Shown here piece by piece: positions 1-64,000 of a DNA stretch of 64,000 bases. The notes under the pieces were generated by a model that did no database searches, was not told the DNA's origin, and saw nothing but the letters and a program-made list of their open reading frames with translations. The stretch is taken from positions 124,001-188,000 of the IMG/VR virus record IMGVR_UViG_3300023174_002543, one strand, 5' to 3'. A program made the translations under genes and the position numbers. Positions within the stretch are counted from its first letter, which is position 1, and each line of letters opens with the position of its first letter.

Positions 1-1
1 A

Positions 2-3000
2 ACAGTTACAAATAATAATGTGATATTATCAACGTATACCAATCCGTATACAACAATGAAGTTGCCATTCTTATTAAGTGCTCAAAATGGATATGGTATC
101 AATGCCGGCACCGTAGTAAGAGATAATAGTATATTTAACACTTCATTACAAAGTACCAGCACTAGTTATGTAACATATATGGCTGCAGTAAGTCCTTTTG
201 GAGTGACCCCCACTCTACTAGTTGGTCAATCAGCCATGCAACGTGATGAAAGTATCAACAGCCTAGTTCCACAAACAATTACCACAACAGCCACAATAAT
301 GCCTTATGTAACACCATTCAGTGGTAATGCAGTTGCATTTAACGGCAGTACAAGTTATATTACTGGTACTAACTTATACAACAGTTTGGGCGGGGACTTC
401 ACAATTGAATTCTTTATGATGGCAGGTCCACAAACTGCTACAGTCGGTGGATTACTGTTAGGCAGAAACATAAGCTGGTCTACTACAAATAATAATTATT
501 ATATCATGTGTAGTTCACCCGGTGGAGTTGGGAAAAACTCATTACAAACTATACAAATTTATAACCCGCTTATTAGTATAACTTCACCTGTGTATTTAGG
601 ATTAACCTCGGTTTGTGATAGCAAATGGCATCATATTGCTATTGTAAGAATTAATGGTATTGTAAAAATATACATCGATGGAGTATTAGATACAAGTCCG
701 TTTAGTAGCTTTGCGAATACGGGTATTTGGGACTATAGCAATTATACTATTGGTAGTAATCCAAATGACGCTGGGTCAACAGTAGCCCAATTAGCATACA
801 ACGGTATGTTAAGTAACTTGCGTATTATTAATGGTACCGGTATTTACACAGGCACGTTCACCCCTCCTACAAATAACTTAACAACATCACAATCTAGTAG
901 AACAAATGTTGTTCAATATACATCAACAACACCAAGTTCAACAGGTTATAGTTTGCAATTTAATTCAGCGACTGGTAGTTATCTAACTACAACCTATTCC
1001 CCTGTACTAAGTTTAGGAACAAATGACTATACGATTGAGTTCTGGCACTTCTTATCAGGTAAATCAGCAGCAAATCAACCTTGTTTGTTCAGTAATGCTA
1101 ATAGTTCTAGTGCTGGCGTTTTAAATATGTATGCCGGACATGCTAGTGCCAATGTACTAAAATATCAACTTGCATTTAACACTCAGTCGGTAATAGCTAC
1201 TTATATAACCATGCAAAGTGTATCAAATATCATCTATGGCAAGTGGACACATATTGCATTGGTAAGAAGATCAGGGGTTGTGTATCTATATATTAATGGT
1301 ACACTTGATTCTACTAGCGGTTTAGGTAATTATTCTGTATACAGTTCTCAATGGTACATAGGTAATGATGTGACAAATTCAGCTTTAGGATATATTTCTG
1401 GCTTCATCAGCAACTTCCGTGTCACAAACGGTCTAGCAGTTTATACCGGTAACTTTACAGTACCAACTAGTGCATTAACAACAACACAAAGTTCAGGTAC
1501 AAACATTGCTGCAATAACCAATACAAGTCTGGCTAATGGTGGTGCAATATCTATTGTAGCCAGTGGTTCACAATATATAAATACCACCATGGTATTAACA
1601 ACTGCAACCACTAACATGACAGTTGAGGCTTGGGTAAATTTCACTTTATTCCCAACGTCAAATACTTGGATAGGTGGCACTGCAACTATTTTTAGTACAA
1701 GCGGTAATAGTTATTCAAGCGGTATACATTTTGTATTAGGTTCAACTAATATATATGTTGTAATAACAAATACTGTATACGGTGGTTATGCACACAACAT
1801 GGTTGCTGGAACTTGGTATCATCTTGCGTATGTTATAAATAACGGGGTCGTTACATTCTTTATAAATGGTATTTCTGTGGGTAGTATATCAGGTATCCCT
1901 GTTACTTTTGGAGCACCTAGTTATTCTGTAATAGGTGCATCTGATACCAGCGGATCATATGGTATCGGTAGTATTGGTGGCGGTAGCGTTGGGTACATTA
2001 GTAACCTAAGAGTATTAAAAGCAACTGCATTATATACCGGTAACTTTGTACCAAGCACCAGCCCACTAACTAACACCCAAAGTGCAGTAACTAATATCAG
2101 TGCAATCACAGGCACAAATACAAGTTTATTGTTACAAAGTTCTGCTACAACTGATGCAAGCGCAAATGCATTTACACTAACAGTTGGCGGAAGCCCAAGC
2201 GTTAATACTTCTGTGTTCCCCAAGTTTACAGTGACAAATGCATCTAGTGCATACTTTCAATCAAACGGAATTACTACTCAGTATGCATCACTAAGAGCTC
2301 CTACTGCTACTAGTATTCTTGGCACAGGTACATTTACAGTTGAATGCTGGATATATCCTATACCATTCTTGGCAGCTACATCAGCATATCAAGTTATTAT
2401 AGATAATGATACGGCTTCAGGATTAAATGCATTTAGTATAAATCCAAATGGTACTATATTTTACGGTCTAACTCTTAGTACAGTATTAGGAACAACCTCA
2501 TCGCTATACACAGTAAAATTTAATGCTTGGAATCATTTAGCATTGGTGAGAAATGTTACACCGGCGTCAAGCATAGCAACCATATATATTAATGGTGTAG
2601 CAGGATATGCCGGTACAGATACTACAAGTTATAACGGCGGTATTGTTCGTATAGGTACTCAGCGTTCAGGCATTACATTCCCTTATACAGGCTATATATC
2701 TAATCTAAGAATTGTTAATGGTGTTGCTGTTTATACAAGTAATTTTACAACTCCTACAGCACCTTTAACTGTTACTCAAAGTGCAAACATTAACGGTAAC
2801 CCAAGTACTGCACTAGCAATTAATACATATGCAGGCAATTTTAACGGTACTTCACAATATCTAACAGTTCCTACTAGTGCAACTGCAAACGTGATACCAT
2901 TGATATTAGGTAATAGTAATTTTACTATTGAATGTTGGATTTATCCATTAACCTCAAGTCAAAGTACATGGTTTATTGATTTTAGACCTACTATAGAGGG

Positions 3001-6000
3001 TGCATATCCTGCATTAGGATTAACTAGTGGTACAATTTATTATTTTGTTAATAGTGCAACTAAAATCACTGGGTCAGTTGCTGGCTTGTATCAATGGACT
3101 CATGTAGCAGTAGTAAGAAACACCAATATAACTACACTATATATTAATGGCGCCGGTGTAGGTTCATTCACTGATACTACAACATATCTGCTTAATCAAA
3201 ATGTAAGCCCTCCGGTCATAGGTACATATGGTGTTACACGTGGTGGTACTGGATTTGTTGGCTATATAAGCAACGTGCGTATTGTTAATGGTACATCGGT
3301 ATATAATAGTGCGTTTACACCCCCTACTACTCAGTTAACTGCTACTCAAAATGCAGGAACAAATATCAGTCCAATTGGCTCACTAATAACTACCAATGGA
3401 TATTATAGTAATTTCTTCAATGGTTCTACAAGTCAATATTTGTCAGTGCCAGGGCAAGCCTTAGTATTTGGTACCCTACCATTTACAGTTGAAGTTTGGA
3501 TTTATACAACATCTCAAAACGGACCGGCAATTATCGATAACATGATAAGCACATCAGGTTCATATTCTATTGGACAGTGGTACTTTGCACTTACTACTAC
3601 TACAGGGTATCCAGTATTTTATTATGCAACAGGTGTTTCTACTCTTGTTACAATTACTTCTGCCATAAGTGCTCCTATCGGTCAATGGACTCATCTTGCT
3701 GCAGTAAGAACGGGCACAGGTACAAATGGATTCACTATTTACGTTAACGGTCTTGTAGGTGTAACTACAACAATAAGTGCTTCAATAGGTGCATTTAATA
3801 CAACCACTTCAAATACAATTGGGTTGATGACAAGTCCTAGAAATGCACCCGTAGCAGGATTTCTATCTAACGTAAGGGTAACAACTGGTTTAGGCGTATA
3901 TACAGGAGTATTCAGCCCGCAATTCACACCACTGACTAACACTCAAAGTATAGTAACTAGTACACAAAGTAGTTTACTAGCATTGCGAACAACTTCTATC
4001 ATTGATGAAAGTACGAATGCATTTACATTAACATCAGTTGGCTCACCCGCAACAAGTGGTAGCGTAACACCGTTCGTAACAACTAATGGATACAGTGTAT
4101 TGTTTACACCTAATCAATTCTTGGCTGCAGCCCCATTGAGTAGTATATATCAAGTGTTTACCGGGGATTTTACTGTTGAATTCTGGGCATACTGTACAAA
4201 TTCTTCAACTGTTAATTGTTTGTTTATGAATTACAATGGAACAAGTGATATCAGTTTCTACATGGGTTTTACCCCCGTTGCAGGGCAACTCAGTTATGGT
4301 GGCTATAATACATACACTACATTAAGTGCAGCAGCCACATCTGTATTGTTCAACGTATGGACACACATTGCATATGTTAGAATTAATAGTGTCGAAACTG
4401 TGTATTTTAACGGTGTCTCTGTATCAACAAGTACACGTACTTTAAACTTTGCCACCGGTACTTTATATGTTGGTATTAATCCAGCAATTGGTCAATACTT
4501 CAGCGGCTACATGAGTAATTTTAGAGTTATTAAAGGACTCGGTGTTTATACTGGTAACTTTACACCTTCTACTACCCCATTAACTACAACGCAAAGTTCA
4601 AGTACAAACATTCAAGCAATTACAGGTACGGCACCTGCAAACGGTAATAGTGTTAATTTTAATGGTAGTTCATATTTGAATACTACTGGTAATAGTCAAC
4701 TTGAATTTGGTAATAATACATATACGATTGAATTTTGGTTCTATCTTACTTCAGTATCAGTATATCAACATCTATATGATTTAAGAGGTTCCGGTCCCAA
4801 TAACATAGCATCTTATGTTTATTGCCAAACTAATGGCTCTATATATTATGGCATTGGTAGTAATACGACAGTAATACCAGGATCAAGTACTGCTGTTGCT
4901 GTACAAACATGGTATCATCTAGCGATTGTAAGAACGAGCCAATCAACCAATGGCGTTACTATGTACTTAAACGGTATAAATGTTGGTGTTGGTACTGATG
5001 CTAATACTCATTTACAGTACGGATTACGTTTAGGTGCAGCTAGTCCCTCAGCCACAGCGTTTGCTACTGGTTACATGAGTAACTTTAGAATATTGATTGA
5101 TACTGCTTTGTATACAAGTAATTTTGCAATGCCAAATAATACATTAACTGCAATAACAAACACTAGAGTACTAGCATTACAAAATTCAACCACCACGGAT
5201 GCAAGTGCAAATAATTTTACATTTACTGCAACCGGTACAGTAACATTAACTACAACAATATCACCGTATATTTATACTACTAATTGGTTGATAATGCAAA
5301 ATTCACCTACTACTGATGCAAGTATTTATAATTCAACCCCTAGCAATTCAGGCGGAGCCGTTATTTCTATAAGGTCTCCCTTTATAGTAACTAACGGATA
5401 CAGTACACAGTTTACAGGTAGCAGCCAATATATTCAAGCGCCAAGCGATGCAGCGTTTACATTTGGTACAAATGACTTTACAATTGAAGGTTGGATATAT
5501 CTAAGTACCAATACATCAACTGGTACACTTTATGATGGTAGAACTGCAACTAACTCACTTAGCCCGGTAATTTATATTGATTCCAATCGAGTATACTATG
5601 CAGTTGGTAGTACTATTGTTATTACTGGAAGTTTTATAGCGTCTGCAACTTGGTATCATATTGCAATATCTCGTTTTTCAGGTAGTACAAGTTTATATGT
5701 AAACGGTCTACAAACAAGTAACATATATGCAGATACTAATAACTATGTAATTGGCGCACCGTATATTGGTACTGGATATAACTCAAGCAACCCATTAACA
5801 GGTTATATCAGTAATATTCGTGTAGTTAAAACTGCATTGTATAATAATAGTTTTATTCAATCAACTGTACCACTAGTTGCTACAGTAGGTGGAAATATCA
5901 GTGCGATTTCGGCACTTACTGCTACTAACGGTTATTATGCTTCTGCGTTTGGCGGTGCTAACGGTCTATCAATATCAACTGTAAGTGCTATATATGCATT

Positions 6001-9000
6001 AGGAACAACATATACAATTGAGATGTGGCACTATAGAATGAGCAACACATCTGCTGGATCATTTACAAGTGCATTGATACTAGTTGGAACAACAAATCTT
6101 GGAACTGCTTGTACAGGATTCCTACTTACATACAACACCAGTGGTGTTATTAATTTCTTTGACAGTAGTAATGCCACAGTAATTAACTACGCTAATGCAA
6201 CTACTAATATACCGTTGTATACTTGGACACATATTGCTGTAGTACGAAATAGCACCACAACAGTTACATTATATGTTAACGGTGTTAGCGTTGCAACAGG
6301 AACTAGTTCAGCAACTCAAGCAACTAACTCATCTGTATTCATAGGTGGTGATACTGCTAATCAAGGTAGATTTACAGGATATATAAGTAATTTACGTATT
6401 GTTAAAGGTGTAGCAGTATATACTGGTGCATTTACAACACCCACTGGTCCTCTATCTACTATTCAATCTAGTGGTACAAATATTTCTGCATTAGTTGGAA
6501 CAGAAACAAGTTTATTAACATGCCGAAGTTCAACTATTGTGGACAACAGTACAAACAGTGCCACAAACACTATTACAAATACCGGTATAGTTGGTACAGC
6601 AATTGCTATTGGATTGTTTGGTAATAACTCCGGTGTAGTATTATTAACCAGTCAAAGTTCAACTATAGTTGATAATAGTGTTTATGCAGCTCCAATGACA
6701 AATACTGGATCAGTTCTCATTCAGCCAGTAATTAACTTGTATGCAAATAAGGGCGCAACACAATTATTAGCACTACAGACTAATAATAATGTAACATTAG
6801 ATACCAGTATCAATGCATATGCTCTTGTAAATAATGGTACTACAACTACATTGCCTGCAGCAGGATTATTTGGTACAGCAGTCGTTAATTTGTTAGCACT
6901 ACAATCATCATTGACTACTGATGCCGGTTATTATGCAACTACACTAACACCAAGTGGATTGGTACAGTTTGATGCACTATCACCTTATGCAGCACTCAAC
7001 GGTAATAGTATATTCTTTAATGGTGATAACCAATATATTCAGGCACCAAGCAATGCTGCGTTCACATTCGGCACAGGTGACTTTACTATTGAAGGTTGGA
7101 TATATCTAATTGGTAATACTAAAACGGGTACATTATATGACGGTAGAACTGGTTTAACTACAGTAAGTCCGCAAGTCTATATAAACAATAATATTGTATA
7201 CTACGCAGTTGCCAATGTTAATCGTATTACCGGACCTACAATAAATATTGCTACCTGGTATCATATTGCAGTAGTAAGAATTTCAGGCATCACAGAGTTA
7301 TTTGTTAATGGTAATCAATTTGGTATCGATTATATTGATACTAATAACTATGTTATTGGATCCCCTCTAATTGGTCAAGGTTATAATAATAGTAATTCGC
7401 TAATAGGATACATCAGTAATGTACGTGTAGTTAAAGGAACCGGAGTATATGTAAGTCGATTTATTACACCTATAACAACACTAACAAATACACAGGCCAG
7501 TAGCACAAATACAAAAGCATTAGTTGCATTACCTACTTCAGGTTATTACAGTGGTTATTTTGGTTCAACTACACAAGCATATTGTGTCGTTACTACACCA
7601 ACAACTATGCTTACACTATCAGGTAGTGCATTTACAATTGAAGCATGGGTATACTTTACTGATTGGGGAAATGTTGTTAGTCTTGTGTATGGTGCAGGAT
7701 TCTTTAGTACTGGAAACAGTGCCGGCTTTAACATTGTCTTTGCAGGCACAGTTTCTTCATATACCGGTGTAACAATATATGCAGCAAGTGGTACGGTAAA
7801 CAACTTATTTCCCTATGCTTTCCAATTAGGCACATGGTATCATGTTGCGGTTACAAGAACCATTAATGGATTATACAACGCATTTGTCAATGGAACAAAT
7901 ATAGGAAATTATACTAGTACTAGTACTTGGGTAGATCCTACAAGTCAAAGCATAGCACTTAGTTATTCGCCAAGTGCCTATTATTTCTCTGGCTTTATAA
8001 GTAATCTTAGAATTACAATGGGTCAAGCAATATATATCGGTACTTATGCATCATTTACACCAAGTACTAATATATTGACAACCACACAAAGTGCAAATAC
8101 AAATGGTAGTCCAAGTCTTGCAATTGCACAGTCAACTAGTGCCGGTTATTATAATTTAGGGTTCGTTGGTAATGCTTCACAATACTTGACATTATCTGGT
8201 GCAGGACATGTATTTGGTATAAACCCATTCACTATTGAATGTTGGGTATATGCAATAAGTTTTGCCACCAATATGCCAATAATTGATAACTTTACTAGTA
8301 ATACAGCAGGTTCATATATTATTGGTAGTTGGAGATTATATTTGAGTGCTACCAGCGGTGTACCTACTTTTATATACGCAACTAGTGTTTCTGCAACTAG
8401 TGCGTTTAGTACATTGATTGGGCCCTCACTAAAATCATGGACACATATTGCAGTGGTAAGAACTAGTGCAAGTGTTGGTGGATTTAATATATATATCAAC
8501 GGAGTATCAGGTCAAGCAAATACCCTAAGCCAATCGATTGGTGCAGTCAACAGTAATACACAAATTGGTGCAGGTAAGGATGGTTACCCATTCAATGGAT
8601 ATATTACCAATATAAGATTAACAAATGGCGTGGCATTATATACTAATTTGTTTGTACCACAAACTACACCTTTCACTGCAATACAAACGGCACAAACTCC
8701 TGTTATAAGTTCATTGTTGGCATTACAAAACTCTGTTACAACTGACGCAAGTGCGAATACATTTACATTAACTGCTACAGGTAGTCCAACTGTTAGTTCA
8801 ACCGTTGTTCCTTATATGCCAGTTACTAACGGATATAGTGTTTACTTTAATGGTTCTAGTTATGTATCATTAACCACGCAAACTGCTTTTGGACTAGGTA
8901 CAGGGGACTTTACAATTGAAGTATGGATATATCCTACTCTAAATCCTGCTAACGGTATAGGTGCAATTGCTGACTTTAGGACAGGTGCCACTGCAACTGC

Positions 9001-12000
9001 TACATCAATAAGAATTAATAATGCTAGACAACTACTGTTTTATGACGGCCCACAAAATAATGATGCTATATTTACCAATACTACTGTTGCTCTCAATCAA
9101 TGGAGTCATATTGCTTATACAAGAATAGGTAATTTAGTTACTGGATACATCAACGGTGTAGTTGCTGGATCAGTGGCAGTAACTAGTAATTTAGGATCAA
9201 CTCAACCAATATGGATTGGTAATAATCAAACTGCTGGTTATAATTTCAATGGTTACATGAGTAATTTCCGCCTAGTAAAGGGTCTAGCAGTATACACCGG
9301 TGCATTTACTCCTCCAACAAGTCCATTAGCAACTACACAAAGTTCAGGTACAAATATTGTTGCACTACCGGGTGGTAGTACTACATTCTATAATTCATTC
9401 AACGGTACTAGTCAATATTTAACTACACCAAATAATACTGCATTCTCATTGAGTGGTGGTAGTTATACAATTGAATTATGGGCATATTGGAATAACATAT
9501 CCGGCGAGCAAGTAATCATTGAACGCTTTACTGCTGCCAGCGGTCCGGGATATACACTATATAAAACCGGTGGACACCAAATTCAATTGTATGGAAGCGC
9601 CACGGTAGTAACCAGCACTAGTACACTAGTAGCCGGAACTTGGTATCATATTGCAATATCTTATAATGGAACAAACACACGTGTATTCATTAATGGAACA
9701 CAAGAAGCTACTGCCACTTTAAACATCACAGACTCAGCTTCTCCACTAGTTATAGGTTCTCGTAATAGCGGAGCAAGTGCTTTCTTCAATGGATACATTT
9801 CCAATATAAGAATAGTAAAAGGTGTTGCAGTTTATACCGGTAACTTTACAGTACCAACTGCCCCATTAACTGCTACGCAATCTAGTGGTACAAACATCAG
9901 TGCTATTACTGCAGGTCAAACTGTATTACTAACTTGCCAAAGTTCACTCATTGTTGATAATAGTGCATCGTTGGTGACATTCACAAATCCGCTTGGTGTG
10001 ACAACTACACCTACATCATTGACACCTGTCTATGTACAATTGTTAATGTTACAAAATTCAGTGAATAATGATGCAAGTGTTAATAGTTTTAATGCAGGTA
10101 TTACCGGTACTCCAACAGTTAACACTACTAACATGACATATATGCCGTTCGTTAATACTAACGGACGTAGTGTACGCTTTACAGGTAGTACTCAGTATAT
10201 CAACGCACCAAGTAATGCGGTATATACATTTGGTACAGGTGACTTTACTATTGAAGGTTATATATACTTGGCTAGCGGCACTAGTGGCACATTGTTTGAT
10301 AACAGAACCGGCGCAACAACTGTTAGCCCACAAATTTATATAACTGCAAGTACCATTAATTATGCAGTATCTGGTACAAGCGTTATAGTAAGCCCAACTA
10401 TATTCTCTAGCACATGGTATCATGTTGCCGTAGTAAGAATATCAGGCGTTACTATACTATATGTTAATGGTATACAAGCAGGTGTTTCATATACAGATAG
10501 TAATGATTATGTAATTGGTAGTCCATTCATTGGCACAGGTTTTGGCAGTAGTAATCCATTGAATGGATATATTAGTAACTTGCGAGTAGTCAACGGCACT
10601 GGATTGTATACTAATACGTTTGTTGTTCCTACTATACCATTAACTGCAAATGCAGTAAGTAGTGTTATAACTAATCTACCCGCACCAATAACTAGTAATG
10701 GATATTATGCTACTGCATATTCAGGATTAACAAGTCAATATCTATCAGTACCTGGTACACCGTTTGTATTCAGTACTAATGCATTTACAGTTGAATGCTG
10801 GGTTTACATAAATTCATTAGCCGCACAACAAACACTAGTTGATAATTTCGTAACCGGACCTAGTGGATCGTTCACGCCAAATCAATGGCAACTCTATATT
10901 ACAACTAGTGGTACAGTTGCCTTCAACTATGCAACCAATGCATCTACAGTATTGACTCCAACAACTACAACTACGGTAAGTCTTGGCGTATGGACACATA
11001 TTGCAGTAGTTAGAACAAGTACAAGTACAAATGGATTTGTAATTTATATCAATGGTATTGCAGGTGTAATTGGTACAGTAAGTTTTGGATTAGGTGTTAA
11101 CGTAACAAGTAGTATAGGTATACAAACTTATAGTAAAACATTACCTATGACTGGCTTTATAAGTAATTTAAGAATTACTAACTTGGCAGTTTATACAGGT
11201 ACGTTTACTCCACAAACTTCCCCATTATCGTTAACTCAAGTAGGTGGTAGTTCAACTAACGCAATTACCGGTACTCAAACATCGTTATTAGTATTACAGA
11301 ATACAGTTACAACTGATGCAAGTACAAATAATTTAACATTAACCGCAACTGGTAATCCAGTTATCTCACTAGTTATATCGCCGTACCCAACATCAGTAGC
11401 TAATAATTATAGTGCAAGTTTTAACGGAACTACAACGCAATATCTAATTACATCGGCACAAACAAGTTCTACATATTTTGGTACAGGTGATTTTACTATT
11501 GAAGCATGGGTGTATTTAACATCAACCCCCTCACAGAATGCATCAATTACTTGCGTTAACGCTGATTGGCAAATAAGTTGGAACGTAAGTGGTTTCTGTT
11601 TCATGCCTGACGGGTCTGTTAGAAAAGTCAATACAAATAACTTAGCAGCCATATCAAATAATACATGGTATCATGTGGCATTTACTAGACAATCAAATAC
11701 TCTTAAATCATATTTAAATGGTGCCTTGGCAATGACGGATACAGATTCTGGAAATTATACTAGTTTAAACGGTATTCGCATTGGTGCAAATAGAAGTAAC
11801 AACGTAGGATTCCCCGGATATATCAATAATTTACGTATAATTAAAGGTACTGTGGTCTATACTGGTAACTTTGCTGTACCTACAACTGCATTAGGAATTA
11901 TACAAAATTCAAGTACTAACATTTCTGCATTAACTGGCAGTGAAACAATATTATTATCTGTACAATCTAGTACAATTACTGATAATTCTCTTACTGGCTT

Positions 12001-14410
12001 TACTATAACTAATAATAGTGCTGTTACAACGACCAATAGTGTACGACCTAGTCTTTTAATAGCAGTTACTAATGGAAGTAGTGTATACTTCACGGGTAGT
12101 ACTCGATATGTAAGAGCACCAAGTAACGCAGTATTTACATTTGGTACAGGTGACTTTACTATTGAAGGTTGGGTATACTTAAATGCTGCCGCAACCAGTG
12201 GTACATTATATGATGGTAGAACAGGTGCTTCAACCACAAGCCCTCAAATTTATATTGCATCAAATGTAGTAAATTATGCAGTTGCAGGTTCTAGCGTAAT
12301 TACTGGTGCAACATTAAGTACAATAACTTGGTATCATATTGCTGTAGTTAAAATTTCTGGTATCACTAAGCTATATGTTAATGGCACACAATCAGGTAGT
12401 ACATATACCGATAGTAATGATTATGTAATTGGTAGTCCATTCATTGGTACAGGTTTTGGTAGTAGTAATCCATTAAATGGATTTATATCTAATCTACGTG
12501 TAGTTAAGGGCGTCGGTGTCTATCCTAATAATTTTAATACTTCTTCATTACCGTTTAATTCTACTCAAGTATCAGTGAGCGGTTCTGGTGTTAACACAAT
12601 TACGGGTACATCGGTTTCACTATTAACCGCGCAAAATGCAACTATTGTTGATAACAGTACATTTGCAGTTACCATTACAAACGTTGGTACAGTTGTTCCT
12701 GCAGTGGCATTTGGATTGTTCAATAACTCAGGTGTTTCGTTATTAACTGCACAAAATAGTACATTTGTTGATAATAGCGTTAACGGTGTTACAATTACAA
12801 ATACTGTATCACCTGCAGTGACTACTCAACAGTTATATGGGTTGTTTGGAACCAGCTTGACTACCCTATTGGCACTACAAAATAGTAACAGTCTAACTAT
12901 AGAAGCAAGTGTGAATGCCCTTGCGGTGTCAGTGAGTGGTGTAGCAATAATGGAAAAATCATTTAGTGCAATTGGCGGATATGTAGTACCTTCATTGTTA
13001 ACTGCACAATCAGGAAATACCATAGACAATAGCGTAAACTCATCAATATTCACTATTACAAATAATTATGCTTTATACCAAACAACTGTAACACCATATG
13101 GTGCATTAACACCGGTAGCATTATTAACTGCACAGGGTAACGTGTTACTAAGTGACGCATCTGGGTACCACTCAAATGTCAATCCAGTAGTTGCTGCATC
13201 CATAATGTCGAATACGGCTAACGTAACTATTAACACAACGCATGGGCCATTCAATAATGATGTTCCATTATTAACATTCCAAAATGCATTGGTAACCGAC
13301 TATGGCAATAACAGAACACAAATGACCACAGTTGGTTCGGGTATAGCACCAACCGATGCAAGTCCATTCAGTAGTAAATCATTGACAAGTTTCTTAGTAC
13401 CATATGGTTATAATGATATTAGTATTAGTAATACTGCAACTACGGGTAACACATATCTTCTTAATAATGCAAATATTGCATCAGCGAGCACATTACTAAA
13501 TCCGTTTGTCATCCCAACTAGTGCAGTAACTGTTTTAGCACTACAAACTAGTAATATTCTAATAGAATCTAGTATTAATAACGGAACATTTACTACTGCA
13601 AATACTACACCTACAAGCAATGCGTTTAGTCCATTCGGTACATATTATAGCAATGGAATGATTACATTGAACGTTAGTGGTACTACGTATGCCAATCTTA
13701 ATGTTACCAGTTCAACACCGGCGCCTAGCAGTACAAGTAATTATTCAATTGCAATATCATCAACTTCAAATATTGGAAATAGAGAGGTATCAGGTGGTGC
13801 TATTACTCAAGGAGCAGGATCTTTGGGATATGGATTTAGTTATGCTAATGCAAACATAGTAATTGCTGATGTTGCAAACAGTAACTTGGCAGAGTCATTT
13901 GGTAATGCTAACATAGCAACTGCAAATTATCGCATATCTTATGACGGTGCTATAACTATTAGCACTGGGTACGGATTGCCCAATGTAGGGAATCTCACAC
14001 TTAATATACTAGATAGTGCAAACATTACTTTGGATGAATCGCGGGCTAATGCAAATATAGCAAATACTAATTACTTTAAGTCCTATGACGATGTTCTTGA
14101 CAGTACAGGTTTTGGTCTACCTAATATAGGTCCAAGTAATGTAACACTATTCATTAGTAATGTAGCAGGTAGTAACTTGGCTGAAACATTAATAAGTAAT
14201 AATTTAGGTAATGCTAATTATTATCGTCAATCAGACACTATACTATCTTCTCAGGCTGTTTCAAGTTATATACCCACACCGGTTGGTGGTGTAATATTGT
14301 TAATAACATATTCATATACTGACGGTGTTCCTATTGTAGCAGCAAACGTACAAAGTGGAAGTGGAAGTGGAACATTTGCTGCCAATACACAGATTTGGAC
14401 ACAGACTTAA
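2..14410 (+). CDS. Giant LamG/concanavalin A-like repeat protein (putative tail fibre/adhesin), 5'-truncated by the window edge
   Basis: Frame is open from base 2, so the GTG at 20 is not a proven start. 19 repeats of F.G..YL...GT.DFTIE.W ... W[YT]H[IVL]A[VI]VR ... G[YF]ISN.R; extremely T/S/N/G-rich with few charged residues. Confidence 0.9.
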   Translation, partial: TVTNNNVILSTYTNPYTTMKLPFLLSAQNGYGINAGTVVRDNSIFNTSLQSTSTSYVTYMAAVSPFGVTPTLLVGQSAMQRDESINSLVPQTITTTATIMPYVTPFSGNAVAFNGSTSYITGTNLYNSLGGDFTIEFFMMAGPQTATVGGLLLGRNISWSTTNNNYYIMCSSPGGVGKNSLQTIQIYNPLISITSPVYLGLTSVCDSKWHHIAIVRINGIVKIYIDGVLDTSPFSSFANTGIWDYSNYTIGSNPNDAGSTVAQLAYNGMLSNLRIINGTGIYTGTFTPPTNNLTTSQSSRTNVVQYTSTTPSSTGYSLQFNSATGSYLTTTYSPVLSLGTNDYTIEFWHFLSGKSAANQPCLFSNANSSSAGVLNMYAGHASANVLKYQLAFNTQSVIATYITMQSVSNIIYGKWTHIALVRRSGVVYLYINGTLDSTSGLGNYSVYSSQWYIGNDVTNSALGYISGFISNFRVTNGLAVYTGNFTVPTSALTTTQSSGTNIAAITNTSLANGGAISIVASGSQYINTTMVLTTATTNMTVEAWVNFTLFPTSNTWIGGTATIFSTSGNSYSSGIHFVLGSTNIYVVITNTVYGGYAHNMVAGTWYHLAYVINNGVVTFFINGISVGSISGIPVTFGAPSYSVIGASDTSGSYGIGSIGGGSVGYISNLRVLKATALYTGNFVPSTSPLTNTQSAVTNISAITGTNTSLLLQSSATTDASANAFTLTVGGSPSVNTSVFPKFTVTNASSAYFQSNGITTQYASLRAPTATSILGTGTFTVECWIYPIPFLAATSAYQVIIDNDTASGLNAFSINPNGTIFYGLTLSTVLGTTSSLYTVKFNAWNHLALVRNVTPASSIATIYINGVAGYAGTDTTSYNGGIVRIGTQRSGITFPYTGYISNLRIVNGVAVYTSNFTTPTAPLTVTQSANINGNPSTALAINTYAGNFNGTSQYLTVPTSATANVIPLILGNSNFTIECWIYPLTSSQSTWFIDFRPTIEGAYPALGLTSGTIYYFVNSATKITGSVAGLYQWTHVAVVRNTNITTLYINGAGVGSFTDTTTYLLNQNVSPPVIGTYGVTRGGTGFVGYISNVRIVNGTSVYNSAFTPPTTQLTATQNAGTNISPIGSLITTNGYYSNFFNGSTSQYLSVPGQALVFGTLPFTVEVWIYTTSQNGPAIIDNMISTSGSYSIGQWYFALTTTTGYPVFYYATGVSTLVTITSAISAPIGQWTHLAAVRTGTGTNGFTIYVNGLVGVTTTISASIGAFNTTTSNTIGLMTSPRNAPVAGFLSNVRVTTGLGVYTGVFSPQFTPLTNTQSIVTSTQSSLLALRTTSIIDESTNAFTLTSVGSPATSGSVTPFVTTNGYSVLFTPNQFLAAAPLSSIYQVFTGDFTVEFWAYCTNSSTVNCLFMNYNGTSDISFYMGFTPVAGQLSYGGYNTYTTLSAAATSVLFNVWTHIAYVRINSVETVYFNGVSVSTSTRTLNFATGTLYVGINPAIGQYFSGYMSNFRVIKGLGVYTGNFTPSTTPLTTTQSSSTNIQAITGTAPANGNSVNFNGSSYLNTTGNSQLEFGNNTYTIEFWFYLTSVSVYQHLYDLRGSGPNNIASYVYCQTNGSIYYGIGSNTTVIPGSSTAVAVQTWYHLAIVRTSQSTNGVTMYLNGINVGVGTDANTHLQYGLRLGAASPSATAFATGYMSNFRILIDTALYTSNFAMPNNTLTAITNTRVLALQNSTTTDASANNFTFTATGTVTLTTTISPYIYTTNWLIMQNSPTTDASIYNSTPSNSGGAVISIRSPFIVTNGYSTQFTGSSQYIQAPSDAAFTFGTNDFTIEGWIYLSTNTSTGTLYDGRTATNSLSPVIYIDSNRVYYAVGSTIVITGSFIASATWYHIAISRFSGSTSLYVNGLQTSNIYADTNNYVIGAPYIGTGYNSSNPLTGYISNIRVVKTALYNNSFIQSTVPLVATVGGNISAISALTATNGYYASAFGGANGLSISTVSAIYALGTTYTIEMWHYRMSNTSAGSFTSALILVGTTNLGTACTGFLLTYNTSGVINFFDSSNATVINYANATTNIPLYTWTHIAVVRNSTTTVTLYVNGVSVATGTSSATQATNSSVFIGGDTANQGRFTGYISNLRIVKGVAVYTGAFTTPTGPLSTIQSSGTNISALVGTETSLLTCRSSTIVDNSTNSATNTITNTGIVGTAIAIGLFGNNSGVVLLTSQSSTIVDNSVYAAPMTNTGSVLIQPVINLYANKGATQLLALQTNNNVTLDTSINAYALVNNGTTTTLPAAGLFGTAVVNLLALQSSLTTDAGYYATTLTPSGLVQFDALSPYAALNGNSIFFNGDNQYIQAPSNAAFTFGTGDFTIEGWIYLIGNTKTGTLYDGRTGLTTVSPQVYINNNIVYYAVANVNRITGPTINIATWYHIAVVRISGITELFVNGNQFGIDYIDTNNYVIGSPLIGQGYNNSNSLIGYISNVRVVKGTGVYVSRFITPITTLTNTQASSTNTKALVALPTSGYYSGYFGSTTQAYCVVTTPTTMLTLSGSAFTIEAWVYFTDWGNVVSLVYGAGFFSTGNSAGFNIVFAGTVSSYTGVTIYAASGTVNNLFPYAFQLGTWYHVAVTRTINGLYNAFVNGTNIGNYTSTSTWVDPTSQSIALSYSPSAYYFSGFISNLRITMGQAIYIGTYASFTPSTNILTTTQSANTNGSPSLAIAQSTSAGYYNLGFVGNASQYLTLSGAGHVFGINPFTIECWVYAISFATNMPIIDNFTSNTAGSYIIGSWRLYLSATSGVPTFIYATSVSATSAFSTLIGPSLKSWTHIAVVRTSASVGGFNIYINGVSGQANTLSQSIGAVNSNTQIGAGKDGYPFNGYITNIRLTNGVALYTNLFVPQTTPFTAIQTAQTPVISSLLALQNSVTTDASANTFTLTATGSPTVSSTVVPYMPVTNGYSVYFNGSSYVSLTTQTAFGLGTGDFTIEVWIYPTLNPANGIGAIADFRTGATATATSIRINNARQLLFYDGPQNNDAIFTNTTVALNQWSHIAYTRIGNLVTGYINGVVAGSVAVTSNLGSTQPIWIGNNQTAGYNFNGYMSNFRLVKGLAVYTGAFTPPTSPLATTQSSGTNIVALPGGSTTFYNSFNGTSQYLTTPNNTAFSLSGGSYTIELWAYWNNISGEQVIIERFTAASGPGYTLYKTGGHQIQLYGSATVVTSTSTLVAGTWYHIAISYNGTNTRVFINGTQEATATLNITDSASPLVIGSRNSGASAFFNGYISNIRIVKGVAVYTGNFTVPTAPLTATQSSGTNISAITAGQTVLLTCQSSLIVDNSASLVTFTNPLGVTTTPTSLTPVYVQLLMLQNSVNNDASVNSFNAGITGTPTVNTTNMTYMPFVNTNGRSVRFTGSTQYINAPSNAVYTFGTGDFTIEGYIYLASGTSGTLFDNRTGATTVSPQIYITASTINYAVSGTSVIVSPTIFSSTWYHVAVVRISGVTILYVNGIQAGVSYTDSNDYVIGSPFIGTGFGSSNPLNGYISNLRVVNGTGLYTNTFVVPTIPLTANAVSSVITNLPAPITSNGYYATAYSGLTSQYLSVPGTPFVFSTNAFTVECWVYINSLAAQQTLVDNFVTGPSGSFTPNQWQLYITTSGTVAFNYATNASTVLTPTTTTTVSLGVWTHIAVVRTSTSTNGFVIYINGIAGVIGTVSFGLGVNVTSSIGIQTYSKTLPMTGFISNLRITNLAVYTGTFTPQTSPLSLTQVGGSSTNAITGTQTSLLVLQNTVTTDASTNNLTLTATGNPVISLVISPYPTSVANNYSASFNGTTTQYLITSAQTSSTYFGTGDFTIEAWVYLTSTPSQNASITCVNADWQISWNVSGFCFMPDGSVRKVNTNNLAAISNNTWYHVAFTRQSNTLKSYLNGALAMTDTDSGNYTSLNGIRIGANRSNNVGFPGYINNLRIIKGTVVYTGNFAVPTTALGIIQNSSTNISALTGSETILLSVQSSTITDNSLTGFTITNNSAVTTTNSVRPSLLIAVTNGSSVYFTGSTRYVRAPSNAVFTFGTGDFTIEGWVYLNAAATSGTLYDGRTGASTTSPQIYIASNVVNYAVAGSSVITGATLSTITWYHIAVVKISGITKLYVNGTQSGSTYTDSNDYVIGSPFIGTGFGSSNPLNGFISNLRVVKGVGVYPNNFNTSSLPFNSTQVSVSGSGVNTITGTSVSLLTAQNATIVDNSTFAVTITNVGTVVPAVAFGLFNNSGVSLLTAQNSTFVDNSVNGVTITNTVSPAVTTQQLYGLFGTSLTTLLALQNSNSLTIEASVNALAVSVSGVAIMEKSFSAIGGYVVPSLLTAQSGNTIDNSVNSSIFTITNNYALYQTTVTPYGALTPVALLTAQGNVLLSDASGYHSNVNPVVAASIMSNTANVTINTTHGPFNNDVPLLTFQNALVTDYGNNRTQMTTVGSGIAPTDASPFSSKSLTSFLVPYGYNDISISNTATTGNTYLLNNANIASASTLLNPFVIPTSAVTVLALQTSNILIESSINNGTFTTANTTPTSNAFSPFGTYYSNGMITLNVSGTTYANLNVTSSTPAPSSTSNYSIAISSTSNIGNREVSGGAITQGAGSLGYGFSYANANIVIADVANSNLAESFGNANIATANYRISYDGAITISTGYGLPNVGNLTLNILDSANITLDESRANANIANTNYFKSYDDVLDSTGFGLPNIGPSNVTLFISNVAGSNLAETLISNNLGNANYYRQSDTILSSQAVSSYIPTPVGGVILLITYSYTDGVPIVAANVQSGSGSGTFAANTQIWTQT

Positions 14411-14449
14411 TAAATTATCTAGTAATCATAGTTTGATAAGTACATTGCA

Positions 14450-14887
14450 ATGAATGTATTCCAATTAAATTATGATTCTAGGTTACGTAGTTGGTACGAA
14501 CTTAGAACTGCGGTCGAATCACTAGATACCAAAAATAAATGCATAGAAATTGATAAATGGTGGCAAAAAGCCCCATTAGTAAACCATTACCTGCATATAC
14601 TAGATGTTGAAACATGGCCAGGTCCTTGGGATCTTTTGGTAGAAAATACCTATTGTACGGTTGCAAGAGCACTAGGAATATGTTATACTCTATCACTTGT
14701 AGGAATAACTGACATAAAAATGGTAGAAGCAACAGATAAAATGGGTGAAGATGTAGTATTAGTCCTAGTTGACAACGCAAAATATGTACTTAATTACTGG
14801 CCCGATACGGTCATAAGTAATACTCAAGCAGATTTTACCATAAAACGTAATATAAACATTACACACTTAGACAAAAAACTACAATAA
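14450..14887 (+). CDS. Hypothetical protein, possibly transglutaminase-like Cys protease (BTLCP/LapG-like) fold
   Basis: Clean 145-aa ORF between the giant gene and nrdA. WPGPWDLL..NTYC..ARA.GI.Y.L resembles the BTLCP W.TP.E.L...GDCED.AIAKY.L segment (weak). Confidence 0.45.
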   Translation: MNVFQLNYDSRLRSWYELRTAVESLDTKNKCIEIDKWWQKAPLVNHYLHILDVETWPGPWDLLVENTYCTVARALGICYTLSLVGITDIKMVEATDKMGEDVVLVLVDNAKYVLNYWPDTVISNTQADFTIKRNINITHLDKKLQ

Positions 14888-14897
14888 GGCATAACAG

Positions 14898-17231
14898 ATG
14901 AACAACATAAATGTCGTTAAGCGTAATGGAGAAACTGTTCCATTAGACATATCAAAAATTCAAAGACAAGTGGCATATGATTGCAAGGGTATAGACAACG
15001 TAAGCCCAAGTATGATAGAGATTAAATCACAAATAGAATTACACGACGGTATAAGTACTAAAACAATTGATGAACTATTGCTTAAAGCAATGGTCAATTT
15101 AATTGATGAAACGGAAAACTCAGACATTAATAATGTCAATTATCAATATGTAGCAGGACGCCAAAAAGTATCTATGCTACGTAAAGAAGTATATGGTCAA
15201 TATGAACCACCCAAACTTTATGAAATAGTTAAAAAGAATACTGAATTGGGAATGTATACGACAGAATTATTAGATTGGTATACGGAAGATGAATGGAATA
15301 TTATTGATTTGTTCATCGACCATTCCAAAGATGAAAATTACACATATGCCGCCATTGCACAATTATGCGAAAAATATCTAGTGCAAAATCGTGCCACTAG
15401 TAAAATATTCGAGACCCCTCAAGTACGTTATGCAATAGCAGCCGCCACTGCGTTCCACAATGAACCCAAAGAAAAGAGATTAAAATATGTTAAAGAATAT
15501 TACGAATGTGCCAGTGATGGCCAGTTTACTCTTGCTACTCCTGTGCTGGCCGGCCTTGGTACTACTACAAAACAATTTAGTAGTTGCGTACTTATTAGTA
15601 GTGATGATACTTTGGATAGCATCTTTGCCGCCGGTGAAATGATGGCCAAGTATGCTAGTAAACGTGCTGGCATAGGATTAGAAATAGGTCGTATTAGACC
15701 ACTTGGTGCACCTATTCGTGGCGGAGAGATTAAACATACAGGTATGATTCCATTTTTAAAGAAATGGTTTAGTGACCTACGTAGTTGCAGTCAGGGCGGA
15801 ATACGTAATGCATCATGCACAGTTACATTCCCTATCTGGCATGCACAGTTTGAAGATTTAATCGTACTAAAGAACAATCAGGGTACAGAAGAAACACGTG
15901 TACGTCAAATGGATTACAGCGTTGTAATCAATAAAATGTTCTTTAACCGTTTCAAAAACAATGAGAACATTACGTTATTTGATCCGGCTGAAGTACCTGA
16001 CTTATATGAAGCATATTATAGAGATAGTGCCGAGTTTGAAAAACTTTATAAAATGTATGAAACTAAACGTGGCATCACTAAAAAAGTGTTACCAGCAGTT
16101 GAAATATTTAAAAATGGTATACTAAAAGAACGTACCGATACGGGTCGTATCTATCTAGTATTCATTGACAACGTAATTAATCAAGGTCCGTTTGATACAA
16201 AACTTGACCCGATTTATCAGAGTAACTTATGCCAAGAAATACTATTACCTACTAAACCCTTTCAACGCATTGAAGACGAGGCAGGGCGTATTGCACTATG
16301 TACATTAGGCAGTATTAACTGGGGTGCATTTAAATCAGCCCAAGATATGCGTAAAAGTTGTAGAGTATTAGTTAGAAGTTTAAGTAATCTCCTTAGCTAT
16401 CAAGATTTCCTTTCAATACAAAGTAAATTAGCTAACTTAGACTTTGAGCCTCTTGGTGTAGGCGTTACAAATTTAGCATATTGGCATGCAAAGCGTGGAT
16501 TCAAATACGGAGAGTCAATCGCACTAAGTGAAGTTAAACGTTGGATGGAACATCAAGCATTTTACTTAACAGAAGCCAGTGTAGAATTAGCCCAAGAACG
16601 TGGTGCATGTAAACGTAGCCAACATACATTCTACGGACAGGGCATCTTCCCTTGGGAACGTAGGGCAGAGGGTGTTAATGAATTAACTGACTTTACTCCT
16701 AGTACTAATTTAGATTGGGAAACACTTCGCCAAAATCTATTGCGTTATGGTATCAGAAATGCTACGCTAATGGCTGTGGCACCGGTCGAATCCAGCTCAG
16801 TTGTGTTAAACTCCACCAACGGAATTGAAATGCCGATGGAATTGATTTCTGTGAAGGAATCAAAAGCTGGATCGTTTGTACAAGTTGTGCCAGAGTACAA
16901 ACGTTTAAAGAATCGCTATCAATTGATGTGGGATCAAAAGGATTGTATTGAATACTTAAAGACTTCGGCAGTTTTAGCAGTATACATTGACCAATCACTA
17001 AGTACTAATACGTTTTACAATCCTGCATATTTTGAAGGTGGTAAAGTTCCTGCAACATTGATTACAAAGAATTTAATGTTGGCATATAAATGGGGATTAA
17101 AAACAATTTATTACAGCCTAATCAACAAGATGGGCAGTAAAGCGGGATTAACTGAAACTGACAATGTAGTTCAGTTTCCATTACAACTTGATGAGTTGGA
17201 TGAAGAAAACTGTGAGGCATGTGTATTGTAA
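14898..17231 (+). CDS. nrdA: Ribonucleotide reductase class Ia alpha subunit with N-terminal ATP cone
   Basis: N-terminal VVKRNG ATP cone; FSSCVL, QSNLCQEI, LCTLGS, APVESSS, GLKTIYY motifs; C-terminal CEAC. Confidence 0.97.
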   Translation: MNNINVVKRNGETVPLDISKIQRQVAYDCKGIDNVSPSMIEIKSQIELHDGISTKTIDELLLKAMVNLIDETENSDINNVNYQYVAGRQKVSMLRKEVYGQYEPPKLYEIVKKNTELGMYTTELLDWYTEDEWNIIDLFIDHSKDENYTYAAIAQLCEKYLVQNRATSKIFETPQVRYAIAAATAFHNEPKEKRLKYVKEYYECASDGQFTLATPVLAGLGTTTKQFSSCVLISSDDTLDSIFAAGEMMAKYASKRAGIGLEIGRIRPLGAPIRGGEIKHTGMIPFLKKWFSDLRSCSQGGIRNASCTVTFPIWHAQFEDLIVLKNNQGTEETRVRQMDYSVVINKMFFNRFKNNENITLFDPAEVPDLYEAYYRDSAEFEKLYKMYETKRGITKKVLPAVEIFKNGILKERTDTGRIYLVFIDNVINQGPFDTKLDPIYQSNLCQEILLPTKPFQRIEDEAGRIALCTLGSINWGAFKSAQDMRKSCRVLVRSLSNLLSYQDFLSIQSKLANLDFEPLGVGVTNLAYWHAKRGFKYGESIALSEVKRWMEHQAFYLTEASVELAQERGACKRSQHTFYGQGIFPWERRAEGVNELTDFTPSTNLDWETLRQNLLRYGIRNATLMAVAPVESSSVVLNSTNGIEMPMELISVKESKAGSFVQVVPEYKRLKNRYQLMWDQKDCIEYLKTSAVLAVYIDQSLSTNTFYNPAYFEGGKVPATLITKNLMLAYKWGLKTIYYSLINKMGSKAGLTETDNVVQFPLQLDELDEENCEACVL

Positions 17232-17458
17232 TGTTAGTAGAATTTAATGATGAACTGTTAACTTTAACTAATGAAGAAAAGTTAAAAATATTATTAGCCT
17301 ATCATAATCTCCCAATGGATTGCAAGATAGATAAAGAAGATATACCTATGATTATAATGGCGCTTAATCAAGATGACGTTGAAAGTGTTAAAGTAGATGA
17401 TGAGGGCGCAATAGAAATAGAATATTCCGGAAACGAATGGCAGAATCAATATGAGTAA
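17231..17458 (+). CDS. Small acidic hypothetical protein between nrdA and nrdB
   Basis: ATG at 17231 overlaps the nrdA stop (TAATG); its end overlaps the nrdB start. Confidence 0.65.
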   Translation: MLVEFNDELLTLTNEEKLKILLAYHNLPMDCKIDKEDIPMIIMALNQDDVESVKVDDEGAIEIEYSGNEWQNQYE

Positions 17459-18551
17459 AAAACAATATAATTTAAGTAAACAGACAAATTACCTACATCG
17501 CACTATGTTTCTTGACCCAGAAGGTCCTGTAACCGTACAGCGATTTGAAGAAGTCAAGTACCCAAGACTTGCCAAATATGAAGAAACTGCACGTGGCTTC
17601 TTTTGGGTACCGGAAGAAATTAGTTTAACTAAAGATAAGATTGACCACAAAGATAGTAGCGATGCAATTAAGCATATCTTTACTAGCAACTTGTTAAGAC
17701 AAACTGCGCTTGATAGTATTCAGGGTCGTGCACCAAGTCAAGTATTCAGTCCAGTCATCAGTATCCCTGAATTAGAAGCACTAGTAAGTAACTGGAGTTT
17801 CTTTGAGACTAATATACACTCAAAATCTTACAGTCATATTATTCGTAATGTTTATGGTGTACCTAAAGAAGAATTCAATAAAATTCACGATACAAAAGAA
17901 ATAGTTGAAATGGCAAGTAACGTAGGAGACTACTATGAAAAGTTACACCAATTAAATTGCTTCAAAGAAACAGGCACAGAAGTTACTGAGAGTCACCACA
18001 TTAAAGCAATATGGATGGCATTGAATGCTAGTTATGCACTAGAAGCACTACGCTTCATGGTAAGTTTTGCAACAAGTCTTGCTATGGTAGAGAACAAGAT
18101 TTACATTGGTAACGGAAACATTATCAGTTTGATTTTACAAGACGAATTGTTGCATACAGAATGGACAGCATGGTTAATCAATAACGTAGTTAAAGATGAC
18201 CCAAGATTTGTTATTGCTAAACAGCAATGTGAACGTGAAGTTTATCAATTGTATATGGATGTTATACGTGAAGAAAAAGAATGGGCACAATACTTATTCA
18301 GTAAGGGTGTTGTAATTGGATTGAACGCTGATATACTAAGTGATTTTGTAGACTATACTGCATTTACTAGATTAAAAGATATTGGAATCAAATATAACGA
18401 GAATCATCCTAAGCATTCACCTATTCCATGGTTTAACAAACACGTAAACATTAATAAGAAACAAAGTGCATTACAAGAAACCGAATCAACTAATTATGTG
18501 GTGGGTGTAATGTCAGATAGTGTATCATATGAGGAGTTACCGACACTATGA
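17451..18551 (+). CDS. nrdB: Ribonucleotide reductase class Ia beta subunit
   Basis: FFWVPEEI; di-iron ligands LDSIQ, FETNIHSKSY (includes radical Tyr), EALRF, QDELLH; C-terminal QETE..NY. Confidence 0.97.
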   Translation: MSKKQYNLSKQTNYLHRTMFLDPEGPVTVQRFEEVKYPRLAKYEETARGFFWVPEEISLTKDKIDHKDSSDAIKHIFTSNLLRQTALDSIQGRAPSQVFSPVISIPELEALVSNWSFFETNIHSKSYSHIIRNVYGVPKEEFNKIHDTKEIVEMASNVGDYYEKLHQLNCFKETGTEVTESHHIKAIWMALNASYALEALRFMVSFATSLAMVENKIYIGNGNIISLILQDELLHTEWTAWLINNVVKDDPRFVIAKQQCEREVYQLYMDVIREEKEWAQYLFSKGVVIGLNADILSDFVDYTAFTRLKDIGIKYNENHPKHSPIPWFNKHVNINKKQSALQETESTNYVVGVMSDSVSYEELPTL

Positions 18552-18985
18552 TAGAAAAAGATATTAGAAACACAATAAACATGATTGACGAAAATACTGC
18601 CTTTCATGAAGATCCAGTAGTCACTTTTGCTAGTTTAGCGCACGACCAATGGCGTAAGAACTATGACCCCACTGGTACAAAACCTAGAATTAAAAAGAAT
18701 AGTGATGGGAGTGAGGGTGATATAAATCAACCTTTTAATAAAATTCATTCTGATTGGCAAAAAGAAAACTTAGCCGCCGGAGAAGCAGCTTTAGACGCAG
18801 TTAAAAAATTCCCAGATGATGATGAAAAAGCCGCTGAGTTTATTCACATTCAATGGATGAGACGTAATCCTAAGGCAGACTACAATGCGGCACAACATGT
18901 TCCATATAATGAATTATCTTATGAAGAAAAAGAAAAAGACAGATTACATGTCATAGTGATGAGAAAAATAATAGGAGTGTTATAA
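18548..18985 (+). CDS. RyR (ryanodine receptor repeat)-like domain protein
   Basis: Two units: AHDQW...INQPFNKIHSDWQKENL and IHIQW...HVPYNELSYEEKEKDR, the RyR signature. Confidence 0.7.
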   Translation: MIEKDIRNTINMIDENTAFHEDPVVTFASLAHDQWRKNYDPTGTKPRIKKNSDGSEGDINQPFNKIHSDWQKENLAAGEAALDAVKKFPDDDEKAAEFIHIQWMRRNPKADYNAAQHVPYNELSYEEKEKDRLHVIVMRKIIGVL

Positions 18986-18989
18986 AGAA

Positions 18990-19286
18990 ATGAACGAATT
19001 ATACGAAAAATTAACCAAAGAACAAAAACAATATCGTTTTGAACAAGCTAAAATACATACAGATTATATTGTTAATGAATCACAAAAACAAGGATACAAA
19101 CAAGCAGTAGATACAACTAAAAATGTATATGAAAAATTCAAACAAATTGAACAAAAAGAACGTTGCCTAAGAGTTAAGTTTTTAGATTGGCTATCAGCCA
19201 AACTATTATCATGGAGTAAGAGTGTACATCAAATGTCAGTTAGTATTGACAGTCCATGCGTTATTAGATTACCAGAAAAGAAATAA
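18990..19286 (+). CDS. Hypothetical protein
   Basis: Tightly packed 98-aa ORF in the operon. Confidence 0.7.
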   Translation: MNELYEKLTKEQKQYRFEQAKIHTDYIVNESQKQGYKQAVDTTKNVYEKFKQIEQKERCLRVKFLDWLSAKLLSWSKSVHQMSVSIDSPCVIRLPEKK

Positions 19287-19289
19287 GGT

Positions 19290-19904
19290 ATGAAAATAGA
19301 TGAACTAAGAAGTGTAGAACCTAAAGACTCTTTGGGAATGTTGACTTTTAATTCAAGTGTGATGAAAGAAATACTTAGCACAGCTAAACAGTTACCAAAT
19401 AGTCCTTATTTCTATTCTGTTATACCTAGCGGAGGAAATCAATCATCAAATGATGATGATGTGTGCTTAATAAGCCCTGATAAAAAGTTAGTAGGAGTAT
19501 TGACTATTCAAATTGCTGAAGATACTGCTTACGTAATGGGAGTAGAAATTAGCAAAAATATGAGGGGCAAGGGTTTAGCTACTAGCTTATATGGTATAGT
19601 ATTATCAATACTTAAATTAAATCTAGTATCAGATTCTACACAGACCCCTGGTGGTGCAAGGACATGGGTCAGTTTAAGTAAAATACCCAATGTATCAGTC
19701 ATGGGTTTGATGTACAATCCTTCACCCGAAGAAATCAAAACACTAGGAGCTAGAAATTTACGAGGTGGAGGCACAGCCTATGTTTTTCCGGTAACTGTCG
19801 TAAACGACACTATAGTTCCTGTAAATAGTAGTGAAACTAAACTATACTCACCCACTGATACTAAATTTAAATTAATAGCATTTTACAATAAAAAAGTAAT
19901 ATGA
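19290..19904 (+). CDS. GNAT-like acetyltransferase-fold protein
   Basis: VEIS..MRGKGLATSLY acetyl-CoA binding motif A; SDSTQTPGGARTW. Confidence 0.55.
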   Translation: MKIDELRSVEPKDSLGMLTFNSSVMKEILSTAKQLPNSPYFYSVIPSGGNQSSNDDDVCLISPDKKLVGVLTIQIAEDTAYVMGVEISKNMRGKGLATSLYGIVLSILKLNLVSDSTQTPGGARTWVSLSKIPNVSVMGLMYNPSPEEIKTLGARNLRGGGTAYVFPVTVVNDTIVPVNSSETKLYSPTDTKFKLIAFYNKKVI

Positions 19905-19960
19905 AAGCACATGTAGGAATGATGAGAAAAATAATAGGACAAATTTAAAAGGAGTTAGAT

Positions 19961-20104
19961 ATGATAGAGACATTAATTTATATAGCAATAGGAGCATTTT
20001 TAGGTTGGAATTTCCCTCAACCACAATATGCAAAAGACTTTCAAACCAAATACTTACAAAAGTATATTGACAAGTTAAAAATGATATTATTTTTCTGGAG
20101 ATAA
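19961..20104 (+). CDS. Small membrane protein, 47 aa (not in ORF track)
   Basis: AAGGAG RBS; MIETLIYIAIGAFLGWNFPQP has an N-terminal TM helix. Confidence 0.65.
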   Translation: MIETLIYIAIGAFLGWNFPQPQYAKDFQTKYLQKYIDKLKMILFFWR

Positions 20105-20106
20105 TT

Positions 20107-20319
20107 ATGAACGCAATAAGAAGTATGTTAAGTGATGACACCGGAGCAGTAAGCAGTAAGCGTACTATCACCTTTTTGTCATTTTTGCTATGTGCCGCCG
20201 GGTTCATTGCTAACACGTGGTTTGAAACTAAAATAGACGCAGGACTATTCAATAGTATTATGTACATGGTTATCGGTGGACTAGGATTTACAGCAAGCGA
20301 AAAGTTTGCGGCTAAATAA
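20107..20319 (+). CDS. Small two-TM membrane protein (holin-like)
   Basis: SSKR followed by two hydrophobic segments. Confidence 0.55.
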   Translation: MNAIRSMLSDDTGAVSSKRTITFLSFLLCAAGFIANTWFETKIDAGLFNSIMYMVIGGLGFTASEKFAAK

Positions 20320-20327
20320 GGATTGAT

Positions 20328-20555
20328 ATGACAGCAATTGTATGGAGCAAAGACCAGTGCCCTTTCTGCGACCAAGCCAAAAGTCTATTAACTAGCAGAG
20401 GGATACAATATGAAGAACGTAATGTATCACGTGACTGGACAAAAGAACAACTATTAGAGGCAGTACCAACTGCCCGATCAGTACCCCAAATATTTTTAGA
20501 TGAAGAATATATTGGTGGATTTAACGAACTAAGAAAGAAATTAAATGACGTATGA
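20328..20555 (+). CDS. grxC: Glutaredoxin
   Basis: CPFC active site; RSVPQIFL..EYIGGF. Confidence 0.93.
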   Translation: MTAIVWSKDQCPFCDQAKSLLTSRGIQYEERNVSRDWTKEQLLEAVPTARSVPQIFLDEEYIGGFNELRKKLNDV

Positions 20556-20844
20556 AGTCGGTCAAGTTTACACCATTAAGTTGAACAGTGGCGAAGAGTT
20601 AGTTGCTAAAGTAATTGAGATTACAGACACCCAATTATCTATTACAGATCCATTAAGTATTGCTCAAGGACCTAAGGGAATGACACTAATTCCAAGTATG
20701 TTTACTTGTGATCCTGAGAAACCTATCAGACTAAATACTAGTAGTGTTACGTTATATGGATTTACTGAAGACAATGTAAAGGATCAGTATATCACTATGA
20801 CGACAGGTATACAATTACCTGACAAAAAAATTATAATGGGATAA
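20545..20844 (+). CDS. Sm-like-fold hypothetical protein of T4-like phages
   Basis: IKLNSGEELVAKV N-terminal motif. Confidence 0.6.
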   Translation: MTYEVGQVYTIKLNSGEELVAKVIEITDTQLSITDPLSIAQGPKGMTLIPSMFTCDPEKPIRLNTSSVTLYGFTEDNVKDQYITMTTGIQLPDKKIIMG

Positions 20845-21125
20845 TGCCAAGATTAAGCCGTCAGAACGACCAAAACAATGTAGGTGGAAAGATTATTAGA
20901 GGGTCACAAACCGTCTTAGTTGATAATATTCCGGCTGGATTGCACGTAAGTAAAATTACTCCGCACTCACCATTTGGTACTCCTCACCCACCGCATGCGG
21001 CGTCGGTTACAACAACCGGTAGTAATTATATATTGATTGACAATGTTCCTGTATTAATGGTTGGATCAAGTACTAGTTGTGGTCATCCTATTGCAACCGG
21101 TAGTCCAACAGTGGAGATAAAATGA
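20844..21125 (+). CDS. PAAR-motif baseplate spike tip protein (T4 gp5.4-like)
   Basis: 93 aa; GSQTVLVDNIP, PH..HPPH, GS...IDNVP..VG.ST.CGH...GSPTV; His/His/Cys Zn ligands. Confidence 0.85.
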   Translation: MPRLSRQNDQNNVGGKIIRGSQTVLVDNIPAGLHVSKITPHSPFGTPHPPHAASVTTTGSNYILIDNVPVLMVGSSTSCGHPIATGSPTVEIK

Positions 21126-23365
21126 GTACTTATACCCCGATGAATCTTAATTGTATTGGGTCCTTTTTAAATAATCAAGGACTCAGTATTAATCCAGAGG
21201 CTGCAAGTTACATGGGTTATTACAATAATGGTACTTATAGTGCAGGCACTGTGACCGGCGGGACTTTTTTAGAAATAACCGCGCAAATTTTTAATCTAGC
21301 GTTTGACGCAAGATACCCAGTTAGAACTATGGGGCAATTAGTAGTTGGTAGAAAATATTATATTAGGTCATTAGGTACGCCAGGATTATATACTGATTTT
21401 ACTTTAGTAGGTGCAGCAGTAAATCGTATAGGAATAATATTTAAAGCAGTAGGCACCGGCGGTGATATAGCCGGCACAAATGGTACATGTAATGAAGTAT
21501 CTAGCGTTGACCAAACAGGTATGACATTAGGACAATATACTAATTTGTTAACAATGGGGTCAGCAGTACCCATATTAACTAATACACCGCCTTATTATTA
21601 TACTACTGATTTCTATACTACAAATTGTAGATATGGATTTATAGGTGAATTTGCGGTACAAGCATATGAAGAATTCTATATTAATAACGGATCCTATAGT
21701 GATTTCTTTAATTCAGTCAGTACGATATTAGGATATAAAGATACTACAAACGGAGTAATAGACAGTCTTACATTAAGTCTTACTCACTTAGATGGTATAT
21801 ATTCAAATATGAATGATTTGATTACTAGTGATATTACAGGTGTAAGTATAAGTACATTCTTTTGGGGGCAAGATTTAATTAGATTGGGTCGTGCTTTAGA
21901 TTTACAAACTATTCAAAGTTTTGGAAATCCAGATAATCTATTACGCACATTGGCTAAGAATAAGGCTATTACCACAGGACTTAACGTGGTATTTGCAGCA
22001 GCTGGTATTAATCCTGACGATATTACACATATAATTAATGGTAAATCTGCAACTAATGAACAACAAAAGTTATTATACGCATGTTTTTGTTTGGTTACAG
22101 GTAGTGATTTAGATGAAATATTAATGCCATTGAATTGTCATACTGAGGATCTAGATAGTCTAGCAGATTTATTAAATCTCAAAAAGATTTTCCCTAAGAG
22201 TTATGAAACATTAACCTTCCCTCAATATAATAGTGAGCCAAGACAGACCAATAGTAAAACATATTATCTATTGTATGAGGGAACACAAGTTAATAGAATA
22301 CCTAGTTTAACATACGGTGAAAGGTTATTTGGAATATTACCTAGTGACCTTGCATATGCAGTAGATGCATTTAGTATGAGTATGAGACAAATTAAAAATA
22401 TTCAAAATATAGATATTGAAAAATTTGCTCAGGTAGTTACTAACTTAGAAAATGTAAATGATTTGTCAGTAAATGGTACTAGTACTCCAACGAATAAAAC
22501 TGCGATTGAAGCTGCATTGAGTAAGATAGCATATGGGTCAAGTACTAGTGGAAAGTTCTTAACAATAGACTTCTTTGGATGCATAACTAATTTATATTAT
22601 CCATGGAGCCAAGTACAAGAGGCAATAACTGCATTAGCAGAGTTGCCTGAGGTTGTAGAGCTGCAGGGGCATTTGCAAACTATATATAATGCATTAAATG
22701 TAGGCTTAGGTACATTCACCGTACAAAAGTTTATTGACCAAGTACAACCTTCAATTGACCAAATTAATCTACTAGTAACTAGTATCTTTAATGCACACAG
22801 AGACTTAATTGCACCCATAAATGATTTATATAATCGTATGGGCGCTGGTTTATCCAGAGAGCAATATATTAGAAAATTAGCAATACCCGGTGGTGCTGAG
22901 TTTATTAGCAGTTCATCCACTGATGTTTATTCTTTTATAAACAGTTTAAGCACTTATTCTTCGGAAACCGAACCAGGAGAAACTGCTGTTGTTATAGAAA
23001 ACATAGCAGACGGTGCAACCTTAGGAGGACAAAGTTTAATCGGTAGTATGCGTGAGGCACGCAATAGTCAGCGTATGGGTTTAATGGGTGGTGAATTAGA
23101 TAATCTAGTTCAACGTACACCTATTAATGTACCTGTCGCTAATGGGACCAGAGCTACATTATCAACAACCACTGGTAATGTAGAAATTTCCGTAGTCAAT
23201 GGCGGCCCTATGGCAGGAAGCCTAGGCGGAAGTCCCCAGTCAACACTAATACCTAGTAATTTAAATATACTAAACATGGCAACAGGCCCGTCGGTATTAG
23301 TGCCCAGTGCAGCAGTAGCACATGTATCAGCATGTAATTGCGATTGCTGGGATTTATTACAATAA
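21122..23365 (+). CDS. Large hypothetical protein, probably structural
   Basis: 747-aa ORF coupled to the PAAR gene; ends CNCDCWDLL; no recognised family. Confidence 0.6.
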   Translation: MSTYTPMNLNCIGSFLNNQGLSINPEAASYMGYYNNGTYSAGTVTGGTFLEITAQIFNLAFDARYPVRTMGQLVVGRKYYIRSLGTPGLYTDFTLVGAAVNRIGIIFKAVGTGGDIAGTNGTCNEVSSVDQTGMTLGQYTNLLTMGSAVPILTNTPPYYYTTDFYTTNCRYGFIGEFAVQAYEEFYINNGSYSDFFNSVSTILGYKDTTNGVIDSLTLSLTHLDGIYSNMNDLITSDITGVSISTFFWGQDLIRLGRALDLQTIQSFGNPDNLLRTLAKNKAITTGLNVVFAAAGINPDDITHIINGKSATNEQQKLLYACFCLVTGSDLDEILMPLNCHTEDLDSLADLLNLKKIFPKSYETLTFPQYNSEPRQTNSKTYYLLYEGTQVNRIPSLTYGERLFGILPSDLAYAVDAFSMSMRQIKNIQNIDIEKFAQVVTNLENVNDLSVNGTSTPTNKTAIEAALSKIAYGSSTSGKFLTIDFFGCITNLYYPWSQVQEAITALAELPEVVELQGHLQTIYNALNVGLGTFTVQKFIDQVQPSIDQINLLVTSIFNAHRDLIAPINDLYNRMGAGLSREQYIRKLAIPGGAEFISSSSTDVYSFINSLSTYSSETEPGETAVVIENIADGATLGGQSLIGSMREARNSQRMGLMGGELDNLVQRTPINVPVANGTRATLSTTTGNVEISVVNGGPMAGSLGGSPQSTLIPSNLNILNMATGPSVLVPSAAVAHVSACNCDCWDLLQ

Positions 23366-23460
23366 TAGTTATCTATACTATCGTATAGTTTTATCCGTTA
23401 ATATATCTATATATATTAATTGATAGTATAATAGTATTGGTACCTTTAGAAAGGATTCTT

Positions 23461-24057
23461 ATGACAAAAATCATTAGTGGGAAAAATGTCTTAATGTCTG
23501 TAGTAGTTTTATTACTTACAATGATGACATTTAATCAGAATGTACGTGAGGAAGTTATACGTGCAGAACTTAAAGTAGCAAAGTTTGTTGACCCAAAGCA
23601 AATTATCTGTATGGCTACTAATATATTCTATGAAGCAGGAAGTGAAAGCACGGCCGGTAAAGCCGCCGTAGCACGTGTTACATTAAATCGGGTTAATAGT
23701 GGATTTGCTAGTACACCATGCAACGTAGTATATCAAACAACAGTCCGCGATGACAGGAAATTCTGTCAATTTAGCTGGGTATGTGAGGGTAAAGGCAACC
23801 CAAATAAAAATAGTCAAAGTTACCAGGCTAGTTTACAAGTAGCCTATGAAGTGTTAGTATTAGATAAGTATAAAGATGTAGTACCGAAAAATACATTATT
23901 CTTCCATAACAAAACGGTCGAACCTGACTGGGAACACTATGAAAGAGTTCAAGTAATCGGGAATCATATATTCTATAGTAAGAAAAAGAAAGCTAAGAAA
24001 ACACATGACCGACGACACCAAGTTAGAGCCGAAAGTGAGTTACAGTCCGGATCGTAA
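23461..24057 (+). CDS. Cell wall hydrolase, SleB/Hydrolase_2 family
   Basis: CMATNIFYEA.SE...GK.AVA.VTLNRV, CQFSW, FFHN, IGNHIFY; N-terminal hydrophobic segment. Start moved to the ATG at 23461. Confidence 0.9.
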   Translation: MTKIISGKNVLMSVVVLLLTMMTFNQNVREEVIRAELKVAKFVDPKQIICMATNIFYEAGSESTAGKAAVARVTLNRVNSGFASTPCNVVYQTTVRDDRKFCQFSWVCEGKGNPNKNSQSYQASLQVAYEVLVLDKYKDVVPKNTLFFHNKTVEPDWEHYERVQVIGNHIFYSKKKKAKKTHDRRHQVRAESELQSGS

Positions 24058-24565
24058 TACTTTTCAGGAACAATCTTACCTAGATAATAAAGCAGAAAAG
24101 GGTGAAGAACCTGATACTGCTTATCTAGAAATGTTTAAAAGTATTAGGCTAAATGAAAAGAATAAAATGCGGGATCCAGAGTGGCGTAAAAACAATATGG
24201 AATACGATTTACGTATTGCAGACTGGATGCTAGATAAAGTACGTAATAGTGATACCTACGCACAGAATCTATACGCTGCATTGTGTAATAACAATTTTAT
24301 TCAAAATGACGTATGGCCTATATTATTAGAAAAAGAATGGGGTTGTAGTTGGCGGCATGCCGGTGGAATTGTTGCGGACATGAAAGAAAAGGGTGATTAT
24401 ATTGACTGGTACTGTAGTGGTATAGGTGATGGATTAGGTAATGGTGACATTGATGGCACTAGAGGATATGTACCTGAAGGTCAAATAACAGATGAGATTA
24501 GAACAGATTTATTAAAGCTAGGCTGGATCATAGCACCAGGGGGCGATAATGAGTTATATTCCTAA
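24005..24565 (+). CDS. Hypothetical protein
   Basis: 186-aa ORF; YAQNLYAALCNN, SWRHAGGIVAD, DWYCSG. Confidence 0.7.
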   Translation: MTDDTKLEPKVSYSPDRNTFQEQSYLDNKAEKGEEPDTAYLEMFKSIRLNEKNKMRDPEWRKNNMEYDLRIADWMLDKVRNSDTYAQNLYAALCNNNFIQNDVWPILLEKEWGCSWRHAGGIVADMKEKGDYIDWYCSGIGDGLGNGDIDGTRGYVPEGQITDEIRTDLLKLGWIIAPGGDNELYS

Positions 24566-24757
24566 ATATCCAGACGTTAAGAAGGCTATAAAAGAGATAG
24601 CTTCTACTAGGATGAGTATCCAACAAAAACTTAATCATATTAAATCAACAGATAAGTCGGAACTTATTTTGGCTATTAAAACAATGTTGAATAAAGATAG
24701 AAAATAATTCAACCATGTTAGTTCACATTAAATATTATTATATTTAAAAGGACTAAC

Positions 24758-25621
24758 ATGCCAAAAGCAGCAAAAAAAGAAGCTAATAAAACAGCTTTTG
24801 AAACATTTAAGCCAAAACTAGATTTAGTGCAAGCCAGACCAGGGCCCATGTATGTATATAAGAATGACCAATTTGTAAGTAAGGCTATTAAAGTATATGG
24901 TGAATATTGCCATGCTGAAGTAGATATTATGAAATTGTTTGTTGAAAAAGATACGATGTATATTGACGTTGGGGTAAACATTGGCTATCATGCACTAGCA
25001 GTACACAAAGAAACAGAATGTTCAGTTATTGGGTTTGAACCTAATCCAACACACTTTGCAATAGCCGCAGAAAATTGTAAAGACTTGCCTATTCAAATCT
25101 TTAACGCCGCATTAGGATCACGAAAAGATACTATTAAAATGACTGACGTTACTATAGATGATGCGGGTAATTATGGTGAAACTAAACAAGATGATGAAGG
25201 TACTATTGAAGCAGAGTGTATCACATTAGATTCATTAAACGTACCCAAAGTATCTGTTATGAAGATTGACGTTGAGGGCTTTGAGTTAGGTGTAATGAAG
25301 GGCGGTGAGCAAACAATCAATAAGTACAGACCTGTTATATTCTATGAGGCATTGGGATTAGATTGGACTGGATGCTTTGACTTTTTAGAAGGTAAAGGGT
25401 ACGCACAATATTGGGTAGCTTGTTTAAATACTCCATTGAAGTCCAATACATTTATCCCCAAAGACCCTAACAATGATCCAGGATTCGGTATGGGCGGAGT
25501 TACTAATATATTAGCTATCCCATTAGAGAAGCCACAGGTAGGTAACTTAATGCCAGTTAAACAAAATGAAACATACGGTGAGTGTGCTAAACGAATCAAA
25601 TCATATGTAATGGCATTCTAA
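24758..25621 (+). CDS. FkbM-family SAM-dependent methyltransferase
   Basis: YIDVGVNIGYH, GFEPNP, NAALG, MKIDVEGFELGVMKG. Confidence 0.9.
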   Translation: MPKAAKKEANKTAFETFKPKLDLVQARPGPMYVYKNDQFVSKAIKVYGEYCHAEVDIMKLFVEKDTMYIDVGVNIGYHALAVHKETECSVIGFEPNPTHFAIAAENCKDLPIQIFNAALGSRKDTIKMTDVTIDDAGNYGETKQDDEGTIEAECITLDSLNVPKVSVMKIDVEGFELGVMKGGEQTINKYRPVIFYEALGLDWTGCFDFLEGKGYAQYWVACLNTPLKSNTFIPKDPNNDPGFGMGGVTNILAIPLEKPQVGNLMPVKQNETYGECAKRIKSYVMAF

Positions 25622-25622
25622 T

Positions 25623-26324
25623 ATGGATATTAAGATTCCAAGCGTTACCCCCTTAGGAGTACCTATCGTAACGATAGGGGTTTGGATGAGCGGTGGAGTA
25701 GATAGCACTTTAATGTGCTATCTATTAGCAAAAAAGATTAAAGAACAAAATCTACCAGTTAAGATACAACCAGTTTCAGTAGATAACAAAAGACCATTTG
25801 CTTATATCGCAGGTACTGTTAGACAGAAAATAGAAGAATTATTAGATTGTAGTGACATTTTTCTTGAGCATTTATTCTATACTCCTCCTGATGATATTAA
25901 TAAATGGACTCAGAAAGAATTTAAACAAGAGTTCTTAGATAGAAACTACGACAATTTTAAGAATGACCGTATGCAAGCATTATATACGGGAACAACTCTT
26001 AATCCTCCACAAGATATACAATTAAAGTTCAATTATGGTATATTACCTGACATTGAAGCAATCCGAGGGGAAGGGGTACCCAAGATTATTGAGAAATATA
26101 GTGTACATGAAGTGGAGGGTATGACTAAAGAATTCATAGAAATACGTCCTTTCTTGGAAATAAATAAACAAGGTATACATCAATTATACATAGATAATAA
26201 TATCATGGACTCATTATTTCCATTAACTAGAAGCTGTGAAGATATTACCCCCGGAGTCGTTCATGGGCATTGTGGAATATGTTGGTGGTGCGAGGAACGT
26301 AAATGGGGCTTTAATACACTATGA
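25623..26324 (+). CDS. QueC-like PP-loop ATPase (adenine nucleotide alpha hydrolase)
   Basis: MSGGVDSTL PP-loop; TRSC...HCGICWWCEER Zn cluster. Confidence 0.75.
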   Translation: MDIKIPSVTPLGVPIVTIGVWMSGGVDSTLMCYLLAKKIKEQNLPVKIQPVSVDNKRPFAYIAGTVRQKIEELLDCSDIFLEHLFYTPPDDINKWTQKEFKQEFLDRNYDNFKNDRMQALYTGTTLNPPQDIQLKFNYGILPDIEAIRGEGVPKIIEKYSVHEVEGMTKEFIEIRPFLEINKQGIHQLYIDNNIMDSLFPLTRSCEDITPGVVHGHCGICWWCEERKWGFNTL

Positions 26325-26893
26325 ATTTCATTACTAAAACAGATTTTACAGCCGATTATACATTAATGCATAAAGACTTAACAGACTTTATCAATAATGT
26401 GGGCTGGCCTGAGGCTCAGACTATTAATGGTAAGTATTATTCAGGAAATCAAATTGGATTAAAATGTCGTAAAGACGCTGAACATCCATTAATAGATAGT
26501 AATGGTAGTTTATATGACAAAGTTAATCAAGTCTTTGTTGCCCAAGAAAGTGACTTTAATGAGTGGGTAGATGTTGCCCCAAGCTATACTAAAACAGTTA
26601 TTGAACAATTAGAAATCGCACATAATGTTAAGTTTGGTCGTATACGATATATGAGATTAATGACCAAGAATGGATTAAGCGTACATTACGATACAGAGCC
26701 TAGATACCATTATGTACTTGAAACTAATATTAATGCTTTCTTTGGCGAAAAGACTGAGGGTGAGTTAGCCGCAAAGTGTTATCATATTCCGTCCGATGGT
26801 AATTTTTATCAAGTAGATACTACCCGCAATCATTTTGTATATAATGGTGGCTGGGAACCAAGAATACATCTAGTATTAAATGTCCTTAGATGA
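26321..26893 (+). CDS. Asp/Asn beta-hydroxylase-like 2OG-Fe(II) dioxygenase
   Basis: RIRYMRL...SVHYD (HxD), DT..NHFVYNGG..PRIHLV. Confidence 0.75.
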   Translation: MNFITKTDFTADYTLMHKDLTDFINNVGWPEAQTINGKYYSGNQIGLKCRKDAEHPLIDSNGSLYDKVNQVFVAQESDFNEWVDVAPSYTKTVIEQLEIAHNVKFGRIRYMRLMTKNGLSVHYDTEPRYHYVLETNINAFFGEKTEGELAAKCYHIPSDGNFYQVDTTRNHFVYNGGWEPRIHLVLNVLR

Positions 26894-27464
26894 ATTTCGT
26901 TTAGTCACTAAAGATTCCTCAGAATGGCTAAGCATTTACGACTATGCACGTAATGACAAATCACATGAACTCTGGGAAAACTATCAAAATATAGACTTAG
27001 ATACGTATGAACATATGATTGTTCAATTGCGTGATAATAAACCTATTAGTTTTCACGGTATATTCAATAATAATAGATGGCCCGGTAATGTTTCCCGTGT
27101 ATGCAATAGATTATATACATTACCCGAATATAGAGATTTAAAGTGTTCTACGACGGGTGACAGTATTAAGTTTGACTGTGATAACTATGATAAATGGGGT
27201 AAGGATATATTGTTCATTAGTAGAGGTATTCAATATAATGATATACAAACCAGTTATAAAAAGTTTGCATTAAGCGTTCGTTGGGCAAGAAAATATACAG
27301 GATATAATTGGGTGCATGATGATAGACTATATAAATGCTGTAATAATGAATGTAAAGAATGCTACCAGTTCTGCTTATGGTATGACCCTAAAAACATACG
27401 TCATACACTAGATATACACAGTATTAGTATAGATGAGTGGAATTTATTGCCTATATCCAATTAA
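26880..27464 (+). CDS. Hypothetical protein (possible acyltransferase-like fold)
   Basis: SRVCNRLYTLPEYR resembles a GNAT strand; weak. Confidence 0.5.
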   Translation: MSLDEFRLVTKDSSEWLSIYDYARNDKSHELWENYQNIDLDTYEHMIVQLRDNKPISFHGIFNNNRWPGNVSRVCNRLYTLPEYRDLKCSTTGDSIKFDCDNYDKWGKDILFISRGIQYNDIQTSYKKFALSVRWARKYTGYNWVHDDRLYKCCNNECKECYQFCLWYDPKNIRHTLDIHSISIDEWNLLPISN

Positions 27465-28052
27465 CATATAGCGTGTATACATCGGTAACTCTAGCTTCTC
27501 ACTAAAAATCACGTTAATATTACTTTGCTTTTTAAATTCGTCTAAGTTCTCGCAAGTTCTTATATGTTCGTCTATCTTGTAGTTATTACTCTGTAAAACA
27601 AGCATACTTTTGCTCGGTAGCCTAGATAGCCATAAGTCGTACTGTTTTTGAGTTATGTGCTCGCAGCTAGTGTTTATAATGATATCGGCTGTTGTATTCA
27701 CATCTAGCATATCGCCCGTAATAGCCTCAAAGCGTTGTTCTATTTCTTCCATCTTATTCATAGCATAGGCCACTTGTTGGCAGTGCGGATCAATGTCTAT
27801 ACTACGTATTTTACTGATAGGGATATTGCTACAAAATAACAGACTAGATAATGTACCGACCCACCCGCCGTGTATATCGATAGATAATAATTCTTTATTA
27901 ATGTGAGGGCGTATAACAAATTCTAGTCTGTCTATGAGCCATTCTTTACTTTTTAACTGCCCACTCCAAAATGCATCCATTGTACGCATAGGGTTATTAC
28001 TTTGGCGTATTGCTTGCATCCAGTGATGTATGTGGTCTATGTCTATTTTCAT
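27444..28052 (-). CDS. Class I SAM methyltransferase-like protein
   Basis: IHGGWVGTL, IRSIDIDP, IINTSCEH, LVLQSNN. ATG at 28052 overlaps the upstream TGA. Confidence 0.7.
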   Translation of the reverse strand: MKIDIDHIHHWMQAIRQSNNPMRTMDAFWSGQLKSKEWLIDRLEFVIRPHINKELLSIDIHGGWVGTLSSLLFCSNIPISKIRSIDIDPHCQQVAYAMNKMEEIEQRFEAITGDMLDVNTTADIIINTSCEHITQKQYDLWLSRLPSKSMLVLQSNNYKIDEHIRTCENLDEFKKQSNINVIFSEKLELPMYTRYMLIGYRQ

Positions 28053-29659
28053 TGATTGTCCTGATATTTCTGTTTTAACCAATTATAATCATTGATTTTC
28101 ATTAGTTTTTCTTTATCTTTGCTATTACGCATTCCATATTTCTGTCCTAGTATAGCGCCGGCTAATGCATATATACCGTAATCTCTGTCTCTACCCACGC
28201 TAGTCCAGATATCTAATCTATTTTGCGTTTCATTGTCAATTTGTCCATTGATTATTCTACTAGATAATTTAACACATTCACGGAAACTACTACGCCATGT
28301 AGTAAATGGATCAACGTTAAACTTAGTAATATTGCTAACGACCATAATTGGTTCGTAATTTTTACTAATACTAGTAGTCATATCGGGTTTTTCTATATTA
28401 TAATAATTATTAAACTTCTTTAATACACTTGTTCTAGGTAATAACTTAACACCACCATACCCATATACTAAATCATTGATTGGATTAATACTACGCCAAA
28501 CACGTACACGTTCATAATCATAGAATCCCACAACATAATCAAAGTTAAACTCGGGTACTATTTCACTATCTCCATCAACTACCCAAAAATAGTCACTAGT
28601 GCATAACTTAGCGGCTTCAATATGTGCTTTATATATACCCTGTACTCCGTGAATTCGTTTTATTCTAGGGAATCGTTTTACTAGTTTATTATAGTTTTCA
28701 TCGGCTTTTGGTTCATCATAGCTAATGAATACAATATCGTATTCTGTACTAGTGGGAGTCATTAAAAACGTCTGTGGGCTACGATATATAGGCTTAACTG
28801 TTTTCTTATATTCTATGCTATCCAATGTAGAATATATGTAAGTTATTCTATGGTCATCAGTTAATCCTTTAATTAAATTACCATATATGTTTCCATAGTT
28901 TAATGGTTCTTTATTAAACTTTGCTGAAACTATATCAAACACATCATTTAAATAATCAAAATCATTAATTTTTTCAATATTAAATGTTTCTCTATGTAAC
29001 CAATGCACAGCACATCTAGCACCCAATATAGCATAGACTCCGTTAACTACATCCATACCTATATGCATCCAGTTCCATAGTCTGTCATAATTGCGCCAAT
29101 CAAGTTCGGTTAGTTTATATCTGATTTCCCCGTCATTTAAGCATAACTTAATACCCTCACGGAATCCAGCACGAAATGCTTGTAATGGGGTTTTATTAAT
29201 AACTACTGTGCTACCATATTCATTAAGTTGTAGATATTTGGTAAAGTCAAAGTCTATTTTTGTATTAGTGTTATGACTTTCCTCATGTGTTTTCATATCT
29301 AATAATAGCTGTACGGGCCATACTTTAATTCCACCGTTACCATAACATGTTCCGTTAACTATGTTTAATCCACTGTAACTCAATACGTGATTGTTTAAAT
29401 CTACATCATCCTTTAATATAATGGTTTTATCATAAAAATCATCATTGACTAGATTATCTCCGTCTACTATAATTACGTTTGATGATATATCTTTAACTAA
29501 GTTAGCAACCATTTTATGTGCGCGGTCACTGCCCTTAACTCCATGCACCCTATATACATATTTAGGGCTTATCTTAGATAAATGGTTATAGTTTTCTTCC
29601 GCATTGGGTTCATCATAACTTAAAAAAACGGTAGGGTAGTCTTTTGGGTCGAATATCAT
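28049..29659 (-). CDS. Tandem two-domain glycosyltransferase-like protein
   Basis: Two copies of VF[LI]SYDEP.A.ENY...R.HGV.G...AH...[IV]VDGD (DxD) ...NG..YG.GG[IV]K...[FW]R..FRE..KL. Confidence 0.7.
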   Translation of the reverse strand: MIFDPKDYPTVFLSYDEPNAEENYNHLSKISPKYVYRVHGVKGSDRAHKMVANLVKDISSNVIIVDGDNLVNDDFYDKTIILKDDVDLNNHVLSYSGLNIVNGTCYGNGGIKVWPVQLLLDMKTHEESHNTNTKIDFDFTKYLQLNEYGSTVVINKTPLQAFRAGFREGIKLCLNDGEIRYKLTELDWRNYDRLWNWMHIGMDVVNGVYAILGARCAVHWLHRETFNIEKINDFDYLNDVFDIVSAKFNKEPLNYGNIYGNLIKGLTDDHRITYIYSTLDSIEYKKTVKPIYRSPQTFLMTPTSTEYDIVFISYDEPKADENYNKLVKRFPRIKRIHGVQGIYKAHIEAAKLCTSDYFWVVDGDSEIVPEFNFDYVVGFYDYERVRVWRSINPINDLVYGYGGVKLLPRTSVLKKFNNYYNIEKPDMTTSISKNYEPIMVVSNITKFNVDPFTTWRSSFRECVKLSSRIINGQIDNETQNRLDIWTSVGRDRDYGIYALAGAILGQKYGMRNSKDKEKLMKINDYNWLKQKYQDNQ

Positions 29660-30358
29660 TTAATCCACTCTTCCTATTATTTGGGTATAGTAATTCTTTG
29701 CTATAGTCTCACACCCTTCTACATTGGGATGCTTACAACTTTGTGCATACTGATTGTTATTTGCTATAAAATCCGATAGTGTTTTATAATTAGTGTCTGG
29801 GTTAAGAAATGATTCGTTATATAGTAGTTGTCGTTTATCAGGTCCTACTAAATGACCAAATACATCATAATGGTCACATACACTATAATAGAATTTGCAC
29901 TTTACTTTATTTCTAATATATTCGTTATATGCAATTATTCTGTATATTTCTTGGTCAGCATCATAAAAACTATCTTTATACGTATTAATTAGTTGATTTA
30001 ATTTTTGAGATGACATATTGTCATACCAAGATACTTCATATTCTTTGTCAGTATTTTTAACAAGCGAGTCCTTTAGCCAAATTGGTGCAATATGATTAGT
30101 GTGTATTTTTTCTATATGCGCCCATTGAAATATAATAATATCGTCTGCATGCGGAAAAACACTGTTTGTAGTAAACTTAGACAATATTTGATAGTTACAT
30201 GCGCCCGCCCAACTTTTATTGTTAAGATCCATGTTCAATAGTTTTGCAAGATAAAATGGTATTGAATTTTCAGTAATCCATTTATGTGCGTTGGGGTTGT
30301 TACCGTCACTTGTACCGTATAAACCATAACTGCAACCGTAAAAATGTAATGTAGGCAT
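29660..30358 (-). CDS. SGNH-hydrolase-like protein
   Basis: FYGCSYG, NKSWAGACN, HPN..G near the C-terminus. Confidence 0.6.
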   Translation of the reverse strand: MPTLHFYGCSYGLYGTSDGNNPNAHKWITENSIPFYLAKLLNMDLNNKSWAGACNYQILSKFTTNSVFPHADDIIIFQWAHIEKIHTNHIAPIWLKDSLVKNTDKEYEVSWYDNMSSQKLNQLINTYKDSFYDADQEIYRIIAYNEYIRNKVKCKFYYSVCDHYDVFGHLVGPDKRQLLYNESFLNPDTNYKTLSDFIANNNQYAQSCKHPNVEGCETIAKNYYTQIIGRVD

Positions 30359-30423
30359 GAAAATATTTATTGACTATTTACGTACTAGATAAAATTAAAT
30401 GGGTAAACAAGTTGAAAAAAATG

Positions 30424-30452
30424 TTGACACTAAAAGAATTTTGATATATACT
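30424..30452 (+). promoter_or_regulatory. Sigma70 promoter at the head of the RNA hub
   Basis: TTGACA-17 nt-TATACT. Confidence 0.8.
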
Positions 30453-30527
30453 ACACACATGAATTGCAAAAGGCATAAAAACAATGCTTATTTCAAAGAA
30501 TTTTTAACCAGGACTAAATAAAAGACT

Positions 30528-30668
30528 ATGATGAATAAATCTTGTAACATGCAGAAACATAACGGACAATGGCTAACGCTAGCCATATCGTTTGTACCAG
30601 CATATCCTACAAGTATTCGCGGCGCAAATGAGTCAATCGACAATTTAAGAGGCCCGGGGACTAGGTAA
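30528..30668 (+). CDS. Putative 46-aa leader peptide (MMNKSCNMQKHNGQWLTLAISFVPAYPTSIRGANESIDNLRGPGTR)
   Basis: TAAATA 7 nt upstream (30515-30520); followed by a terminator. Confidence 0.45.
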   Translation: MMNKSCNMQKHNGQWLTLAISFVPAYPTSIRGANESIDNLRGPGTR

Positions 30669-30697
30669 CAAGTTTAACATCATAAACACATTTATCT

Positions 30698-30736
30698 AAC
30701 CCCTGGGAAACTAAAAAGTCTCAGGGGTTTTTGTTT
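30698..30736 (+). terminator. Intrinsic terminator (possible attenuator)
   Basis: 11-bp stem AACCCCTGGGA/TCTCAGGGGTT followed by a U-rich tail. Confidence 0.75.
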
Positions 30737-30764
30737 GTGTGTTGTAATAAAACAACAATGGAGT

Positions 30765-30793
30765 TTGACAACAAATGAAAAATGAATTACAAT
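30765..30793 (+). promoter_or_regulatory. Sigma70 promoter preceded by TGTTG-N8-CAACA (30740-30757)
   Basis: TTGACA-17 nt-TACAAT. Confidence 0.7.
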
Positions 30794-30940
30794 TGGTTGC
30801 TTCTGATAAGGTAAATTGGTTCAAGAATCATACTATGTCAGAGGAACAACGAAAAAAATTGATTGAAGACAAATTAAAACGTGCCTTCAAACGAGTAGAG
30901 TTAGACAGCAAAATTAAAGTTTTGCCCAAGTAATCTCAAA

Positions 30941-31063
30941 GTGGTAGTAGTAACGAGGACTACATTACACACTATAAACAGTAATAAACGGGCGGACAGT
31001 ATACATGAAATTCATGGCGACAACGTGGAAAGTAAGACTACTGGTTAGGGTATCGACCCTAAC
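30941..31063 (+). ncRNA. Candidate structured ncRNA
   Basis: Non-coding; several hairpins including GTTAGGG-tatcga-CCCTAAC. Confidence 0.4.
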
Positions 31064-31169
31064 ATAGCATCGAAAGATGCTATTCTAAAACATATTTTAG
31101 TGGAACAACTGGTACTATAACTACCTACCCACACGACTCGGGAGTACTGAATGTGTTTTAGAATAGCAT
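31064..31169 (+). ncRNA. Long-stem clamp element with alternative 5' hairpin
   Basis: 19-bp stem 31077-31095/31151-31169; ATAGCAT at 31064 competes for the same ATGCTAT. Confidence 0.55.
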
Positions 31170-31233
31170 AGTGCGAGGAAAAGAATCACACCTCCTGACG
31201 GGTGAAGTACGCACTTGACTATTAAAAACATGT

Positions 31234-31307
31234 TGGCGTATAGTGTAATGGTAACACCACAGACTTTGACTCTGTTATTCTAGGTTCGAGTCCTAGTACG
31301 CCTGCCA
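31234..31307 (+). tRNA. tRNA-Gln(TTG)
   Basis: Cloverleaf; ACAGA-ctTTGac-TCTGT; GGTTCGA; CCA. Confidence 0.93.
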
Positions 31308-31312
31308 AATTT

Positions 31313-31387
31313 GGGCTGTTAGTGATAATGGGAGCACGGGGGCTTTGCACGTCCTAGGTAAGAGTTCGATTCTCTTACGGTCCACCA
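31313..31387 (+). tRNA. tRNA-Ala(TGC)
   Basis: G3.U70 identity pair; loop ttTGCac; CCA. Confidence 0.9.
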
Positions 31388-31485
31388 AACATTCTCCCTT
31401 GCATATGGAGTACAATGTGATAAGTTATATGCAGTCTACAGACCTCTGCTTTCCTGGTTGTGCAGCAAACAATCAGGCCTAATTT

Positions 31486-31562
31486 GCGACCATAGTTCAT
31501 TTGGATAGAATACAACGCTACGAACGTTGGGGTGGGAGGTTCGAATCCTTCTGGTCGCACCA
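31486..31562 (+). tRNA. tRNA-Arg(ACG)
   Basis: CAACG-ctACGaa-CGTTG; CCA. Confidence 0.93.
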
Positions 31563-31563
31563 T

Positions 31564-31637
31564 GCTCTCATAGTATAAAGGCATTACACTACATTGGTAA
31601 TGTAGAAACACTGGATCGTTACCAGTTGGGAGCACCA
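31564..31637 (+). tRNA. tRNA-Thr(GGT)
   Basis: CTACA-ttGGTaa-TGTAG; T-loop GATCGTT variant; CCA. Confidence 0.9.
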
Positions 31638-31705
31638 TTATAGAAACATACTCTAACTTTATTGTGACACGTGGGTTCATCCATGAAGTATGTTTCTATA
31701 ATGGT
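31634..31705 (+). ncRNA. Clamp hairpin pairing tRNA-Thr ACCA with the 5' end of the next tRNA
   Basis: Perfect 19-bp inverted repeat ACCATTATAGAAACATACT/AGTATGTTTCTATAATGGT. Confidence 0.7.
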
Positions 31706-31778
31706 TGAGTAGCATAGTGGCTAATGCACCACCTTCATACGGTGTTTATCGTCGGTTCGAGTCCGACCTCAACTACCA
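31703..31778 (+). tRNA. tRNA-Met(CAT), probably elongator
   Basis: Loop ttCATac; cloverleaf; CCA. Confidence 0.85.
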
Positions 31779-31780
31779 GA

Positions 31781-31936
31781 TTTCTGAGATAGACGATAGG
31801 TTTGAGTCCCTGCCAATCTAGCCACAGTGTGGTGTACTGTGGTAACACTACAGTATGATTGAAGCCGGTTAGTTAAACTTGCCTATACGAGACAATCATG
31901 TGAGTCCTCCCAGGAGGATAGTGTGGCTCTCAGAAA
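31781..31936 (+). ncRNA. Candidate multi-branch ncRNA
   Basis: Closing TTTCTGAGA/TCTCAGAAA; inner AGCCACA/TGTGGCT, TACTGT..ACAGTA, ATGATTG/CAATCAT, TCCT/AGGA. Confidence 0.55.
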
Positions 31937-31944
31937 CCTATATA

Positions 31945-32019
31945 GGGTCTTTGGTGAAATGGATATCATCTCGGTCTTCGAAACCGAGGGTGGGAGTTCG
32001 ATCCTCTCAAGACCCGCCA
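31945..32019 (+). tRNA. tRNA-Arg(TCG)
   Basis: TCGGT-ctTCGaa-ACCGA; CCA. Confidence 0.92.
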
Positions 32020-32032
32020 ACAAGGAGTTATT

Positions 32033-32386
32033 ATGGATTTTACTTTAGATGAATCTTGTATTTGTGATGTACAAATTAAAGAAGTATATAGTGTATTCAA
32101 AGGTAGAAATCCTGATAGTCTTACACCAGATGAGTTGATGAGGATACTTAAAGGTACAGATAAGATGACAAGTGTGTTTTCTAAGGATCATCCAGAATTT
32201 AATAGATTTAGAGAACAGTTAGGTGTTGAAGGTTACATAAGAATAGAACGTGGTTGGTGGAATGGTGATAGAGTGTTAAAGCCATTTACATTGAACGGTG
32301 TGAAATTTATAGTAGGTGACCAGTTTTCTTCAGCATGTGCAATGAAACATCACCTAGAGTTTGCAAGAAAATATAACCGAGTATAG
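32033..32386 (+). CDS. Hypothetical protein inside the tRNA array
   Basis: AAGGAG RBS; last codons overlap the tRNA-Pro 5' end. Confidence 0.75.
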   Translation: MDFTLDESCICDVQIKEVYSVFKGRNPDSLTPDELMRILKGTDKMTSVFSKDHPEFNRFREQLGVEGYIRIERGWWNGDRVLKPFTLNGVKFIVGDQFSSACAMKHHLEFARKYNRV

Positions 32387-32452
32387 CGTAATCAGGTAGC
32401 GTTCATGGTTTGGGACCATGCGGTCAAGGTTCAAATCCTTGTACTCGGACCA
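32377..32452 (+). tRNA. tRNA-Pro(TGG)
   Basis: CATGG-ttTGGga-CCATG; CCA. Confidence 0.92.
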
Positions 32453-32457
32453 ATTTA

Positions 32458-32549
32458 GGAAAGTAATGCAGGTGGGATGGTCCGCCGACGAGCCTTGAAA
32501 ACTCGGTTCTCAGAAATGGGATGGGGTTCGACTCCTCTGCTTTCCGCCA
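32458..32549 (+). tRNA. tRNA-Ser(TGA) with 8/4 acceptor/T-stem structure
   Basis: GGAAAGTA/TGCTTTCC 8 bp; GGGG/CCTC 4-bp T-stem; long V-arm; G73; CCA. Confidence 0.85.
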
Positions 32550-32558
32550 ATAACATAT

Positions 32559-32634
32559 GGTGTTGGTAGCTCAATGGTAGAGCCCTGGATTGTGATTCCA
32601 GTTGTTGCGAGTTCGAGTCTCGTCCTTCACCCCA
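32559..32634 (+). tRNA. tRNA-His(GTG) with encoded G-1
   Basis: CTGGA-ttGTGat-TCCAG; G-1:C73; CCA. Confidence 0.92.
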
Positions 32635-32643
32635 ATTTTAAAT

Positions 32644-32735
32644 GCCAGCGAGACTTGGTAGTCAGAGAGGTCTTATACACCTTTTAGCGCCAGATTAGCG
32701 TTCTTGAGTGAGTTCGATTCTCACCGCTGGTACCA
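32644..32735 (+). tRNA. tRNA with TAT anticodon (Ile, AUA reader), long variable arm, minimal D-loop
   Basis: GCCAGCG/CGCTGGT; GACT-tggt-AGTC; AGGT-ctTATac-ACCT; long V-arm; CCA. Confidence 0.8.
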
Positions 32736-32739
32736 ATAT

Positions 32740-32803
<64 letters not shown>

Positions 32804-32815
<12 letters not shown>

Positions 32816-33001
32816 TTCAGGATTCAAAATGAATTCGGCTTTTTCAAGTACAGGATCAGGTATATATTCTTGTATATCAAGTTTAGGATCAGGTACAAAT
32901 GTAGTACTAGTAGTCCATGATGAAGTTGGTTTATATGGCTCATTACTAAAACGATATAGTATATCGTAATTGTTAAGAGTTTTTTCAAATGAACGTGCCA
33001 T
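32804..33001 (-). CDS. Small antisense hypothetical protein within the tRNA array
   Basis: TATAAATA on the minus strand 5 nt upstream of the ATG; internal PDP.L repeat. Confidence 0.55.
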
Positions 33002-33013
33002 AACATTATTTAT

Positions 33014-33090
33014 ACCCCAGTGACGTAATTGGCAAACGTGTCTCTCTCAAAAGGAGAATTCTGCAGGTTCAAATCCTGCCTGGGGTACCA
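33014..33090 (+). tRNA. tRNA-Leu(CAA) with short variable loop
   Basis: TCTCT-ctCAAaa-GGAGA; 5-nt V-loop; CCA. Confidence 0.88.
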
Positions 33091-33136
33091 ATCGTGTTAA
33101 ATAATATTAGTGACAACAACATAGAAGGAGAAAGTA

Positions 33137-33697
33137 ATGTCTGTTTTAGCACTAGATGTGTCAGGAGTTCCAAGACAATGGATCTCTAAAGATGACGCAA
33201 TCACCTATCATGCCAAAAATGCAGTAGCATGGGCACTAGGTGAAGTTGTAGCAAAGTATCGCGGTGGATTTCAAAAGTCCGGCGAGATGAGTTACATTGA
33301 ATCACAAAGTATAATTGCTATTAAAGGACATGGCTTCAATCCATATAAACATTCAACCGTTGCATTAACAAACAGAACATTGTTTGGTCGTGACCGGCAT
33401 GTGTGTGCATATTGTGGAGTACATTATCCGAACTATCATAATCTAAGTAGGGACCACATTGTCCCTAAATTTTTAGGTGGTGAAAACACTTGGATGAATG
33501 TGGTTACTGCTTGCCGTGAATGTAATAGCAAGAAAGGTCATAAGACATTGAAAGAATCACGTATGGAATTACTGTATGTGCCTTATGCACCTAATCACTA
33601 TGAAAACATGATACTGCAACAACGTAACATACTTGCGGATCAAATGGAATATCTGTTAGCAGGTGTCCCAAAACATAGTAGAATCTTACTATCGTAG
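33137..33697 (+). CDS. HNH endonuclease-domain protein
   Basis: RD.H.CAYCG, SRDHIVPK..GG.N.W.NVVTAC..CN.KK; AAGGAG RBS. Confidence 0.9.
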   Translation: MSVLALDVSGVPRQWISKDDAITYHAKNAVAWALGEVVAKYRGGFQKSGEMSYIESQSIIAIKGHGFNPYKHSTVALTNRTLFGRDRHVCAYCGVHYPNYHNLSRDHIVPKFLGGENTWMNVVTACRECNSKKGHKTLKESRMELLYVPYAPNHYENMILQQRNILADQMEYLLAGVPKHSRILLS

Positions 33698-33704
33698 AAG
33701 GATT

Positions 33705-33745
33705 TCACCGAGATGGTTGACAATAAATTATCTCGGTGATACAAT
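33705..33745 (+). promoter_or_regulatory. Sigma70 promoter with a 10-bp inverted repeat flanking the -35
   Basis: TTGACA(33717)-17-TACAAT; TCACCGAGAT/ATCTCGGTGA. Confidence 0.75.
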
Positions 33746-33764
33746 ACACATTAAATAAAAAGAC

Positions 33765-33839
33765 GCCGACTTAGCACAGTGGTAGTGCAATCGCCTTGTA
33801 AGCGATAGGTCATCAGTTCGAATCCGATAGTCGGCACCA
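33765..33839 (+). tRNA. tRNA-Thr(TGT)
   Basis: ATCGC-ctTGTaa-GCGAT; CCA. Confidence 0.92.
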
Positions 33840-33846
33840 AATTTAT

Positions 33847-33922
33847 TCCTCGATAGCTCAGTTGGTAGAGTGCCGGACTGTTAATCCGTTGGTCCCTGGT
33901 TCGAGCCCAGGTCGAGGAGCCA
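33847..33922 (+). tRNA. tRNA-Asn(GTT)
   Basis: CGGA-ctGTTaa-TCCG; CCA. Confidence 0.94.
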
Positions 33923-33941
33923 ATTACTCAATGGAGAAATT

Positions 33942-34136
33942 ATGTTAGTTAGTGAAAACGCAGGTTATAAATTGTATTGTGAAGTTCGCAAACTTGATAT
34001 ACATCCTCAGGATAATCATGTCCGAATCTATACAACTTATGATTGGGCTAAGAACCCAGATGCTGAACAAAATAAATTAGAGTTATTCCTTAGTGATAAT
34101 GAATTAGAGGTACTTAGACAATCATTGACTGCTTAA
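33942..34136 (+). CDS. Hypothetical protein
   Basis: GGAG RBS; 64 aa. Confidence 0.7.
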   Translation: MLVSENAGYKLYCEVRKLDIHPQDNHVRIYTTYDWAKNPDAEQNKLELFLSDNELEVLRQSLTA

Positions 34137-34723
34137 TTGTTTTGTATAAACAATTGCCAGTCTTCAAAGCTATAGTGATAGTTTTCCAAAACTTCTAACA
34201 TCTTATCAAACACTAGTAATGTTCGTTTGTGACCAGCAAGTTCAGTTTGTACTTGTGTTATTTTTGTTTCAACAATAGATTTTAGAAAATTATCACCCTC
34301 ATCTTGTTTCAATTTAATTTTTTTACTGATAATGGTTAATTTTCTTATGAGTTCATTGCACATGCCAATACCCTTGGTTGTATTACGTTGTGCTTCATAA
34401 ATATCAACTTTCATCTTTAATATTAAATCATCAAGTTCAGGGTTGATTTGCTGAGTAAAATGATTTATCATATTAGAAAGTCTATTTTTGACTTCATTGC
34501 TGATATTAGTGTCCTCATAATAATTGCCGGTACTATCATAATGCTGGCGTTTTATAGGATCAATTAGTGTTTCATACGCTTCTTTGATTCGTATGAATTT
34601 TTTTTCATCACCCCCTTTGTCGGGATGATTGATTTGAGCAAGCGTTCTATATTTTTGTTTGATTTCTTCAAAGGTACAATTTTTTGGTAATTCTAATTCA
34701 TCATAAAGGGTATTGGTATCCAT
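34133..34723 (-). CDS. DnaJ-domain (J-domain) protein
   Basis: LYDELEL...IKQKYR.LAQINHPDKGGD...IKEAYETL.DP..R..YD; TAAATA 4 nt upstream. Confidence 0.9.
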   Translation of the reverse strand: MDTNTLYDELELPKNCTFEEIKQKYRTLAQINHPDKGGDEKKFIRIKEAYETLIDPIKRQHYDSTGNYYEDTNISNEVKNRLSNMINHFTQQINPELDDLILKMKVDIYEAQRNTTKGIGMCNELIRKLTIISKKIKLKQDEGDNFLKSIVETKITQVQTELAGHKRTLLVFDKMLEVLENYHYSFEDWQLFIQNN

Positions 34724-34734
34724 AACATATTTAT

Positions 34735-34809
34735 CTGGCGTTCGTTCAACGGATAGGACATCATTCTTCTAAAGTGATTATAGTGGTTCGATTCCACTAC
34801 GCCGGACCA
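34735..34809 (+). tRNA. tRNA-Arg(TCT)
   Basis: TCATT-ctTCTaa-AGTGA; CCA. Confidence 0.92.
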
Positions 34810-34823
34810 ATCATAAATAATTC

Positions 34824-35528
34824 ATGCGAACAACATCCCAAATAGAAAAGATTAAGTCTGATATAATTCAACCTTATGTAGTTGATAACTTTCTTACGGA
34901 TGATGAAGTTCAATATCTTATTAATATATTTGAGTCCAGAGACTTAGAACCTGCTAAAGTGTATAAGAATACAGGCCCAACAACATTAGATATATTAGAG
35001 ATAATGGATGATAGTGTTATACAAAATGTATTAACAAAAGTAAAAAATGAAATAGGTGATTTTGCACTTACTGCAGGGTTATTTTTCTATACAAATTATC
35101 CACACATAATTCACAACGATGACACGTTTGAATTACCTGATAGTGTGTATAGAGCAATAACTATCCCATTGAAACTATATGGGAATGGTAATGGTTATCC
35201 TAGACTTTGTATGTTTGACCAGTTTTATTTTCATGGTCCTGCAAAGTTCTTTAAAGGTGAAACACACATTGATTCATTCTTTAATAAATGTCTTTATGAT
35301 TATAAAGATGTAGATGGAATAGTAGATACACCGATCAATGATACTGAAAATTTATTAACTCATCTAAAGCCAGAATGGTTAGATGGGTTAAGCATTCATT
35401 CTACCTTTGAATGGAAACCAACTAGTGCAATAATATTTGACAGTGTTAGATTACATAGTGCAAGTGACTTTAGGTCATTGGGCTATAATTTTAAGTTGGG
35501 TCTTAGTATCTTTACAAAACATGGTTGA
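34824..35528 (+). CDS. 2OG-Fe(II) dioxygenase-like protein
   Basis: IIHND (HxD), IIFDS.RLH.ASDF. Confidence 0.6.
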   Translation: MRTTSQIEKIKSDIIQPYVVDNFLTDDEVQYLINIFESRDLEPAKVYKNTGPTTLDILEIMDDSVIQNVLTKVKNEIGDFALTAGLFFYTNYPHIIHNDDTFELPDSVYRAITIPLKLYGNGNGYPRLCMFDQFYFHGPAKFFKGETHIDSFFNKCLYDYKDVDGIVDTPINDTENLLTHLKPEWLDGLSIHSTFEWKPTSAIIFDSVRLHSASDFRSLGYNFKLGLSIFTKHG

Positions 35529-36027
35529 ATACTTTAAAAAACTTGATATTGTTTTACCTGACTTAGATTTCAATGATATGAATTCGGGTGAAGTATTACA
35601 TAATCCTAGAGGATTAGACTTTACTTATTATAAGATTAAGGAAGAATATATACCTTCATTGACTCTCACATTACCAGTAGAGTATAGAGATAAAGTTTCT
35701 TTAATCGTTTATGTTATAGTAGGTGGACCTTATGTATTTCTTCCACATAGAGATAAAGCAGGTAAAACTGCAATTAACTATTATATAAAAACAGGACCTA
35801 GTGAAACTTCATTTTATGAAGCCAAAACTGAAAACCCTAGATATGTAGTTATTGATGGTGAAGAGTATGAGGGATGGTTTGATTATGATGACATTACTAA
35901 GGTAGCAAGTTTTCAAGCAAACACCAATGACTGTTATAAGTTGTCTATTGGCTCTATGCACGATTTGAAATTATACACAGAAGAAAAAAGACACTTCATA
36001 CAATTTATATTTGAAGAAGAACTATGA
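35521..36027 (+). CDS. 2OG-Fe(II) dioxygenase-like protein
   Basis: LPHRD...TAINYY...MHD..RHFIQ. Start moved to the ATG at 35521. Confidence 0.55.
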   Translation: MVEYFKKLDIVLPDLDFNDMNSGEVLHNPRGLDFTYYKIKEEYIPSLTLTLPVEYRDKVSLIVYVIVGGPYVFLPHRDKAGKTAINYYIKTGPSETSFYEAKTENPRYVVIDGEEYEGWFDYDDITKVASFQANTNDCYKLSIGSMHDLKLYTEEKRHFIQFIFEEEL

Positions 36028-36683
36028 ACATTGGGTTTTACGGTCATAGCAATTGTGCATACAGGTCACCGGATAGTTTTTTAGATTTGGTTGCAACACA
36101 TTACAATGGTAAAGTTGTAAACAAGGGATGCAAACAGGGCAGTGAAGAACGTATTCTATTTGAATTAAAGAAAACAAAACATATAGATGTTGCAGTAATT
36201 TTTCACTGCCATCATAATGCATTATTCATTCCCAATAGTGATAGAGATGTACATGCGATAGATGTAACATATAATCGGGCAACTGATTTGTTTCGTACAA
36301 CTCATTTAGATACTGAGTTTGAAAAAGAGAACAGCCCAAAGTTTATCAATTTGTTTAAGAATGATGATAACCTATTGAATGTTATTGATACATATAAGAA
36401 TTATCTATATCATCAGGATCTAGAACTAAACAGATATTACGGTGCTTTAATGCAAATTGACCAATATCTAGCATATAAGAAAATTAAAGCAATTCACGTA
36501 ATAGATAAACGTTGTGCCATACCATTATGGTTCAAGTTTAATGGTTATGTGGATGATACCATAATGCAAATTTGTGAACAAGAGTTGGCAAAAAACCCTT
36601 TCTTTGTGAATTGTGTCAGTAAACACGGTAATGTGTTGATTGCTGATAAAATTATTCAAATAATTGAATCGTATAAATACTAA
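36024..36683 (+). CDS. Hypothetical protein, SGNH-like
   Basis: FYGHSNC, NKGCKQGSEERI; C-terminal GN.LIA. Confidence 0.5.
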   Translation: MNIGFYGHSNCAYRSPDSFLDLVATHYNGKVVNKGCKQGSEERILFELKKTKHIDVAVIFHCHHNALFIPNSDRDVHAIDVTYNRATDLFRTTHLDTEFEKENSPKFINLFKNDDNLLNVIDTYKNYLYHQDLELNRYYGALMQIDQYLAYKKIKAIHVIDKRCAIPLWFKFNGYVDDTIMQICEQELAKNPFFVNCVSKHGNVLIADKIIQIIESYKY

Positions 36684-36684
36684 T

Positions 36685-36758
36685 GCGGTTTGTGGTAGAG
36701 CGGTCTTACGCCTGCGTGAAACACAGGAGACGGAGGTTCGAATCCCCCGGCCGCCCCA
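36685..36758 (+). tRNA. Atypical tRNA-like element (apparent GAA anticodon, C73)
   Basis: T-arm GGAGG-TTCGAAT-CCCCC and CCA end, but irregular acceptor and anticodon arm (G32, C31.A39). Confidence 0.5.
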
Positions 36759-36780
36759 AAAACATGAATTGTGAATAATT

Positions 36781-37203
36781 ATGACTAACTATAAAATATT
36801 TGAATATACCTATGATAAAGATAGTTTATTATCTTTGTATAATTCATTAAAAGATGAAGGTAAATCTAAAGTTGAGTTATGCTTTAATACAGCAGATTTA
36901 ACTGACGTACCGCATGATATCCTCCCTAATATGGATATCTATGAAAGAACATTGGCTATCGGAGAATATGGATTGGCAGAATTATTATCCGATACCGGAT
37001 ATCATGTTAATCCAGGCAATAATGGATTAATAATTTTCCCAGTGTCTGGTGTAATTAATTTTACATTTGAAGATGGAACTAGTATTGATATTACTCAACC
37101 TACATATACAAACGGTAAAGTAAGTCATACATACAGTCCAAAAGACGGTTCTGCTGTTTTCTTTGCTATTAAGATTCCATCTGATGTAGCATGGGAGGAT
37201 TAA
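36781..37203 (+). CDS. Hypothetical protein (degenerate cupin/2OG-like)
   Basis: GYHVN..NNGLIIFPV...HTY. Confidence 0.5.
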   Translation: MTNYKIFEYTYDKDSLLSLYNSLKDEGKSKVELCFNTADLTDVPHDILPNMDIYERTLAIGEYGLAELLSDTGYHVNPGNNGLIIFPVSGVINFTFEDGTSIDITQPTYTNGKVSHTYSPKDGSAVFFAIKIPSDVAWED

Positions 37204-37709
37204 TATTCTACCCGAATATTGATTTTGATTATTCTTACTTAACTCAATTAGTATACACATCAAAACCAATAGAAGGTAGACCCAATCATCATAGATTGGT
37301 AGCAGACGATAATTATCTAGTAAGTATCAGGGAAAGATATAATTTTCTTAGCCCGATATACAATGTGTATGTAATGCCAGATGGGCTACCGGTGCATACA
37401 GACGCCGGAAGAAAATGCACACTAAACATTCCCTTAGTTAATTGTAAAGATACAATAACTATAGTTTACCAATCAATAGATACTGAAACAGTATATGATA
37501 GTAGCAAAGTGGTAAACAAACTTAATTTAACAGAAAATCTAACAGAATTGTATAGATTTGAATTAGATAGACCTATGTTATTCAATACTACTTATCCACA
37601 TGAAGTAGTTACTAATGGTAAAGAAAGAATTTCTATTAGTTGGAGTCTTATGCCAGAGATAACATTTGACGAGGCTGTAGCACTTTTTAATGAGTGTGAG
37701 CAAGACTAG
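37191..37709 (+). CDS. 2OG-Fe(II) dioxygenase-like protein
   Basis: LPVHTD.GR.C.LNIPL...LFNT.YPHEV...RISISW. Confidence 0.65.
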   Translation: MGGLIFYPNIDFDYSYLTQLVYTSKPIEGRPNHHRLVADDNYLVSIRERYNFLSPIYNVYVMPDGLPVHTDAGRKCTLNIPLVNCKDTITIVYQSIDTETVYDSSKVVNKLNLTENLTELYRFELDRPMLFNTTYPHEVVTNGKERISISWSLMPEITFDEAVALFNECEQD

Positions 37710-38382
37710 CAATTACCTTTTTTACATTTGCTGTAGTAAAAGGTATATTAAGAATTAAATGGTGACTGTCGTTAACCCAACTAATGGTGCGATGTGTCAT
37801 ACGTGTGTTAACATAATATAGTTGACCTTGTTGTATATTCATCTTTTTGTCGTCCATTAACCAATCATATTGTAATGGGCCGCAATTGTTTAAAAATGCA
37901 ACTAGCCTAAAACATTCACGTGGCATACTTGGTGCATCACGGTGAGGAACAAAATATCCACCTATGTCACTACGTATAATCATAGAGCGACCAAGAGGTT
38001 GCCATTGTTCCAATACCGAATGTAAACTAGGACAACGATTATATACATCGGTTGGTGTGTTGAATTCTAATTCACTTAATTGACGACCGGCAGCATAACT
38101 TGCTTCGGCAAGGCTTGTATTTTCTTTGTGAGATTTACCGGGCAATGCCATTAATGTCATTGCTTTACGATTGTTGGGTCTATCTGTGCGAGGCAAATAA
38201 TTTACCCAATCATTGTCAAATTGACTAATCTCTTGCATATACTTGCCTGTGTCAATATACATGTTAAGTGGCTCAAAGTTACCTAAGTTAAGTAATGCTA
38301 ATTCATTAGCCATTATTTCGTGTGTAACATTAGTCGGGTCATATTCTTGGGGTCTGCCGCTGATTCCTGGTGGTACAAGCAT
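37687..38382 (-). CDS. Asp/Asn beta-hydroxylase-like 2OG-Fe(II) dioxygenase
   Basis: GGYFVPHRD, YYVNTRMTHRTISW...HLILN. Confidence 0.7.
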   Translation of the reverse strand: MLVPPGISGRPQEYDPTNVTHEIMANELALLNLGNFEPLNMYIDTGKYMQEISQFDNDWVNYLPRTDRPNNRKAMTLMALPGKSHKENTSLAEASYAAGRQLSELEFNTPTDVYNRCPSLHSVLEQWQPLGRSMIIRSDIGGYFVPHRDAPSMPRECFRLVAFLNNCGPLQYDWLMDDKKMNIQQGQLYYVNTRMTHRTISWVNDSHHLILNIPFTTANVKKVIASLAHTH

Positions 38383-38393
38383 TATAATGTTCT

Positions 38394-39050
38394 TTAAATA
38401 TAAGTTATCATTTGATCCATTGTAGGTCTTCTGTTCCTTGTATGGATATTTCTAATTGAAGAATCTAGATTTTTCAGGTCAAACCCAATTTCTATACCGT
38501 CTTTATAAACTTTAGAAATTGGATAATCACTGTGGTCACTGGTTGCGTAACCAAATCCAAGAGTGATGATAGCACTATGTTCTGGTTTGTTTAATCTGTC
38601 AGCAATTTCTCTGCCACCTATACAACCACAAAATCCAGTGCTAACACCTAATTCTTCGGCTTGACACATTGCCATAGTAGCACTAACTATGCAATCATTG
38701 TTAGTACGAAGGAATTCGTTTTCGGTATATGAATTCATTGGTTGATTGAATTGTTTGCCTAGCCAAATCATTACAATGGGTGCAGCCATTTGACCATTAT
38801 ATCTACGTAAACCAGGACCTTGCTTGGCTCTAATCATATCCAAGCAACTAGTATCTTCGTAGTATAACCATTGTTTAAACTCTTTGCCAGCAGGACTATC
38901 AGTAAGCACTATAATTTCATAGTCATAGTGACCTTGTTTGCTTGGTGCAAGATATGCACATTCAAGGATAGCATTAATTTTTTCGTTTTCTACAGTTTGG
39001 TCATTCCACCATTTTGCTGTATAACGGGTTCGCAAATAATCTAATAACAT
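38394..39050 (-). CDS. Nitroreductase-family protein
   Basis: RTRYTAKWW...ILECAYLAPSKQG; MCQAEELGVSTGFCG. Start moved to the ATG at 39050, 5 nt after TATAAATA. Confidence 0.8.
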   Translation of the reverse strand: MLLDYLRTRYTAKWWNDQTVENEKINAILECAYLAPSKQGHYDYEIIVLTDSPAGKEFKQWLYYEDTSCLDMIRAKQGPGLRRYNGQMAAPIVMIWLGKQFNQPMNSYTENEFLRTNNDCIVSATMAMCQAEELGVSTGFCGCIGGREIADRLNKPEHSAIITLGFGYATSDHSDYPISKVYKDGIEIGFDLKNLDSSIRNIHTRNRRPTMDQMITYI

Positions 39051-39091
39051 AGAAATATTTATACGTTTAAATGCCCATGAGAAACAATTAG

Positions 39092-39246
39092 TGTTGTTTT
39101 TTTGCAACAAACAGTTTGACAAGATATCCAACTTAGTATATAATTCATTTATGAATTGAGAAATTGATTCGCTGGGTGAATTGAAGAATTTGTTGTAATA
39201 ATACAACACAAAAAGATTTGACAATAAATCCAATTAGATGTATAAT
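39092..39246 (+). promoter_or_regulatory. Tandem duplicated sigma70 promoters, each preceded by TGTTG-N8-CAACA
   Basis: TTGACA 39116/TATAAT 39139 and TTGACA 39218/TATAAT 39241. Confidence 0.8.
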
Positions 39247-39296
39247 ACATTTAATGAGTTGAGAAATCAACATGTTCTTTAAAAAGTTAATTTTTC

Positions 39297-39559
39297 ATAT
39301 AGCCCTGTTTAAGTTACAGGGACTATATGCAAACACATTGGGTTACCTTCCCAGTAGGTAACTTAGATAGTGAGTAACCAGTTGACGGACTGGCACTTCT
39401 GAGTTACACGAAACCTTGAGACTATTAGTTATAGTAGTCAGGAGGACGCTGGAACAAGTTGGCACGTAATGTGGTTGACAAACAAGTCCGTGGACGGCAC
39501 GGTAGGGCAGGATCAAAACTGTTATTTTTGTCAAACACCCCAATGTCTTTTCATATAGT
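39297..39559 (+). ncRNA. Candidate multi-branch ncRNA closed by a clamp stem
   Basis: 18/20-bp stem 39322-39341/39540-39559; competing 5' hairpin 39297-39328; several inner hairpins. Confidence 0.6.
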
Positions 39560-39560
39560 G

Positions 39561-39689
39561 TGTTATTAGTTCTATCCTCTGTAAGCACAGAGGCAAACTA
39601 GATGCGTTATGTAACCTATCCGATAAACAGTAATCGGCCGTAAAGCTGTTGAGGGTAGGCAAATAGTGCAGTGGATAGAACTAATAATA
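39561..39689 (+). ncRNA. Candidate ncRNA with H-type pseudoknot
   Basis: Perfect 15-bp closing stem 39563-39577/39673-39687; CCGAT/ATCGG hairpin whose loop AACAG pairs with CTGTT. Confidence 0.6.
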
Positions 39690-39692
39690 TTT

Positions 39693-39769
39693 GCACCGTT
39701 AGCGCAGTTGGTTAGCGCACCGCCCTGTCACGGCGGGGGTCAGGGGTTCGAGTCCCCTACGGTGCGCCA
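39693..39769 (+). tRNA. tRNA-Asp(GTC)
   Basis: CCGCC-ctGTCac-GGCGG; CCA. Confidence 0.95.
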
Positions 39770-39776
39770 AGTTTTT

Positions 39777-39852
39777 GCTGGGTTCGTCTATCGGTTTAGG
39801 ACACATGCCTTTCACGTATGTAAGACGGGTTCGATTCCCGTACCCAGTACCA
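39777..39852 (+). tRNA. tRNA-Glu(TTC)
   Basis: CATGC-ctTTCac-GTATG; CCA. Confidence 0.93.
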
Positions 39853-39858
39853 AGTTTT

Positions 39859-39943
39859 GGAGATGTAGGAAAATTGGTAACCCCAGGAGACTGTAAATCT
39901 TCCGCCTCTGGCACTGTTGGTTCAACTCCAACCGTCTCCACCA
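39859..39943 (+). tRNA. tRNA-Tyr(GTA)
   Basis: AGA-ctGTAaa-TCT; long V-arm; CCA. Confidence 0.92.
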
Positions 39944-39964
39944 GAAACATGTTAGTAAAGAATT

Positions 39965-40825
39965 TGGGGGCATAGCCTCTTTAAGATAAGTCACGTGAGT
40001 GACCCAAAGCAGTATCCTCCTACAGGACTGCGCCAGTAATGGTCTATCTATGCAAGCCTGCTCTCACCCGCGAGGGTGCGTTCACTGATAAGACCGGTGG
40101 ATGTAACAGTAAAGCAAGTGTGTTGGAAAGAATGTCTGTTTATGTTCCCGTGAGGGTAAGACAGGCGGACAGAGAGTAACAGGTGGTGCTGACCTCAACA
40201 CAAAACCAACTTGTCAATTGGTAAGAGAAAGGGTAGTGTATTGATTCGAAGGGTCGCTCCTAAGAGTTCGTATGCAGTTTGAGTGTTTGATGGATATGTA
40301 GTAATACATATACATTGGTCGCAAAAAACTACTGATTACTCCGCGAGAGGAAAGGTACGTGGCGTGTTGTATTTTGTAGTCCAAAAGATTATGAAGCAAC
40401 TGAGACAGCACATCACAGTAGGTTGTTATAGGCTAATGGTAGGCCGATTTCCTTTTAAGAAATAGACTGTTGGTTCAACTCCAACTAACATTATAAAAAC
40501 GCAAAGTCTGTCTCGGTGGTATGTGAAAAACATCTAATACTTGAGTGGCAACACAATCAAGTCTGACGTAACTCGCAAGGTGAAATCAGTTTATGCAGGA
40601 AGTATCGTAACTACTTAGCGGTAGTGAATGGCTCTAAAGGTCAACGGTGTAGAAAGCGTAGAATAGCATATCATGTCAAGTCTAATGCCTGACTTAAAAC
40701 GGCGATGTTGGTAACAGACTAGGATATGTAGTAATACAGTCTTAGTGGAAATCAGAAGAAAGTAGGCTCGCAAGGCTTACAATAATGTCTGAGGTGTTAC
40801 TCGGTAAGCATGTATTCTCAGTGCT
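39965..40825 (+). ncRNA. Large ornate ncRNA, GOLLD-like (about 860 nt); boundaries approximate
   Basis: Long non-coding stretch inside the tRNA array with many GNRA-capped hairpins (ccc-GCGA-ggg, ccc-GTGA-ggg, gctc-GCAA-ggc, atatgta-GTAA-tacatat). Size and context match GOLLD; not tested against Rfam. Confidence 0.6.
40422..40493 (+). tRNA. CCA-less tRNA-Lys(TTT) embedded in the large ncRNA
   Basis: GGCT-aatggta-GGCC D-arm; ATTTC-ctTTTaa-GAAAT; GTTGG-ttcaact-CCAAC; weak acceptor; no CCA. Confidence 0.75.
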
Positions 40826-40829
40826 CCAC

Positions 40830-40930
40830 TTTATATAAAAACATACTGGACGCCACACAACGGCGGTCTAGCGTCAACTAGGCGATGTTACGTTTGACGA
40901 TGTAACAGATTTAGTGTGTTTCTATATAAA
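40830..40930 (+). ncRNA. Clamp element enclosing three hairpins (four-way junction)
   Basis: 17/18-bp stem 40830-40847/40913-40930; inner GACGCC/GGCGGTC, CTAG/CTAG, TGTTAC/GTAACA. Confidence 0.6.
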
Positions 40931-40934
40931 GGTT

Positions 40935-41147
40935 TTGTAAGTGTCAGCAAGAGAATGTCACGCTATAAAAGTTTCTTCGAAGGACTGATATAGTAAAAGG
41001 GGACGGGTTCAACTCCCGGTGGATCGGAAGATCCGCGCAGATTGGTTGCTAACTGGACTAGTATCCCAAGTGACGTACCGAGTCCTGGCCCGGGCTTTAT
41101 GCAAATCAGGTGAATGGTGTCAATAACGATGGTGGCACAACTTACAA
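40935..41147 (+). ncRNA. Candidate structured ncRNA (about 210 nt)
   Basis: Closing TTGTAAG-TGTC/GGCAC-aa-CTTACAA; T-loop-like GGG-TTCAACT-CCC; GGATC-ggaa-GATCC. Confidence 0.55.
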
Positions 41148-41156
41148 ATTTAATAT

Positions 41157-41244
41157 GGAGTATTGGCCGACCGGTTAAGGCAACGGATTGCTAATCCGTC
41201 GTTCAGAAATGGGCGAGTAGGTTCGATTCCTACATACTCCGCCA
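41157..41244 (+). tRNA. tRNA-Ser(GCT)
   Basis: ACGGA-ttGCTaa-TCCGT; long V-arm; CCA. Confidence 0.94.
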
Positions 41245-41266
41245 AAACGTTCCGTTGTCAACGGAT

Positions 41267-41504
41267 ACTCTGACCCAGAGGATGAGAAGTGATGTGACAA
41301 TCACGGGTGGTTCTGAAACGGAAAAGTTTCACACAGAAGCCATGATTGAACATGGATGTATGTGCGGTCTAACCAAACCGGCGTTAGCAATACGAGAACG
41401 GTCCCTGTCGGGAAGCGGGTGGAGGTCGTGCGTGATGTTGTCGTGGATTATTCGTCTAGTCCGATGATTGATGCGATATAATTACCGCCGAGGGATGTCA
41501 GAGC
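41267..41504 (+). ncRNA. Candidate structured ncRNA (about 240 nt)
   Basis: Closing CTCTGAC/GTCAGAG; inner GGTTCTG/CAGAAGCC, GAAAC/GTTTC, CGGT/ACCG, CGTT/AACG, TCCC/GGGA. Confidence 0.55.
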
Positions 41505-41512
41505 ATTTATAT

Positions 41513-41590
41513 GTAGGAGTGGCAGAGCGGCCCATTGCAACGGATTGCAAATCCGTAAAACCGTGAGTTCAAATCTCACCTCCTACTCCA
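41513..41590 (+). tRNA. tRNA-Cys(GCA)
   Basis: ACGGA-ttGCAaa-TCCGT; U73; CCA. Confidence 0.92.
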
Positions 41591-41609
41591 AATATTGAAA
41601 GGAAATGTA

Positions 41610-41990
41610 ATGTATTATGATTATGAATCGTCTGCTAAGTTAACAGACATGGTAGGTAAAGTGTTTACCTCAGTTAAAGAAACTGGTGATACTATGGTGT
41701 TTGAAAATGCAACTGACCGTTATGTTTTCTTTCACTCACAAGATTGTTGCGAATCAGTTAGCATCAATGATATAGTAGGTGATTTGTCTGACCTAGTAGG
41801 GGAACCTCTATTAGTGGCAGATGAAGTGTCTGGAGAAGCTCCGGTTGGATTTGAAGATGAATATCACGAATCAGTAACTTGGACATTTTACAAATTTGCT
41901 ACTCGCAAAGGGTATGTGGATGTACGATGGCTAGGTGAATCTAATGGGTACTATAGCGAAAGCGTAGACCTAGGTTACGAAAAAGTTTAA
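41610..41990 (+). CDS. Hypothetical protein
   Basis: GAAAGGA RBS; HSQDCCESV, WTFYKFAT.KG...RW.GESNGYYSE. Confidence 0.8.
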   Translation: MYYDYESSAKLTDMVGKVFTSVKETGDTMVFENATDRYVFFHSQDCCESVSINDIVGDLSDLVGEPLLVADEVSGEAPVGFEDEYHESVTWTFYKFATRKGYVDVRWLGESNGYYSESVDLGYEKV

Positions 41991-42004
41991 CAAAAGGAAA
42001 TGAC

Positions 42005-42061
42005 ATGAAACGAGGTAAGAAATAGTGTCATCATAGACTTCCGTAGGTCTATGATTGGCAC
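42005..42061 (+). other. Minigene MKRGKK-stop followed by a 14-bp hairpin
   Basis: AAAGGA RBS; ATG 42005; TAG 42023-42025; GTGTCA-TCATAGAC/GTCTATGA-t-TGGCAC. Confidence 0.45.
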
Positions 42062-42084
42062 GTAAAATCAATCATACGACTTAT

Positions 42085-42161
42085 GGAAGCATAACTCAAC
42101 TGGCTAGAGTATCGGACTTTTAATCCGAGAGTTGTGGGTTCGAGTCCCACTGCTTCTACCA
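42085..42161 (+). tRNA. tRNA-Lys(TTT)
   Basis: TCGGA-ctTTTaa-TCCGA; CCA. Confidence 0.94.
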
Positions 42162-42239
42162 TATAAGAACATACTGCCTTCTGGTGAGTAAGATAACAAT
42201 GCTTACAATAAAAGTCCAAGTAGTGTGTTCCTATATGGT
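42158..42239 (+). ncRNA. Clamp hairpin sequestering tRNA-Lys ACCA
   Basis: 17/18-bp ACCATATAAGAACATACT/AGTGTGTTCCTATATGGT. Confidence 0.65.
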
Positions 42240-42251
42240 ATAAATATTTTT

Positions 42252-42473
42252 ATGATAAATGAATTTAAATTTTTATTCACAAATAAAGAAGAATATCATC
42301 GTAGGTATGATATTTGCAAAAGTTGTGATAGGTTCAATAGCTTAACCAAGCAATGTAAAGAATGTAATTGCTTTATGCCAATGAAATGTAAGATAAGCAA
42401 TTTGCCCTGCCCCTTAGGCTATTGGGCTAATGCAATAGATGTATCTGAAACAGATAATTTAGAAACGTTATAA
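42252..42473 (+). CDS. Small Cys-rich metal-binding protein (DUF6171-like)
   Basis: R...CKSC......QCKECNCFM..K......CP...W; TATAAATA 5 nt upstream. Confidence 0.75.
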   Translation: MINEFKFLFTNKEEYHRRYDICKSCDRFNSLTKQCKECNCFMPMKCKISNLPCPLGYWANAIDVSETDNLETL

Positions 42474-42475
42474 AA

Positions 42476-42549
42476 GTCTCCTTGGTGTAACGGCAGCATG
42501 ATGGTCTCCAAAACCATTCGTGGGGGTTCAAATCCCTCAGGGGACGCCA
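42476..42549 (+). tRNA. tRNA-Trp(CCA)
   Basis: ATGGT-ctCCAaa-ACCAT; CCA. Confidence 0.93.
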
Positions 42550-42551
42550 AA

Positions 42552-42752
42552 TTATTTTCTAAACTCAAGTTCCTTGAGTTTTTTGATTACTAAATCAAAA
42601 GTATGTGAATCATTTAATGATAGACTAGCAATTAGGGCAAGAAGGATACCCTGTTCATACAACAGTTGTTGTTCTCTTGTATTAAAATTCTTTTTATTAG
42701 AAATATATACAAGATGTTCTCGCAGGCGTTCTGCTATTTTTAATGGATCCAT
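42552..42752 (-). CDS. Small antisense hypothetical protein within the tRNA array
   Basis: Minus-strand TATAAATA 4 nt upstream of the ATG. Confidence 0.65.
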   Translation of the reverse strand: MDPLKIAERLREHLVYISNKKNFNTREQQLLYEQGILLALIASLSLNDSHTFDLVIKKLKELEFRK

Positions 42753-42765
42753 ATATTATTTATAA

Positions 42766-42842
42766 GCCTCAATAGCTCATTTGGTTAGAGCACCGTCTTG
42801 ATAAGGCGGGGGTGCCTAGTTCGAATCTAGGTTGAGGCACCA
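42766..42842 (+). tRNA. tRNA-Ile(GAT)
   Basis: CCGTC-ttGATaa-GGCGG; CCA. Confidence 0.94.
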
Positions 42843-42848
42843 GAATAT

Positions 42849-42877
42849 TTGACAAGTACTAACTAGTGCTATATAAT
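42849..42877 (+). promoter_or_regulatory. Sigma70 promoter
   Basis: TTGACA-17-TATAAT. Confidence 0.8.
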
Positions 42878-42888
42878 AGAGACATGTT

Positions 42889-42965
<77 letters not shown>

Positions 42966-42982
42966 CCTAATAAGAAAGTATC

Positions 42983-43399
42983 ATGGATTTAACAAAAGAA
43001 GACGGCGACAAACGCAATAGTTTACCTTATCCAATGGAGTTAGGTAGTCCTGCATTTGCACCCATCGATGTTAAAAAAGAAAGTGATGTGTTATACAATG
43101 CTGGCAAATTACATGCCAAGCAAGAGTATGATAGAATCATGGAACAAGTAGAAGTTCTAAGACGCCAAGCAGAAAGTTTGGAGCATAGAATGCAAGTAAG
43201 TGACATGATGCATAATATTACTATTACCTTTAAGCCGGTGCATGGTAAGATTTATTATGTGTATTTGGATACACTTAAAAATAAACACTGGCTTTCACTG
43301 AACCATCCTAATAGTTGGTCAGCACTAGGTATACATCATAAATTTGTAGTTGCTGTCCAACTAATGGGTGATAGTAATTGGCAAAAAGTAGAAATTTAA
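42983..43399 (+). CDS. DUF2452-like hypothetical protein
   Basis: PYP.ELGSPAF; coiled coil AKQEYDRI.EQ; FKPVHGKIYYVY. Confidence 0.7.
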   Translation: MDLTKEDGDKRNSLPYPMELGSPAFAPIDVKKESDVLYNAGKLHAKQEYDRIMEQVEVLRRQAESLEHRMQVSDMMHNITITFKPVHGKIYYVYLDTLKNKHWLSLNHPNSWSALGIHHKFVVAVQLMGDSNWQKVEI

Positions 43400-43400
43400 T

Positions 43401-43474
43401 GCGGGGTTAGTTTAATGGTAAAACAGCAGATTTCCAATCTTCGGTCGAGAGTTCGATTCTCTCACTCCGCTCCA
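43401..43474 (+). tRNA. tRNA-Gly(TCC)
   Basis: Loop ttTCCaa; U73; CCA. Confidence 0.9.
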
Positions 43475-43670
43475 ATCAATAGGAATATTATTTATGAATA
43501 TGAAAATTACATACGACAATCCTGATAACTTACAAGAAGACAGTACTCCTATACCGGAGGACGCTAAAAAAGGTCTTGCAATTCCATTTCATGTTCAGAT
43601 TGGACTACAAGAATCAATACCGGTATCAATAAGTACTACTCAAGTTCCAATAGAACCAAGTGAGAAATAG

Positions 43671-43910
43671 TTGACAGACTACATAACAACATTTTTTGCA
43701 ATCTTTTTACTTGATATTGTTTACACATACTACTTAAGATGTGTGGCAAATGATAACGTGTTAGGTGCAAGTTTTTGGAGTGTAGCCTGTTATATCTTAG
43801 GAAGTGTGGCAGTTATAAATTACACAACCAATCATTGGTTAATGATTCCAGCAATGGCTGGTGCGTTTTGTGGCACCTTTATTGGAATGAAGATTAGAAA
43901 GAAAGATTGA
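43671..43910 (+). CDS. Small membrane protein
   Basis: Three hydrophobic segments; TTG start. Confidence 0.65.
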   Translation: MTDYITTFFAIFLLDIVYTYYLRCVANDNVLGASFWSVACYILGSVAVINYTTNHWLMIPAMAGAFCGTFIGMKIRKKD

Positions 43911-43912
43911 TT

Positions 43913-43996
43913 GCCCCGGTGGTGGAATGGTAGACACGTTGGTCTTAGAAGCCAATGTCGAAAGGCGTGCGAGTTCGAGTCTCGCCTGGGGCACCA
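43913..43996 (+). tRNA. tRNA-Leu(TAG)
   Basis: TTGGT-ctTAGaa-GCCAA; long V-arm; CCA. Confidence 0.94.
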
Positions 43997-44000
43997 AATT

Positions 44001-44084
44001 GCGAGAGTGGTGGAATGGTATACACAGCAGACTTAAAATCTGCCGCCGAAGGGCTTACGGGTTCGAGTCCCGTCTCTCGTACCA
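44001..44084 (+). tRNA. tRNA-Leu(TAA)
   Basis: GCAGA-ctTAAaa-TCTGC; long V-arm; CCA. Confidence 0.94.
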
Positions 44085-44189
44085 TTATAGAGTACAGGCT
44101 CTTTATAAATCCTGTCTTTGCGTGGAACCGAGCAACGCTACTGCTTGTATAAGCATCGGTTCATATTACTACTATAGATAAATAGTAGT

Positions 44190-44366
44190 ATGAAATTCAA
44201 TATATTCATCAATAATAAACTATATAAAACAGTTACCGTTCAGGGCGACACTTTTAATCCTACTTCAATTTGGCCTCAAATTGAAGCCGATAAAAAATCC
44301 GGACTATTAAGTAGTTACAATGTCAGCGAACAACTGTCTATCAAAGTAGAAAAAGTCAAAAATTAA
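44190..44366 (+). CDS. Small hypothetical protein, 58 aa (not in ORF track)
   Basis: TAAATA 5 nt upstream; MKFNIFINNKLYKTV. Confidence 0.55.
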   Translation: MKFNIFINNKLYKTVTVQGDTFNPTSIWPQIEADKKSGLLSSYNVSEQLSIKVEKVKN

Positions 44367-44369
44367 TCT

Positions 44370-44444
44370 ACATGATTAACTCAGTGGTAGAGTCCTGTCC
44401 TGACTCGACAGTGGTCAATAGTTCGAATCTATTATCATGTACCA
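44370..44444 (+). tRNA. tRNA-Val(GAC) with unusual U37
   Basis: CTGTC-ctGACtc-GACAG; ACATGAT/ATCATGT; CCA. Confidence 0.85.
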
Positions 44445-44494
44445 AAACACTTGCAAGTATTTTAAATCAGTGCTATACTTGCGTATAAATATTT

Positions 44495-44569
44495 CGTGGG
44501 GTGGAGAAGTAGTATCTCACTAGTCTCATAAGCTAGAGAACGGCGGTGCGATTCCGTCCCCCGCAACCA
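44495..44569 (+). tRNA. Initiator-like tRNA-Met(CAT)
   Basis: C1.A72 mismatch; loop ctCATaa; lacks the three G-C anticodon-stem pairs; CCA. Confidence 0.75.
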
Positions 44570-44587
44570 AACAACTAAAGGAAAATA

Positions 44588-44857
44588 ATGAAAGTAAGAG
44601 CAAGACATATTTTAGTACCGACGCTTAATGAAGCAGTTGAAGTCTTTAACAAGATTAAAGAAGGTGAAGATTTTGGTGCTGTAGCACGTAAAATGTCAAA
44701 GTGTCCTAGTGGTCAAAATGGTGGCGACTTGGGTGAGTTTGGTCACGGTCAAATGGTTAAGCCTTTTGAAGATGCCTCATTCGGGTTAGAGGTAGGTCAA
44801 CTGAGCGAACCTGTTCAAACACAGTTCGGTTATCATTTAATTCAACGTACAGGATAA
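44588..44857 (+). CDS. ppiC: Parvulin-type peptidyl-prolyl cis-trans isomerase
   Basis: ARHILV, SKCPSGQNGGDLGEF..GQMVKPFEDA, PVQTQFGYHLI. Confidence 0.95.
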   Translation: MKVRARHILVPTLNEAVEVFNKIKEGEDFGAVARKMSKCPSGQNGGDLGEFGHGQMVKPFEDASFGLEVGQLSEPVQTQFGYHLIQRTG

Positions 44858-44859
44858 TT

Positions 44860-45021
44860 ATGACTTGTAGGGGATATGATTCTAAAACCGTTAAAATCGG
44901 CAAAGATGTGAAACGTGCCGCGGCATTAATTCATGACCAACATAAACGCGGTGAGTTCATTCGCAGTTTTGTAAAAATTGCACAGAGTGAATCACGTACT
45001 GGTCGTAAAGACAGCAAGTAA
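44860..45021 (+). CDS. Small basic hypothetical protein, 53 aa (not in ORF track)
   Basis: MTCRGYDSKTVKIGKDVKRAAALI...; coupled to ppiC. Confidence 0.6.
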   Translation: MTCRGYDSKTVKIGKDVKRAAALIHDQHKRGEFIRSFVKIAQSESRTGRKDSK

Positions 45022-45041
45022 TATTTCTTAGAAAGATTATC

Positions 45042-45226
45042 ATGCAAATTAGAGTTAAAGAAAATGTAGAAGACTTTGGCAAATGCGGTTGCGGTCGTAG
45101 TCCAATTGGTAAATGCATTGGCTGGCATTAGGATTAACTGAAGAAGCATTTCGTCATGCACAAATGCTTTGGATGGAAGAAGAATTACGTAAAGATGCAG
45201 AAATTGAAAATCTAAACAAAGAATAA
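45042..45226 (+). pseudogene. Frameshifted CDGSH-like Fe-S/Zn finger gene
   Basis: CGCGRSP.GKCIGWH then TAG at 45129; a plausible continuation GLTEEAF...NKE lies in another frame to 45226. Confidence 0.55.
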
Positions 45227-45227
45227 C

Positions 45228-45303
45228 GCATCCTTAACTCAGTTGGTAGAGTGTCGCCTTTACACGGCGAATGTCGGCGGTTCGAGCCCGTCAGGATGTA
45301 CCA
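45228..45303 (+). tRNA. tRNA-Val(TAC)
   Basis: TCGCC-ttTACac-GGCGA; CCA. Confidence 0.94.
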
Positions 45304-45318
45304 GAATAAATACACATT

Positions 45319-45504
45319 ATGAACAACGAAAATCAAAATAAATTATCTGACGAAGTTATCACATGCGTTACCTTTCTAGTTGACGATAGTGATAATGATA
45401 GTGTACAATCTGAATCTACACTAGTAGGACTTGATACTAAGCGCAAGCCTACTAATGTTAGTCAACCCGGTAAACATGTAAATGTCATCAGTGAAAAAGT
45501 TTAA
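45319..45504 (+). CDS. Hypothetical protein
   Basis: 61-aa ORF between tRNAs. Confidence 0.5.
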   Translation: MNNENQNKLSDEVITCVTFLVDDSDNDSVQSESTLVGLDTKRKPTNVSQPGKHVNVISEKV

Positions 45505-45505
45505 T

Positions 45506-45579
45506 GCGGGATTAGTTTAATGGTCAAACGAAACCTTGCCAAGGTTTAGTCAGGAGTTCGATTCTCCTATCCCGCTCCA
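45506..45579 (+). tRNA. tRNA-Gly(GCC)
   Basis: AAACC-ttGCCaa-GGTTT; CCA. Confidence 0.94.
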
Positions 45580-45599
45580 AATAACAACGAAAGAAAATT

Positions 45600-45848
45600 A
45601 TGCCAAGACAATGTAGTGAAGCCGCAGTACAATCAGTAGGTAATCGTTATGACTTAGTTCTTATTGCAAGTGCAAGAGTAAGAGAACTAGTAAGAGGTGA
45701 TATGCCTAAGTTAACAACAACGGCTAAACCCAGTGTTACTGCATTACTTGAAATTGAAAATGGTTTAGTTGGACGTGAGTATCTTAAGAAAATTAAAGAT
45801 GAACCACGCAAAGAACGTAAGTACGACAAGTACGATAGTAGATATTAA
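45600..45848 (+). CDS. rpoZ: RNA polymerase omega subunit homolog
   Basis: VGNRYDLVLIASARVREL..G..P......KPSVTALLEIE.GLVG matches the RpoZ pattern. Confidence 0.85.
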   Translation: MPRQCSEAAVQSVGNRYDLVLIASARVRELVRGDMPKLTTTAKPSVTALLEIENGLVGREYLKKIKDEPRKERKYDKYDSRY

Positions 45849-45854
45849 AAATTT

Positions 45855-45930
45855 GGGGGTGTAGCTCACCAGGGAGAGCGGTTCCTTTGCAAGGAATAGG
45901 TAGCGGGTTCGAGTCCTGTCACCTCCACCA
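45855..45930 (+). tRNA. tRNA-Ala(TGC), second copy
   Basis: G3.U70; GTTCC-ttTGCaa-GGAAT; CCA. Confidence 0.93.
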
Positions 45931-45936
45931 AGATAA

Positions 45937-46028
45937 GGAAGCGTGGCCGAGCCCGGTTTAAGGTACCTGACTTGAAATCAGACGAGGGGGCAACCTCTCC
46001 GTGAGTTCGAATCTCACCGCTTCCGCCA
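45937..46028 (+). tRNA. tRNA-Ser(TGA), canonical 7/5
   Basis: CTGA-ctTGAaa-TCAG; long V-arm; CCA. Confidence 0.93.
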
Positions 46029-46032
46029 AGTA

Positions 46033-46069
46033 ATGGTCATAGTATTAATTTACTATGACCATTTTTTTT
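46033..46069 (+). terminator. Intrinsic terminator ending the tRNA array
   Basis: ATGGTCATAGTA/TACTATGACCAT followed by T7. Confidence 0.9.
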
Positions 46070-46143
46070 GTCCCTATTACCTTGACAATAACATAATTGG
46101 GTTTTTGACATTGACCTAACTATGTAGATAAATATTATAATGG

Positions 46144-46305
46144 TTTTATAAGTGTTCTATATTGCACCCTGCTGATAAGACAGGCCCTGTTTGTGAAAAA
46201 GATATTAGAATACTTATAAAAACACCCTAGCCAAACATTGCAAACATTTGAGTTTACATACTCCTAGTTCTTTAATACTTTTTAGCGCATCTAGGGTGTT
46301 TTTAT
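46144..46305 (+). ncRNA. Two overlapping, mutually exclusive long stems
   Basis: 16 bp 46144-46159/46206-46221 and perfect 15 bp 46216-46230/46291-46305 share ATAAAA; TAAATA at 46129. Confidence 0.5.
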
Positions 46306-46311
46306 TTGCGC

Positions 46312-46340
46312 TTGACAATAATTCCCAAATCACGTATAAT
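46312..46340 (+). promoter_or_regulatory. Sigma70 early promoter
   Basis: TTGACA-17-TATAAT. Confidence 0.85.
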
Positions 46341-46362
46341 ACTCACAATGAAGGAGAATAGT

Positions 46363-46857
46363 ATGCCATGGATTCAAAACGTAGCACTTAGTGATATCAA
46401 AAAAGGGTTTCATATTGACCCCGGACCCAACAACCTGTTGATTCAGATTGTTGATACAGGTATGGAATTTCCTGAACCAAAATATAAATTCAATAGTGTG
46501 CATCAATTTCAATTTTTAGATTTGGAAAAGAATGATTTGTGCATTGAACCAGAAATGAAAATCAGTGACGACCAAGCAAATAGTTTGGTAATACTACTAA
46601 AGCAAGCATTGCTTAATCGTAGTAATGTAATTGTGCATTGTGTTGCAGGTGTGTGTCGTAGCGGTGCAGTATGCGAAGTTGGTGTAATGATGGGTTTTGA
46701 TGACACAGAAGTTTTTCGTAGCCCTAACTTGTTAGTGAAACACAAAATGATGAAAGTGTTGGGTTTAACTTATGATGAGAATGAACCTCATACTATCAAT
46801 GGTATAACATTAGATTCTGGGCTAATTGTGCCTAAGAATTATGAAGGTGATATATGA
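46363..46857 (+). CDS. Protein tyrosine/dual-specificity phosphatase-like protein
   Basis: VHCVAGVCRSGA (CX5R); AAGGAG RBS before the ATG at 46363. Confidence 0.85.
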   Translation: MPWIQNVALSDIKKGFHIDPGPNNLLIQIVDTGMEFPEPKYKFNSVHQFQFLDLEKNDLCIEPEMKISDDQANSLVILLKQALLNRSNVIVHCVAGVCRSGAVCEVGVMMGFDDTEVFRSPNLLVKHKMMKVLGLTYDENEPHTINGITLDSGLIVPKNYEGDI

Positions 46858-47171
46858 AAGTATTGCGTAAGTTAGTACGTGATGGGCATGTTGCAATACT
46901 AATCAGTTCTGATTATGGTAGTGGTTGGTATAGTTGGAATCCTGACTATCCTGAAATACTTTTTGATCCGGCAATGATTAGACTTGTAGAGGAAAATAAA
47001 TTTGATGAATTAGAAATTTATGTTACACTGAAGTATCCAGAAATACATAAACATGCATTACGTGATTTAGAAGTTGAGTGGGTACGTGAGGGTGCAGAGT
47101 TTCGCATTAAAGAACATGATGGTGCTGAAACTATTGAATTTAAAGATGAAGTAGATTGGATTGTAGCATGA
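46854..47171 (+). CDS. Hypothetical protein
   Basis: SSDYGSGWYSWN; FRIKEHDGAE. Confidence 0.75.
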   Translation: MKVLRKLVRDGHVAILISSDYGSGWYSWNPDYPEILFDPAMIRLVEENKFDELEIYVTLKYPEIHKHALRDLEVEWVREGAEFRIKEHDGAETIEFKDEVDWIVA

Positions 47172-47401
47172 CATATATTGTAGAACACAACGAATTTGAA
47201 AAAGAATTCGTATCACTTGACATGGCAATGGACTATGCTAAGACATTAGATGTGTTTGTTGTCATTAAAGGTGACGATGGGTTAGAGATTGCAGGTAAGT
47301 TTGGTGTTGATAGCGTTGAGAACGGCAAAACACCCGATGGCATTGCATATACATGGAATAAAGAAAGTCGTATTGGTCGAGTACAGAAGGAGCGGTCATG
47401 A
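47168..47401 (+). CDS. Hypothetical protein
   Basis: ATGA-coupled ORF. Confidence 0.7.
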   Translation: MTYIVEHNEFEKEFVSLDMAMDYAKTLDVFVVIKGDDGLEIAGKFGVDSVENGKTPDGIAYTWNKESRIGRVQKERS

Positions 47402-47871
47402 ACAAGTGTTATCAGTTAATAGGTGTGCCTGGTGCAGGTAAAAGTACTTGGTATAAAAATCAAGACTGGCTAGGCAAGGATAAAAAGGATCACAAGTATG
47501 TTTCTACTGACCAGCATGTTGAAGGATATGCTCAGGATCAAGGTAAGACCTACCGTGAAGTCTTTGAAGAATACATGCCTATTGCTATTAAGCAAATGAT
47601 GGTCAATGTTAACATGGCTTCGGCAATGCGATTGGACATTGTTTGGGATCAAACTAGTACTACATTAAAAAGTCGTACTCGCAAGTTTAATGCTTTACCG
47701 GACTATGACCATGTTGCTGTTGTATTTTCTACGCCCGATTTAAAAGAATTAAAACGTAGATTAAACAGTCGTCCAGGTAAAGTTATTCCTTGGGAAGTAG
47801 TACAGGGTATGATTGACAATTGGGAAGAGCCTACCCTTGAAGAAGGCTTTAAAGAAATTTGGAGAGTATAA
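47398..47871 (+). CDS. P-loop kinase, polynucleotide kinase-like (AAA_33)
   Basis: LIGVPGAGKSTW, VSTD, VWDQT, R...R. Confidence 0.85.
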   Translation: MNKCYQLIGVPGAGKSTWYKNQDWLGKDKKDHKYVSTDQHVEGYAQDQGKTYREVFEEYMPIAIKQMMVNVNMASAMRLDIVWDQTSTTLKSRTRKFNALPDYDHVAVVFSTPDLKELKRRLNSRPGKVIPWEVVQGMIDNWEEPTLEEGFKEIWRV

Positions 47872-48452
47872 TGCCATCAGTATTTTTAGTTAGTGATACT
47901 CACTTTGGACATTTAGGTGTATGTAAATTTACACGTAACGATGGGGTGACAAAGTTACGCCCATGGACTGATCCAGATGAAATGGATGAAGAAATGGTAA
48001 AGCGTTGGAACGAACGTGTGAAGCCTAGTGATAAAGTATATCACTTAGGTGATGTAGTCATCAACCGCAAAGCATTAAAGATTATGCACCGCTTAAATGG
48101 TGACAAAGTTTTAATTCGTGGTAACCATGATATTTTCCGTGACACTGAATACCGTGAACACTTCCGTGAATTACGTGCTTATCATGTTATGAATGGAATG
48201 ATATTAAGTCATATACCTATACACGAAGAAAGTTTAGGTAGATTTGGTGTTAACATTCATGGTCACCTACATGCCAATCGTGTAATGACAAGTAAGCATA
48301 AAGGTTCTACTCCTATAGTGGATGTTAGGTATCATTGCGTATGCGTAGAACAAACAGACTTTGCACCTATACTCTTTGAAGATGTTATCAAACGCATTGA
48401 AGAGGAAGGTGGTTCAATTGGGTTTAAGAGTGGTAATGGACCTACTATGTAG
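47871..48452 (+). CDS. Calcineurin-like metallophosphoesterase
   Basis: SDTHFGH, YHLGDV, RGNHD, LSHIP, IHGHLH. Confidence 0.92.
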   Translation: MPSVFLVSDTHFGHLGVCKFTRNDGVTKLRPWTDPDEMDEEMVKRWNERVKPSDKVYHLGDVVINRKALKIMHRLNGDKVLIRGNHDIFRDTEYREHFRELRAYHVMNGMILSHIPIHEESLGRFGVNIHGHLHANRVMTSKHKGSTPIVDVRYHCVCVEQTDFAPILFEDVIKRIEEEGGSIGFKSGNGPTM

Positions 48453-48512
48453 TTCTAAAGTATATTATTATTCATATAAATGGGTATAAATATATATCAA
48501 GGGGGATAAGTT

Positions 48513-48665
48513 ATGAAACAAAAGAAGTTAATTCGTAAAATGTATCAGGCTTGTTTTACTCACGATGTAGAAAAGGAAAAGGCTCTTTATCTTAAAGAAT
48601 TGCATAAAATCTTCAAGCACCGCGCAGAAGGCAAAACTTTTACACACAAATGGACAGTAGTCTAA
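48513..48665 (+). CDS. Small basic hypothetical protein, 50 aa (not in ORF track)
   Basis: TATAAATA at 48485 and GGGGG RBS. Confidence 0.6.
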   Translation: MKQKKLIRKMYQACFTHDVEKEKALYLKELHKIFKHRAEGKTFTHKWTVV

Positions 48666-48666
48666 T

Positions 48667-48694
48667 AAAAAAGGGCTCTCAAGAGCCCTTTTTT
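48667..48694. terminator. Bidirectional intrinsic terminator
   Basis: AAAAAGGGCTC-tcaa-GAGCCCTTTTTTT. Confidence 0.9.
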
Positions 48695-48752
48695 TGTCTA
48701 TTCAACCTTAACTATTGCTAATCAGTCATTATTAAAATATAATAAATATCTA

Positions 48753-49523
48753 ATGACTAAGTTTTTAATAACTCTATTATTCTTACCACTAAGTGTGTTT
48801 GCACACACAAATTCGGTAGTATATAACATAACAAATAACCAAATTGTTTCAGGATCATTAGATAGTAGTGAGGTGTCTATTGCTAGTATTAGTAAATTGA
48901 TGACCGTATATACTGTACTGAAACAAGAACAAGACCTTGACGAACGTTTAACAGTGGACAATACAAAAACTCCTACTACAAGATTGAATAAAGGAATGAA
49001 ACTAACTAGATTAGAACTAATTAATTTAGCACTAATATCTAGCGATAATAAGGCAGCAATTACATTATCACAAAATTTTCCCGGTGGTCAACCTCATTTC
49101 ATTCGTACAATGAATCAAAATACTAGAGAATTGGGAATGAAACACACTGGTTTTGTAGAACCAACTGGATTAAGTCCCATGAACTATTCAAGTATAGAGG
49201 ATATAGTCAAACTTACCCAAGCTGTAAGTCAGTTTGATTTAGTACAAGAAGCCGCCAGGTCAACTAAATCAGTAGCATTGCCCGCTAAGACTAAAAAGGG
49301 TAAGAAACCTGTAAAGGTCAGTGGCAGACCAACAAGTCACTATTTTGGTAAAGATGGTATAATTACAATCAAAACGGGTTTTACTAATGCCGCAGGATTT
49401 TGTATTACTATGCTTGTGCAAGCAAATGACCAATTATATAATATAACGGTCCTAGGGGCAAAATCTAAACAAGAACGTGAACGTATTATTAAGAAATCTT
49501 TGGATAAAATTTACAACGCATAA
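48753..49523 (+). CDS. D-Ala-D-Ala carboxypeptidase/endopeptidase (peptidase S11, PbpG/DacC-like) with signal peptide
   Basis: ASISKLMT (SxxK), SSDN (SxN), FVEPTGLS, IKTGFT..AG.C. Confidence 0.92.
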   Translation: MTKFLITLLFLPLSVFAHTNSVVYNITNNQIVSGSLDSSEVSIASISKLMTVYTVLKQEQDLDERLTVDNTKTPTTRLNKGMKLTRLELINLALISSDNKAAITLSQNFPGGQPHFIRTMNQNTRELGMKHTGFVEPTGLSPMNYSSIEDIVKLTQAVSQFDLVQEAARSTKSVALPAKTKKGKKPVKVSGRPTSHYFGKDGIITIKTGFTNAAGFCITMLVQANDQLYNITVLGAKSKQERERIIKKSLDKIYNA

Positions 49524-49560
49524 AATACTCATATTATAATTGTGGCATAAATAGCATTAT

Positions 49561-50022
49561 ATGCTAACATTTATCAAAGAAATCGGAAACGCCTTATTAG
49601 ACTTTATCAAAGATGATCCTGTACGTCCTGAGATCCCAACTGATTTTCGTGTTACTAACGGTAGAATGGTGGCAGCACTAGTAGATGAAGAACAGCCCGA
49701 AGCTATGGTATGTGTTAGTTTTCACGACTTTGTTCCAGAAGATGTTAAAGATTTAAACACTACCGCAGTTGTACCTACTACCGCAGTATTCTATACTATT
49801 TGGAGTTATAAAGCAGGTAAGGGTAAAGAGTTACTTATTCAAGCAGTAAGAGAAATACAAAAGACTCATCCAAGCGTAACTCGTTTTGTAACATTAAGTC
49901 CTAAGACTGAAGTGGCAAGACGATTCCATCTACGTAATGGTGCTATCGTTTTCCGTGAAAACATAGACACTACTAATTACGAATATATCAAACCAACTGA
50001 AGTACTTGACACAACTAAATAG
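49561..50022 (+). CDS. Hypothetical protein (GNAT-like fold possible)
   Basis: DDPVRP, FYTIWSY..GKGKEL, TLSP.T..A..FHL.NGA. Confidence 0.7.
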   Translation: MLTFIKEIGNALLDFIKDDPVRPEIPTDFRVTNGRMVAALVDEEQPEAMVCVSFHDFVPEDVKDLNTTAVVPTTAVFYTIWSYKAGKGKELLIQAVREIQKTHPSVTRFVTLSPKTEVARRFHLRNGAIVFRENIDTTNYEYIKPTEVLDTTK

Positions 50023-50025
50023 TTT

Positions 50026-50466
50026 GTGAACATATATTTCTATTATAAAAATAATAAACCTTGTACTAGGCGTGAAGATATAATTTCACGATTGACCAAT
50101 GCCATATCAAAAATAATAGATTTGCCTGATAGCTTAGAAGTTTGCATCTATCCTCTAGGTAAAAACGTATACGGCGGTATAGACAAGTACTACACAAACC
50201 GACTAGCACTTAACTACGATTTAGATTATAATTCTATTCCCCTCATCCTCACGCACGAATTAATTCACGTAAGCCAAAAGCATACAAAAATGCTTGAAAT
50301 AAAAAACAATGGACACTACTATTGGTATGGGATCCCCTATACTAAGGTACTTCCTGAGGAAATGTCGTATGAAGAATATAGAAATTTACCATGGGAACTA
50401 GATGTACAACGTAGAGAAACAAAAGTACTACAAATGGCATTAGAGTTAGCAGTGTCAAAAACTTGA
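50026..50466 (+). CDS. Zn-metalloprotease-like protein
   Basis: LTHELIHVSQ (HExxH); Y..LPWE.DV. Confidence 0.75.
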   Translation: MNIYFYYKNNKPCTRREDIISRLTNAISKIIDLPDSLEVCIYPLGKNVYGGIDKYYTNRLALNYDLDYNSIPLILTHELIHVSQKHTKMLEIKNNGHYYWYGIPYTKVLPEEMSYEEYRNLPWELDVQRRETKVLQMALELAVSKT

Positions 50467-50520
50467 CAATAAATCGTTTCGGGTATAAAATAGCATTTCA
50501 ATCACATGAAAGGGCCAGTT

Positions 50521-50739
50521 ATGTCTTACGATATTGATATGTTTGTGAACACTAACAAAGCATACATCACTTTTGAGGACCAGTCAGACGAGGACCAGTG
50601 TCAATCTCAATTTGAGAAACTTATCAACTTTGATAAAGTTAATACAGAAGCATACCCTGTGCTTGTCTATGAAATGAATACTAAAGCAGTAGCTTGGTAT
50701 GACATTGAAATGTTCACCGGGTTTGCAAAAGTAAACTAA
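50521..50739 (+). CDS. Hypothetical protein (early)
   Basis: Directly downstream of a promoter cassette. Confidence 0.7.
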   Translation: MSYDIDMFVNTNKAYITFEDQSDEDQCQSQFEKLINFDKVNTEAYPVLVYEMNTKAVAWYDIEMFTGFAKVN

Positions 50740-50818
50740 AAGTATTATATACTCAAAACTTGACAATAAATCACATTGGGTATACAATGCATTTATCAAT
50801 TCACTAAAGGAGCTATTC

Positions 50819-51142
50819 ATGTTTGAAAAAGAAACTGAACACAAATCTGCCGGCAAATTTGCTTGGTTCGCTGAACGTGATGCACGTATGCGTAGTGCAG
50901 TAAATAGTTCTCTTTTTTCTGATAGTCAAAAACTCAGGGCCGAACGAGTCAAATTGGCCCTTGAAATTGTATATAATGCTGATAAATTTTATATTGAATT
51001 TCGTAAGAAATTTATTAGTGTTAAAGTACAAAATCCTAGGGTCAAAGATAGTAAGACATTGGCCCTGCTTGAACAAGACTACAAGAGTGAAGGTTACACA
51101 AAAGTATTAACCAAGCAGGGTTTTACATACAGAATTTCTTAA
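50819..51142 (+). CDS. Hypothetical protein (early)
   Basis: AAGGAG RBS after a promoter cassette. Confidence 0.75.
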   Translation: MFEKETEHKSAGKFAWFAERDARMRSAVNSSLFSDSQKLRAERVKLALEIVYNADKFYIEFRKKFISVKVQNPRVKDSKTLALLEQDYKSEGYTKVLTKQGFTYRIS

Positions 51143-51278
51143 TAAAAATGAATACTTATGTATTCATTTGTATGTCAGGTGCTCTAGGACCAATTCTATA
51201 GTTGGCCTCGAACTCTGACACACAAACAAAGAAAATCTACAGGTTGACAATAAATCGGATTGGGTATATAATACATCT

Positions 51279-51617
51279 ATGAATTCGAAAATTACCCGCA
51301 AACGTAGAACAGACCGCAATCAAGTGATATACTTTATTCAAGATAAAGTAACACTTGAGTACTACATTGGTTTGACTGCTGTTTGCTTTGCAGGTAATGT
51401 TCGTAAGACATTGACACGCCGTATGCAAAAACACATGCAACGTGCCTTGACTGAGAACAAAAATTGGGGTTTGTCACGTGCCTTGCGTGAACGTGGTGCT
51501 GATAGTTTTGTATTTGGGGTTATTGAGGTTGTGCGTGGTAAGCGTCCTGCTCATGCCCGCGAGACAGAATTAATTAACACATTGCGTCCAGCATTAAACA
51601 CATTTGGAGTAAAATGA
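51279..51617 (+). CDS. GIY-YIG domain protein
   Basis: VIYFI......YYIGLT; R..KH; A...E..LI. Confidence 0.8.
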   Translation: MNSKITRKRRTDRNQVIYFIQDKVTLEYYIGLTAVCFAGNVRKTLTRRMQKHMQRALTENKNWGLSRALRERGADSFVFGVIEVVRGKRPAHARETELINTLRPALNTFGVK

Positions 51618-51786
51618 TGAACAAACGAATTGAACAAGGTAAAGAACCTTCAACCAAGGATGTTGAAAAGCGTATGAAAGAAACGAACAACAAAAGTTTC
51701 TATCAAGTCCGTGAAAAAATGCGGAATGAAGAATATGGACCCTTGCCCCCTGGATATTCATCTTGGGGAATGTATTGGAAATCGCA

Positions 51787-53392
51787 ATGAACGAACGAAT
51801 TAAAGAACTTATGGAGCAGGCTGGGCTATACGATTTCGTTATTGAGTCAATGGGCATTGATGAAGAAATGGAAAAGTTCGCCGATTCGCTTGTATGGGAA
51901 TGTATGAAAATCTGTGAAGATGTTATGAAAAAAGATAATTCTGCACTTGGCTGTTGGAGTGAAATCAAAAGAACATTTCGGAGTTGAAGAATGAAATTAA
52001 ACGATATCATACAATGGACCGGTGCAGTATTCATTATTGCAGGACACGTGTGTAATGCAATTGGTCCTAGTGTTTATCCCTACAATATTGTAGCATTCAC
52101 ATTAGGCACTATCATGTTTATGGCATGGACTATCCGTGTAAAGAATCGTCCTCAACTAATCGTAAACATTGTGGCAATTGTCACTTGTTTAATAGGTTTA
52201 ATTAACGCATGGAAATAATATGAATACACTATTAATCAATAAATTGAAATCCCAATGTATCGTCCGTGAACAACGCGGTACTACTGCATTTAACAGTTAC
52301 ATGGTAGACCGTTTTGATACAGAAAGGTTCGCTGAGTTGGTTGTTAAGGAGTGTATGCAAACGCTAATTGACAACGGATATGATGATGCGTATGATTGTT
52401 TAAATAAAGAAGTATTAAATGAGAAACACAATTGATATTGTGGTGTATGTTTGTATGTTTATCGCTTTATACCACAATTTGACTAGCATACCACATCCAC
52501 AACCTGTTAGAGAAATCAGGGGTTTGTTAGAAAAGTTTCAGTATGAATTACCAAATTAAGATAGGACAAAGATATGTATGAATTGATTTTTACAATGTTA
52601 ATTATTACTAAAACAGGACTGCCTGGATTTAACATAGAACAGGTTTCTAGGTTCCAGACAATAGAAGAATGCGAAAAGGCTAAGGGGTCTATGCAGTCCT
52701 ATATTGATAAATTAGTAAGTGAGGGGAAAGTATTCCCCGGCATATTTGATTGTAGAAGGATTGCAAGATGAATGAATTTGAAAAAATAGTTGATAATCCA
52801 TTTACCTATATTGTGGCATGCTTGATAATAAGTTTGTTCGGATTTAGTTTAGGATTATTGATAGGATTAGTATGACTGACAAAAAATTAAAAGTTATATT
52901 TGCTCCTGGAGCCTTTGATAATTTTGATGGAACTCAGGAAGAATTAGATGAACTAATGGCGGAGATTACTGGACTAGTAGAGTCCGGTGAAATCAATGAA
53001 AAATCTAGGTTGTTAACTGAGGAAGACTTTGAAGAAATGGACGATGAGACATTAGAATTACTTGCCAAACAATTAGGTATGGTAGAAGATGATGAATCTC
53101 CTGATAGGAAATTACACTAATGATTAACATCAATTTTAAAATTGACAATCCTTTTATAGATAGGTTTGCTAACCTATTCAATCATAATGGCATGTTAACC
53201 AAATACAAAGCATGGGAGTTTGAAGTGTTAAAGGTTAACTGTATAGTTAATTTTTCATTAAGTCTTACGACAAAGACAGACCATGCTGGATTACAACTTG
53301 AATTTGGTTTGCTAGGGTATGAATTGTGTTTTATAGTGTACGATACCCGGCACTGGGATTATGACAAGAATACTTGGCAAATATGTAACTAA
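51787..53392 (+). CDS. Run of small early hypothetical genes (51787-51987, 51991-52218, 52220-52435, 52574-52771, 52872-53120, 53120-53392 and smaller)
   Basis: Densely packed, co-oriented ORFs. Two share an MN...L...[KR]FA..[LV]V.ECM motif; 51991 is a small membrane protein. Confidence 0.7.
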
Positions 53393-53504
53393 AAAGTATT
53401 ACCTTTTTGTTGCATAAAAACAACAGGCCTATAAGGCCTATATTTGACAATAAATCACTTTGGGTATATAATAGAGTCTTATTCAGTTGATTCAAGGAGT
53501 TTTT

Positions 53505-53738
53505 ATGTCAGCAACGATTCAATTTCCGTATTATAGTATGTATACTGATGTAGGCAATACTGCAATTCATGCTATTGTACTTACCGCTAAAAGTGCAAAA
53601 TTGTCTTGGGTTCAAACTTACAAGGCTTTGAGTGAATTGGCAAAAAGTGATCCTGACATGTTTGGTGAGGCAATGGATACAATGGTTCGTGAAATGGTTT
53701 ATGATGCAATTGGTTCTAGCGAAAACTTTTATCTGTAA
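53505..53738 (+). CDS. Hypothetical protein (early)
   Basis: AAGGAG RBS in a promoter cassette. Confidence 0.75.
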   Translation: MSATIQFPYYSMYTDVGNTAIHAIVLTAKSAKLSWVQTYKALSELAKSDPDMFGEAMDTMVREMVYDAIGSSENFYL

Positions 53739-53752
53739 TTAAAGGAAACAAA

Positions 53753-54019
53753 ATGAAAGCACTTCAAAAATACATCGACCAAAAAAATGCATGGAATGCA
53801 ATTTTCAAAGGTACTCAATATGAGATTAAGAGTGCCGAAGGTCGCAAACGTATTGCACAAAGTATTGATGCCGAACTGAGTCCGGAGAATTTGACCTGTG
53901 ACGGTGAACTTCCTCGTAGTCAAGTACAAGCCCGTTATCGTGCGTTGACTTCCGCGGCTAAGGATCTAATCAAATTGGATCCTAGTGTTGCACAATATAT
54001 GTATGAATTTTCGGAGTAA
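53753..54019 (+). CDS. Hypothetical protein (early)
   Basis: AAAGGA RBS; LSPENLTCDGE motif. Confidence 0.8.
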   Translation: MKALQKYIDQKNAWNAIFKGTQYEIKSAEGRKRIAQSIDAELSPENLTCDGELPRSQVQARYRALTSAAKDLIKLDPSVAQYMYEFSE

Positions 54020-54024
54020 TAATC

Positions 54025-54240
54025 ATGGAAAAAATTGCTATTATGATTGGGGCAATTGTCATTGCTATTGCAGGACTATTGTTACTTAGTTTCTTACTAA
54101 GTTGGCCGGTGTACATGCTTTGGAATGGTTGTTTGGTCGGAGCCGTTGCAGGAGTTAATGAAGTGTCCTGGCTGCAGGCTTGGGGAATTACGGTGTTGTT
54201 TGGATTTTTGTTTAAAACTACAGTGAGTAATTCAAAATGA
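54025..54240 (+). CDS. Small membrane protein
   Basis: Two hydrophobic segments; LWN...SW.QAWG. Confidence 0.75.
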   Translation: MEKIAIMIGAIVIAIAGLLLLSFLLSWPVYMLWNGCLVGAVAGVNEVSWLQAWGITVLFGFLFKTTVSNSK

Positions 54241-54399
54241 CCAATGCAGAGAAAATGAAATTGGCAATTGAAAAATTAGAAGAAGCCAGAGAACTAATGG
54301 CTGATGCATTTGATGATGAAGATTTTTTACAGAATCATGTTATTTTCATTGATACTATGATTGACGAAATAGGTTACTATATGGGTGAGGAGTTAGAAA

Positions 54400-54573
54400 A
54401 TGAGTAAAATGGCTGATTTGATGTTGGATGTTGAAATGATGATTGAACAGGGAACCCACCCTACTTTAATCGCTCAACGGCTTAATATACCTATTACTTG
54501 GGTGTATGATACACTTGAACAAATGGAACCAAATGAAGAAGAACTAAGTCCCTTTTCAACAATAAATTCATAA
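54400..54573 (+). CDS. Small helix-turn-helix-like protein, 57 aa (not in ORF track)
   Basis: GAGGAG RBS; G.HPTLIAQRLNIPITWVYDTL fits an HTH pattern. Confidence 0.6.
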   Translation: MSKMADLMLDVEMMIEQGTHPTLIAQRLNIPITWVYDTLEQMEPNEEELSPFSTINS

Positions 54574-54574
54574 A

Positions 54575-54599
54575 CAGGGCACTTCGGTGCTCTTTTTTA
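54575..54599 (+). terminator. Intrinsic terminator
   Basis: AGGGCAC-ttcg-GTGCTCT followed by T-run. Confidence 0.8.
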
Positions 54600-54662
54600 T
54601 TGACAAATTCCCTAGTATAGTATATACTAGCACTTGAAACAATTATTCGCTTAGAGGAAAAA

Positions 54663-55724
54663 ATGAGTTATTTTTTGAAGTCTGGTAATACCTATCGTGT
54701 TGCAAGTGATGAGGCAATGGACATTCATCGCAAACTGCCCGCCGGCAATTATGTTATTAAACTAAATGAAATGACAGGAGAATTATATTTGGAGGGTATT
54801 GATGATTTCAATATCCCAAGTAAAATCTATGGCAACTGCCTAAAGCATACAGATAAAATTCTTAGAACCTTTATGGATCGTGATAACGCAACTGGTGTAA
54901 TGATGACCGGTGAAAAAGGTAGTGGTAAAACATTGCTTACCAAGAATGTCTCTATTCAATTGGCTAAACAGGGTATCCCTACAATTGTTATCAATGCTCC
55001 CTGGAATGGTGATAAGTTTAACACATTTATTCAAAATATTGAACAGCCTTGCGCTATTCTGTTTGATGAATTTGAAAAGACTTATAATGAACGTGATGAG
55101 CAAGAAGCTATTCTGACATTGTTGGATGGTGTATTTCCAACTAAGAAGTTATTCATGTTGACTTGTAATGACAAGTGGCGTGTTGATTCTCACATGCGTA
55201 ATCGTCCAGGTCGTATCTATTACATGATTGACTTCAAAGGTTTGGATGCAGACTTCATCCGTCAATACTGTAATGATAATTTGGATAACAAGGTTCACAT
55301 TGAAACTATTGTTAACGTTGGTAGTTTGTTTGCCGAATTTAATTTTGATATGCTGAAAGCATTAGTTGAAGAAATGAATCGCTATAACGAATCTCCGCAA
55401 GAGGCATTGGAAATGCTTAACGCTAAGCCTGAGTTTGATAGTGGTACTGAGTACAGCGTTAAGATTGTACACAACGGTAAGGAAATCAAAGAAACTCGCC
55501 GAGATAAATTTGCAGGTAATCCACTACAACCAAAAGGTGTTGACATTGAGTTTGATAGTGATCCAGATAATGATGAAGGTGAGTACATTTGGAAGACTTT
55601 CAAGCCTGATGCATTGATTCACGTTGATGGTCGTAAAGGTGAGTTTACTTTCCAAGACAATGGAACCACTGTTACATTGACCAAAATCGAAAAGAAAGTG
55701 TACCATCTATACGATGCATTTTGA
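54663..55724 (+). CDS. AAA+ ATPase
   Basis: GEKGSGKT Walker A; ILFDEFEK Walker B; LTLLDG, TCN, RPGRI. Confidence 0.92.
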   Translation: MSYFLKSGNTYRVASDEAMDIHRKLPAGNYVIKLNEMTGELYLEGIDDFNIPSKIYGNCLKHTDKILRTFMDRDNATGVMMTGEKGSGKTLLTKNVSIQLAKQGIPTIVINAPWNGDKFNTFIQNIEQPCAILFDEFEKTYNERDEQEAILTLLDGVFPTKKLFMLTCNDKWRVDSHMRNRPGRIYYMIDFKGLDADFIRQYCNDNLDNKVHIETIVNVGSLFAEFNFDMLKALVEEMNRYNESPQEALEMLNAKPEFDSGTEYSVKIVHNGKEIKETRRDKFAGNPLQPKGVDIEFDSDPDNDEGEYIWKTFKPDALIHVDGRKGEFTFQDNGTTVTLTKIEKKVYHLYDAF

Positions 55725-55905
55725 TGGAGTTATGAATGTATAAATTTTTTGAATGGTGTAGATATTATCATACTGAGATTACATGGTTCATTATTGGTTT
55801 TTTAGTTTACGCTGGATTGGATGAACTAAGTCACGGTAATATTGTAGCCGCCCTAATAAATTTTGGTTTGGCTTTTTTAAATTATTCATTTTATAGAAAG
55901 AATTA

Positions 55906-58122
55906 ATGAGTCCAAATAGAATAGCAGAATTTGTAAAACCATTTCTTGTATTAATATCGGTTTTATTTGTATTAGTATTCTTTTATGGAGTACTTACTGG
56001 TGAAGATGATGATAATGATTTTACTGTCACCGTTGTCTATGATTGCAATACCGTATTGGCTAACAAGAATGACTATTCTAATAGTTTAGTTGACACTTGT
56101 GAAAGATTGCGGATAAGTTCTCTATGAATTCAAAAGAGGAAGTTATTTATAGTATGTGCGTAACATATCGCCCAGATTATGAAATAAGAAAAGAACCCAA
56201 TGATCCAAGTTGGCTAGTTGGAATGACAGAGGATGAAGCCAAAATGCTTTACAAAGTAATGGAATCATTGTATAATGATGACTTAGAGCCTGTATTAAAG
56301 AGAATGTTAAATCGCAATAACTTATTTGGAGAGAGAAATGCATCTTGCAGACGTAAACGAAAAACTAAATCATAAGATTGTCAGTGGTAGTGACTATACT
56401 TGGAACTGCTATCCCAATGCACGATATATGGAATATGAAAGTGAATATGCACATGTTTCAGTTATTTTTAGTACAGTAAACCAAGAAGTATATGAGGCTG
56501 AAGTTTCTGTTAAACGTGATGCATGGCCCAAAGATTCACGCCCATATCGTTGGTTAAATCCCGATAGTAAAGACTTTATGATTGCCGAAGCCGAACAACG
56601 TAGTATTGATTGGCAACAAGCATGGGACGATGTTAAGTGGATAGACTTGGACGTGGAACAAGACTTTTTTGAAAAAGCAGTTGCTATTTTTAATGGTGAA
56701 GAATTTGATACTCGTATTCAAGTGCCCGTAGATTTGGATGATGATGTGATGTTGAAACTGTGTATGGAAGCACACAAACGTGATATTACACTAAACAAAA
56801 TGGTTGAAGAAATTTTACAAAAAATGATTGACAAACATAATGAATAATATACTATATGGAATTTTTAATTGGATAAAAGATGATTACAAAAGCAATAGAC
56901 TACGTTTTTGTTTTGAGGTTTTGGCTTGGGCTATATCTATTGGCTGTGCTATCACTATGGCCGTCACCGTGCCTAATCCTCCTCTTCTCATCTTGTACCC
57001 AATTTGGATTGCAGGTTGTGCTATATACGCTGGGTGCGCTTATACTAGGCGTTCCTTTGGTATGCTTGCTAATTATGTCTTACTTACAACCATCGACGGA
57101 ATCGGACTCATAAGGATGTTAACATGAATGAAAAACACATTGTAAGATTACAAGAAGACCCTGTAACAGGAGATCTGATATTGCCCTTCCCTGAGGGCAT
57201 GTTAGAACAAATGGGATGGGATATCGGTGATACACTTAAATTTAAAACACACAAAGACGGTAGCTTTACCTTGACTAAAAAAGAAAAACAAGAAACACAA
57301 TGGGTGCTTGTTGAATGTGTCAGTACATTCCGTCAACGTTATATGGTTGAAGTACCTGTTGGTATTGACAAGTATGGCAAAGACAAAGCTGAATGGGCAT
57401 TAGATACTGTCACTATGCAGGAAGCCAAAGAGTTTAGTCAAGAATATATTGGTGAACAGATTGTTAGCCATCGTGTTGTCTCTAAAGAAGAAGCACTGGC
57501 ATTATGTGATAAAGACAATGATTATGGTAGTACCTGGCCCGAGGAGACAAAAATCAAAAACTTTTTTACAACTTGGAAAGAACAGGAAGAAGAATGAATA
57601 TCTCTACTGAATGGACAGATAAAGATTGGAACAAACTTGACAAGTGGTTGAGGGGAGTCCTGCAAACTGAAACAGTTACTGTAACTTTTACTAAGAAGGA
57701 TGGTACTGAACGTATAATGAATTGCACAACTAATCCTGATATTGTTCCTAAGGTTGAAGTTAAGGAAGATGCGAAGCCTCGCAAAGTATCAGAAACAACT
57801 ATGCGTGTGTTTGATACAGATATTAAAGAGTGGCGCAGTTTTACTACAAAATCGATTAAACATTTGAGTGTTACATTTGACTTTGGAGCAAAAGATGATA
57901 AGGTATGATGAAGATTGTAAAGTAACATGTGTTGATAATAAAGAAACTGTTACCGCAGAAGTATTAGAGTTTAGACCTCAATTATCGCTTAGTGTAAGCC
58001 TGCACCGTAGTATTAAATTGGTACTAAAGTATTCGACTAGTAGTGACGAGTACCAAGGTGATATGTACGGTAGAACTTTTGTTTCTAAAGGTCCTAAAGC
58101 CACTCATTACACTACCGGACGA
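55906..58122 (+). CDS. Run of small hypothetical genes (55906-56127, 56124-56375, 56338-56847, 56840-57127, 57124-57597, 57594-57908, 57895-58125)
   Basis: Translationally coupled. 57124 has an AbrB-like N-terminus (DLILPFPE.ML..GW..GD.L); 57594 resembles the T4 WYL-like family (VTFTKKDGTERIM.CT...WRSF); 56840 is a membrane protein. Confidence 0.7.
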
Positions 58123-58163
58123 TAACGGTTGACAATAAATACGGGTTGTGCTATACTACTCGT

Positions 58164-58783
58164 ATGAAAAATAAAACACTATCTTTCACTATTGAACAAC
58201 CCAAACACAGGGCTCACCGTGTATTATTCCAAGAAAATACACCTTTCAAACCTAAGGTTGTGCAAAGCAAAATTGTGTACAATCGTAAACCTAAACATAA
58301 AGGAAATCAAAATGAGTATTAAAACAAAAGCACTACTTCAGGCAGTCGCCGCAGTTGTATTAATTATTGGCACTTCAATGGGCACAATTTATTTATTGTC
58401 TATGCTAGATCCACAAGCACCTGCTATTGTTAGTATTGGAATGCTACTGGGTGTGTTTCTATACATGACGTATGGTTTTATTCTAAATCGATTAGAATCA
58501 AAAGAAATTTTAGATAAACTTAATTCAACCAAATAAGCAAGGAGTCAACATGACTACAGGTGTATGTCCGGTCTGTAATGGAACTGGAAAAGATGAAAAC
58601 GACCGCGAATGTAGGAATTGCGGCGGGCAACAAATGTATGGTAGGGCTACTGGTAAAGTCAATTTACGACAAGATGGAACTCCATGTAAACATGAATACA
58701 CAAGTACTAATATTGGTCGTTGTCTAACTGCATACAAATGTATTCATTGTTCTTATAAATTTGACATTGATTCAGGCGACTAA
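58164..58783 (+). CDS. Three small early genes (58164-58322 basic, 58312-58536 membrane, 58550-58783 Zn-finger)
   Basis: First ATG 6 nt after the -10 box; last ORF has CPVCNGTG, CRNCGG, CKH and CIHC. Confidence 0.65.
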
Positions 58784-58850
58784 AAGGTTGACAATAAATC
58801 ACTTTGGGTATATAATAGAGTCTTATTCAGTTGATTAAAGGAGTTTTCAA

Positions 58851-59153
58851 ATGGAACGTCTTACACAAATCCAGCAAGTAAATCAAGCAATTATGTTTGG
58901 TAATTTCACTAATACAGAACTTGATAGCATCATCTCCGCAATTAAATTTGCTCGTTCAGGCATTGCTAAACAAAACAAGCAAGCCATGACAATTGGATCG
59001 ATTGTCAAATTTACAAGTAGCCGTTCTGGTGCTACTATCACGGGTACTGTGAAAAAGATAAACAGAAAATACATCCTTGTAAATGAACAAAAAGCAGGCA
59101 GTCTAATTGGTTCAACTTGGAGAGTCCCTGCTAACATGCTAGAAGTTGCGTAA
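58851..59153 (+). CDS. Hypothetical protein (SH3-like C-terminus)
   Basis: AAGGAG RBS; G..VKF......TG.VKKINRK...W.VP..ML. Confidence 0.8.
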   Translation: MERLTQIQQVNQAIMFGNFTNTELDSIISAIKFARSGIAKQNKQAMTIGSIVKFTSSRSGATITGTVKKINRKYILVNEQKAGSLIGSTWRVPANMLEVA

Positions 59154-59230
59154 AAACAACAGACCCAAATTTGACAATAAATCAATTTGGGTATATAATA
59201 TAGTCTTGTTCAGTTGATAAAGGATCTCAG

Positions 59231-59431
59231 ATGGCTTATGTCTCTTACAAAACAAATCAAAATTATGGTCCTCGTAAGGGCTTAGAAGGTCCTTTTCAAT
59301 ATCCAAATGGTCAGGTATTGTATTATGACCCTAAAGAAGGGGCATACTATGATCCATCTACAGACTTTTATGTCCCTGATCAGGATGTTGCAGAATTACA
59401 ACGGTCTATCTTTGACATTTTGCGTAAATAA
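59231..59431 (+). CDS. Hypothetical protein
   Basis: GLEGPF.Y.NG.VLYYDPKEG.YYDP.TDFY. Confidence 0.8.
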   Translation: MAYVSYKTNQNYGPRKGLEGPFQYPNGQVLYYDPKEGAYYDPSTDFYVPDQDVAELQRSIFDILRK

Positions 59432-59501
59432 TCCAAAGGTTGACAATAAATCACTTTGGGTATATAATAGAATCTTAAACAGTCGAAACAAGGAGTAACA
59501 A

Positions 59502-59912
59502 ATGGCTTATATGTCTCAGGAACGCAAATCAGAAATCGCCCCTAAAGTTAAATCCATTCTTAACAAGTTTGGTATCAAGGGCTCACTGAGTGTCCGTCAT
59601 CATTCTACATTGTCACTGACCTTGAAGTCAGGTAAAATTGACTTTATCGCAAACTCCAATCGTGTGTGTGGATCCGATCACTACCAAGTCGCACGTGGTT
59701 TCAAGCCTAATTCAAGTAATTATGACTCTATCAACCCTTACTGGTTCCATGAACATTACGACGGTGATGCTAAGGCATTTCTCACCGAAGTGTTGGAAGC
59801 AATGAACGATGGTAATTGGGACAAGAGCGATATCCAATCCGATTACTTTAACGTAGGTTGGTATGTTGAAGTGCATATCGGTAAATGGAACAAGCCCTAC
59901 ATTGTGGGCTAA
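59502..59912 (+). CDS. Hypothetical protein
   Basis: AAGGAG RBS; DIQSDYFNVGWY. Confidence 0.8.
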   Translation: MAYMSQERKSEIAPKVKSILNKFGIKGSLSVRHHSTLSLTLKSGKIDFIANSNRVCGSDHYQVARGFKPNSSNYDSINPYWFHEHYDGDAKAFLTEVLEAMNDGNWDKSDIQSDYFNVGWYVEVHIGKWNKPYIVG

Positions 59913-60029
59913 TCAACAAGATTTTGGTAACACAAATGGTTGACAATAAAGACTGTTTGTGTTATCATTATAACTGTGCTGAAAAGCATAAATTTTTTAA
60001 CTTAACTTAATTTTCAAAGGAAAATCAAA

Positions 60030-60395
60030 ATGGCAAAAGACACTTTCAAAGTAGCCGGCATTACTGTTCACAATGGTAACGCTAAAGTTCGTTTTACTGA
60101 TGACATGGTCCGTCGTGTCAAACAATTCGGTAAAGGTGGTGCAACTCGTATTGACTTGGTTGAATTGCCGAGCGAGATGACTAAGGTTGAGGCATTGAAG
60201 TATTTGCAGGCGCATACAGACTTTCAAAGTGCTGATGACCAAGCATTGATTAGTGACAGTCTAGCAGACCGTGAGAAGGCTCCTAAAGCTGTTAAAGTTA
60301 AAGTTACTAAGGCAAACAAGCCTAGCATGGCAAGTATTAAAGCCAAAGCTACTGCTAAGAAAGCAGAAACTACAGAAACAGAAACTACTGTTTGA
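60030..60395 (+). CDS. Hypothetical protein with Lys/Ala-rich (histone-like) tail
   Basis: KAPKAVKVKVTKANKP...KAKATAKKA; followed by hairpin AGGGGC-gcaat-GCCCCT. Confidence 0.75.
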   Translation: MAKDTFKVAGITVHNGNAKVRFTDDMVRRVKQFGKGGATRIDLVELPSEMTKVEALKYLQAHTDFQSADDQALISDSLADREKAPKAVKVKVTKANKPSMASIKAKATAKKAETTETETTV

Positions 60396-60438
60396 TGTAT
60401 AAGGGGCGCAATGCCCCTATTACCTTTAAGGAAATAAA

Positions 60439-60848
60439 ATGCAAGTATCAGATAAATTATCTAAATCAAATGATAACGTAAACGTATATTTTTACGATAA
60501 CGGTTTCATGGTTGAAGTGTCCGGTCAGGATCATAATGACGATTGGAAGACTGCAAAAATTATGTGCAATACACTAGATGAAGTTATGGCTGTCATCAAG
60601 GAAGCACATGAAATGGAACGCAATTAATGAACTTTGATAGCTGGACTAGACTAAGCGACTTTGCTAACAGGCGCCATCGGTTTGATCCTAATAGCAAAGA
60701 AGATTTAAAAGAGTTTTCTTATTTTAAGAAACACAGTCGATGGCGTGACACTTGTCCATTCTTTTTAGAATGGCCCTATCAGGATATCTCTACAATGTGC
60801 AATTCAAAGTATGCAGATTTCATGTTAACAAAACTTACTAAGAAATAA
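60439..60848 (+). CDS. Two small hypothetical genes (60439-60627, 60627-60848)
   Basis: AAGGA RBS; TAATG coupling. Confidence 0.7.
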
Positions 60849-60875
60849 AAAAGCCCCTTACATGGGGCTTTTTTT
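60848..60875. terminator. Bidirectional terminator between convergent blocks
   Basis: AAAAAGCCCC-ttacat-GGGGCTTTTTT. Confidence 0.9.
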
Positions 60876-62460
60876 ATGTTAATGTAGCATAATGCCAATC
60901 ACCACCATAGTAGATACCTATTCTATTATTAGCACTATCAATAGCAAACGTACCGTTAATAGGAGTACCGGTCGGCATACCTAAACTTTGTACTAAGAAG
61001 CCTTTGAAAGCCGGCAAACCAAAAGTACTTCCACCAACAAACATATTACCTACTGTATACTGACTACCAAACATGGTATATGATGTTGTACTCAAACTGA
61101 TAATATTTGCATTTGCACTAATGATGTTACCATTTGTGTATCCATATAATTCTTTTATAGTAGCATTTCCTGAGGTAGTTATGCTTGTTAATGTACCCAC
61201 ACTAGTAATATTAGGTTGTGATGCAACCGTTACAGTACCTGATGTAGTGGAATTATCGACTGTACCAGTTACATTAGCACCAGTAATACTAGTCAATAAA
61301 CTACCGTTACCAGTGAAATAGTTACTTGTTGTTAAGTTACCTAAGGTAGCATTAGACGCTTTTAGATTGCCACTTACGTTTGCAAAATTAGTTATTGATA
61401 AATTATTACCACCTATGTTACCGGTTACTGTAACGTTAGAACTGACTGATACATTAGTAAATGTACCATTAGCAGGAGTTGTGCCACCTATGATACCATT
61501 AACATTGCCTGTTAAATTACCACTTAATGATGTTGCACCAAATGTACCAGTTAATGAAAGGTTACCTGCGCTGATATTACCTGTAGTAATAATATTACCT
61601 ACAGTTAAATTACCTGTTGCTGACATAGGACCAGTGCTAACTATATTAGCGCCGGTTACTTTTGTAAATACTGCATTCGCAGGTAGTTCTATACTTAAAG
61701 TACCACTGCTTGTTATTGGACTACCGGTGATAGTTAGTGACTGACTTTGTACATCAATGCGTGTTACAGTACCAACACTTGGATTAATGCCTGAAATTGT
61801 AATTGCACCTGTGTTGCCACTCAATGAAATACCCGGGCCTGCAGTTAGCTTAGTTACTCCGGTGTTAGTTATACTAATAGTACCGGAATCAATGATCGGG
61901 CTACCTGCAATACCAATACCATCGCCGGCAGTAACTGCTACCCTAGTAACTGTACCGGATGTACTTATATTACTAATACCTACAATACGACCATATTGGT
62001 CAATGGTTAATGTTGGGCTAACATATGTACCGGGATTAAAATCAGCACTTGTTGGAATAGCAGGCAATTCAATAGAAATAATACCACGACTAATAATTGG
62101 ACTACCGCTAATGTTCAATGTAGTACTACGAATACCAACGTTAGTCACACCTGCTACTACACCACTTAAACTACCACTGACACTTATAGTTACGTTTCCG
62201 TTACTATTATCCAATGTAATACCTGTACCGGATGTAAGTTTAGTAACCCCTGTATTAAGTATGCTTAGTGAATTGGCACTGGGATTAGTTACTAATATGC
62301 CAGTACTGCCCGTGACGGTTAAATACGGGCTAGAATTGGTGAATAGATTTTCAAAGTTTGTTTCTACTTTAGTAAAGGCGGTATATAAATCATCAGAACC
62401 CGTAGCCTGATTTTGTACCCCTACATTAATTATTTGTCTTCCTGGAATTGTATCTGCCAT
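60874..62460 (-). CDS. Virion structural/fibre protein with a T4 gp9/gp10-like N-terminal motif
   Basis: INVG.QNQATGSDDLYTAFTKV.TNFE.L; repeated TGVT.L..G.GI.L and GNIT beta-repeats. Confidence 0.75.
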   Translation of the reverse strand: MADTIPGRQIINVGVQNQATGSDDLYTAFTKVETNFENLFTNSSPYLTVTGSTGILVTNPSANSLSILNTGVTKLTSGTGITLDNSNGNVTISVSGSLSGVVAGVTNVGIRSTTLNISGSPIISRGIISIELPAIPTSADFNPGTYVSPTLTIDQYGRIVGISNISTSGTVTRVAVTAGDGIGIAGSPIIDSGTISITNTGVTKLTAGPGISLSGNTGAITISGINPSVGTVTRIDVQSQSLTITGSPITSSGTLSIELPANAVFTKVTGANIVSTGPMSATGNLTVGNIITTGNISAGNLSLTGTFGATSLSGNLTGNVNGIIGGTTPANGTFTNVSVSSNVTVTGNIGGNNLSITNFANVSGNLKASNATLGNLTTSNYFTGNGSLLTSITGANVTGTVDNSTTSGTVTVASQPNITSVGTLTSITTSGNATIKELYGYTNGNIISANANIISLSTTSYTMFGSQYTVGNMFVGGSTFGLPAFKGFLVQSLGMPTGTPINGTFAIDSANNRIGIYYGGDWHYATLT

Positions 62461-62491
62461 TTTATCACCCTATTGAGTATTTATCTTAAAT

Positions 62492-62815
62492 CTAAACGCT
62501 AAATGAACTTCCGCATCCACATGTACTTACCGTATTGGGATTGCTTATCTTAAATTCCGACCCCATTAAGTCCTCTGTATAATCAATTTCCGCGCCTTGC
62601 ACATATTGAGCCGACATTGAGTCAACCAGGACACTTGTGGAACCTATCTCAAATTCAAAGTCATCTTCGTTTTTCATTTCATCTAGTGTAAAGCCATAAC
62701 TAAATCCAGCACATCCTCCACCTTGCACAAACATACGTAGTTTGAGATCAGGATTGTTTTCCTCTGCTAAAATATCTGCTATCTTAACTTGTGCTGATTG
62801 TGTTATTGTTATCAT
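62492..62815 (-). CDS. erpA: A-type Fe-S cluster carrier (ErpA/IscA, HesB family)
   Basis: [32 protein letters not shown]...TCGCGSSF. Confidence 0.93.
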
Positions 62816-63357
62816 ATATATCCTCTTACTTTATCAAAGAAACTTGGTTTATTTACTTCTGGACCTTTTACGTCACCATGACGTTTATGTTGGCTAGCAT
62901 AATCATAGTACTTACCAACAACATCAAATCCTGGTTTAAAGAATATAGCTGCGGGTGGTCTGCTCATACGTAACATACCTACACGTTCTTTACCTTCTGG
63001 TGCAGTAACAATACCCTTTGTATTGTAGTCAACTTTTTGCAACCATGCATTGGGTTTTAACTTCACAAGCCAGACGTATGGATGCTCCCCGGCAAACAAA
63101 CTATCTGCATTAATATATTCTTTTAAGGGATAGAACCAAAGAGCCGGACGTCCCTTCCCTGCACCGATATAGTCTACACTAAAGTCAGGATCTTCTAGGT
63201 CGGGACTACGACCAAACTTTTGTTTTGCACTGAATGCTAATTGGTCCAATCTAGTGAAACGCACAAAGTATTCACCAGAACCATGTTTACGTACATCACG
63301 CATAATTTGATCCTTGATGCTGACCTTGGCTTCAGTAATAAATTCAGTAGCTCTCAT
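62812..63357 (-). CDS. Hypothetical protein with an [10 protein letters not shown]-terminus
   Basis: 181-aa ORF; N-terminal motif typical of phage head-packaged proteins (inference). Confidence 0.7.
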
Positions 63358-63361
63358 TATT

Positions 63362-64000
63362 TTATTTCTTTATAGGTTTCCAATGGAATATAATCATACC
63401 CATATTAGGATATTCTTCATGTTGCCATTTTGGTCCTAATATATTCTGAATTACTGGGACGAAATATTTACGATACAAACTAGCACGGTTATCGCCTTTG
63501 GCAGTAAATGATATAGCCGGCGGCCGAGCCTTAGCCATGTATTCAGGCAACTGCTTTTTAACAATATTGAGAACTGTGCTTAATATCTTAATCGTTGATT
63601 TACTAGCCGAAGTAGGCATCTCGGGTGCATCATAATCTCCATTCACTGTAAACGTAATATGTAATGTGTCATTAAATTCACTACGGTCAAAGAATACATC
63701 TACCCAATGATTATCTACTGTAGAATGAAATAGGCTGCGCTTTCTTTTGTTATTGGGTTTATATTCACTAGGACTATCACCTAATTCAGTAAGTTGTTTT
63801 TGTGGTTTGATACGTGTTAATGTATAGATCGCGGCACTGGGATAATCTTTTCTTGTCAAATCGTAACCGGTACCAGTGATATATCTTTGAAGCATTCTAT
63901 CATACAGTCTAGCTCTACTGCCTGTAGGGTCATCATCTTTTTCTGCACTGAAATTCAACATCACCGGTTTACGCTTGGCAATGAATTGTTGCATGGCAGT
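63362..64000 (-). CDS. Hypothetical protein with two tandem repeated domains, probably truncated by the right edge
   Basis: Frame is open to the edge; [FY].AK..P...[NS]F.A...SR..LY occurs twice. Confidence 0.65.
   Translation of the reverse strand, partial: TAMQQFIAKRKPVMLNFSAEKDDDPTGSRARLYDRMLQRYITGTGYDLTRKDYPSAAIYTLTRIKPQKQLTELGDSPSEYKPNNKRKRSLFHSTVDNHWVDVFFDRSEFNDTLHITFTVNGDYDAPEMPTSASKSTIKILSTVLNIVKKQLPEYMAKARPPAISFTAKGDNRASLYRKYFVPVIQNILGPKWQHEEYPNMGMIIFHWKPIKK

What the first reader, a model, noticed from the sequence alone, without database searches (positions are those of the whole stretch)
39965..40825. GOLLD-like giant RNA carrying a CCA-less tRNA-Lys inside a hairpin loop
Seen: about 860 nt of GNRA-hairpin-rich non-coding sequence. 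In its middle a full tRNA-Lys(UUU) cloverleaf (40422-40493) lacks CCA and is enclosed by a 10-bp stem ACTGAGACAG (40399-40408)/CTGTCTCGGT (40508-40517). A normal tRNA-Lys(UUU) with CCA is at 42085, so the embedded copy is not needed for decoding. Established (from memory): GOLLD RNAs are ~800-nt phage/lake-derived RNAs near tRNA genes that form large RNA-only cages, and some carry tRNAs in a variable region. Inference: the scaffold displays or shelters a tRNA-Lys, the target of PrrC-type anticodon nucleases, as a decoy or reserve.
Basis: partly seen in the sequence, partly recalled or inferred. Interest (0 to 1): 0.8.

Follow-up and report, generated by a model that had tools for sequence, protein, structure and literature searches.

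The report
Phage GOLLD RNA with built-in tRNA-like domain
This is a genuine ~890-nt GOLLD RNA (a cage-forming giant phage RNA of unknown function) from a 367-kb phage, and the "tRNA-Lys" inside it is an inherited, tRNA-shaped part of the RNA, not a spare working tRNA.

Summary
Rfam GOLLD (RF02032) matches window 40359-40824 at 201 bits (cut-off 150). Homology and covariation extend the RNA to about 39952-40843. The tRNA-Lys(UUU) cloverleaf at 40422-40493 is real (61 bits) and is the only one of 33 tRNAs in the window without an encoded CCA.

A tRNA in the GOLLD linker is already published, so this is a new member of a known kind.

A survey of about 200 related loci adds detail. About 38% of unique linkers carry a tRNA-like module at one fixed site. 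These modules resemble each other (77-99% identity) more than any free tRNA of their own phage (~65%). Nearly all lack CCA (2 of 73 have it, against 286 of 294 free tRNAs). The D, anticodon, T and inner acceptor stems covary strongly, but acceptor pairs 1-3 are not maintained. The anticodon changes as fast as the variable loop (UUU ancestral, with repeated switches to GUU and UCU).

The module is therefore a tethered tRNA-shaped domain. A reserve decoding tRNA is unlikely. A decoy or bait role is possible but untested, and it is not Lys-specific across the family.

The parts
39116..39246 (+). Two perfect sigma-70 consensus promoter-like sites (39116-39144 and 39218-39246) upstream of the Asp-Glu-Tyr-GOLLD block. 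They are candidate promoters for a joint transcript.
   Evidence: both match 12 of 12 (TTGACA-17-TATAAT). There is no + strand terminator-like site before 41830. This is a consensus match only; function is not shown.
39693..39943 (+). tRNA-Asp, tRNA-Glu and tRNA-Tyr immediately upstream. The CCA of tRNA-Tyr ends about 8 nt before GOLLD homology begins.
39952..40843 (+). Full GOLLD RNA, about 892 nt.
   Evidence: Full-length homology at 67-91% identity to more than 40 phage or metagenome loci, with consistent ends. No ORF of 80 aa or more on this strand.
39952..40357 (+). GOLLD 5' domain, which the Rfam model does not cover.
   Evidence: RNAalifold on 27 relatives gives 109 pairs, 74 with compensatory changes, and several GNRA-type loops.
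40359..40824 (+). GOLLD conserved 3' domain (Rfam RF02032, full model 1-416).
   Evidence: 201.2 bits, gathering score 150, E = 2.6e-55.
40359..40416 (+). First hairpin of the 3' domain, with the conserved A-rich loop CCAAAAG. This is P13/P14 in the published numbering; the assignment is my inference.
   Evidence: outer helix 93% paired, inner helix 96% paired, 15 of 21 pairs with compensatory changes.
40402..40408 (+). 5' strand (GAGACAG) of the helix that closes the linker. It lies in the 3' bulge of the first hairpin.
   Evidence: 7 pairs, 99.6% paired, 4 with compensatory changes (for example GC 31, AU 25, UA 5, CG 2).
40418..40424 (+). Nearly invariant junction motif GUAGGUU. Its last three bases are the nominal tRNA positions 1-3.
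   Evidence: 0-4 changes per site across 64 sequences. The motif also occurs in some tRNA-less relatives.
40422..40493 (+). Embedded tRNA-shaped domain: Lys(UUU)-type cloverleaf, no CCA, imperfect acceptor top.
   Evidence: D, anticodon, T and inner acceptor stems are 92-98% paired, and every pair covaries.
40452..40458 (+). Anticodon loop CUUUUAA (anticodon UUU at 40454-40456). This is the inferred ancestral state of the module.
40494..40507 (+). A-rich conserved strand (UAAAAACGCAAAGU) that follows the tRNA discriminator directly. It is the 3' part of the linker (J13/15).
   Evidence: It matches the Rfam consensus AAaAAAGCAAAAGU.
40508..40514 (+). 3' strand (CUGUCUC) of the linker-closing helix.
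42085..42161 (+). Free-standing tRNA-Lys(UUU) with a 7/7-paired acceptor stem and encoded CCA. It is only 64% identical to the embedded copy.

Best explanation
Window 39952-40843 encodes a GOLLD RNA of an uncultured 367-kb jumbo phage. It is probably transcribed together with the upstream tRNA-Asp, tRNA-Glu and tRNA-Tyr.

The 'tRNA-Lys' in the linker is not a captured copy of an array tRNA. It is a vertically inherited, tRNA-shaped domain of one large GOLLD subfamily. It sits at a fixed site, between the invariant GUAGGUU junction and the A-rich strand that precedes the conserved AAAGUCU motif. A covarying 7-bp helix closes that loop.

Selection keeps the L-shape: the D, anticodon and T stems, G18 and G19, the T-loop, and four inner acceptor pairs. 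It also keeps the anticodon-loop frame (U33, A37, A38). It does not keep a chargeable acceptor end or a particular anticodon.

Inferred mechanism: the domain stays covalently tethered to GOLLD. By analogy with the solved GOLLD cages, where the linker points inward, one copy per protomer (10-14 per particle) projects into the cage lumen. There it would act as a non-chargeable tRNA mimic, that is, a bait or decoy for proteins that recognise tRNA shape or the anticodon loop.

Shown: family membership, module anatomy, inheritance, and the pattern of selection. Inferred: tethering, lumen location in this member, and the mimic or bait role.
For: - GOLLD hit of 201 bits over the full model. The 5' domain covaries.
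- The window is 100% identical to IMG/VR UViG_3300023174_002543, also known as Ga0214921_10000014, a 367,104-bp contig.
- Fixed insertion site: in 22 loci plus the window the tRNA starts 80-83 nt and ends 7-11 nt before AAAGUCU.
- 24 of 64 unique linkers in a linker-unbiased viral sample are tRNA-like.
- Embedded modules are 77-99% identical to modules in other phages, often with a different anticodon, and only 56-70% identical to free tRNAs of their own locus.
- CCA is encoded by 32 of 32 free tRNAs in the window and not by the embedded one. Family-wide the figures are 286 of 294 free against 2 of 73 modules, Fisher p = 6e-64.
- Covariation: the D, anticodon, T and inner acceptor stems are 92-98% paired and all 18 pairs show compensatory changes. 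Acceptor pairs 1-3 are 47-59% paired with no compensatory change, which is the chance level for G/U bases.
- Only 7 of 73 modules have a 7/7-paired acceptor stem even in their best register, against 572 of 776 free tRNAs.
- Site rates: GUAGGUU 0-4 changes; G18, G19, T54, T55, C56 and A58 0-1; U33, A37 and A38 5, 8 and 3; anticodon positions 21, 11 and 15, similar to the variable loop.
- At least 31 anticodon substitutions on the tree, with UUU as root state.
- Literature: the linker is unresolved but faces the cage interior, and tRNAs are sometimes present in it. A pseudo-tRNA lies inside M. aubagnense GOLLD, and a Northern blot detected no excised tRNA.
Against: - There are no expression, processing or structural data for this RNA or its close relatives, so tethering and lumen location are extrapolated from other GOLLD members that lack a tRNA.
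- The window's own copy scores as a normal tRNA (61 bits). It has a canonical Lys anticodon loop, an A73 discriminator and 6 of 7 acceptor pairs, so excision and use cannot be excluded for this copy.
- T-loop conservation in the metagenome-derived loci is partly forced by the search pattern (caveat). In addition, modules were defined as linkers that contain a T-loop.
- Some relatives have replaced the module with a short hairpin or an AU-rich linker, so it is not essential to GOLLD as such.
- Exits from UUU are concentrated on GUU and UCU (p = 0.06 to 0.017). This hints that anticodon identity matters, which a pure shape mimic would not predict.
Confidence: 0.55

Rival explanations
1. Processing signal. 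The tRNA-like structure is a cleavage site for RNase P (5' side) and RNase Z (3' side), as with mascRNA in MALAT1 or tRNA punctuation in mitochondria. Cutting would separate the GOLLD 5' and 3' domains, which would stay together through the closing helix and the cage contacts, and would release a small tRNA-like RNA.
For: Selection preserves what these enzymes read (T-arm, elbow, overall L-shape) and ignores the anticodon. From my own knowledge: RNase Z cuts CCA-less precursors and is inhibited by CCA, so the systematic absence of CCA would fit. The AU-rich single-stranded linkers of other GOLLD clades could likewise be RNase E or RNase Y sites, which would give a common 'cleavable tether' theme.
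Against: Acceptor pairs 1-3 are not maintained, and tRNA positions 1-3 belong to an invariant junction motif. That leaves only a 4-bp acceptor stub stacked on the T stem, a poor RNase P substrate. The only experimental report found no excised tRNA from a GOLLD-embedded pseudo-tRNA. The discriminator is mostly U and evolves freely.
Confidence: 0.17
2. Anticodon-nuclease decoy in the strict sense proposed by the first reader. The displayed anticodon stem-loop mimics the tRNA that a host defence nuclease attacks (PrrC or PARIS AriB for Lys-UUU). It would titrate or mislead that nuclease, and the anticodon would switch as the threat changes.
For: The window copy has a canonical Lys-UUU loop. U33, A37 and A38 are conserved while positions 34 and 35 vary. 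Exits from UUU go mostly to GUU (6) and UCU (5) out of 20 (Monte Carlo p = 0.06 with uniform rates, 0.017 with a transition/transversion ratio of 2). PARIS AriB cleaves Lys(UUU), Thr(UGU) and Asn(GUU), which share a U36-A37-A38-U39 motif, and does so without needing tRNA modifications. Colicin D, colicin E5 and PrrC are discussed as pressures on phage tRNAs. A decoy needs neither CCA nor a proper acceptor end.
Against: Many modules carry anticodons with no known nuclease link (UUG, AUG, UAG, GAU), stop-reading anticodons (UUA, UCA), or 6- and 8-nt loops. The anticodon bias is only marginally significant. The window copy has G39, not the U39 that AriB needs, although the host and its nucleases are unknown. 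A lumen-facing position would restrict access for a protein complex. A cleavable decoy does not inhibit a multi-turnover nuclease. No defence or anti-defence genes were recognised next to the RNA.
Confidence: 0.15
3. Reserve or stored decoding tRNA ('inhibited storage'). A functional tRNA-Lys is kept inactive inside the cage, then released, CCA-tailed and used in translation late in infection.
For: The idea is proposed in the literature. The window copy has a normal CM score, a canonical loop and an A73 discriminator. Lys, Asn and Arg-AGA codons are A-rich and would be in demand in a 36% G+C phage. From my own knowledge: the anticodon is the main identity element for LysRS, AsnRS and ArgRS, so anticodon switches could retarget charging.
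Against: It is the only one of 33 tRNAs in the window without CCA, and family-wide only 2 of 73 modules have it. Acceptor pairs 1-3 pair at the chance level. The discriminator does not track the anticodon. Nonsense anticodons and loops of the wrong size occur. The window already has free Lys-UUU, Asn-GUU and Arg-UCU tRNAs. No excised tRNA was seen in M. aubagnense.
Confidence: 0.07
4. Functionless passenger or spacer. An old tRNA insertion is merely tolerated in a linker whose only job is to connect the two domains.
For: The linker is the most variable part of GOLLD. Other clades have AU-rich linkers or short hairpins there, and a few lineages show decayed modules such as L087. The anticodon drifts.
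Against: All 18 pairs of the D, anticodon, T and inner acceptor stems keep pairing through compensatory changes across GOLLDs that are only 65-75% identical. G18, G19 and A14 are invariant in 64 of 64 sequences and were not imposed by any search pattern. The insertion geometry is fixed to within 2 nt. This is purifying selection on shape.
Confidence: 0.06

Closest known systems
GOLLD RNA family (Rfam RF02032), e.g. env-38 GOLLD (14-mer cage, PDB 9MEE) and Streptococcus agalactiae GOLLD (12-mer, PDB 9L0R)
   Same: Full-length match to the conserved 3' domain model. A separate, covarying 5' domain. Total length of about 890 nt. Location in a phage tRNA array. A variable linker between the first 3'-domain hairpin and the AAAGUCU strand.
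   Different: The solved members have no tRNA in the linker, and the linker is unresolved in those structures. Oligomeric state and cage formation are untested here. This copy is in a 367-kb jumbo phage from a metagenome.
Mycobacterial / Mycolicibacterium GOLLD with an embedded tRNA-Phe or 'pseudo-tRNA' in J13/15
   Same: A tRNA-like element within the same linker of a GOLLD inside a large tRNA cluster that also holds an HNH endonuclease.
   Different: Different anticodon type and host group. I could not retrieve those sequences, because the search patterns did not capture them, so whether that module is homologous to this one is untested.
Unannotated GOLLD of the cultured jumbo phage Sinorhizobium phage Phosso (PV764938.1)
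   Same: Rfam GOLLD 186.6 bits. An embedded tRNA-like module at the same site (Rfam tRNA 54.1 bits), with no CCA, and 70.8% identity to the window across the junction.
   Different: UCU (Arg-type) loop where the window has UUU. GGGUUUG where the window has GUAGGUUG. ARAGORN does not recognise it. Not adjacent to a tRNA array in the 3.2 kb examined.
tRNA-like modules of other non-coding RNAs: mascRNA (MALAT1 3' end), the tmRNA tRNA-like domain, bacterial YrlA Y-RNAs, plant-virus tRNA-like structures (from my own knowledge)
   Same: A tRNA-shaped fold embedded in a larger RNA, recognised for its shape and not used for decoding. The anticodon region is not conserved in mascRNA.
   Different: Those modules sit at an RNA end, or are excised, and several are CCA-tailed or aminoacylated. 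This one is internal, flanked on both sides by conserved structure, and has only a 4-bp selected acceptor stub.
ROOL RNA (the other phage-associated cage-forming RNA)
   Same: Phage and tRNA-island context and cage-forming behaviour, according to the literature.
   Different: No ROOL match anywhere in the window in the Rfam scan. Sequence and fold are unrelated.

Membership tests
GOLLD RNA (Rfam RF02032) | Covariance-model match above the curated gathering score over the conserved 3' domain | tested here: met
   201.2 bits against 150, E = 2.6e-55, model positions 1-416 of 416, window 40359-40824 (+).
GOLLD RNA (Rfam RF02032) | A large structured 5' domain that is less conserved, giving a total length of about 700-900 nt | tested here: met
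   homology over 39952-40843 (892 nt); 109 pairs in the 5' domain, 74 with compensatory changes.
GOLLD RNA (Rfam RF02032) | Encoded in a phage or prophage, typically in or beside a tRNA array | tested here: met
   33 tRNAs in window 31234-46028, on the same strand; the window is identical to a 367-kb IMG/VR viral contig.
GOLLD RNA (Rfam RF02032) | A variable linker (J13/15) after the first 3'-domain hairpin, closed by a conserved helix, sometimes carrying a tRNA | tested here: met
   the tRNA lies in the unpaired linker of the model, and the closing helix is 99.6% paired with covariation.
GOLLD RNA (Rfam RF02032) | Self-assembly into a closed RNA-only homo-oligomeric cage | not testable with these tools
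   Known for env-38 and S. agalactiae GOLLD. It needs cryo-EM or SEC of this transcript.
GOLLD RNA (Rfam RF02032) | Expression rising during lytic growth | not testable with these tools
   Only promoter-like consensus sites upstream. No transcript data.
Functional (decoding) tRNA-Lys | Cloverleaf with tRNA-type D and T loops recognised by a tRNA covariance model | tested here: met
   RF00005 61.1 bits (cut-off 29). ARAGORN calls Lys(UUU); stems covary.
Functional (decoding) tRNA-Lys | A 7-bp acceptor stem maintained by selection | tested here: not met
   Window copy: G1.U72 and U2.U71. Family: pairs 1-3 are 47-59% paired with no compensatory changes, and 7 of 73 modules are fully paired against 74% of free tRNAs.
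Functional (decoding) tRNA-Lys | A 3' CCA, encoded as in the other tRNAs of the same genome | tested here: not met
   32 of 32 free tRNAs have CCA, and the embedded copy is followed by UAA; 286 of 294 against 2 of 73. Post-transcriptional addition cannot be tested here.
Functional (decoding) tRNA-Lys | Anticodon conserved among orthologues | tested here: not met
   at least 31 anticodon substitutions among 53 orthologous modules, 15 or more different triplets, and some 6- or 8-nt loops.
Functional (decoding) tRNA-Lys | Excision, aminoacylation and use in translation | not testable with these tools
   No data. The only related experiment is a negative Northern blot for a GOLLD-embedded pseudo-tRNA in M. 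aubagnense.
Anticodon-nuclease decoy / phage counter-defence tRNA | Binds or resists a host tRNA-targeting nuclease and rescues infection | not testable with these tools
   The host and its defences are unknown. The only support is circumstantial: overlap of the recurrent anticodons with known nuclease targets.

The most novel reading that the evidence does not exclude
The linker tRNA is a dedicated tRNA-mimic domain of a GOLLD subfamily. Ten to fourteen non-chargeable copies would be tethered inside each RNA cage. Their anticodon loop keeps the U33/A37/A38 frame while repeatedly toggling from Lys-UUU to Asn-GUU and Arg-UCU, the kinds of tRNA that defence nucleases (PrrC, PARIS AriB, colicins D and E5) attack. 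GOLLD would then be a multivalent RNA decoy, trap or sensor for tRNA-targeting immunity, which would give this cage-forming RNA family its first function.
Probability: 0.18. Interest if true: 0.8.

Novelty: new member of a known kind. Interest (0 to 1): 0.45.

Why it matters
GOLLD is one of the largest and most elaborate bacterial or phage non-coding RNAs, and recent cryo-EM shows that it builds RNA-only cages. Its function is still unknown. The embedded tRNA is one of the few clues, and published ideas about it (stored tRNA, encapsulated tRNA) are untested.

This locus and its roughly 70 distinct relatives constrain those ideas. The module behaves as an inherited structural domain, selected for tRNA shape and not for decoding. 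That argues against a simple tRNA reserve and points experiments toward shape-reading partners such as processing enzymes, modification enzymes, nucleases or the ribosome.

The work also identifies a cultured phage, Sinorhizobium phage Phosso, that carries the same arrangement. The question can therefore be tested directly.

Tried and rejected
1. Capture of an array tRNA. Rejected: embedded modules match each other far better than any free tRNA of their own locus.
2. Pairing of the anticodon loop (CUUUU) with the conserved A-rich loop CCAAAAG of the first hairpin. Rejected: that loop stays AAAAG when the anticodon changes.
3. A cis 'specifier' triplet elsewhere in GOLLD that covaries with the anticodon. 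Rejected: the best column pairs in only 52% of sequences, and those columns are invariant purine triplets.
4. Only 7 bp are supported. The outer 3 show no covariation and overlap Rfam consensus pairs.
5. Close cultured relatives of the phage. There is no nucleotide match beyond tRNA fragments. A 747-aa ORF has no phage match. RNR is 54-61% identical to phages of Xanthomonas, Ralstonia and Stenotrophomonas, which is not decisive for the host.
6. tRNA repair, CCA-adding or defence-related genes nearby. None was recognised.
7. The 313 nt after GOLLD (40844-41156). No Rfam family matches, and fold stability is not unusual, z = -0.9.
8. Scan of cellular genomes. Six hits, of which three were true GOLLDs and one carried the module. 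This gave little information on hosts.
9. ARAGORN alone under-detects the modules; it missed L098, L028, L111, L022, L068, L097 and Phosso. A T-loop-anchored parse and the Rfam model were used as well.
10. Weinberg 2009 and Morgado 2020 could not be retrieved. Their content is cited only through papers that quote them.
11. The helix names P13, P14, P15 and J13/15 are assigned by inference from text, because figures are not held.
Full report
**Observation**

The region is as described. Rfam's GOLLD model (RF02032) matches window 40359-40824 on the + strand over its full length (positions 1-416) at 201.2 bits, against a gathering score of 150, with E = 2.6e-55. ARAGORN and the Rfam tRNA model both place a tRNA-Lys(UUU) at 40422-40493 (61.1 bits), inside the stretch the GOLLD model treats as an unpaired variable linker. 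The window holds 33 tRNA genes, all on the + strand between 31234 and 46028. One of them is a second tRNA-Lys(UUU) at 42085-42161.

**Extent and genome**

Locus L012 is 100% identical to window 37834-40843. The same 367,104-bp contig appears as IMG/VR UViG_3300023174_002543 and as Ga0214921_10000014. The window therefore comes from an uncultured jumbo phage. It has no close nucleotide relative among 50,697 deposited phage genomes. G+C content is about 36%. The window also holds class Ia ribonucleotide reductase genes, a 4,796-aa lectin-repeat protein and an HNH endonuclease inside the tRNA array.

More than 40 phage or metagenome loci are homologous to the window over 39952-40843 at 67-91% identity, with consistent ends. 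Rfam does not model the 5' part (39952-40357), but it is clearly a structured RNA. RNAalifold on 27 relatives predicts 109 pairs, 74 of which keep pairing through changes on both sides, and several loops are GNRA-type.

Two perfect sigma-70 consensus sites lie upstream of tRNA-Asp, at 39116 and 39218. No terminator-like site follows on the + strand before 41830. This fits one transcript covering Asp-Glu-Tyr-GOLLD, but these are consensus matches only.

**What is already known**

The cryo-EM study of GOLLD describes a closed 14-mer cage. It has separate 5' and 3' domains and an unresolved variable linker whose flanks point to the cage interior. The authors note that phage tRNAs are sometimes present in the linker. 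A 2026 review cites a tRNA-Phe in J13/15 of a Mycolicibacterium GOLLD and proposes 'inhibited storage'. A study of Mycobacterium aubagnense reports a pseudo-tRNA inside GOLLD, within a 32-tRNA cluster that also has an HNH endonuclease; a Northern blot found no excised tRNA.

**Survey of relatives**

I ran four collection scans.
- A pattern from the conserved core, with no requirement on the linker, found 115 IMG/VR loci.
- A junction-specific pattern added 7 loci.
- An anticodon-agnostic pattern (a T-loop abutting the core) found 79 metagenome loci.
- The core pattern found 6 loci in cellular genomes, of which 3 were real GOLLDs.

In 22 viral loci and the window, ARAGORN finds a + strand tRNA that always starts 80-83 nt and ends 7-11 nt before the AAAGUCU motif. 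Inspection showed further modules that ARAGORN misses. Pooling gave 73 distinct modules. In the linker-unbiased viral set, 24 of 64 unique linkers are tRNA-like. The other 40 are AU-rich (median 76% A+T) or short hairpins.

**The module is inherited, not captured**

Each embedded tRNA is 77-99% identical to an embedded tRNA in another phage, often with a different anticodon, and only 56-70% identical to any free tRNA in its own locus. The window's embedded copy is 64% identical to its free tRNA-Lys and 89% identical to the Arg(UCU)-type modules of L016 and L088.

**It lacks a working acceptor end**

- In the window, all 32 free tRNAs are followed by an encoded CCA. The embedded one is followed by UAA and has G1.U72 and U2.U71.
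- Across loci that have a module, 286 of 294 free tRNAs encode CCA against 1 of 22 ARAGORN-called modules, or 2 of 73 of all modules (Fisher p = 3e-25 and 6e-64).
- Even in its best-pairing register, only 7 of 73 modules have seven acceptor pairs, against 572 of 776 free tRNAs (p = 7e-28).
- The discriminator is U in 37 modules, A in 22, C in 13 and G in 1.

**Covariation** (64 distinct sequences, alignment A1)

- The whole structure is 94.3% paired, against 75.7% in shuffles (0 of 500 reach the observed value) and 36-49% when the partners are slid.
- D stem 98.4% paired, anticodon stem 96.9%, T stem 98.1%, inner acceptor pairs 4-7 91.7%. All 18 of these pairs show compensatory changes.
- Acceptor pairs 1-3 are 47-59% paired with no compensatory change. 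That is what G and U bases give by chance.
- The helix that closes the linker (window 40402-40408 with 40508-40514) is 99.6% paired, and 4 of its 7 pairs have compensatory changes.
They show no covariation and overlap pairs of the Rfam consensus.

**Site-wise change** (parsimony on a tree built from the non-tRNA columns)

- GUAGGUU, which includes the nominal tRNA positions 1-3: 0-4 changes.
- Their nominal partners 70-72: 12, 19 and 25 changes. Discriminator: 22.
- G18, G19, T54, T55, C56, A58: 0-1. U33, A37, A38: 5, 8 and 3.
- Anticodon positions 34, 35, 36: 21, 11 and 15, similar to the variable loop (9-23).

Caveat: the metagenome pattern imposed GGTTCNA and the 3' anchor, and modules were defined by having a T-loop, so T-loop invariance is partly built in. 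GUAGGUU, A14, G18 and G19 were not imposed, and they are equally invariant in both subsets.

**Anticodon**

Among 64 seven-nucleotide loops the counts are: UUU 16, GUU 16, UCU 7, UUG 4, UGA 3; two each of CUU, AUU, UCA, UUA and AUG; and eight singletons. Loops of 6 and 8 nt also occur.

On a tree of full-length GOLLD without the tRNA columns, the root state is UUU and at least 31 substitutions are needed. Of the 20 single-step exits from UUU, 6 go to GUU, 5 to UCU, 3 to UUG, 2 to AUU, one each to UUA, UGU, UUC and CUU, and none to UAU. The skew is suggestive, not firm: Monte Carlo p = 0.06 under uniform rates and 0.017 with a transition/transversion ratio of 2. No triplet elsewhere in GOLLD covaries with the anticodon. 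The A-rich loop of the first hairpin does not follow it either. The window keeps the ancestral CUUUUAA loop.

**Interpretation**

The data show a tRNA-shaped domain under selection for its L-shape and for the frame of its anticodon loop. There is no such selection for a chargeable end or a fixed anticodon. The domain is integrated at a fixed junction of a GOLLD subfamily.

The most economical reading is that the domain stays tethered and, by analogy with solved cages, faces the lumen. It would act there as a tRNA mimic for some shape-reading partner. A stored decoding tRNA is unlikely. A processing signal remains possible, but it is weakened by the unselected acceptor top and by the negative Northern blot in the literature. 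A decoy for anticodon nucleases remains possible. PARIS AriB cleaves Lys(UUU), Thr(UGU) and Asn(GUU) without needing modifications, and phage tRNAs are thought to be shaped by such nucleases. However, many modules carry anticodons or loop sizes that do not fit, the host is unknown, and there is no experimental evidence.

**A cultured relative**

Sinorhizobium phage Phosso (PV764938.1, 469 kb) has an unannotated GOLLD (186.6 bits). It carries an embedded tRNA-like module (54.1 bits on the Rfam tRNA model) with a CUUCUAA loop and no CCA, and ARAGORN misses it. This phage offers a direct experimental route.

**Verdict**

It is a new member of a known kind. The comparative analysis narrows the functional hypotheses but does not settle them.

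Noticed in passing
window 20-14410 (+): A 4,796-aa ORF with at least 19 Laminin_G_3 / concanavalin-A-like lectin repeats (Pfam E = 1.6e-270). It is possibly a giant fibre or adhesin of the jumbo phage.
   Followed up: partly
window 32644-32735 (+): ARAGORN calls a 92-nt tRNA-Ile(UAU) with a long extra arm, a 3-bp D stem, a perfect acceptor stem and CCA. The Rfam tRNA model does not report it. It is 98.9% identical in L022, whose GOLLD is only 81% identical to the window's.
   Followed up: partly
window 39116-39144 and 39218-39246 (+): Two perfect 12/12 sigma-70 consensus promoters about 100 nt apart. They lie inside the minus-strand nitroreductase-like ORF (38394-39233), upstream of tRNA-Asp.
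   Followed up: no
window 33137-33697 (+): An HNH endonuclease gene inside the tRNA array. The same association (tRNA cluster, GOLLD and HNH endonuclease) is reported for mycobacteria.
   Followed up: no
L208 1541-2009 (Sinorhizobium phage Phosso PV764938.1, record about 33533-34001): An unannotated GOLLD RNA (Rfam 186.6 bits) in a cultured 469-kb phage. It has an embedded tRNA-like module (L208 1606-1677) with a UCU-type loop and no CCA, which ARAGORN does not call.
   Followed up: yes
window 40418-40424; alignment A1 columns for GUAGGUU: The heptamer GUAGGUU, just before and overlapping the start of the tRNA, is almost invariant across 64 divergent GOLLDs. Some tRNA-less relatives also have it. 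No partner or role was identified.
   Followed up: partly
L064, L139, L167 (8-nt loop AUUUUCAA); L097 (AUUUAUGA); L132, L189 (anticodon UUA); L125, L140 (UCA): Several orthologous modules have 8-nt anticodon loops or anticodons that would read stop codons. The AUUUUCAA loop recurs in three loci.
   Followed up: no
window 40937-41139 (+); L097 3469-3671: About 200 nt downstream of GOLLD is 78% identical to a stretch that lies upstream of GOLLD in L097. No Rfam family matches it, and the fold stability of the surrounding 313 nt is not unusual (z = -0.9).
   Followed up: partly
window 46306-46857 and 47859-48452 (+); 48753-49523 (+): Just after the tRNA array there are a dual-specificity-phosphatase-like ORF, a metallophosphoesterase-like ORF and a D-Ala-D-Ala carboxypeptidase-like ORF.
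   Followed up: no

What the first reader, a model, noticed from the sequence alone, without database searches (positions are those of the whole stretch)
42158..42246. Second ACCA-sequestering clamp, overlapping a late promoter
Seen: the trailer of tRNA-Lys pairs 17/18 bp starting at the tRNA's ACCA, as at 31634, and its 3' end overlaps TATAAATA (42239-42246). Independent recurrence on a different tRNA argues against chance. A weaker version follows tRNA-Leu(TAA) (44085-44177: TTATAG-AGTA/TACT-A-CTATAG with inner AACCGA/TCGGTT and TGCTT/AAGCA).
Basis: seen in the sequence. Interest (0 to 1): 0.6.

Follow-up and report, generated by a model that had tools for sequence, protein, structure and literature searches.

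The report
Conserved hairpin capping phage tRNA ends
The hairpin after tRNA-Lys is real: it is one copy of a conserved family of about 20-base-pair RNA stems that begin exactly at the ACCA 3' end of certain tRNAs (and after a GOLLD RNA) in uncultured freshwater giant phages, most likely as processing signals in tRNA transcripts, while its overlap with a late-promoter motif is a local accident.

Summary
Bases 42158-42177 pair with 42220-42239, starting at the ACCA of tRNA-Lys(TTT), with one A.C mismatch (MFE -28.8 kcal/mol, z -5.7). No clamp this good appeared in 9,900 trailer shuffles.

It is not an independent recurrence. The hairpins at 31634, 40830, 42158 and 31079 are sequence paralogs ("class A").

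Real independent support comes from related uncultured freshwater phage contigs:
- About 40 of 518 tRNA 3' contexts carry 18-23 bp stems anchored on the discriminator.
- These fall into at least four unrelated stem sequences, all starting ACCAU and ending AUGGU.
- Covariation is strong, and orientation always matches tRNA transcription.
- Orthologs of this trailer keep the TGGT.

At least 119 IMG/VR contigs carry class A. In 60 of 73 distinct copies a tRNA ends exactly at the CCA, mostly Lys, Gln or Glu. In 28 the stem's last bases are the first bases of the next tRNA. One copy also directly follows a GOLLD RNA.

The TATAAATA overlap recurs only in one close relative. The tRNA-Leu(TAA) "weaker version" is not supported.

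Best reading: spacer hairpins in stable-RNA operons that serve as double-strand (RNase III-type) processing sites. This is inferred, not shown. No Rfam family matches. T4 and KVP40 lack such clamps.

The parts
42085..42161 (+). tRNA-Lys(TTT) with encoded CCA. The discriminator A73 and CCA (42158-42161) form the first four pairs of the hairpin.
   Evidence: ARAGORN; Rfam tRNA 69.8 bits; joint fold.
42158..42177 (+). 5' arm of the class A hairpin. It starts at the discriminator and has the conserved A of the A.C mismatch at position 9 (42166).
   Evidence: CM R1, 67 bits.
42178..42219 (+). Variable interior ('cargo') with a small inner stem-loop (42184-42190 / 42200-42206). It is 91% identical to the interior in L034, but is replaced by unrelated sequence in the close relatives L001 and L002.
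42220..42239 (+). 3' arm, ending in TGGT that pairs with ACCA.
42239..42246 (+). TATAAATA (T4-type late-promoter motif). It shares one base with the stem and lies 5 nt before the ATG at 42252. It is not a conserved part of the hairpin family.
42252..42473 (+). 73-aa Cys-rich ORF with no Shine-Dalgarno sequence. It is an inserted cargo gene between the hairpin and tRNA-Trp: absent in L001 and replaced by another ORF in L002.
   Evidence: (weak DUF6171 match).
31634..31705 (+). Paralogous class A hairpin (perfect 19-bp stem) bridging tRNA-Thr(GGT) and tRNA-Met. ACCA pairs with TGGT, and the GGT is nt 1-3 of tRNA-Met.
   Evidence: 44 bits; z -5.8.
40830..40930 (+). Paralogous class A hairpin starting a few nt after the 3' end of the GOLLD RNA. 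It has the same A.C and U.G positions.
   Evidence: 52 bits; z -7.0. The same arrangement is in L002.
31079..31167 (+). Diverged class A-like hairpin (21 bp) in the leader of the first tRNA operon.
   Evidence: 31.4 bits, E 1e-5; z -6.0.
40359..40824 (+). GOLLD RNA (conserved domain) with tRNA-Lys 40422-40493 embedded. It is the upstream neighbour of hairpin copy 3.
   Evidence: Rfam RF02032, 201 bits.
39558..39692 (+). Another long hairpin (not class A). It ends 1 nt before the 5' end of tRNA-Asp.
   Evidence: z -6.1.
39116..39246 (+). Two perfect sigma-70-type promoters (TTGACA-17-TATAAT) upstream of the Asp...GOLLD...Lys stretch, on the same strand as the tRNAs. They are consistent with the hairpins being transcribed, but read-through to 42158 was not shown.
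46032..46063 (+). Intrinsic-terminator-like hairpin with a T-run after the last tRNA. It contrasts with the class A hairpins, which lack a T-run.

Best explanation
The feature is one copy of a conserved family of plus-strand RNA hairpins. Each has an AU-rich stem of 18-23 bp (median 21) around a variable interior of 28-129 nt. They sit as spacers in the stable-RNA (tRNA and GOLLD) region of a group of uncultured freshwater jumbo phages.

The stem is built flush against the preceding stable RNA. After a tRNA, its first four pairs use the discriminator and CCA. Its last bases are often the first bases of the next tRNA.

The most likely function is punctuation of the polycistronic transcript. A host double-strand-specific endonuclease (RNase III type) would cut the two-turn helix. 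That would leave a short single-stranded 3' trailer on the upstream tRNA, to be trimmed back to CCA by exonucleases. It would also leave a short 5' leader on whatever follows, to be removed by RNase P when that is a tRNA.

Shown: the structure, its conservation, covariation, register and orientation. Inferred: transcription through the hairpin, the identity of the nuclease, and the order of cuts.

The overlap with TATAAATA and the small ORF behind it result from a gene insertion at the hairpin's 3' edge in this lineage.
For: Structure:
- Fold z is -5.7 to -7.0 for the four window copies.
- No shuffle in 9,900 reaches the observed clamp scores.

Family:
- CM R1 finds four copies in the 64-kb window, all inside the tRNA region. 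It finds about 45 in 58 related loci.
- At least 119 IMG/VR contigs match a strict class A pattern.

Register:
- Clamp scores across 518 tRNA 3' contexts are bimodal.
- In 60 of 73 distinct class A copies a tRNA ends exactly at the CCA. In 28 of 73 the next tRNA starts inside the last 2-3 stem bases.

Covariation:
- Class A is 97% paired, with 8 of 17 pairs changed on both sides and 0 of 500 shuffles as good.
- The unrelated C/D family after tRNA-Glu shows compensatory changes in 10 of 20 closing pairs, while ACCA:UGGU stays fixed.

RNA level and strand:
- C/U toggling opposite a fixed G gives 41 G.U against 6 A.C outside the fixed mismatch (with an ascertainment caveat).
- Inverted-orientation arms occur 0-1 times against 20-22 forward.
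- The plus strand outscores the minus strand for every CM hit.

Ruler-like length: stems are 18-23 bp with a mode of 21 and 33% GC, across unrelated sequences.

Context:
- Sigma-70 promoters lie on the same strand, and a separate true terminator follows the array.
- The phage encodes no RNase III or CCA-adding enzyme, so host enzymes must act.
Against: - There is no direct evidence of cleavage. The metatranscriptome contigs barely cover 42061-42257 and cannot show RNA ends.
- Only about 8% of tRNA contexts have a clamp, and these are concentrated on Lys(TTT), Gln(TTG) and Glu(TTC). So the hairpin is not a general requirement for 3' maturation.
- The conserved A.C mismatch and the strong sequence conservation of the class A arms suggest sequence-specific recognition that plain RNase III cutting does not need.
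- The hairpin is far more conserved than its flanks (91-100% against 67-68%) and marks homology breakpoints. That also fits a recombining or mobile cassette.
- The host, and therefore its RNase repertoire, is unknown.
Confidence: 0.45

Rival explanations
1. Regulatory CCA clamp. Pairing A73-C74-C75-A76 with UGGU keeps the precursor inert. It blocks aminoacylation, the RCCA contact with the RNase P RNA P15 loop, 3' exonucleases, or host toxins that attack CCA ends, until the trailer is removed. This would impose order or timing on the maturation of particular tRNAs.
For: - ACCA:UGGU is the most invariant part of stems whose remaining sequence is unrelated.
- TGGT is kept even when no tRNA follows.
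- Clamps are concentrated on three tRNAs, Lys, Gln and Glu.
- When the upstream RNA is not a tRNA, the base pairs change on both sides rather than staying TGGT (columns 4-5).
Against: - Copies after GOLLD and other non-tRNA RNAs do not pair a CCA.
- After tRNA-Gln the discriminator G is often opposite A (position 1).
- A four-pair clamp does not explain a conserved 21-bp stem length.
- No experiment bears on the timing of maturation.
Confidence: 0.2
2. 3' stabiliser. The hairpin acts as a barrier to 3'-to-5' exonucleases and protects the upstream tRNA, GOLLD RNA or mRNA. This would resemble REP elements, the hairpins left by RNase III on T7 early mRNAs, or chloroplast 3' inverted repeats.
For: - The hairpins sit immediately 3' of stable RNAs, without a T-run.
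- About half have no tRNA downstream.
Against: - A barrier that includes the CCA would leave the tRNA unusable unless it is also cut. So an endonuclease step is still needed.
- The AU-rich, ruler-like 21-bp stems are unlike typical short GC-rich barriers.
Confidence: 0.15
3. DNA-level cassette. The element is a selfish or recombinogenic palindrome, in the manner of a PeSL, MITE, REP or attC site. Its conserved arms mediate exchange of the interior and of neighbouring genes between co-infecting phages, and any RNA role is secondary.
For: - The hairpin is 91-100% identical between phages whose adjacent tRNA-Lys and DUF7448 gene are only 67-68% identical.
- The same interior follows tRNA-Lys in one phage and tRNA-Gln in another.
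- The window, L001 and L002 have 93-95% identical flanks but three different interiors. Homology breaks inside the arms and resumes at the 3' arm.
Against: - There is only one orientation relative to transcription.
- Copies are confined to stable-RNA arrays.
- The genome has no tyrosine recombinase or Y1 transposase.
- No target-site duplication is seen.
- Unrelated stems share the exact discriminator register and covary.
- There is a G.U bias on the transcribed strand.
Confidence: 0.15
4. Promoter-linked hairpin. The stem exists to regulate the overlapping TATAAATA late promoter or the leaderless ORF behind it.
For: - TATAAATA shares a base with the stem and lies 5 nt before the ATG.
- The same TATAAATA-N5-ATG module follows the hairpin in L002.
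- The motif is rare in the genome (34 copies), and 8 of 34 have an ATG 3-5 nt downstream.
Against: - Only 1 of 73 other class A hairpins has TATAAATA within 40 nt, and none has it flush.
- Orthologs in L001 and L034 are followed by a spacer or by tRNA-Met.
Confidence: 0.03

Closest known systems
RNase III processing stems (E. coli rRNA operon stems flanking 16S/23S; phage T7 early-region sites such as R1.1)
   Same: - Long, AU-rich double-stranded stems of about two helical turns sit between functional RNAs in a polycistronic transcript.
- Internal mismatches are conserved.
- The stems enclose or abut the RNAs to be released. This description of the known sites is from established knowledge; the geometry here is.
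   Different: - Here the stem is anchored on the tRNA discriminator and CCA, and often on the first bases of the next tRNA.
- Cleavage has not been shown.
- The class A arms are conserved in sequence far more than RNase III would require.
Theta (HDV-like) ribozymes at phage tRNA 3' ends (PMC10879173)
   Same: A cis-acting structured RNA is placed within about 1 nt of the 3' end of phage tRNAs and is proposed to process the 3' trailer.
   Different: - The element here has no HDV fold or conserved catalytic core: it is a plain stem with a variable interior and has no Rfam hit.
- The tRNAs here encode CCA (32 of 33), whereas only 4.5% of theta-associated tRNAs do.
- The phages here are from freshwater, not the gut, and no CCA-adding enzyme gene is present.
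PeSL composite stem-loop/promoter cassettes of T4-type phages (PMC2839356, PMC4122927)
   Same: Short conserved stem-loop motifs mark the boundaries of indels and gene replacements between close relatives. In this copy a promoter motif abuts the stem.
   Different: - PeSLs are described as terminator plus early-promoter composites between ORFs in hyperplastic regions.
- Here there is no sigma-70 promoter in the element.
- The stems are 20 bp with large interiors and are tied to the 3' ends of tRNA and GOLLD RNAs.
- The late-promoter overlap is not conserved.
T4 stable RNAs C and D (species 1 and 2) following tRNA-Arg
   Same: Small non-tRNA RNAs are encoded directly after a tRNA in a phage tRNA cluster. 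rnaD starts 1 nt after the tRNA-Arg CCA.
   Different: The T4 and KVP40 clusters show no discriminator-anchored long stem (best clamp score 11 or less). There is no sequence similarity.
tRNA-spacer-derived small RNAs in E. coli (3'ETS of the leuZ operon); chloroplast and REP 3' inverted repeats
   Same: Functional or stabilising RNA elements are carried in tRNA trailers or at RNA 3' ends (established knowledge).
   Different: Those elements do not pair with the CCA end and have no conserved 21-bp handle or exchangeable interior.

Membership tests
RNase III substrate (processing stem) | Continuous dsRNA of about two helical turns (about 20-22 bp) | tested here: met
   Stems are 18-23 bp with a mode of 21 and at most one internal mismatch. 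The window copy is 20 positions long.
RNase III substrate (processing stem) | Staggered cleavage by RNase III in vivo or in vitro | not testable with these tools
   Only contig-level RNA data were available, with almost no cover at 42061-42257.
RNase III substrate (processing stem) | Lies inside a transcript, between RNAs that must be separated | tested here: inconclusive
   The strand is the same as all 33 tRNAs, sigma-70 promoters lie upstream, and the terminator comes only after the array. Read-through transcription was not shown.
Theta/HDV-like ribozyme | Nested double-pseudoknot HDV fold with a conserved core | tested here: not met
   There is no ribozyme hit at E<=1 in 30000-47500. The interiors of family members are unrelated.
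Theta/HDV-like ribozyme | Element starts within about 1 nt of a tRNA 3' end | tested here: met
   In 60 of 73 copies a tRNA ends exactly at the CCA that forms stem pairs 2-4.
PeSL cassette | Composite of a stem-loop terminator and an early sigma-70 promoter | tested here: not met
   No sigma-70 site lies in or next to the hairpins, and there is no T-run.
PeSL cassette | Marks indel or replacement boundaries between close relatives | tested here: met
   Homology with L001 and L002 breaks at 42171-42173 and resumes at 42221.
Intrinsic terminator | Short GC-rich stem followed by a T-run | tested here: not met
   The stem is 33% GC with a 28-129 nt interior and no T-run. The scan lists 46032-46063 but none of the class A copies.
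MITE / REP-type mobile palindrome | Copies in both orientations, dispersed in the genome, with a cognate transposase or RAYT | tested here: not met
   There is a single orientation, copies lie only in the tRNA region, and no Y1 transposase or tyrosine recombinase is present.
T4-type late promoter | TATAAATA at about -10 of a late transcript; a gp55-type sigma factor in the phage | tested here: inconclusive
   The motif is present at 42239-42246. It is rare genome-wide, and in 8 of its 34 copies an ATG opening an ORF of 45 aa or more lies 3-5 nt downstream. The sigma factor and the transcription start were not tested.
Any Rfam 15 family | Covariance-model match | tested here: not met
   There is no hit at 42158-42239, 31634-31705 or 40830-40930 at E<=1, and none on the C/D-type element in L022.

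The most novel reading that the evidence does not exclude
The hairpins are an RNA cassette system. A conserved 20-bp 'handle' is docked on the 3' end of particular phage tRNAs (Lys, Gln, Glu) and of GOLLD. It presents exchangeable 30-130-nt cargo RNAs, which host RNase III and RNase P excise from the tRNA transcript as small RNAs, for example sponges, decoys or regulators acting on the host. The cargoes are swapped between phages by recombination in the handle. Pairing with the CCA would couple release of the cargo to maturation of the tRNA.
Probability: 0.15. Interest if true: 0.8.

Novelty: new variant of a known kind. Interest (0 to 1): 0.6.

Why it matters
How phage tRNA arrays are matured, especially at the 3' end, is poorly understood. 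The only described cis element at phage tRNA 3' ends is the theta ribozyme of gut phages.

This is a different, ribozyme-free solution. It is widespread in freshwater jumbo phages and has an exact, testable geometry: the stem starts at the discriminator and often ends inside the next tRNA. It is also linked to GOLLD, a very abundant RNA of unknown function.

The result gives a defined substrate set for testing RNase III, RNase P and RNase E interplay on CCA-encoding precursors. The conserved arms are also useful landmarks for gene shuffling in these genomes.

Tried and rejected
- Close DNA relatives among cultured phages: none beyond tRNA-only hits. The hairpin itself has no match.
- Rfam: no family matches on any hairpin.
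- Self-cleaving ribozyme: rejected, because there is no hit and the interiors are unrelated.
- Intrinsic terminator: rejected.
- Phage-encoded RNase III or CCA-adding enzyme: none found.
- attC, REP or MITE reading: no integrase or Y1 transposase is present, and there is only one orientation.
- RNA evidence: four freshwater RNA runs were laid on 39500-45400 (5,901 letters, within the operators' limit). Contigs cover GOLLD and 40879-41469 massively but hardly touch 42061-42257, and contigs cannot show ends. This gives no information on processing.
- G.U versus A.C counts under a symmetric selection rule were swamped by spurious stems. Only the core-stem count is used, with that caveat.
- T4 and KVP40 tRNA clusters: no clamps.
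- Folding of 40934-41156 and 41245-41512: weak z-scores.
- No alternative genetic code was used.

Full report
**What is there**

The window is bases 124001-188000 of a single 367,104-bp viral contig that CheckV rates as complete. All 33 of its tRNA genes lie on the plus strand between 31234 and 46028. Small ORFs and non-coding stretches are interspersed among them.

tRNA-Lys(TTT) occupies 42085-42161 and encodes its CCA. From the discriminator A42158 onward, the trailer forms a long stem with 42220-42239. The hairpin folds at -28.8 kcal/mol against -13.0 for shuffles (z -5.7). It forms next to an intact cloverleaf with no unpaired base in between. T42239 is also the first base of TATAAATA (42239-42246), and an ATG opening a 73-codon Cys-rich ORF follows 5 nt later.

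In 9,900 shuffles of the 33 trailers, no discriminator-anchored clamp reached the observed scores of 16 (Lys) and 19 (Thr).

**It is a sequence family, not an independent recurrence**

The arms at 31634 and 42158 are nearly the same sequence. A third copy lies at 40830-40930, and a diverged fourth at 31079-31167. A covariance model built from 29 copies (A1, R1) scores these four at 67, 52, 44 and 31 bits. It finds nothing comparable elsewhere in the 64 kb. All four have fold z-scores of -5.8 or lower.

Copy 3 does not follow a free tRNA. It starts a few bases after the end of a GOLLD RNA (RF02032, 201 bits, 40359-40824), which carries an embedded tRNA-Lys. The same GOLLD-then-hairpin arrangement occurs in locus L002.

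The proposed weaker version after tRNA-Leu(TAA) does not hold up. Its z-score is -1.24, and the MFE fold uses other pairings. It does share its first 11 bases with copy 1 and may be a relic.

**Comparative evidence**

Homologs of the neighbouring DUF7448 gene retrieved 80 IMG/VR loci out of 358 hits. Most carry large tRNA arrays.

I scored every tRNA 3' end for a stem starting at the discriminator. Of 518 distinct contexts, the bulk score 2-8, and about 40 score 12-21.

The high scorers fall into several unrelated stem sequences:
- Class A is the one in this window. It follows Lys(TTT) and Gln(TTG), and occasionally Glu, Thr(GGT) and Leu(TAG).
- Classes B, C and D mostly follow Glu(TTC).

All of them begin ACCAU and end AUGGU.

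Orthologs of the window's tRNA-Lys trailer (L001, L002, L034 and others) keep the TGGT.

Among 73 distinct copies from that scan:
- 60 have a tRNA ending exactly at the CCA: 41 Lys, 11 Gln, 2 Glu, 2 Thr(GGT) and 4 others.
- 28 have the next tRNA starting inside the last two or three stem bases: 15 tRNA-Met.

T4 and KVP40 tRNA clusters show nothing similar. No cultured phage matched the hairpin.

**Is it an RNA structure?**

- On class A, 97% of cells are paired and 8 of 17 pairs show changes on both sides. No shuffle out of 500 matches this.
- Where the upstream RNA is not a tRNA, the base pairs that would be CC:GG change together to other pairs (columns 4-5).
- The C/D elements are homologous cargo RNAs of about 110-130 nt, closed by stems of different sequence. 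Ten of the 20 closing pairs carry compensatory changes, while ACCA:UGGU is invariant. Inner helices covary too.
- In core stem positions, G.U pairs outnumber A.C by 41 to 6, apart from one fixed A.C. This comes mainly from C/U toggling opposite a fixed G, as expected for RNA read from the plus strand. The selection rule favours G.U, so this is supportive rather than decisive.
- The asymmetric arms occur 20-22 times in the forward orientation and 0-1 times inverted. All 784 tRNAs are on the same strand.
- Every covariance-model hit scores higher on the tRNA strand, including hits that were not in the training set.

**Mechanism**

Stems are 18-23 bp (mode 21) and 33% GC, and they enclose 28-129 nt. 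They have no T-run. The array has its own terminator at 46032-46063 and perfect sigma-70 promoters on the same strand.

A two-turn AU-rich helix, placed exactly between RNAs that must be separated, is what RNase III substrates look like. The phage has no RNase III or CCA-adding enzyme of its own.

I therefore favour host RNase III cutting the stem. The freed short trailer would then be trimmed by exonucleases, and RNase P would remove the leader of the next tRNA. This is inference. The only RNA data, freshwater metatranscriptome contigs, hardly cover the hairpin and cannot show ends.

Several points are not explained by simple RNase III punctuation:
- the conserved A.C mismatch at stem position 9;
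- the strong sequence conservation of the class A arms;
- the preference for Lys, Gln and Glu tRNAs.

These keep the CCA-clamp idea, a stabiliser role and a protein-binding role open.

**DNA-level behaviour**

The hairpin is far better conserved than its surroundings. Between the window and L034 the arms and interior are 91-100% identical, while tRNA-Lys and the DUF7448 gene are 67-68% identical. Identical interiors follow Lys in one phage and Gln in another.

The window, L001 and L002 share 93-95% identical flanks but carry three different interiors at the same site. Homology breaks at 42171-42173 and resumes at 42221 in L002.

The arms therefore act as exchange points, as PeSL motifs do in T4-type phages. 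However, there is a single orientation, copies are confined to RNA arrays, and no recombinase is present. I rank a purely selfish-DNA reading below an RNA function.

**The promoter overlap**

TATAAATA is rare in this genome: 34 copies, against a median of 61 for composition-matched octamers. In 8 of the 34, an ATG opening an ORF lies 3-5 nt downstream. It is therefore plausibly a real signal, perhaps for leaderless late mRNAs.

L002 has the same 3'-arm-TATAAATA-N5-ATG module in front of a different ORF. But only 1 of 73 other class A copies has the motif within 40 nt, and none has it flush. In L001 the ORF is absent, and in L034 tRNA-Met follows directly. The overlap is thus a lineage-specific gene insertion at the edge of the hairpin, not part of the element.

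**Comparison and novelty**

The nearest described things are:
- RNase III processing stems of rRNA operons and T7;
- theta ribozymes at phage tRNA 3' ends;
- PeSL cassettes;
- the T4 stable RNAs that follow tRNA-Arg.

None has the defining geometry seen here. No Rfam family matches, and my literature searches found no description. I rate it a new variant of a known kind: a cis-acting spacer or trailer element in stable-RNA operons.

Noticed in passing
window 39944-40824: A GOLLD RNA (Rfam 201 bits at 40359-40824) has tRNA-Lys(TTT) 40422-40493 embedded. This tRNA has no encoded CCA. Freshwater metatranscriptome contigs pile up on 39894-40681, with word depth up to about 115,000.
   Followed up: partly
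window 40934-41156: A non-coding stretch lies between hairpin copy 3 and tRNA-Ser. It has no Rfam hit and only a weak fold signal (z -2.0). Yet it has very high contig depth (15,000-98,000) in three RNA runs. It may be an unknown abundant RNA, or part of a longer GOLLD transcript.
   Followed up: partly
window 42239-42254, 44177-44192; L002:4647-4665: There is a TATAAATA (or GATAAATA) - 5 nt - ATG arrangement without a Shine-Dalgarno sequence. The motif is rare (34 per 367 kb), and 8 of 34 have an ATG 3-5 nt downstream. This suggests leaderless late mRNAs.
   Followed up: partly
window 39558-39692: A 135-nt hairpin with a stem of about 24 pairs (z -6.1) ends 1 nt before the 5' end of tRNA-Asp. 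It lies downstream of two perfect sigma-70 promoters (39116, 39218). It is not class A.
   Followed up: partly
L022:3394-3544, L017:3377-3527, L034:4889-5039, L019:2200-2368, L078:405-573: A conserved structured RNA of about 110-130 nt, with several covarying helices, is enclosed by the discriminator-anchored stem after tRNA-Glu or tRNA-Leu in related phages. It has no Rfam match.
   Followed up: partly
window 32644-32735 and 32458-32545: A 92-nt 'tRNA-Ile(TAT)' with a long extra arm scores as tRNA-Sec-like in Rfam (32.6 bits). A second weak Sec-like hit lies nearby. The 92-nt Ile(TAT) recurs in many related loci.
   Followed up: no
window 33137-33697, 34133-34723(-), 44588-44857, 45600-45848, 46306-46857: Several genes are scattered in or next to the tRNA array: an HNH endonuclease, a DnaJ-domain protein, a parvulin PPIase, an RNA polymerase omega-like protein, and a dual-specificity-phosphatase-like protein.
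   Followed up: partly
window 2-14410: A single open reading frame of about 4,800 codons runs off the 5' end of the window.
   Followed up: no
L011:1491-1910: A related phage contig carries a betaproteobacterial-type (two-piece) tmRNA. This hints at the host group.
   Followed up: no
L045:6018-7333, L060:5809-8161: Runs of three to five class A hairpins are separated by 50-110 nt. Some follow CCA-less tRNA-like sequences or a conserved non-tRNA motif (AATGGTCACACGCCCTTG).
   Followed up: no

What the first reader, a model, noticed from the sequence alone, without database searches (positions are those of the whole stretch)
45600..45848. Phage RNAP omega subunit with an altered ppGpp-site N-terminus, inside the tRNA array
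Seen: RpoZ-like core, but the N-terminus is MPRQCSEAA versus E. coli MARVTVQDA. Established: omega N-terminal residues (A2, R3, D8) help form ppGpp site 1, and ppGpp represses stable-RNA promoters. Inference: swapping in this omega could make host RNAP less sensitive to the stringent response and keep the tRNA/ncRNA hub transcribed in starved hosts.
Basis: partly seen in the sequence, partly recalled or inferred. Interest (0 to 1): 0.65.

Follow-up and report, generated by a model that had tools for sequence, protein, structure and literature searches.

The report
Phage-encoded RNA polymerase omega subunit
A 367-kb freshwater jumbo phage carries its own well-conserved copy of omega, the smallest subunit of bacterial RNA polymerase, inside its tRNA operon; it belongs to a large virus-only omega clade that the papers I searched do not mention, so the phage probably alters the host's transcription enzyme from within, though the proposed ppGpp mechanism is only weakly supported.

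Summary
Window 45600-45848 (+) is an intact 82-aa ORF. It passes the curated rpoZ/Rpb6 cut-offs and folds like E. coli and Vibrio omega. It starts MPRQCSEAA and lies between tRNA-Gly and tRNA-Ala in a 33-tRNA array.

The genome is a T4-like jumbo myovirus from lake metagenomes. I found no beta, beta', sigma70, DksA or RelA/SpoT homolog in it, but it has 27 perfect sigma70 promoters, so it depends on host RNAP.

The gene is not an isolated capture. More than 120 distinct relatives (55-98% identity) form one clade, separate from sampled cellular omegas (at most 47% identity). They sit on large viral contigs, often directly after a tRNA, and never next to gmk. dN/dS is about 0.17.

Only 24 of 120 family members keep the proteobacterial MAR start, against 33 of 33 cellular omegas compared. 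This gives family-level support for an altered N-terminus.

R3 is retained and the published omega contacts to ppGpp are largely main-chain. [quoted passage not shown] The phage promoters also have A/T-rich discriminators.

Most likely this is a functional replacement omega that retunes host RNAP. Binding to beta' is untested.

The parts
45600..45848 (+). Phage omega (rpoZ-like) gene, 82 aa, stop codon included. N-terminus MPRQCSEAA, helical omega core at about residues 7-67, basic C-terminal tail at residues 63-82 (net charge +4).
   Evidence: ORF. Pfam and NCBIfam scores above cut-off. PDB omegas. AF2 model and Foldseek hits. dN/dS 0.17 against L002. Charge.
45589..45593 (+). Shine-Dalgarno-like GAAAG, 6 nt before the ATG, within the 20-nt spacer after tRNA-Gly.
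   Evidence: Sequence. The layout 'tRNA 3' end with encoded CCA, about 20 nt, AAGGA/GAAAG, ATG' recurs in many related loci.
45506..45579 (+). tRNA-Gly(GCC) directly upstream of omega, with CCA encoded.
   Evidence: ARAGORN. Rfam tRNA 65.5 bits. The same ...CCCGCTCCA end precedes omega in L002, L004-L007, L011, L015 and L019.
45855..45930 (+). tRNA-Ala(TGC), starting 6 nt after the omega stop codon.
45937..46028 (+). tRNA-Ser(TGA), the last gene of the array.
46032..46070 (+). Intrinsic terminator: 13-bp stem, 6-nt loop and a T run. It closes the tRNA/omega transcription unit.
   Evidence: strongest terminator-like site in 30500-47000. Sequence.
42849..42877 (+). Nearest upstream perfect sigma70 promoter (TTGACA-17-TATAAT) with discriminator AGAGACA. 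It is the likely start of the unit that runs through tRNA-Met ... PPIase ... tRNA-Gly, omega, tRNA-Ala, tRNA-Ser.
   Evidence: It is one of 27 perfect sites in the genome, against about 0.2 expected. Use of this promoter is inferred, because no RNA data exist.
46363..46857 (+). Conserved neighbour of omega: a Cys-type dual-specificity-phosphatase-like gene with its own perfect promoter (46312-46340) and an AAGGAG ribosome-binding site.
   Evidence: Pfam DSPc/PTP-SAK matches below cut-off. A homolog is present in 41 of 82 omega-bearing loci. Start site reasoned and from the homolog in L116.

Best explanation
What it is. The gene encodes a functional, phage-specific version of the omega subunit of bacterial RNA polymerase.

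How it most likely works:
1. Host sigma70-RNAP transcribes it early, as part of a tRNA operon, from a consensus promoter.
2. RNase P and 3'-end processing of the flanking tRNAs probably release the small mRNA.
3. The protein takes the omega position on the host beta' subunit, in place of or in addition to host omega.
4. The phage has no RNAP of its own but has 27 consensus sigma70 promoters, 33 tRNAs and genes up to 24 kb long. The benefit is therefore a host core enzyme that stays assembled, favours the primary sigma factor, and has a changed ppGpp site 1.
5. The changed site 1 comes from the divergent N-terminus (P2, Q4, S6, A8 in place of A2, V/I4, V6, D8).
6. If ppGpp sensing is changed, the expected effect is on elongation and pausing under high ppGpp, not on promoter-level stringent control.

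Shown here:
- omega family membership and fold
- a virus-only clade under purifying selection
- the conserved tRNA-linked context
- no other RNAP subunit, sigma70 (region 2), DksA/TraR or RelA/SpoT homolog detected
- the density of consensus promoters

Inferred:
- binding to host beta'
- exchange with host omega
- any effect on sigma choice or ppGpp response
- the identity of the host (probably a freshwater member of Pseudomonadota)
For: Family and fold.

Real phage. Portal, baseplate and virion protein families were found. The portal is 48-54% identical to those of Sinorhizobium phage Phosso, Agrobacterium Atu_ph07, Pseudomonas PA5oct and E. coli 121Q. The record is 367,104 bp and CheckV rates it 100% complete.

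Dependence on host RNAP. No Rpb1_2, Rpb2_6 or Sigma70_r2 domain was found. There are 27 perfect TTGACA-N17-TATAAT sites against about 0.2 expected.

Selection and spread:
- 250 word-search relatives and 127 IMG/VR relatives.
- Ten invariant and 18 nearly invariant columns in 94 sequences.
- dN/dS 0.17 against L002, and 0.14-0.44 against more distant relatives, where synonymous sites are near saturation.
- 120 distinct family members split from 33 cellular omegas on one branch with SH-aLRT support of 99.
- The best cellular identity is 47% among 401 sampled Pseudomonadota genomes.
- Only phage-like contigs gave close hits in a pattern scan of GTDB species genomes.

Viral context:
- gmk is absent from all 82 omega loci, but present in 30 of 30 cellular loci.
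- A tRNA lies within 500 bp in 34 of 81 loci.
- The tRNA-SD-ATG junction is conserved.
- Portal homologs occur in 4 of 5 large omega-bearing contigs.

Assembly integrity.

Literature. Omega helps beta' folding and assembly (PMC5811629 abstract). [quoted passage not shown] Its N-terminal residues contact ppGpp at site 1, which controls elongation (PMC10191844 and PMC13192712).
Against: - There is no direct evidence of binding to any beta'. The complex prediction with E. coli beta' residues 500-1407 gave no answer.
- There are no RNA data.
- The host is unknown, so compatibility with its beta' is assumed from about 40-47% identity to proteobacterial omegas.
- Whether omega can exchange into pre-assembled host RNAP during infection is not established.
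- Omega is dispensable in the model bacteria studied, so the size of any benefit is uncertain.
- Two phage-type omega contigs were binned with a Bacteroidota MAG whose own omega is unrelated in sequence. If that reflects a true host, simple replacement of host omega would be less plausible for those phages.
Confidence: 0.6

Rival explanations
1. Phage omega replaces host omega, destroys ppGpp site 1 and so relieves stringent (promoter-level) repression, keeping the tRNA/ncRNA operons transcribed in starved hosts.
For: The N-terminal segment that touches ppGpp is the part that departs from the cellular pattern. The MAR start is kept in only 24 of 120 family members against 33 of 33 cellular omegas, and D8 and V6 are lost. 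Three related omega loci carry a small SpoT-HD-like hydrolase gene 2-4 kb away, and the genome has two MazG genes. These are weak hints that this phage group deals with alarmones.
Against: - R3 is retained and the contacts are main-chain.
[quoted passage not shown] - The phage promoters have consensus hexamers, 17-bp spacers and A/T-rich discriminators. From established knowledge, these are not features of ppGpp-inhibited promoters.
- No DksA/TraR mimic is present in the genome.
Confidence: 0.12
2. Maintenance only. The phage omega is functionally equivalent to host omega and simply tops up a labile or limiting subunit during a long infection. It would then resemble phage-borne tRNAs, chaperones and ribosomal proteins, with no change in regulation.
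For: The gene sits in a module of host-machinery helpers: 33 tRNAs, a parvulin PPIase, a DnaJ-domain protein and RNA-end phosphatase/kinase-like genes. The core omega residues are conserved.
Against: The family is a long-branched clade with its own fixed substitutions at positions that are otherwise constant in cellular omegas (S6, V27, E29, R59, Y61). A simple spare copy would be expected to resemble the host's omega, and to be re-acquired repeatedly rather than form one old viral clade. PMC7676912 reports that omega levels change little with growth conditions in E. coli.
Confidence: 0.18
3. Not an RNAP subunit in practice. The omega fold has been re-used as a decoy or adaptor that binds something else, for example a phage protein, a host defence sensor or nucleic acid through its basic surface and tail.
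For: All family members are basic (pI 9.35-10.9) and most carry a basic C-terminal tail. The gene is conserved next to phosphatase and phosphoesterase genes of unknown target. The complex prediction gave no support for binding, which is no evidence either way.
Against: Short cellular omegas are equally basic. The residues invariant in the family (R16, D18, L21, A23, R26, R28, G33, E51) are also constant or nearly so in the cellular omegas compared, as expected if the beta'-binding core is preserved.
Confidence: 0.07
4. A decaying or accidental piece of host DNA with no function.
For: Small ORFs between phage tRNAs are often fillers or mobile elements.
Against: The frame is intact in over 100 distinct relatives. 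dN/dS is 0.17, there are ten invariant columns, the ribosome-binding site and tRNA junction are conserved, and the gene is present in independent studies.
Confidence: 0.03

Closest known systems
Proteobacterial RNAP omega subunit (RpoZ: E. coli, Vibrio cholerae, and the short 66-67-aa type that I recall as betaproteobacterial)
   Same: Same Pfam and TIGR family and the same helical fold. About 40-47% identity over residues 3-72. R3 and the NR[FY]DL, RxR, G33 and ALxEI motifs are shared. Like the short cellular type, it lacks the 2-residue loop insertion and is basic.
   Different: It is encoded by a virus, not in the gmk-rpoZ-spoT context. The N-terminus is MPRQCSEAA rather than MAR[VI]T[VI][EQ]D. 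The clade has its own fixed residues (S6, V27, E29, R59, Y61) and a 20-residue basic tail. It forms a separate clade with 99% support.
Phage proteins that modify or bind host RNAP (T4 AsiA, gp33/gp55, Alt/ModA; T7 Gp2; Xp10 P7)
   Same: The likely purpose is the same: redirecting the host enzyme in a phage that has no polymerase of its own. This rests on established knowledge. RNAP structures with phage P7, gp45 and gp79 appear among the Foldseek hits only because they contain host omega.
   Different: Those are phage-invented binders or enzymes acting on alpha, beta, beta' or sigma. Here the phage carries a homolog of a core subunit itself. I found no report of that in the library searched.
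Virus-encoded components of host expression machinery (phage tRNAs, sigma factors, ribosomal proteins, translation factors of huge phages)
   Same: A small host-machine part is carried by a large phage, next to tRNAs. Al-Shayeb et al. 2020 list many translation and some transcription genes in huge phages.
   Different: Omega is not mentioned there, nor in the 224-genome jumbo-phage comparison or the 2026 jumbo-phage review.
Phage small alarmone hydrolases (the 'HD-alarmone PDEase' of group 2/3 jumbo phages)
   Same: They are another possible route by which large phages could deal with (p)ppGpp (PMC7824862). A SpoT-HD-like gene lies near omega in 3 related loci.
   Different: They are enzymes that destroy the signal, not an RNAP subunit. 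None is found in this genome.

Membership tests
Bacterial RNAP omega subunit (RpoZ / Rpb6 superfamily) | Sequence match to the curated family models above their cut-offs | tested here: met
   PF01192 42 bits (cut-off 26). TIGR00690 32.9 bits (cut-off 23.6).
Bacterial RNAP omega subunit (RpoZ / Rpb6 superfamily) | Omega fold (small helical domain) | tested here: met
   AF2 pLDDT 84.4, with helices at 7-13, 16-32, 44-53 and 60-67. The listed Foldseek PDB hits are omega chains or entries containing omega, with TM 0.66 by query and 0.74-0.78 by target for E. coli and Vibrio.
Bacterial RNAP omega subunit (RpoZ / Rpb6 superfamily) | Binds beta' and is part of the core enzyme | tested here: inconclusive
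   Complex prediction with RPOC_ECOLI 500-1407 returned 'no answer' (score 0.00, controls not run). This needs biochemistry with the true host's RNAP.
Cellular proteobacterial rpoZ orthologs | Chromosomal gmk-rpoZ-spoT neighbourhood | tested here: not met
   30 of 30 (gmk) and 28 of 30 (spoT) cellular loci have it. 0 of 82 viral omega loci have gmk. The window gene lies between tRNAs.
ppGpp site-1-competent omega (proteobacterial 'MAR motif' omegas) | N-terminal M-A-R followed by the [VI]-T-[VI]-[EQ]-D segment (omega residues 2-5 contact the ppGpp phosphates) | tested here: not met
   The window protein has M-P-R-Q-C-S-E-A, so only R3 and E7 match. 33 of 33 cellular omegas compared have the full pattern, while only 24 of 120 family members start MAR. 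Contact residues come from PMC7676912, PMC10191844 and PMC13192712. Because the contacts are main-chain, failing the motif does not prove loss of binding.
ppGpp site-1-competent omega (proteobacterial 'MAR motif' omegas) | Partner beta' carries R362, R417, K615, I619, D622 and Q623 equivalents | not testable with these tools
   The host is unknown, and the taxonomy of the genome handles is hidden.
Phage multisubunit RNAP (phiKZ/AR9 type) | Phage-encoded beta/beta'-like subunits that an omega could serve | tested here: not met
   No Rpb1_2 or Rpb2_6 match in the complete genome. Very divergent homologs could escape these models.

The most novel reading that the evidence does not exclude
A widespread, virus-only clade of omega subunits lets large T4-like phages swap out a core subunit of the host RNA polymerase. 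This would rebuild the ppGpp site-1 pocket so that elongation on very long phage genes and tRNA operons is no longer slowed by the host alarmone. It would be the first case of a phage replacing a core RNAP subunit rather than binding or modifying one.
Probability: 0.25. Interest if true: 0.8.

Novelty: new variant of a known kind. Interest (0 to 1): 0.6.

Why it matters
Phages are known to redirect host RNA polymerase with binders, covalent modifiers and sigma factors, or to bring their own polymerase. A phage-borne homolog of a core subunit would be a further strategy. I found no description of it in about 8.4 million searchable papers, nor in the main jumbo-phage comparative studies.

The family offers natural variants of the omega N-terminus: MPR, MAR and extended forms. 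This is the segment that forms part of ppGpp site 1, whose physiological role is still debated, between initiation and elongation or repair. Testing these variants on a model RNAP would bear on both phage takeover and site-1 function.

The tight and recurrent tRNA-omega linkage also raises the question of why small protein genes are embedded in phage tRNA operons.

Tried and rejected
1. Complex prediction. Complex prediction of phage omega with E. coli beta' residues 500-1407 scored 0.00 and gave 'no answer'. It is not evidence either way. The truncated beta' lacks the N-terminal part of the omega site, which may have doomed the attempt.

2. PHROGs. There was no family for the omega.

3. Isolated phages. 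tblastn against 50,697 records gave 8 hits. The two I inspected (H9, H15) are bacterial DNA with gmk-rpoZ-spoT, and the other six share the same ~41-44% identity and are probably the same kind of contaminant. I therefore found no credible omega in an isolated phage at E <= 1e-3.

4. Host identification.
   - The GTDB pattern scan found only phage-like contigs as close hits.
   - The 401-genome sample returned no taxon names. Calling the nearest cellular type betaproteobacterial rests on my recollection of 67-aa Burkholderiales omegas.
   - The tree does not resolve a sister group.
   - The 'careful' tree search did not finish, so the quick IQ-TREE result was used.

5. Bacteroidota host hint. 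Two phage-type omega contigs are binned in a Haliscomenobacter MAG. That MAG's own omega (114 aa, next to coaBC) gave no tblastn hit to the phage omega. I treat the binning as unproven.

6. RNA evidence. No RNA run holds the region.

7. The D8-ppGpp contact. It was not found in the papers available, and Mechold 2013 and Zuo 2013 were not retrievable.

8. Other searches.
   - The large representative protein search was not run. It carries no names or context, so it could not separate viral from cellular relatives.
   - The word search sees only proteins of about 45-143 aa, so omega fusions would have been missed.

9. Labelling caveat. The label 'phage family' for the 120 word-search proteins rests on context checks of the 80 IMG/VR loci and 2 MAG contigs, not on a check of every protein.

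Full report
**1. The observation**

Window 45600-45848 (+) is an 82-aa ORF with an ATG start. It scores above the curated cut-offs of Pfam RNA_pol_Rpb6 (42 bits against 26) and NCBIfam TIGR00690 rpoZ (32.9 against 23.6). Its best matches among solved structures are the omega subunits of Vibrio cholerae and E. coli RNAP (E 1e-9 to 1e-8, residues 3-72).

An AlphaFold2 model built on 94 relatives has pLDDT 84.4. Its top Foldseek matches in the PDB are omega chains, with TM up to 0.78 by target.

An upstream start is impossible because tRNA-Gly(GCC) ends 20 nt before the ATG.

The gene sits in an array of 33 tRNA genes, all on the + strand (31234-46028). tRNA-Ala begins 6 nt after its stop codon.

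Contigs from other lake and freshwater runs, covering at least three studies, span the tRNA-omega-tRNA junctions. Two of them show no differences. The arrangement is therefore not an assembly artefact.

**2. What genome this is**

The window is bases 124001-188000 of a 367,104-bp IMG/VR virus record that CheckV rates as complete. The genome encodes a T4-type portal, a baseplate hub and virion proteins.

The portal is 48-54% identical to those of Sinorhizobium phage Phosso, Agrobacterium phage Atu_ph07, Pseudomonas phage PA5oct and E. coli phage 121Q. These are distant T4-like jumbo myoviruses of Proteobacteria.

The DNA occurs almost identically in freshwater and lake metagenomes of at least two studies.

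I found no beta' (Rpb1_2), beta (Rpb2_6), sigma70 region 2, DksA/TraR, RelA/SpoT or SpoT-type HD domain in the genome. It does have two MazG genes. Omega is thus the only cellular-RNAP component detected.

The genome carries 27 perfect TTGACA-N17-TATAAT sites, where about 0.2 are expected. This is the signature of a phage that uses the host's sigma70 holoenzyme. It also argues for a host with canonical sigma70 promoters.

**3. Transcription unit**

The nearest perfect promoter upstream is at 42849-42877. The strongest terminator-like site in the region (13-bp stem plus T run, 46032-46070) follows tRNA-Ser directly.

Omega therefore appears to be co-transcribed with tRNAs and other small ORFs, including a parvulin PPIase at 44588-44857. 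A GAAAG motif lies 6 nt before the ATG.

In many relatives the same layout recurs: a tRNA 3' end with encoded CCA, about 20 nt, AAGGA or GAAAG, then ATG. There are no RNA data, so expression and processing are inferred.

**4. A virus-only omega clade**

The word search returned 250 relatives, many at 55-98% identity. Several of the 'long' versions begin with translated tRNA 3' ends.

The IMG/VR scan found 127 relatives, of which 80 loci were fetched. Of 81 omega-bearing loci scanned (these 80 plus the window's own), 34 have a tRNA within 500 bp of omega. Many have 13-29 tRNAs within 10 kb.

Four of five large omega-bearing contigs (86-316 kb) also carry a homolog of this phage's portal, at 75, 66, 49 and 31% identity.

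The cellular neighbour gmk is found in 30 of 30 cellular omega loci and in none of the 82 viral loci.

In 50,697 records of isolated phages, the only hits are mislabelled bacterial contigs with gmk-rpoZ-spoT.

In a pattern scan of one genome per GTDB species, the only close hit lies on a tRNA-rich, phage-like contig (28 tRNAs in 20 kb) binned into a Haliscomenobacter MAG. A follow-up search of that MAG found a second phage-type omega on another such contig (19 tRNAs in 20 kb). The MAG's own omega is of the unrelated Bacteroidota type.

Among 401 evenly sampled Pseudomonadota genomes, the best identity is 47%.

In a quick maximum-likelihood tree, the 120 distinct family proteins separate from 33 cellular omegas on one branch with SH-aLRT support of 99. 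The sister group is not resolved.

Purifying selection is evident:
- dN/dS is 0.17 against the closest locus.
- Ten columns are invariant across 94 sequences.

**5. The N-terminus**

All 33 cellular Pseudomonadota omegas I extracted begin MAR[VI]T[VI][EQ]D.

In the viral family the pattern is as follows:
- R3 is kept in 112 of 120 members.
- Position 2 is P (56), A (38) or V (17).
- Position 6 is S (117) instead of V/I.
- Position 8 is K/A/E/G instead of D.
- By architecture, 55 start MPRx, 24 start MARx, 32 have a 3-5-residue extension before R[VAI]Rx, and 9 are otherwise different.

So the segment that is constant in cellular omegas is re-modelled and variable in the viral clade.

Other clade-specific fixed residues (V27, E29, R59, Y61) lie in the core. 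The whole family is basic (pI 9.35-10.9), like the short 66-67-aa cellular omegas and unlike the acidic gammaproteobacterial ones. Most members carry a basic tail.

**6. What the literature says about that segment**

- Site-1 phosphates are coordinated by omega residues 2-5 and by beta' R417 and K615 (PMC7676912).
- In high-resolution structures, the contacts are main-chain groups of Ala2, Arg3 and Val4 (PMC10191844), or Ala2 and Arg3 (PMC13192712).
- I could not verify a D8 contact.
- PMC10191844 reports that site 1 is dispensable for the stringent response and for rRNA promoter inhibition in E. coli. It instead controls elongation, backtracking and transcription-coupled repair. DksA-dependent site 2 carries the promoter effect.
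- The discriminators of the phage's perfect promoters are A/T-rich: AGAGACA, TCATTTA, ACATTTA and ACTCACA. From established knowledge of ppGpp/DksA-regulated promoters, negatively regulated ones have GC-rich discriminators and short-lived open complexes.

An altered site 1 remains plausible, but its predicted effect would be on elongation.

**7. Most likely function**

I conclude that this is a functional phage omega that occupies the omega site on host beta' and retunes the host enzyme on which the phage wholly depends.

[quoted passage not shown] Both would favour a phage with 27 consensus sigma70 promoters.

The re-modelled N-terminus may additionally change ppGpp site 1. This could matter for transcribing very long genes; the genome has ORFs of 8,153 and 5,727 codons.

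Binding to beta', exchange with resident omega, and any regulatory effect are inferences. The single complex prediction gave no answer.

Rivals, with my weights:
- a plain spare part, 0.18
- a re-purposed omega fold that binds something else, 0.07
- a functionless remnant, 0.03

**8. Novelty**

I found no mention of a phage-encoded omega in full-text searches. The same holds for the 224-genome jumbo-phage comparison (PMC7824862), the huge-phage survey (PMC7162821), the 2026 jumbo-phage review (PMC13282480) and the review of jumbo-phage RNAPs, where omega appears only in a reference title.

Automatic pipelines already label many of these proteins 'RNA polymerase omega subunit'. The annotation therefore exists, but the viral clade, its tRNA linkage and its N-terminal divergence appear undescribed. 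I rate it a new variant of a known kind.

**9. Limits**

- The host is unknown and taxon names for the sampled genomes were hidden.
- The cellular comparison set is 33 sequences, drawn mostly from the best hits of a 401-genome sample.
- The tree rests on 78 columns.
- The viral label for all 120 proteins is extrapolated from the loci I could inspect.
- No alternative genetic code was used.

Noticed in passing
window 40359-40824 (+): A full-length GOLLD RNA (Rfam RF02032, 201 bits against a gathering score of 150, model positions 1-416) lies inside the tRNA array. tRNA-Lys (40422-40493) is embedded in it.
   Followed up: partly
window 2-14410 (+), which is G000:C1:113949-138410; also G000:C1:21233-38416 (-): Two giant open reading frames of 8,153 and 5,727 codons. 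The first runs into the start of the window. They were not annotated here.
   Followed up: no
window 46363-46857, 47398-47871 and 47859-48452 (+): A Cys-type dual-specificity-phosphatase-like gene, an AAA_33 P-loop kinase-like gene and a calcineurin-like phosphoesterase lie just downstream of omega. The phosphatase-like gene and the phosphoesterase recur in 41 and 42 of 82 omega-bearing loci. Together they look like an RNA-end healing (Pnkp-like) set beside the tRNAs, but the target is unknown.
   Followed up: partly
whole genome; in the window at 39116, 39218, 42849 and 46312 (+): There are 27 perfect TTGACA-N17-TATAAT promoters, against about 0.2 expected. Those examined all have A/T-rich discriminators. 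This is a very uniform early-promoter class.
   Followed up: partly
L019:8885-9286, L038:3651-4016, L055:8382-8645: Three related omega-bearing viral loci encode a small protein matching SpoT residues 18-153, the (p)ppGpp hydrolase HD domain with an HDVVEDT motif. It lies 2-4 kb downstream of omega. It is absent from this genome.
   Followed up: partly
window 32644-32735 (+); also L121:10278-10369: ARAGORN calls a 92-nt 'tRNA-Ile(TAT)' with its anticodon at position 31. The Rfam tRNA model does not report it at gathering score. A 92-nt call of the same kind is found in a related phage contig. It may be an intron-containing or otherwise atypical tRNA.
   Followed up: no
window 44588-44857 (+) and 34133-34723 (-): A parvulin-type PPIase (E 2e-22) and a DnaJ-domain protein (E 7e-18) are interleaved with the tRNAs. 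The PPIase is conserved in six related loci.
   Followed up: partly
G002 contigs C1 (183 kb; L120) and C90 (23 kb; L121): A GTDB species genome labelled Haliscomenobacter sp. (a MAG) contains two contigs with 19 and 28 tRNAs per 20 kb, each with a phage-type omega. They are probably jumbo-phage contigs binned with the bacterium. This is either contamination or a hint about the host.
   Followed up: partly
G000:C1:305988-306200 (-) and 201025-201252 (-): Two MazG-family pyrophosphohydrolase genes lie elsewhere in the genome.
   Followed up: no
window 14898-18551 (+) and 48753-50022 (+): Class I ribonucleotide reductase large and small subunits, a D-Ala-D-Ala carboxypeptidase (Peptidase_S11) and a protein with a malonyl-CoA-decarboxylase-like segment.
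   Followed up: no
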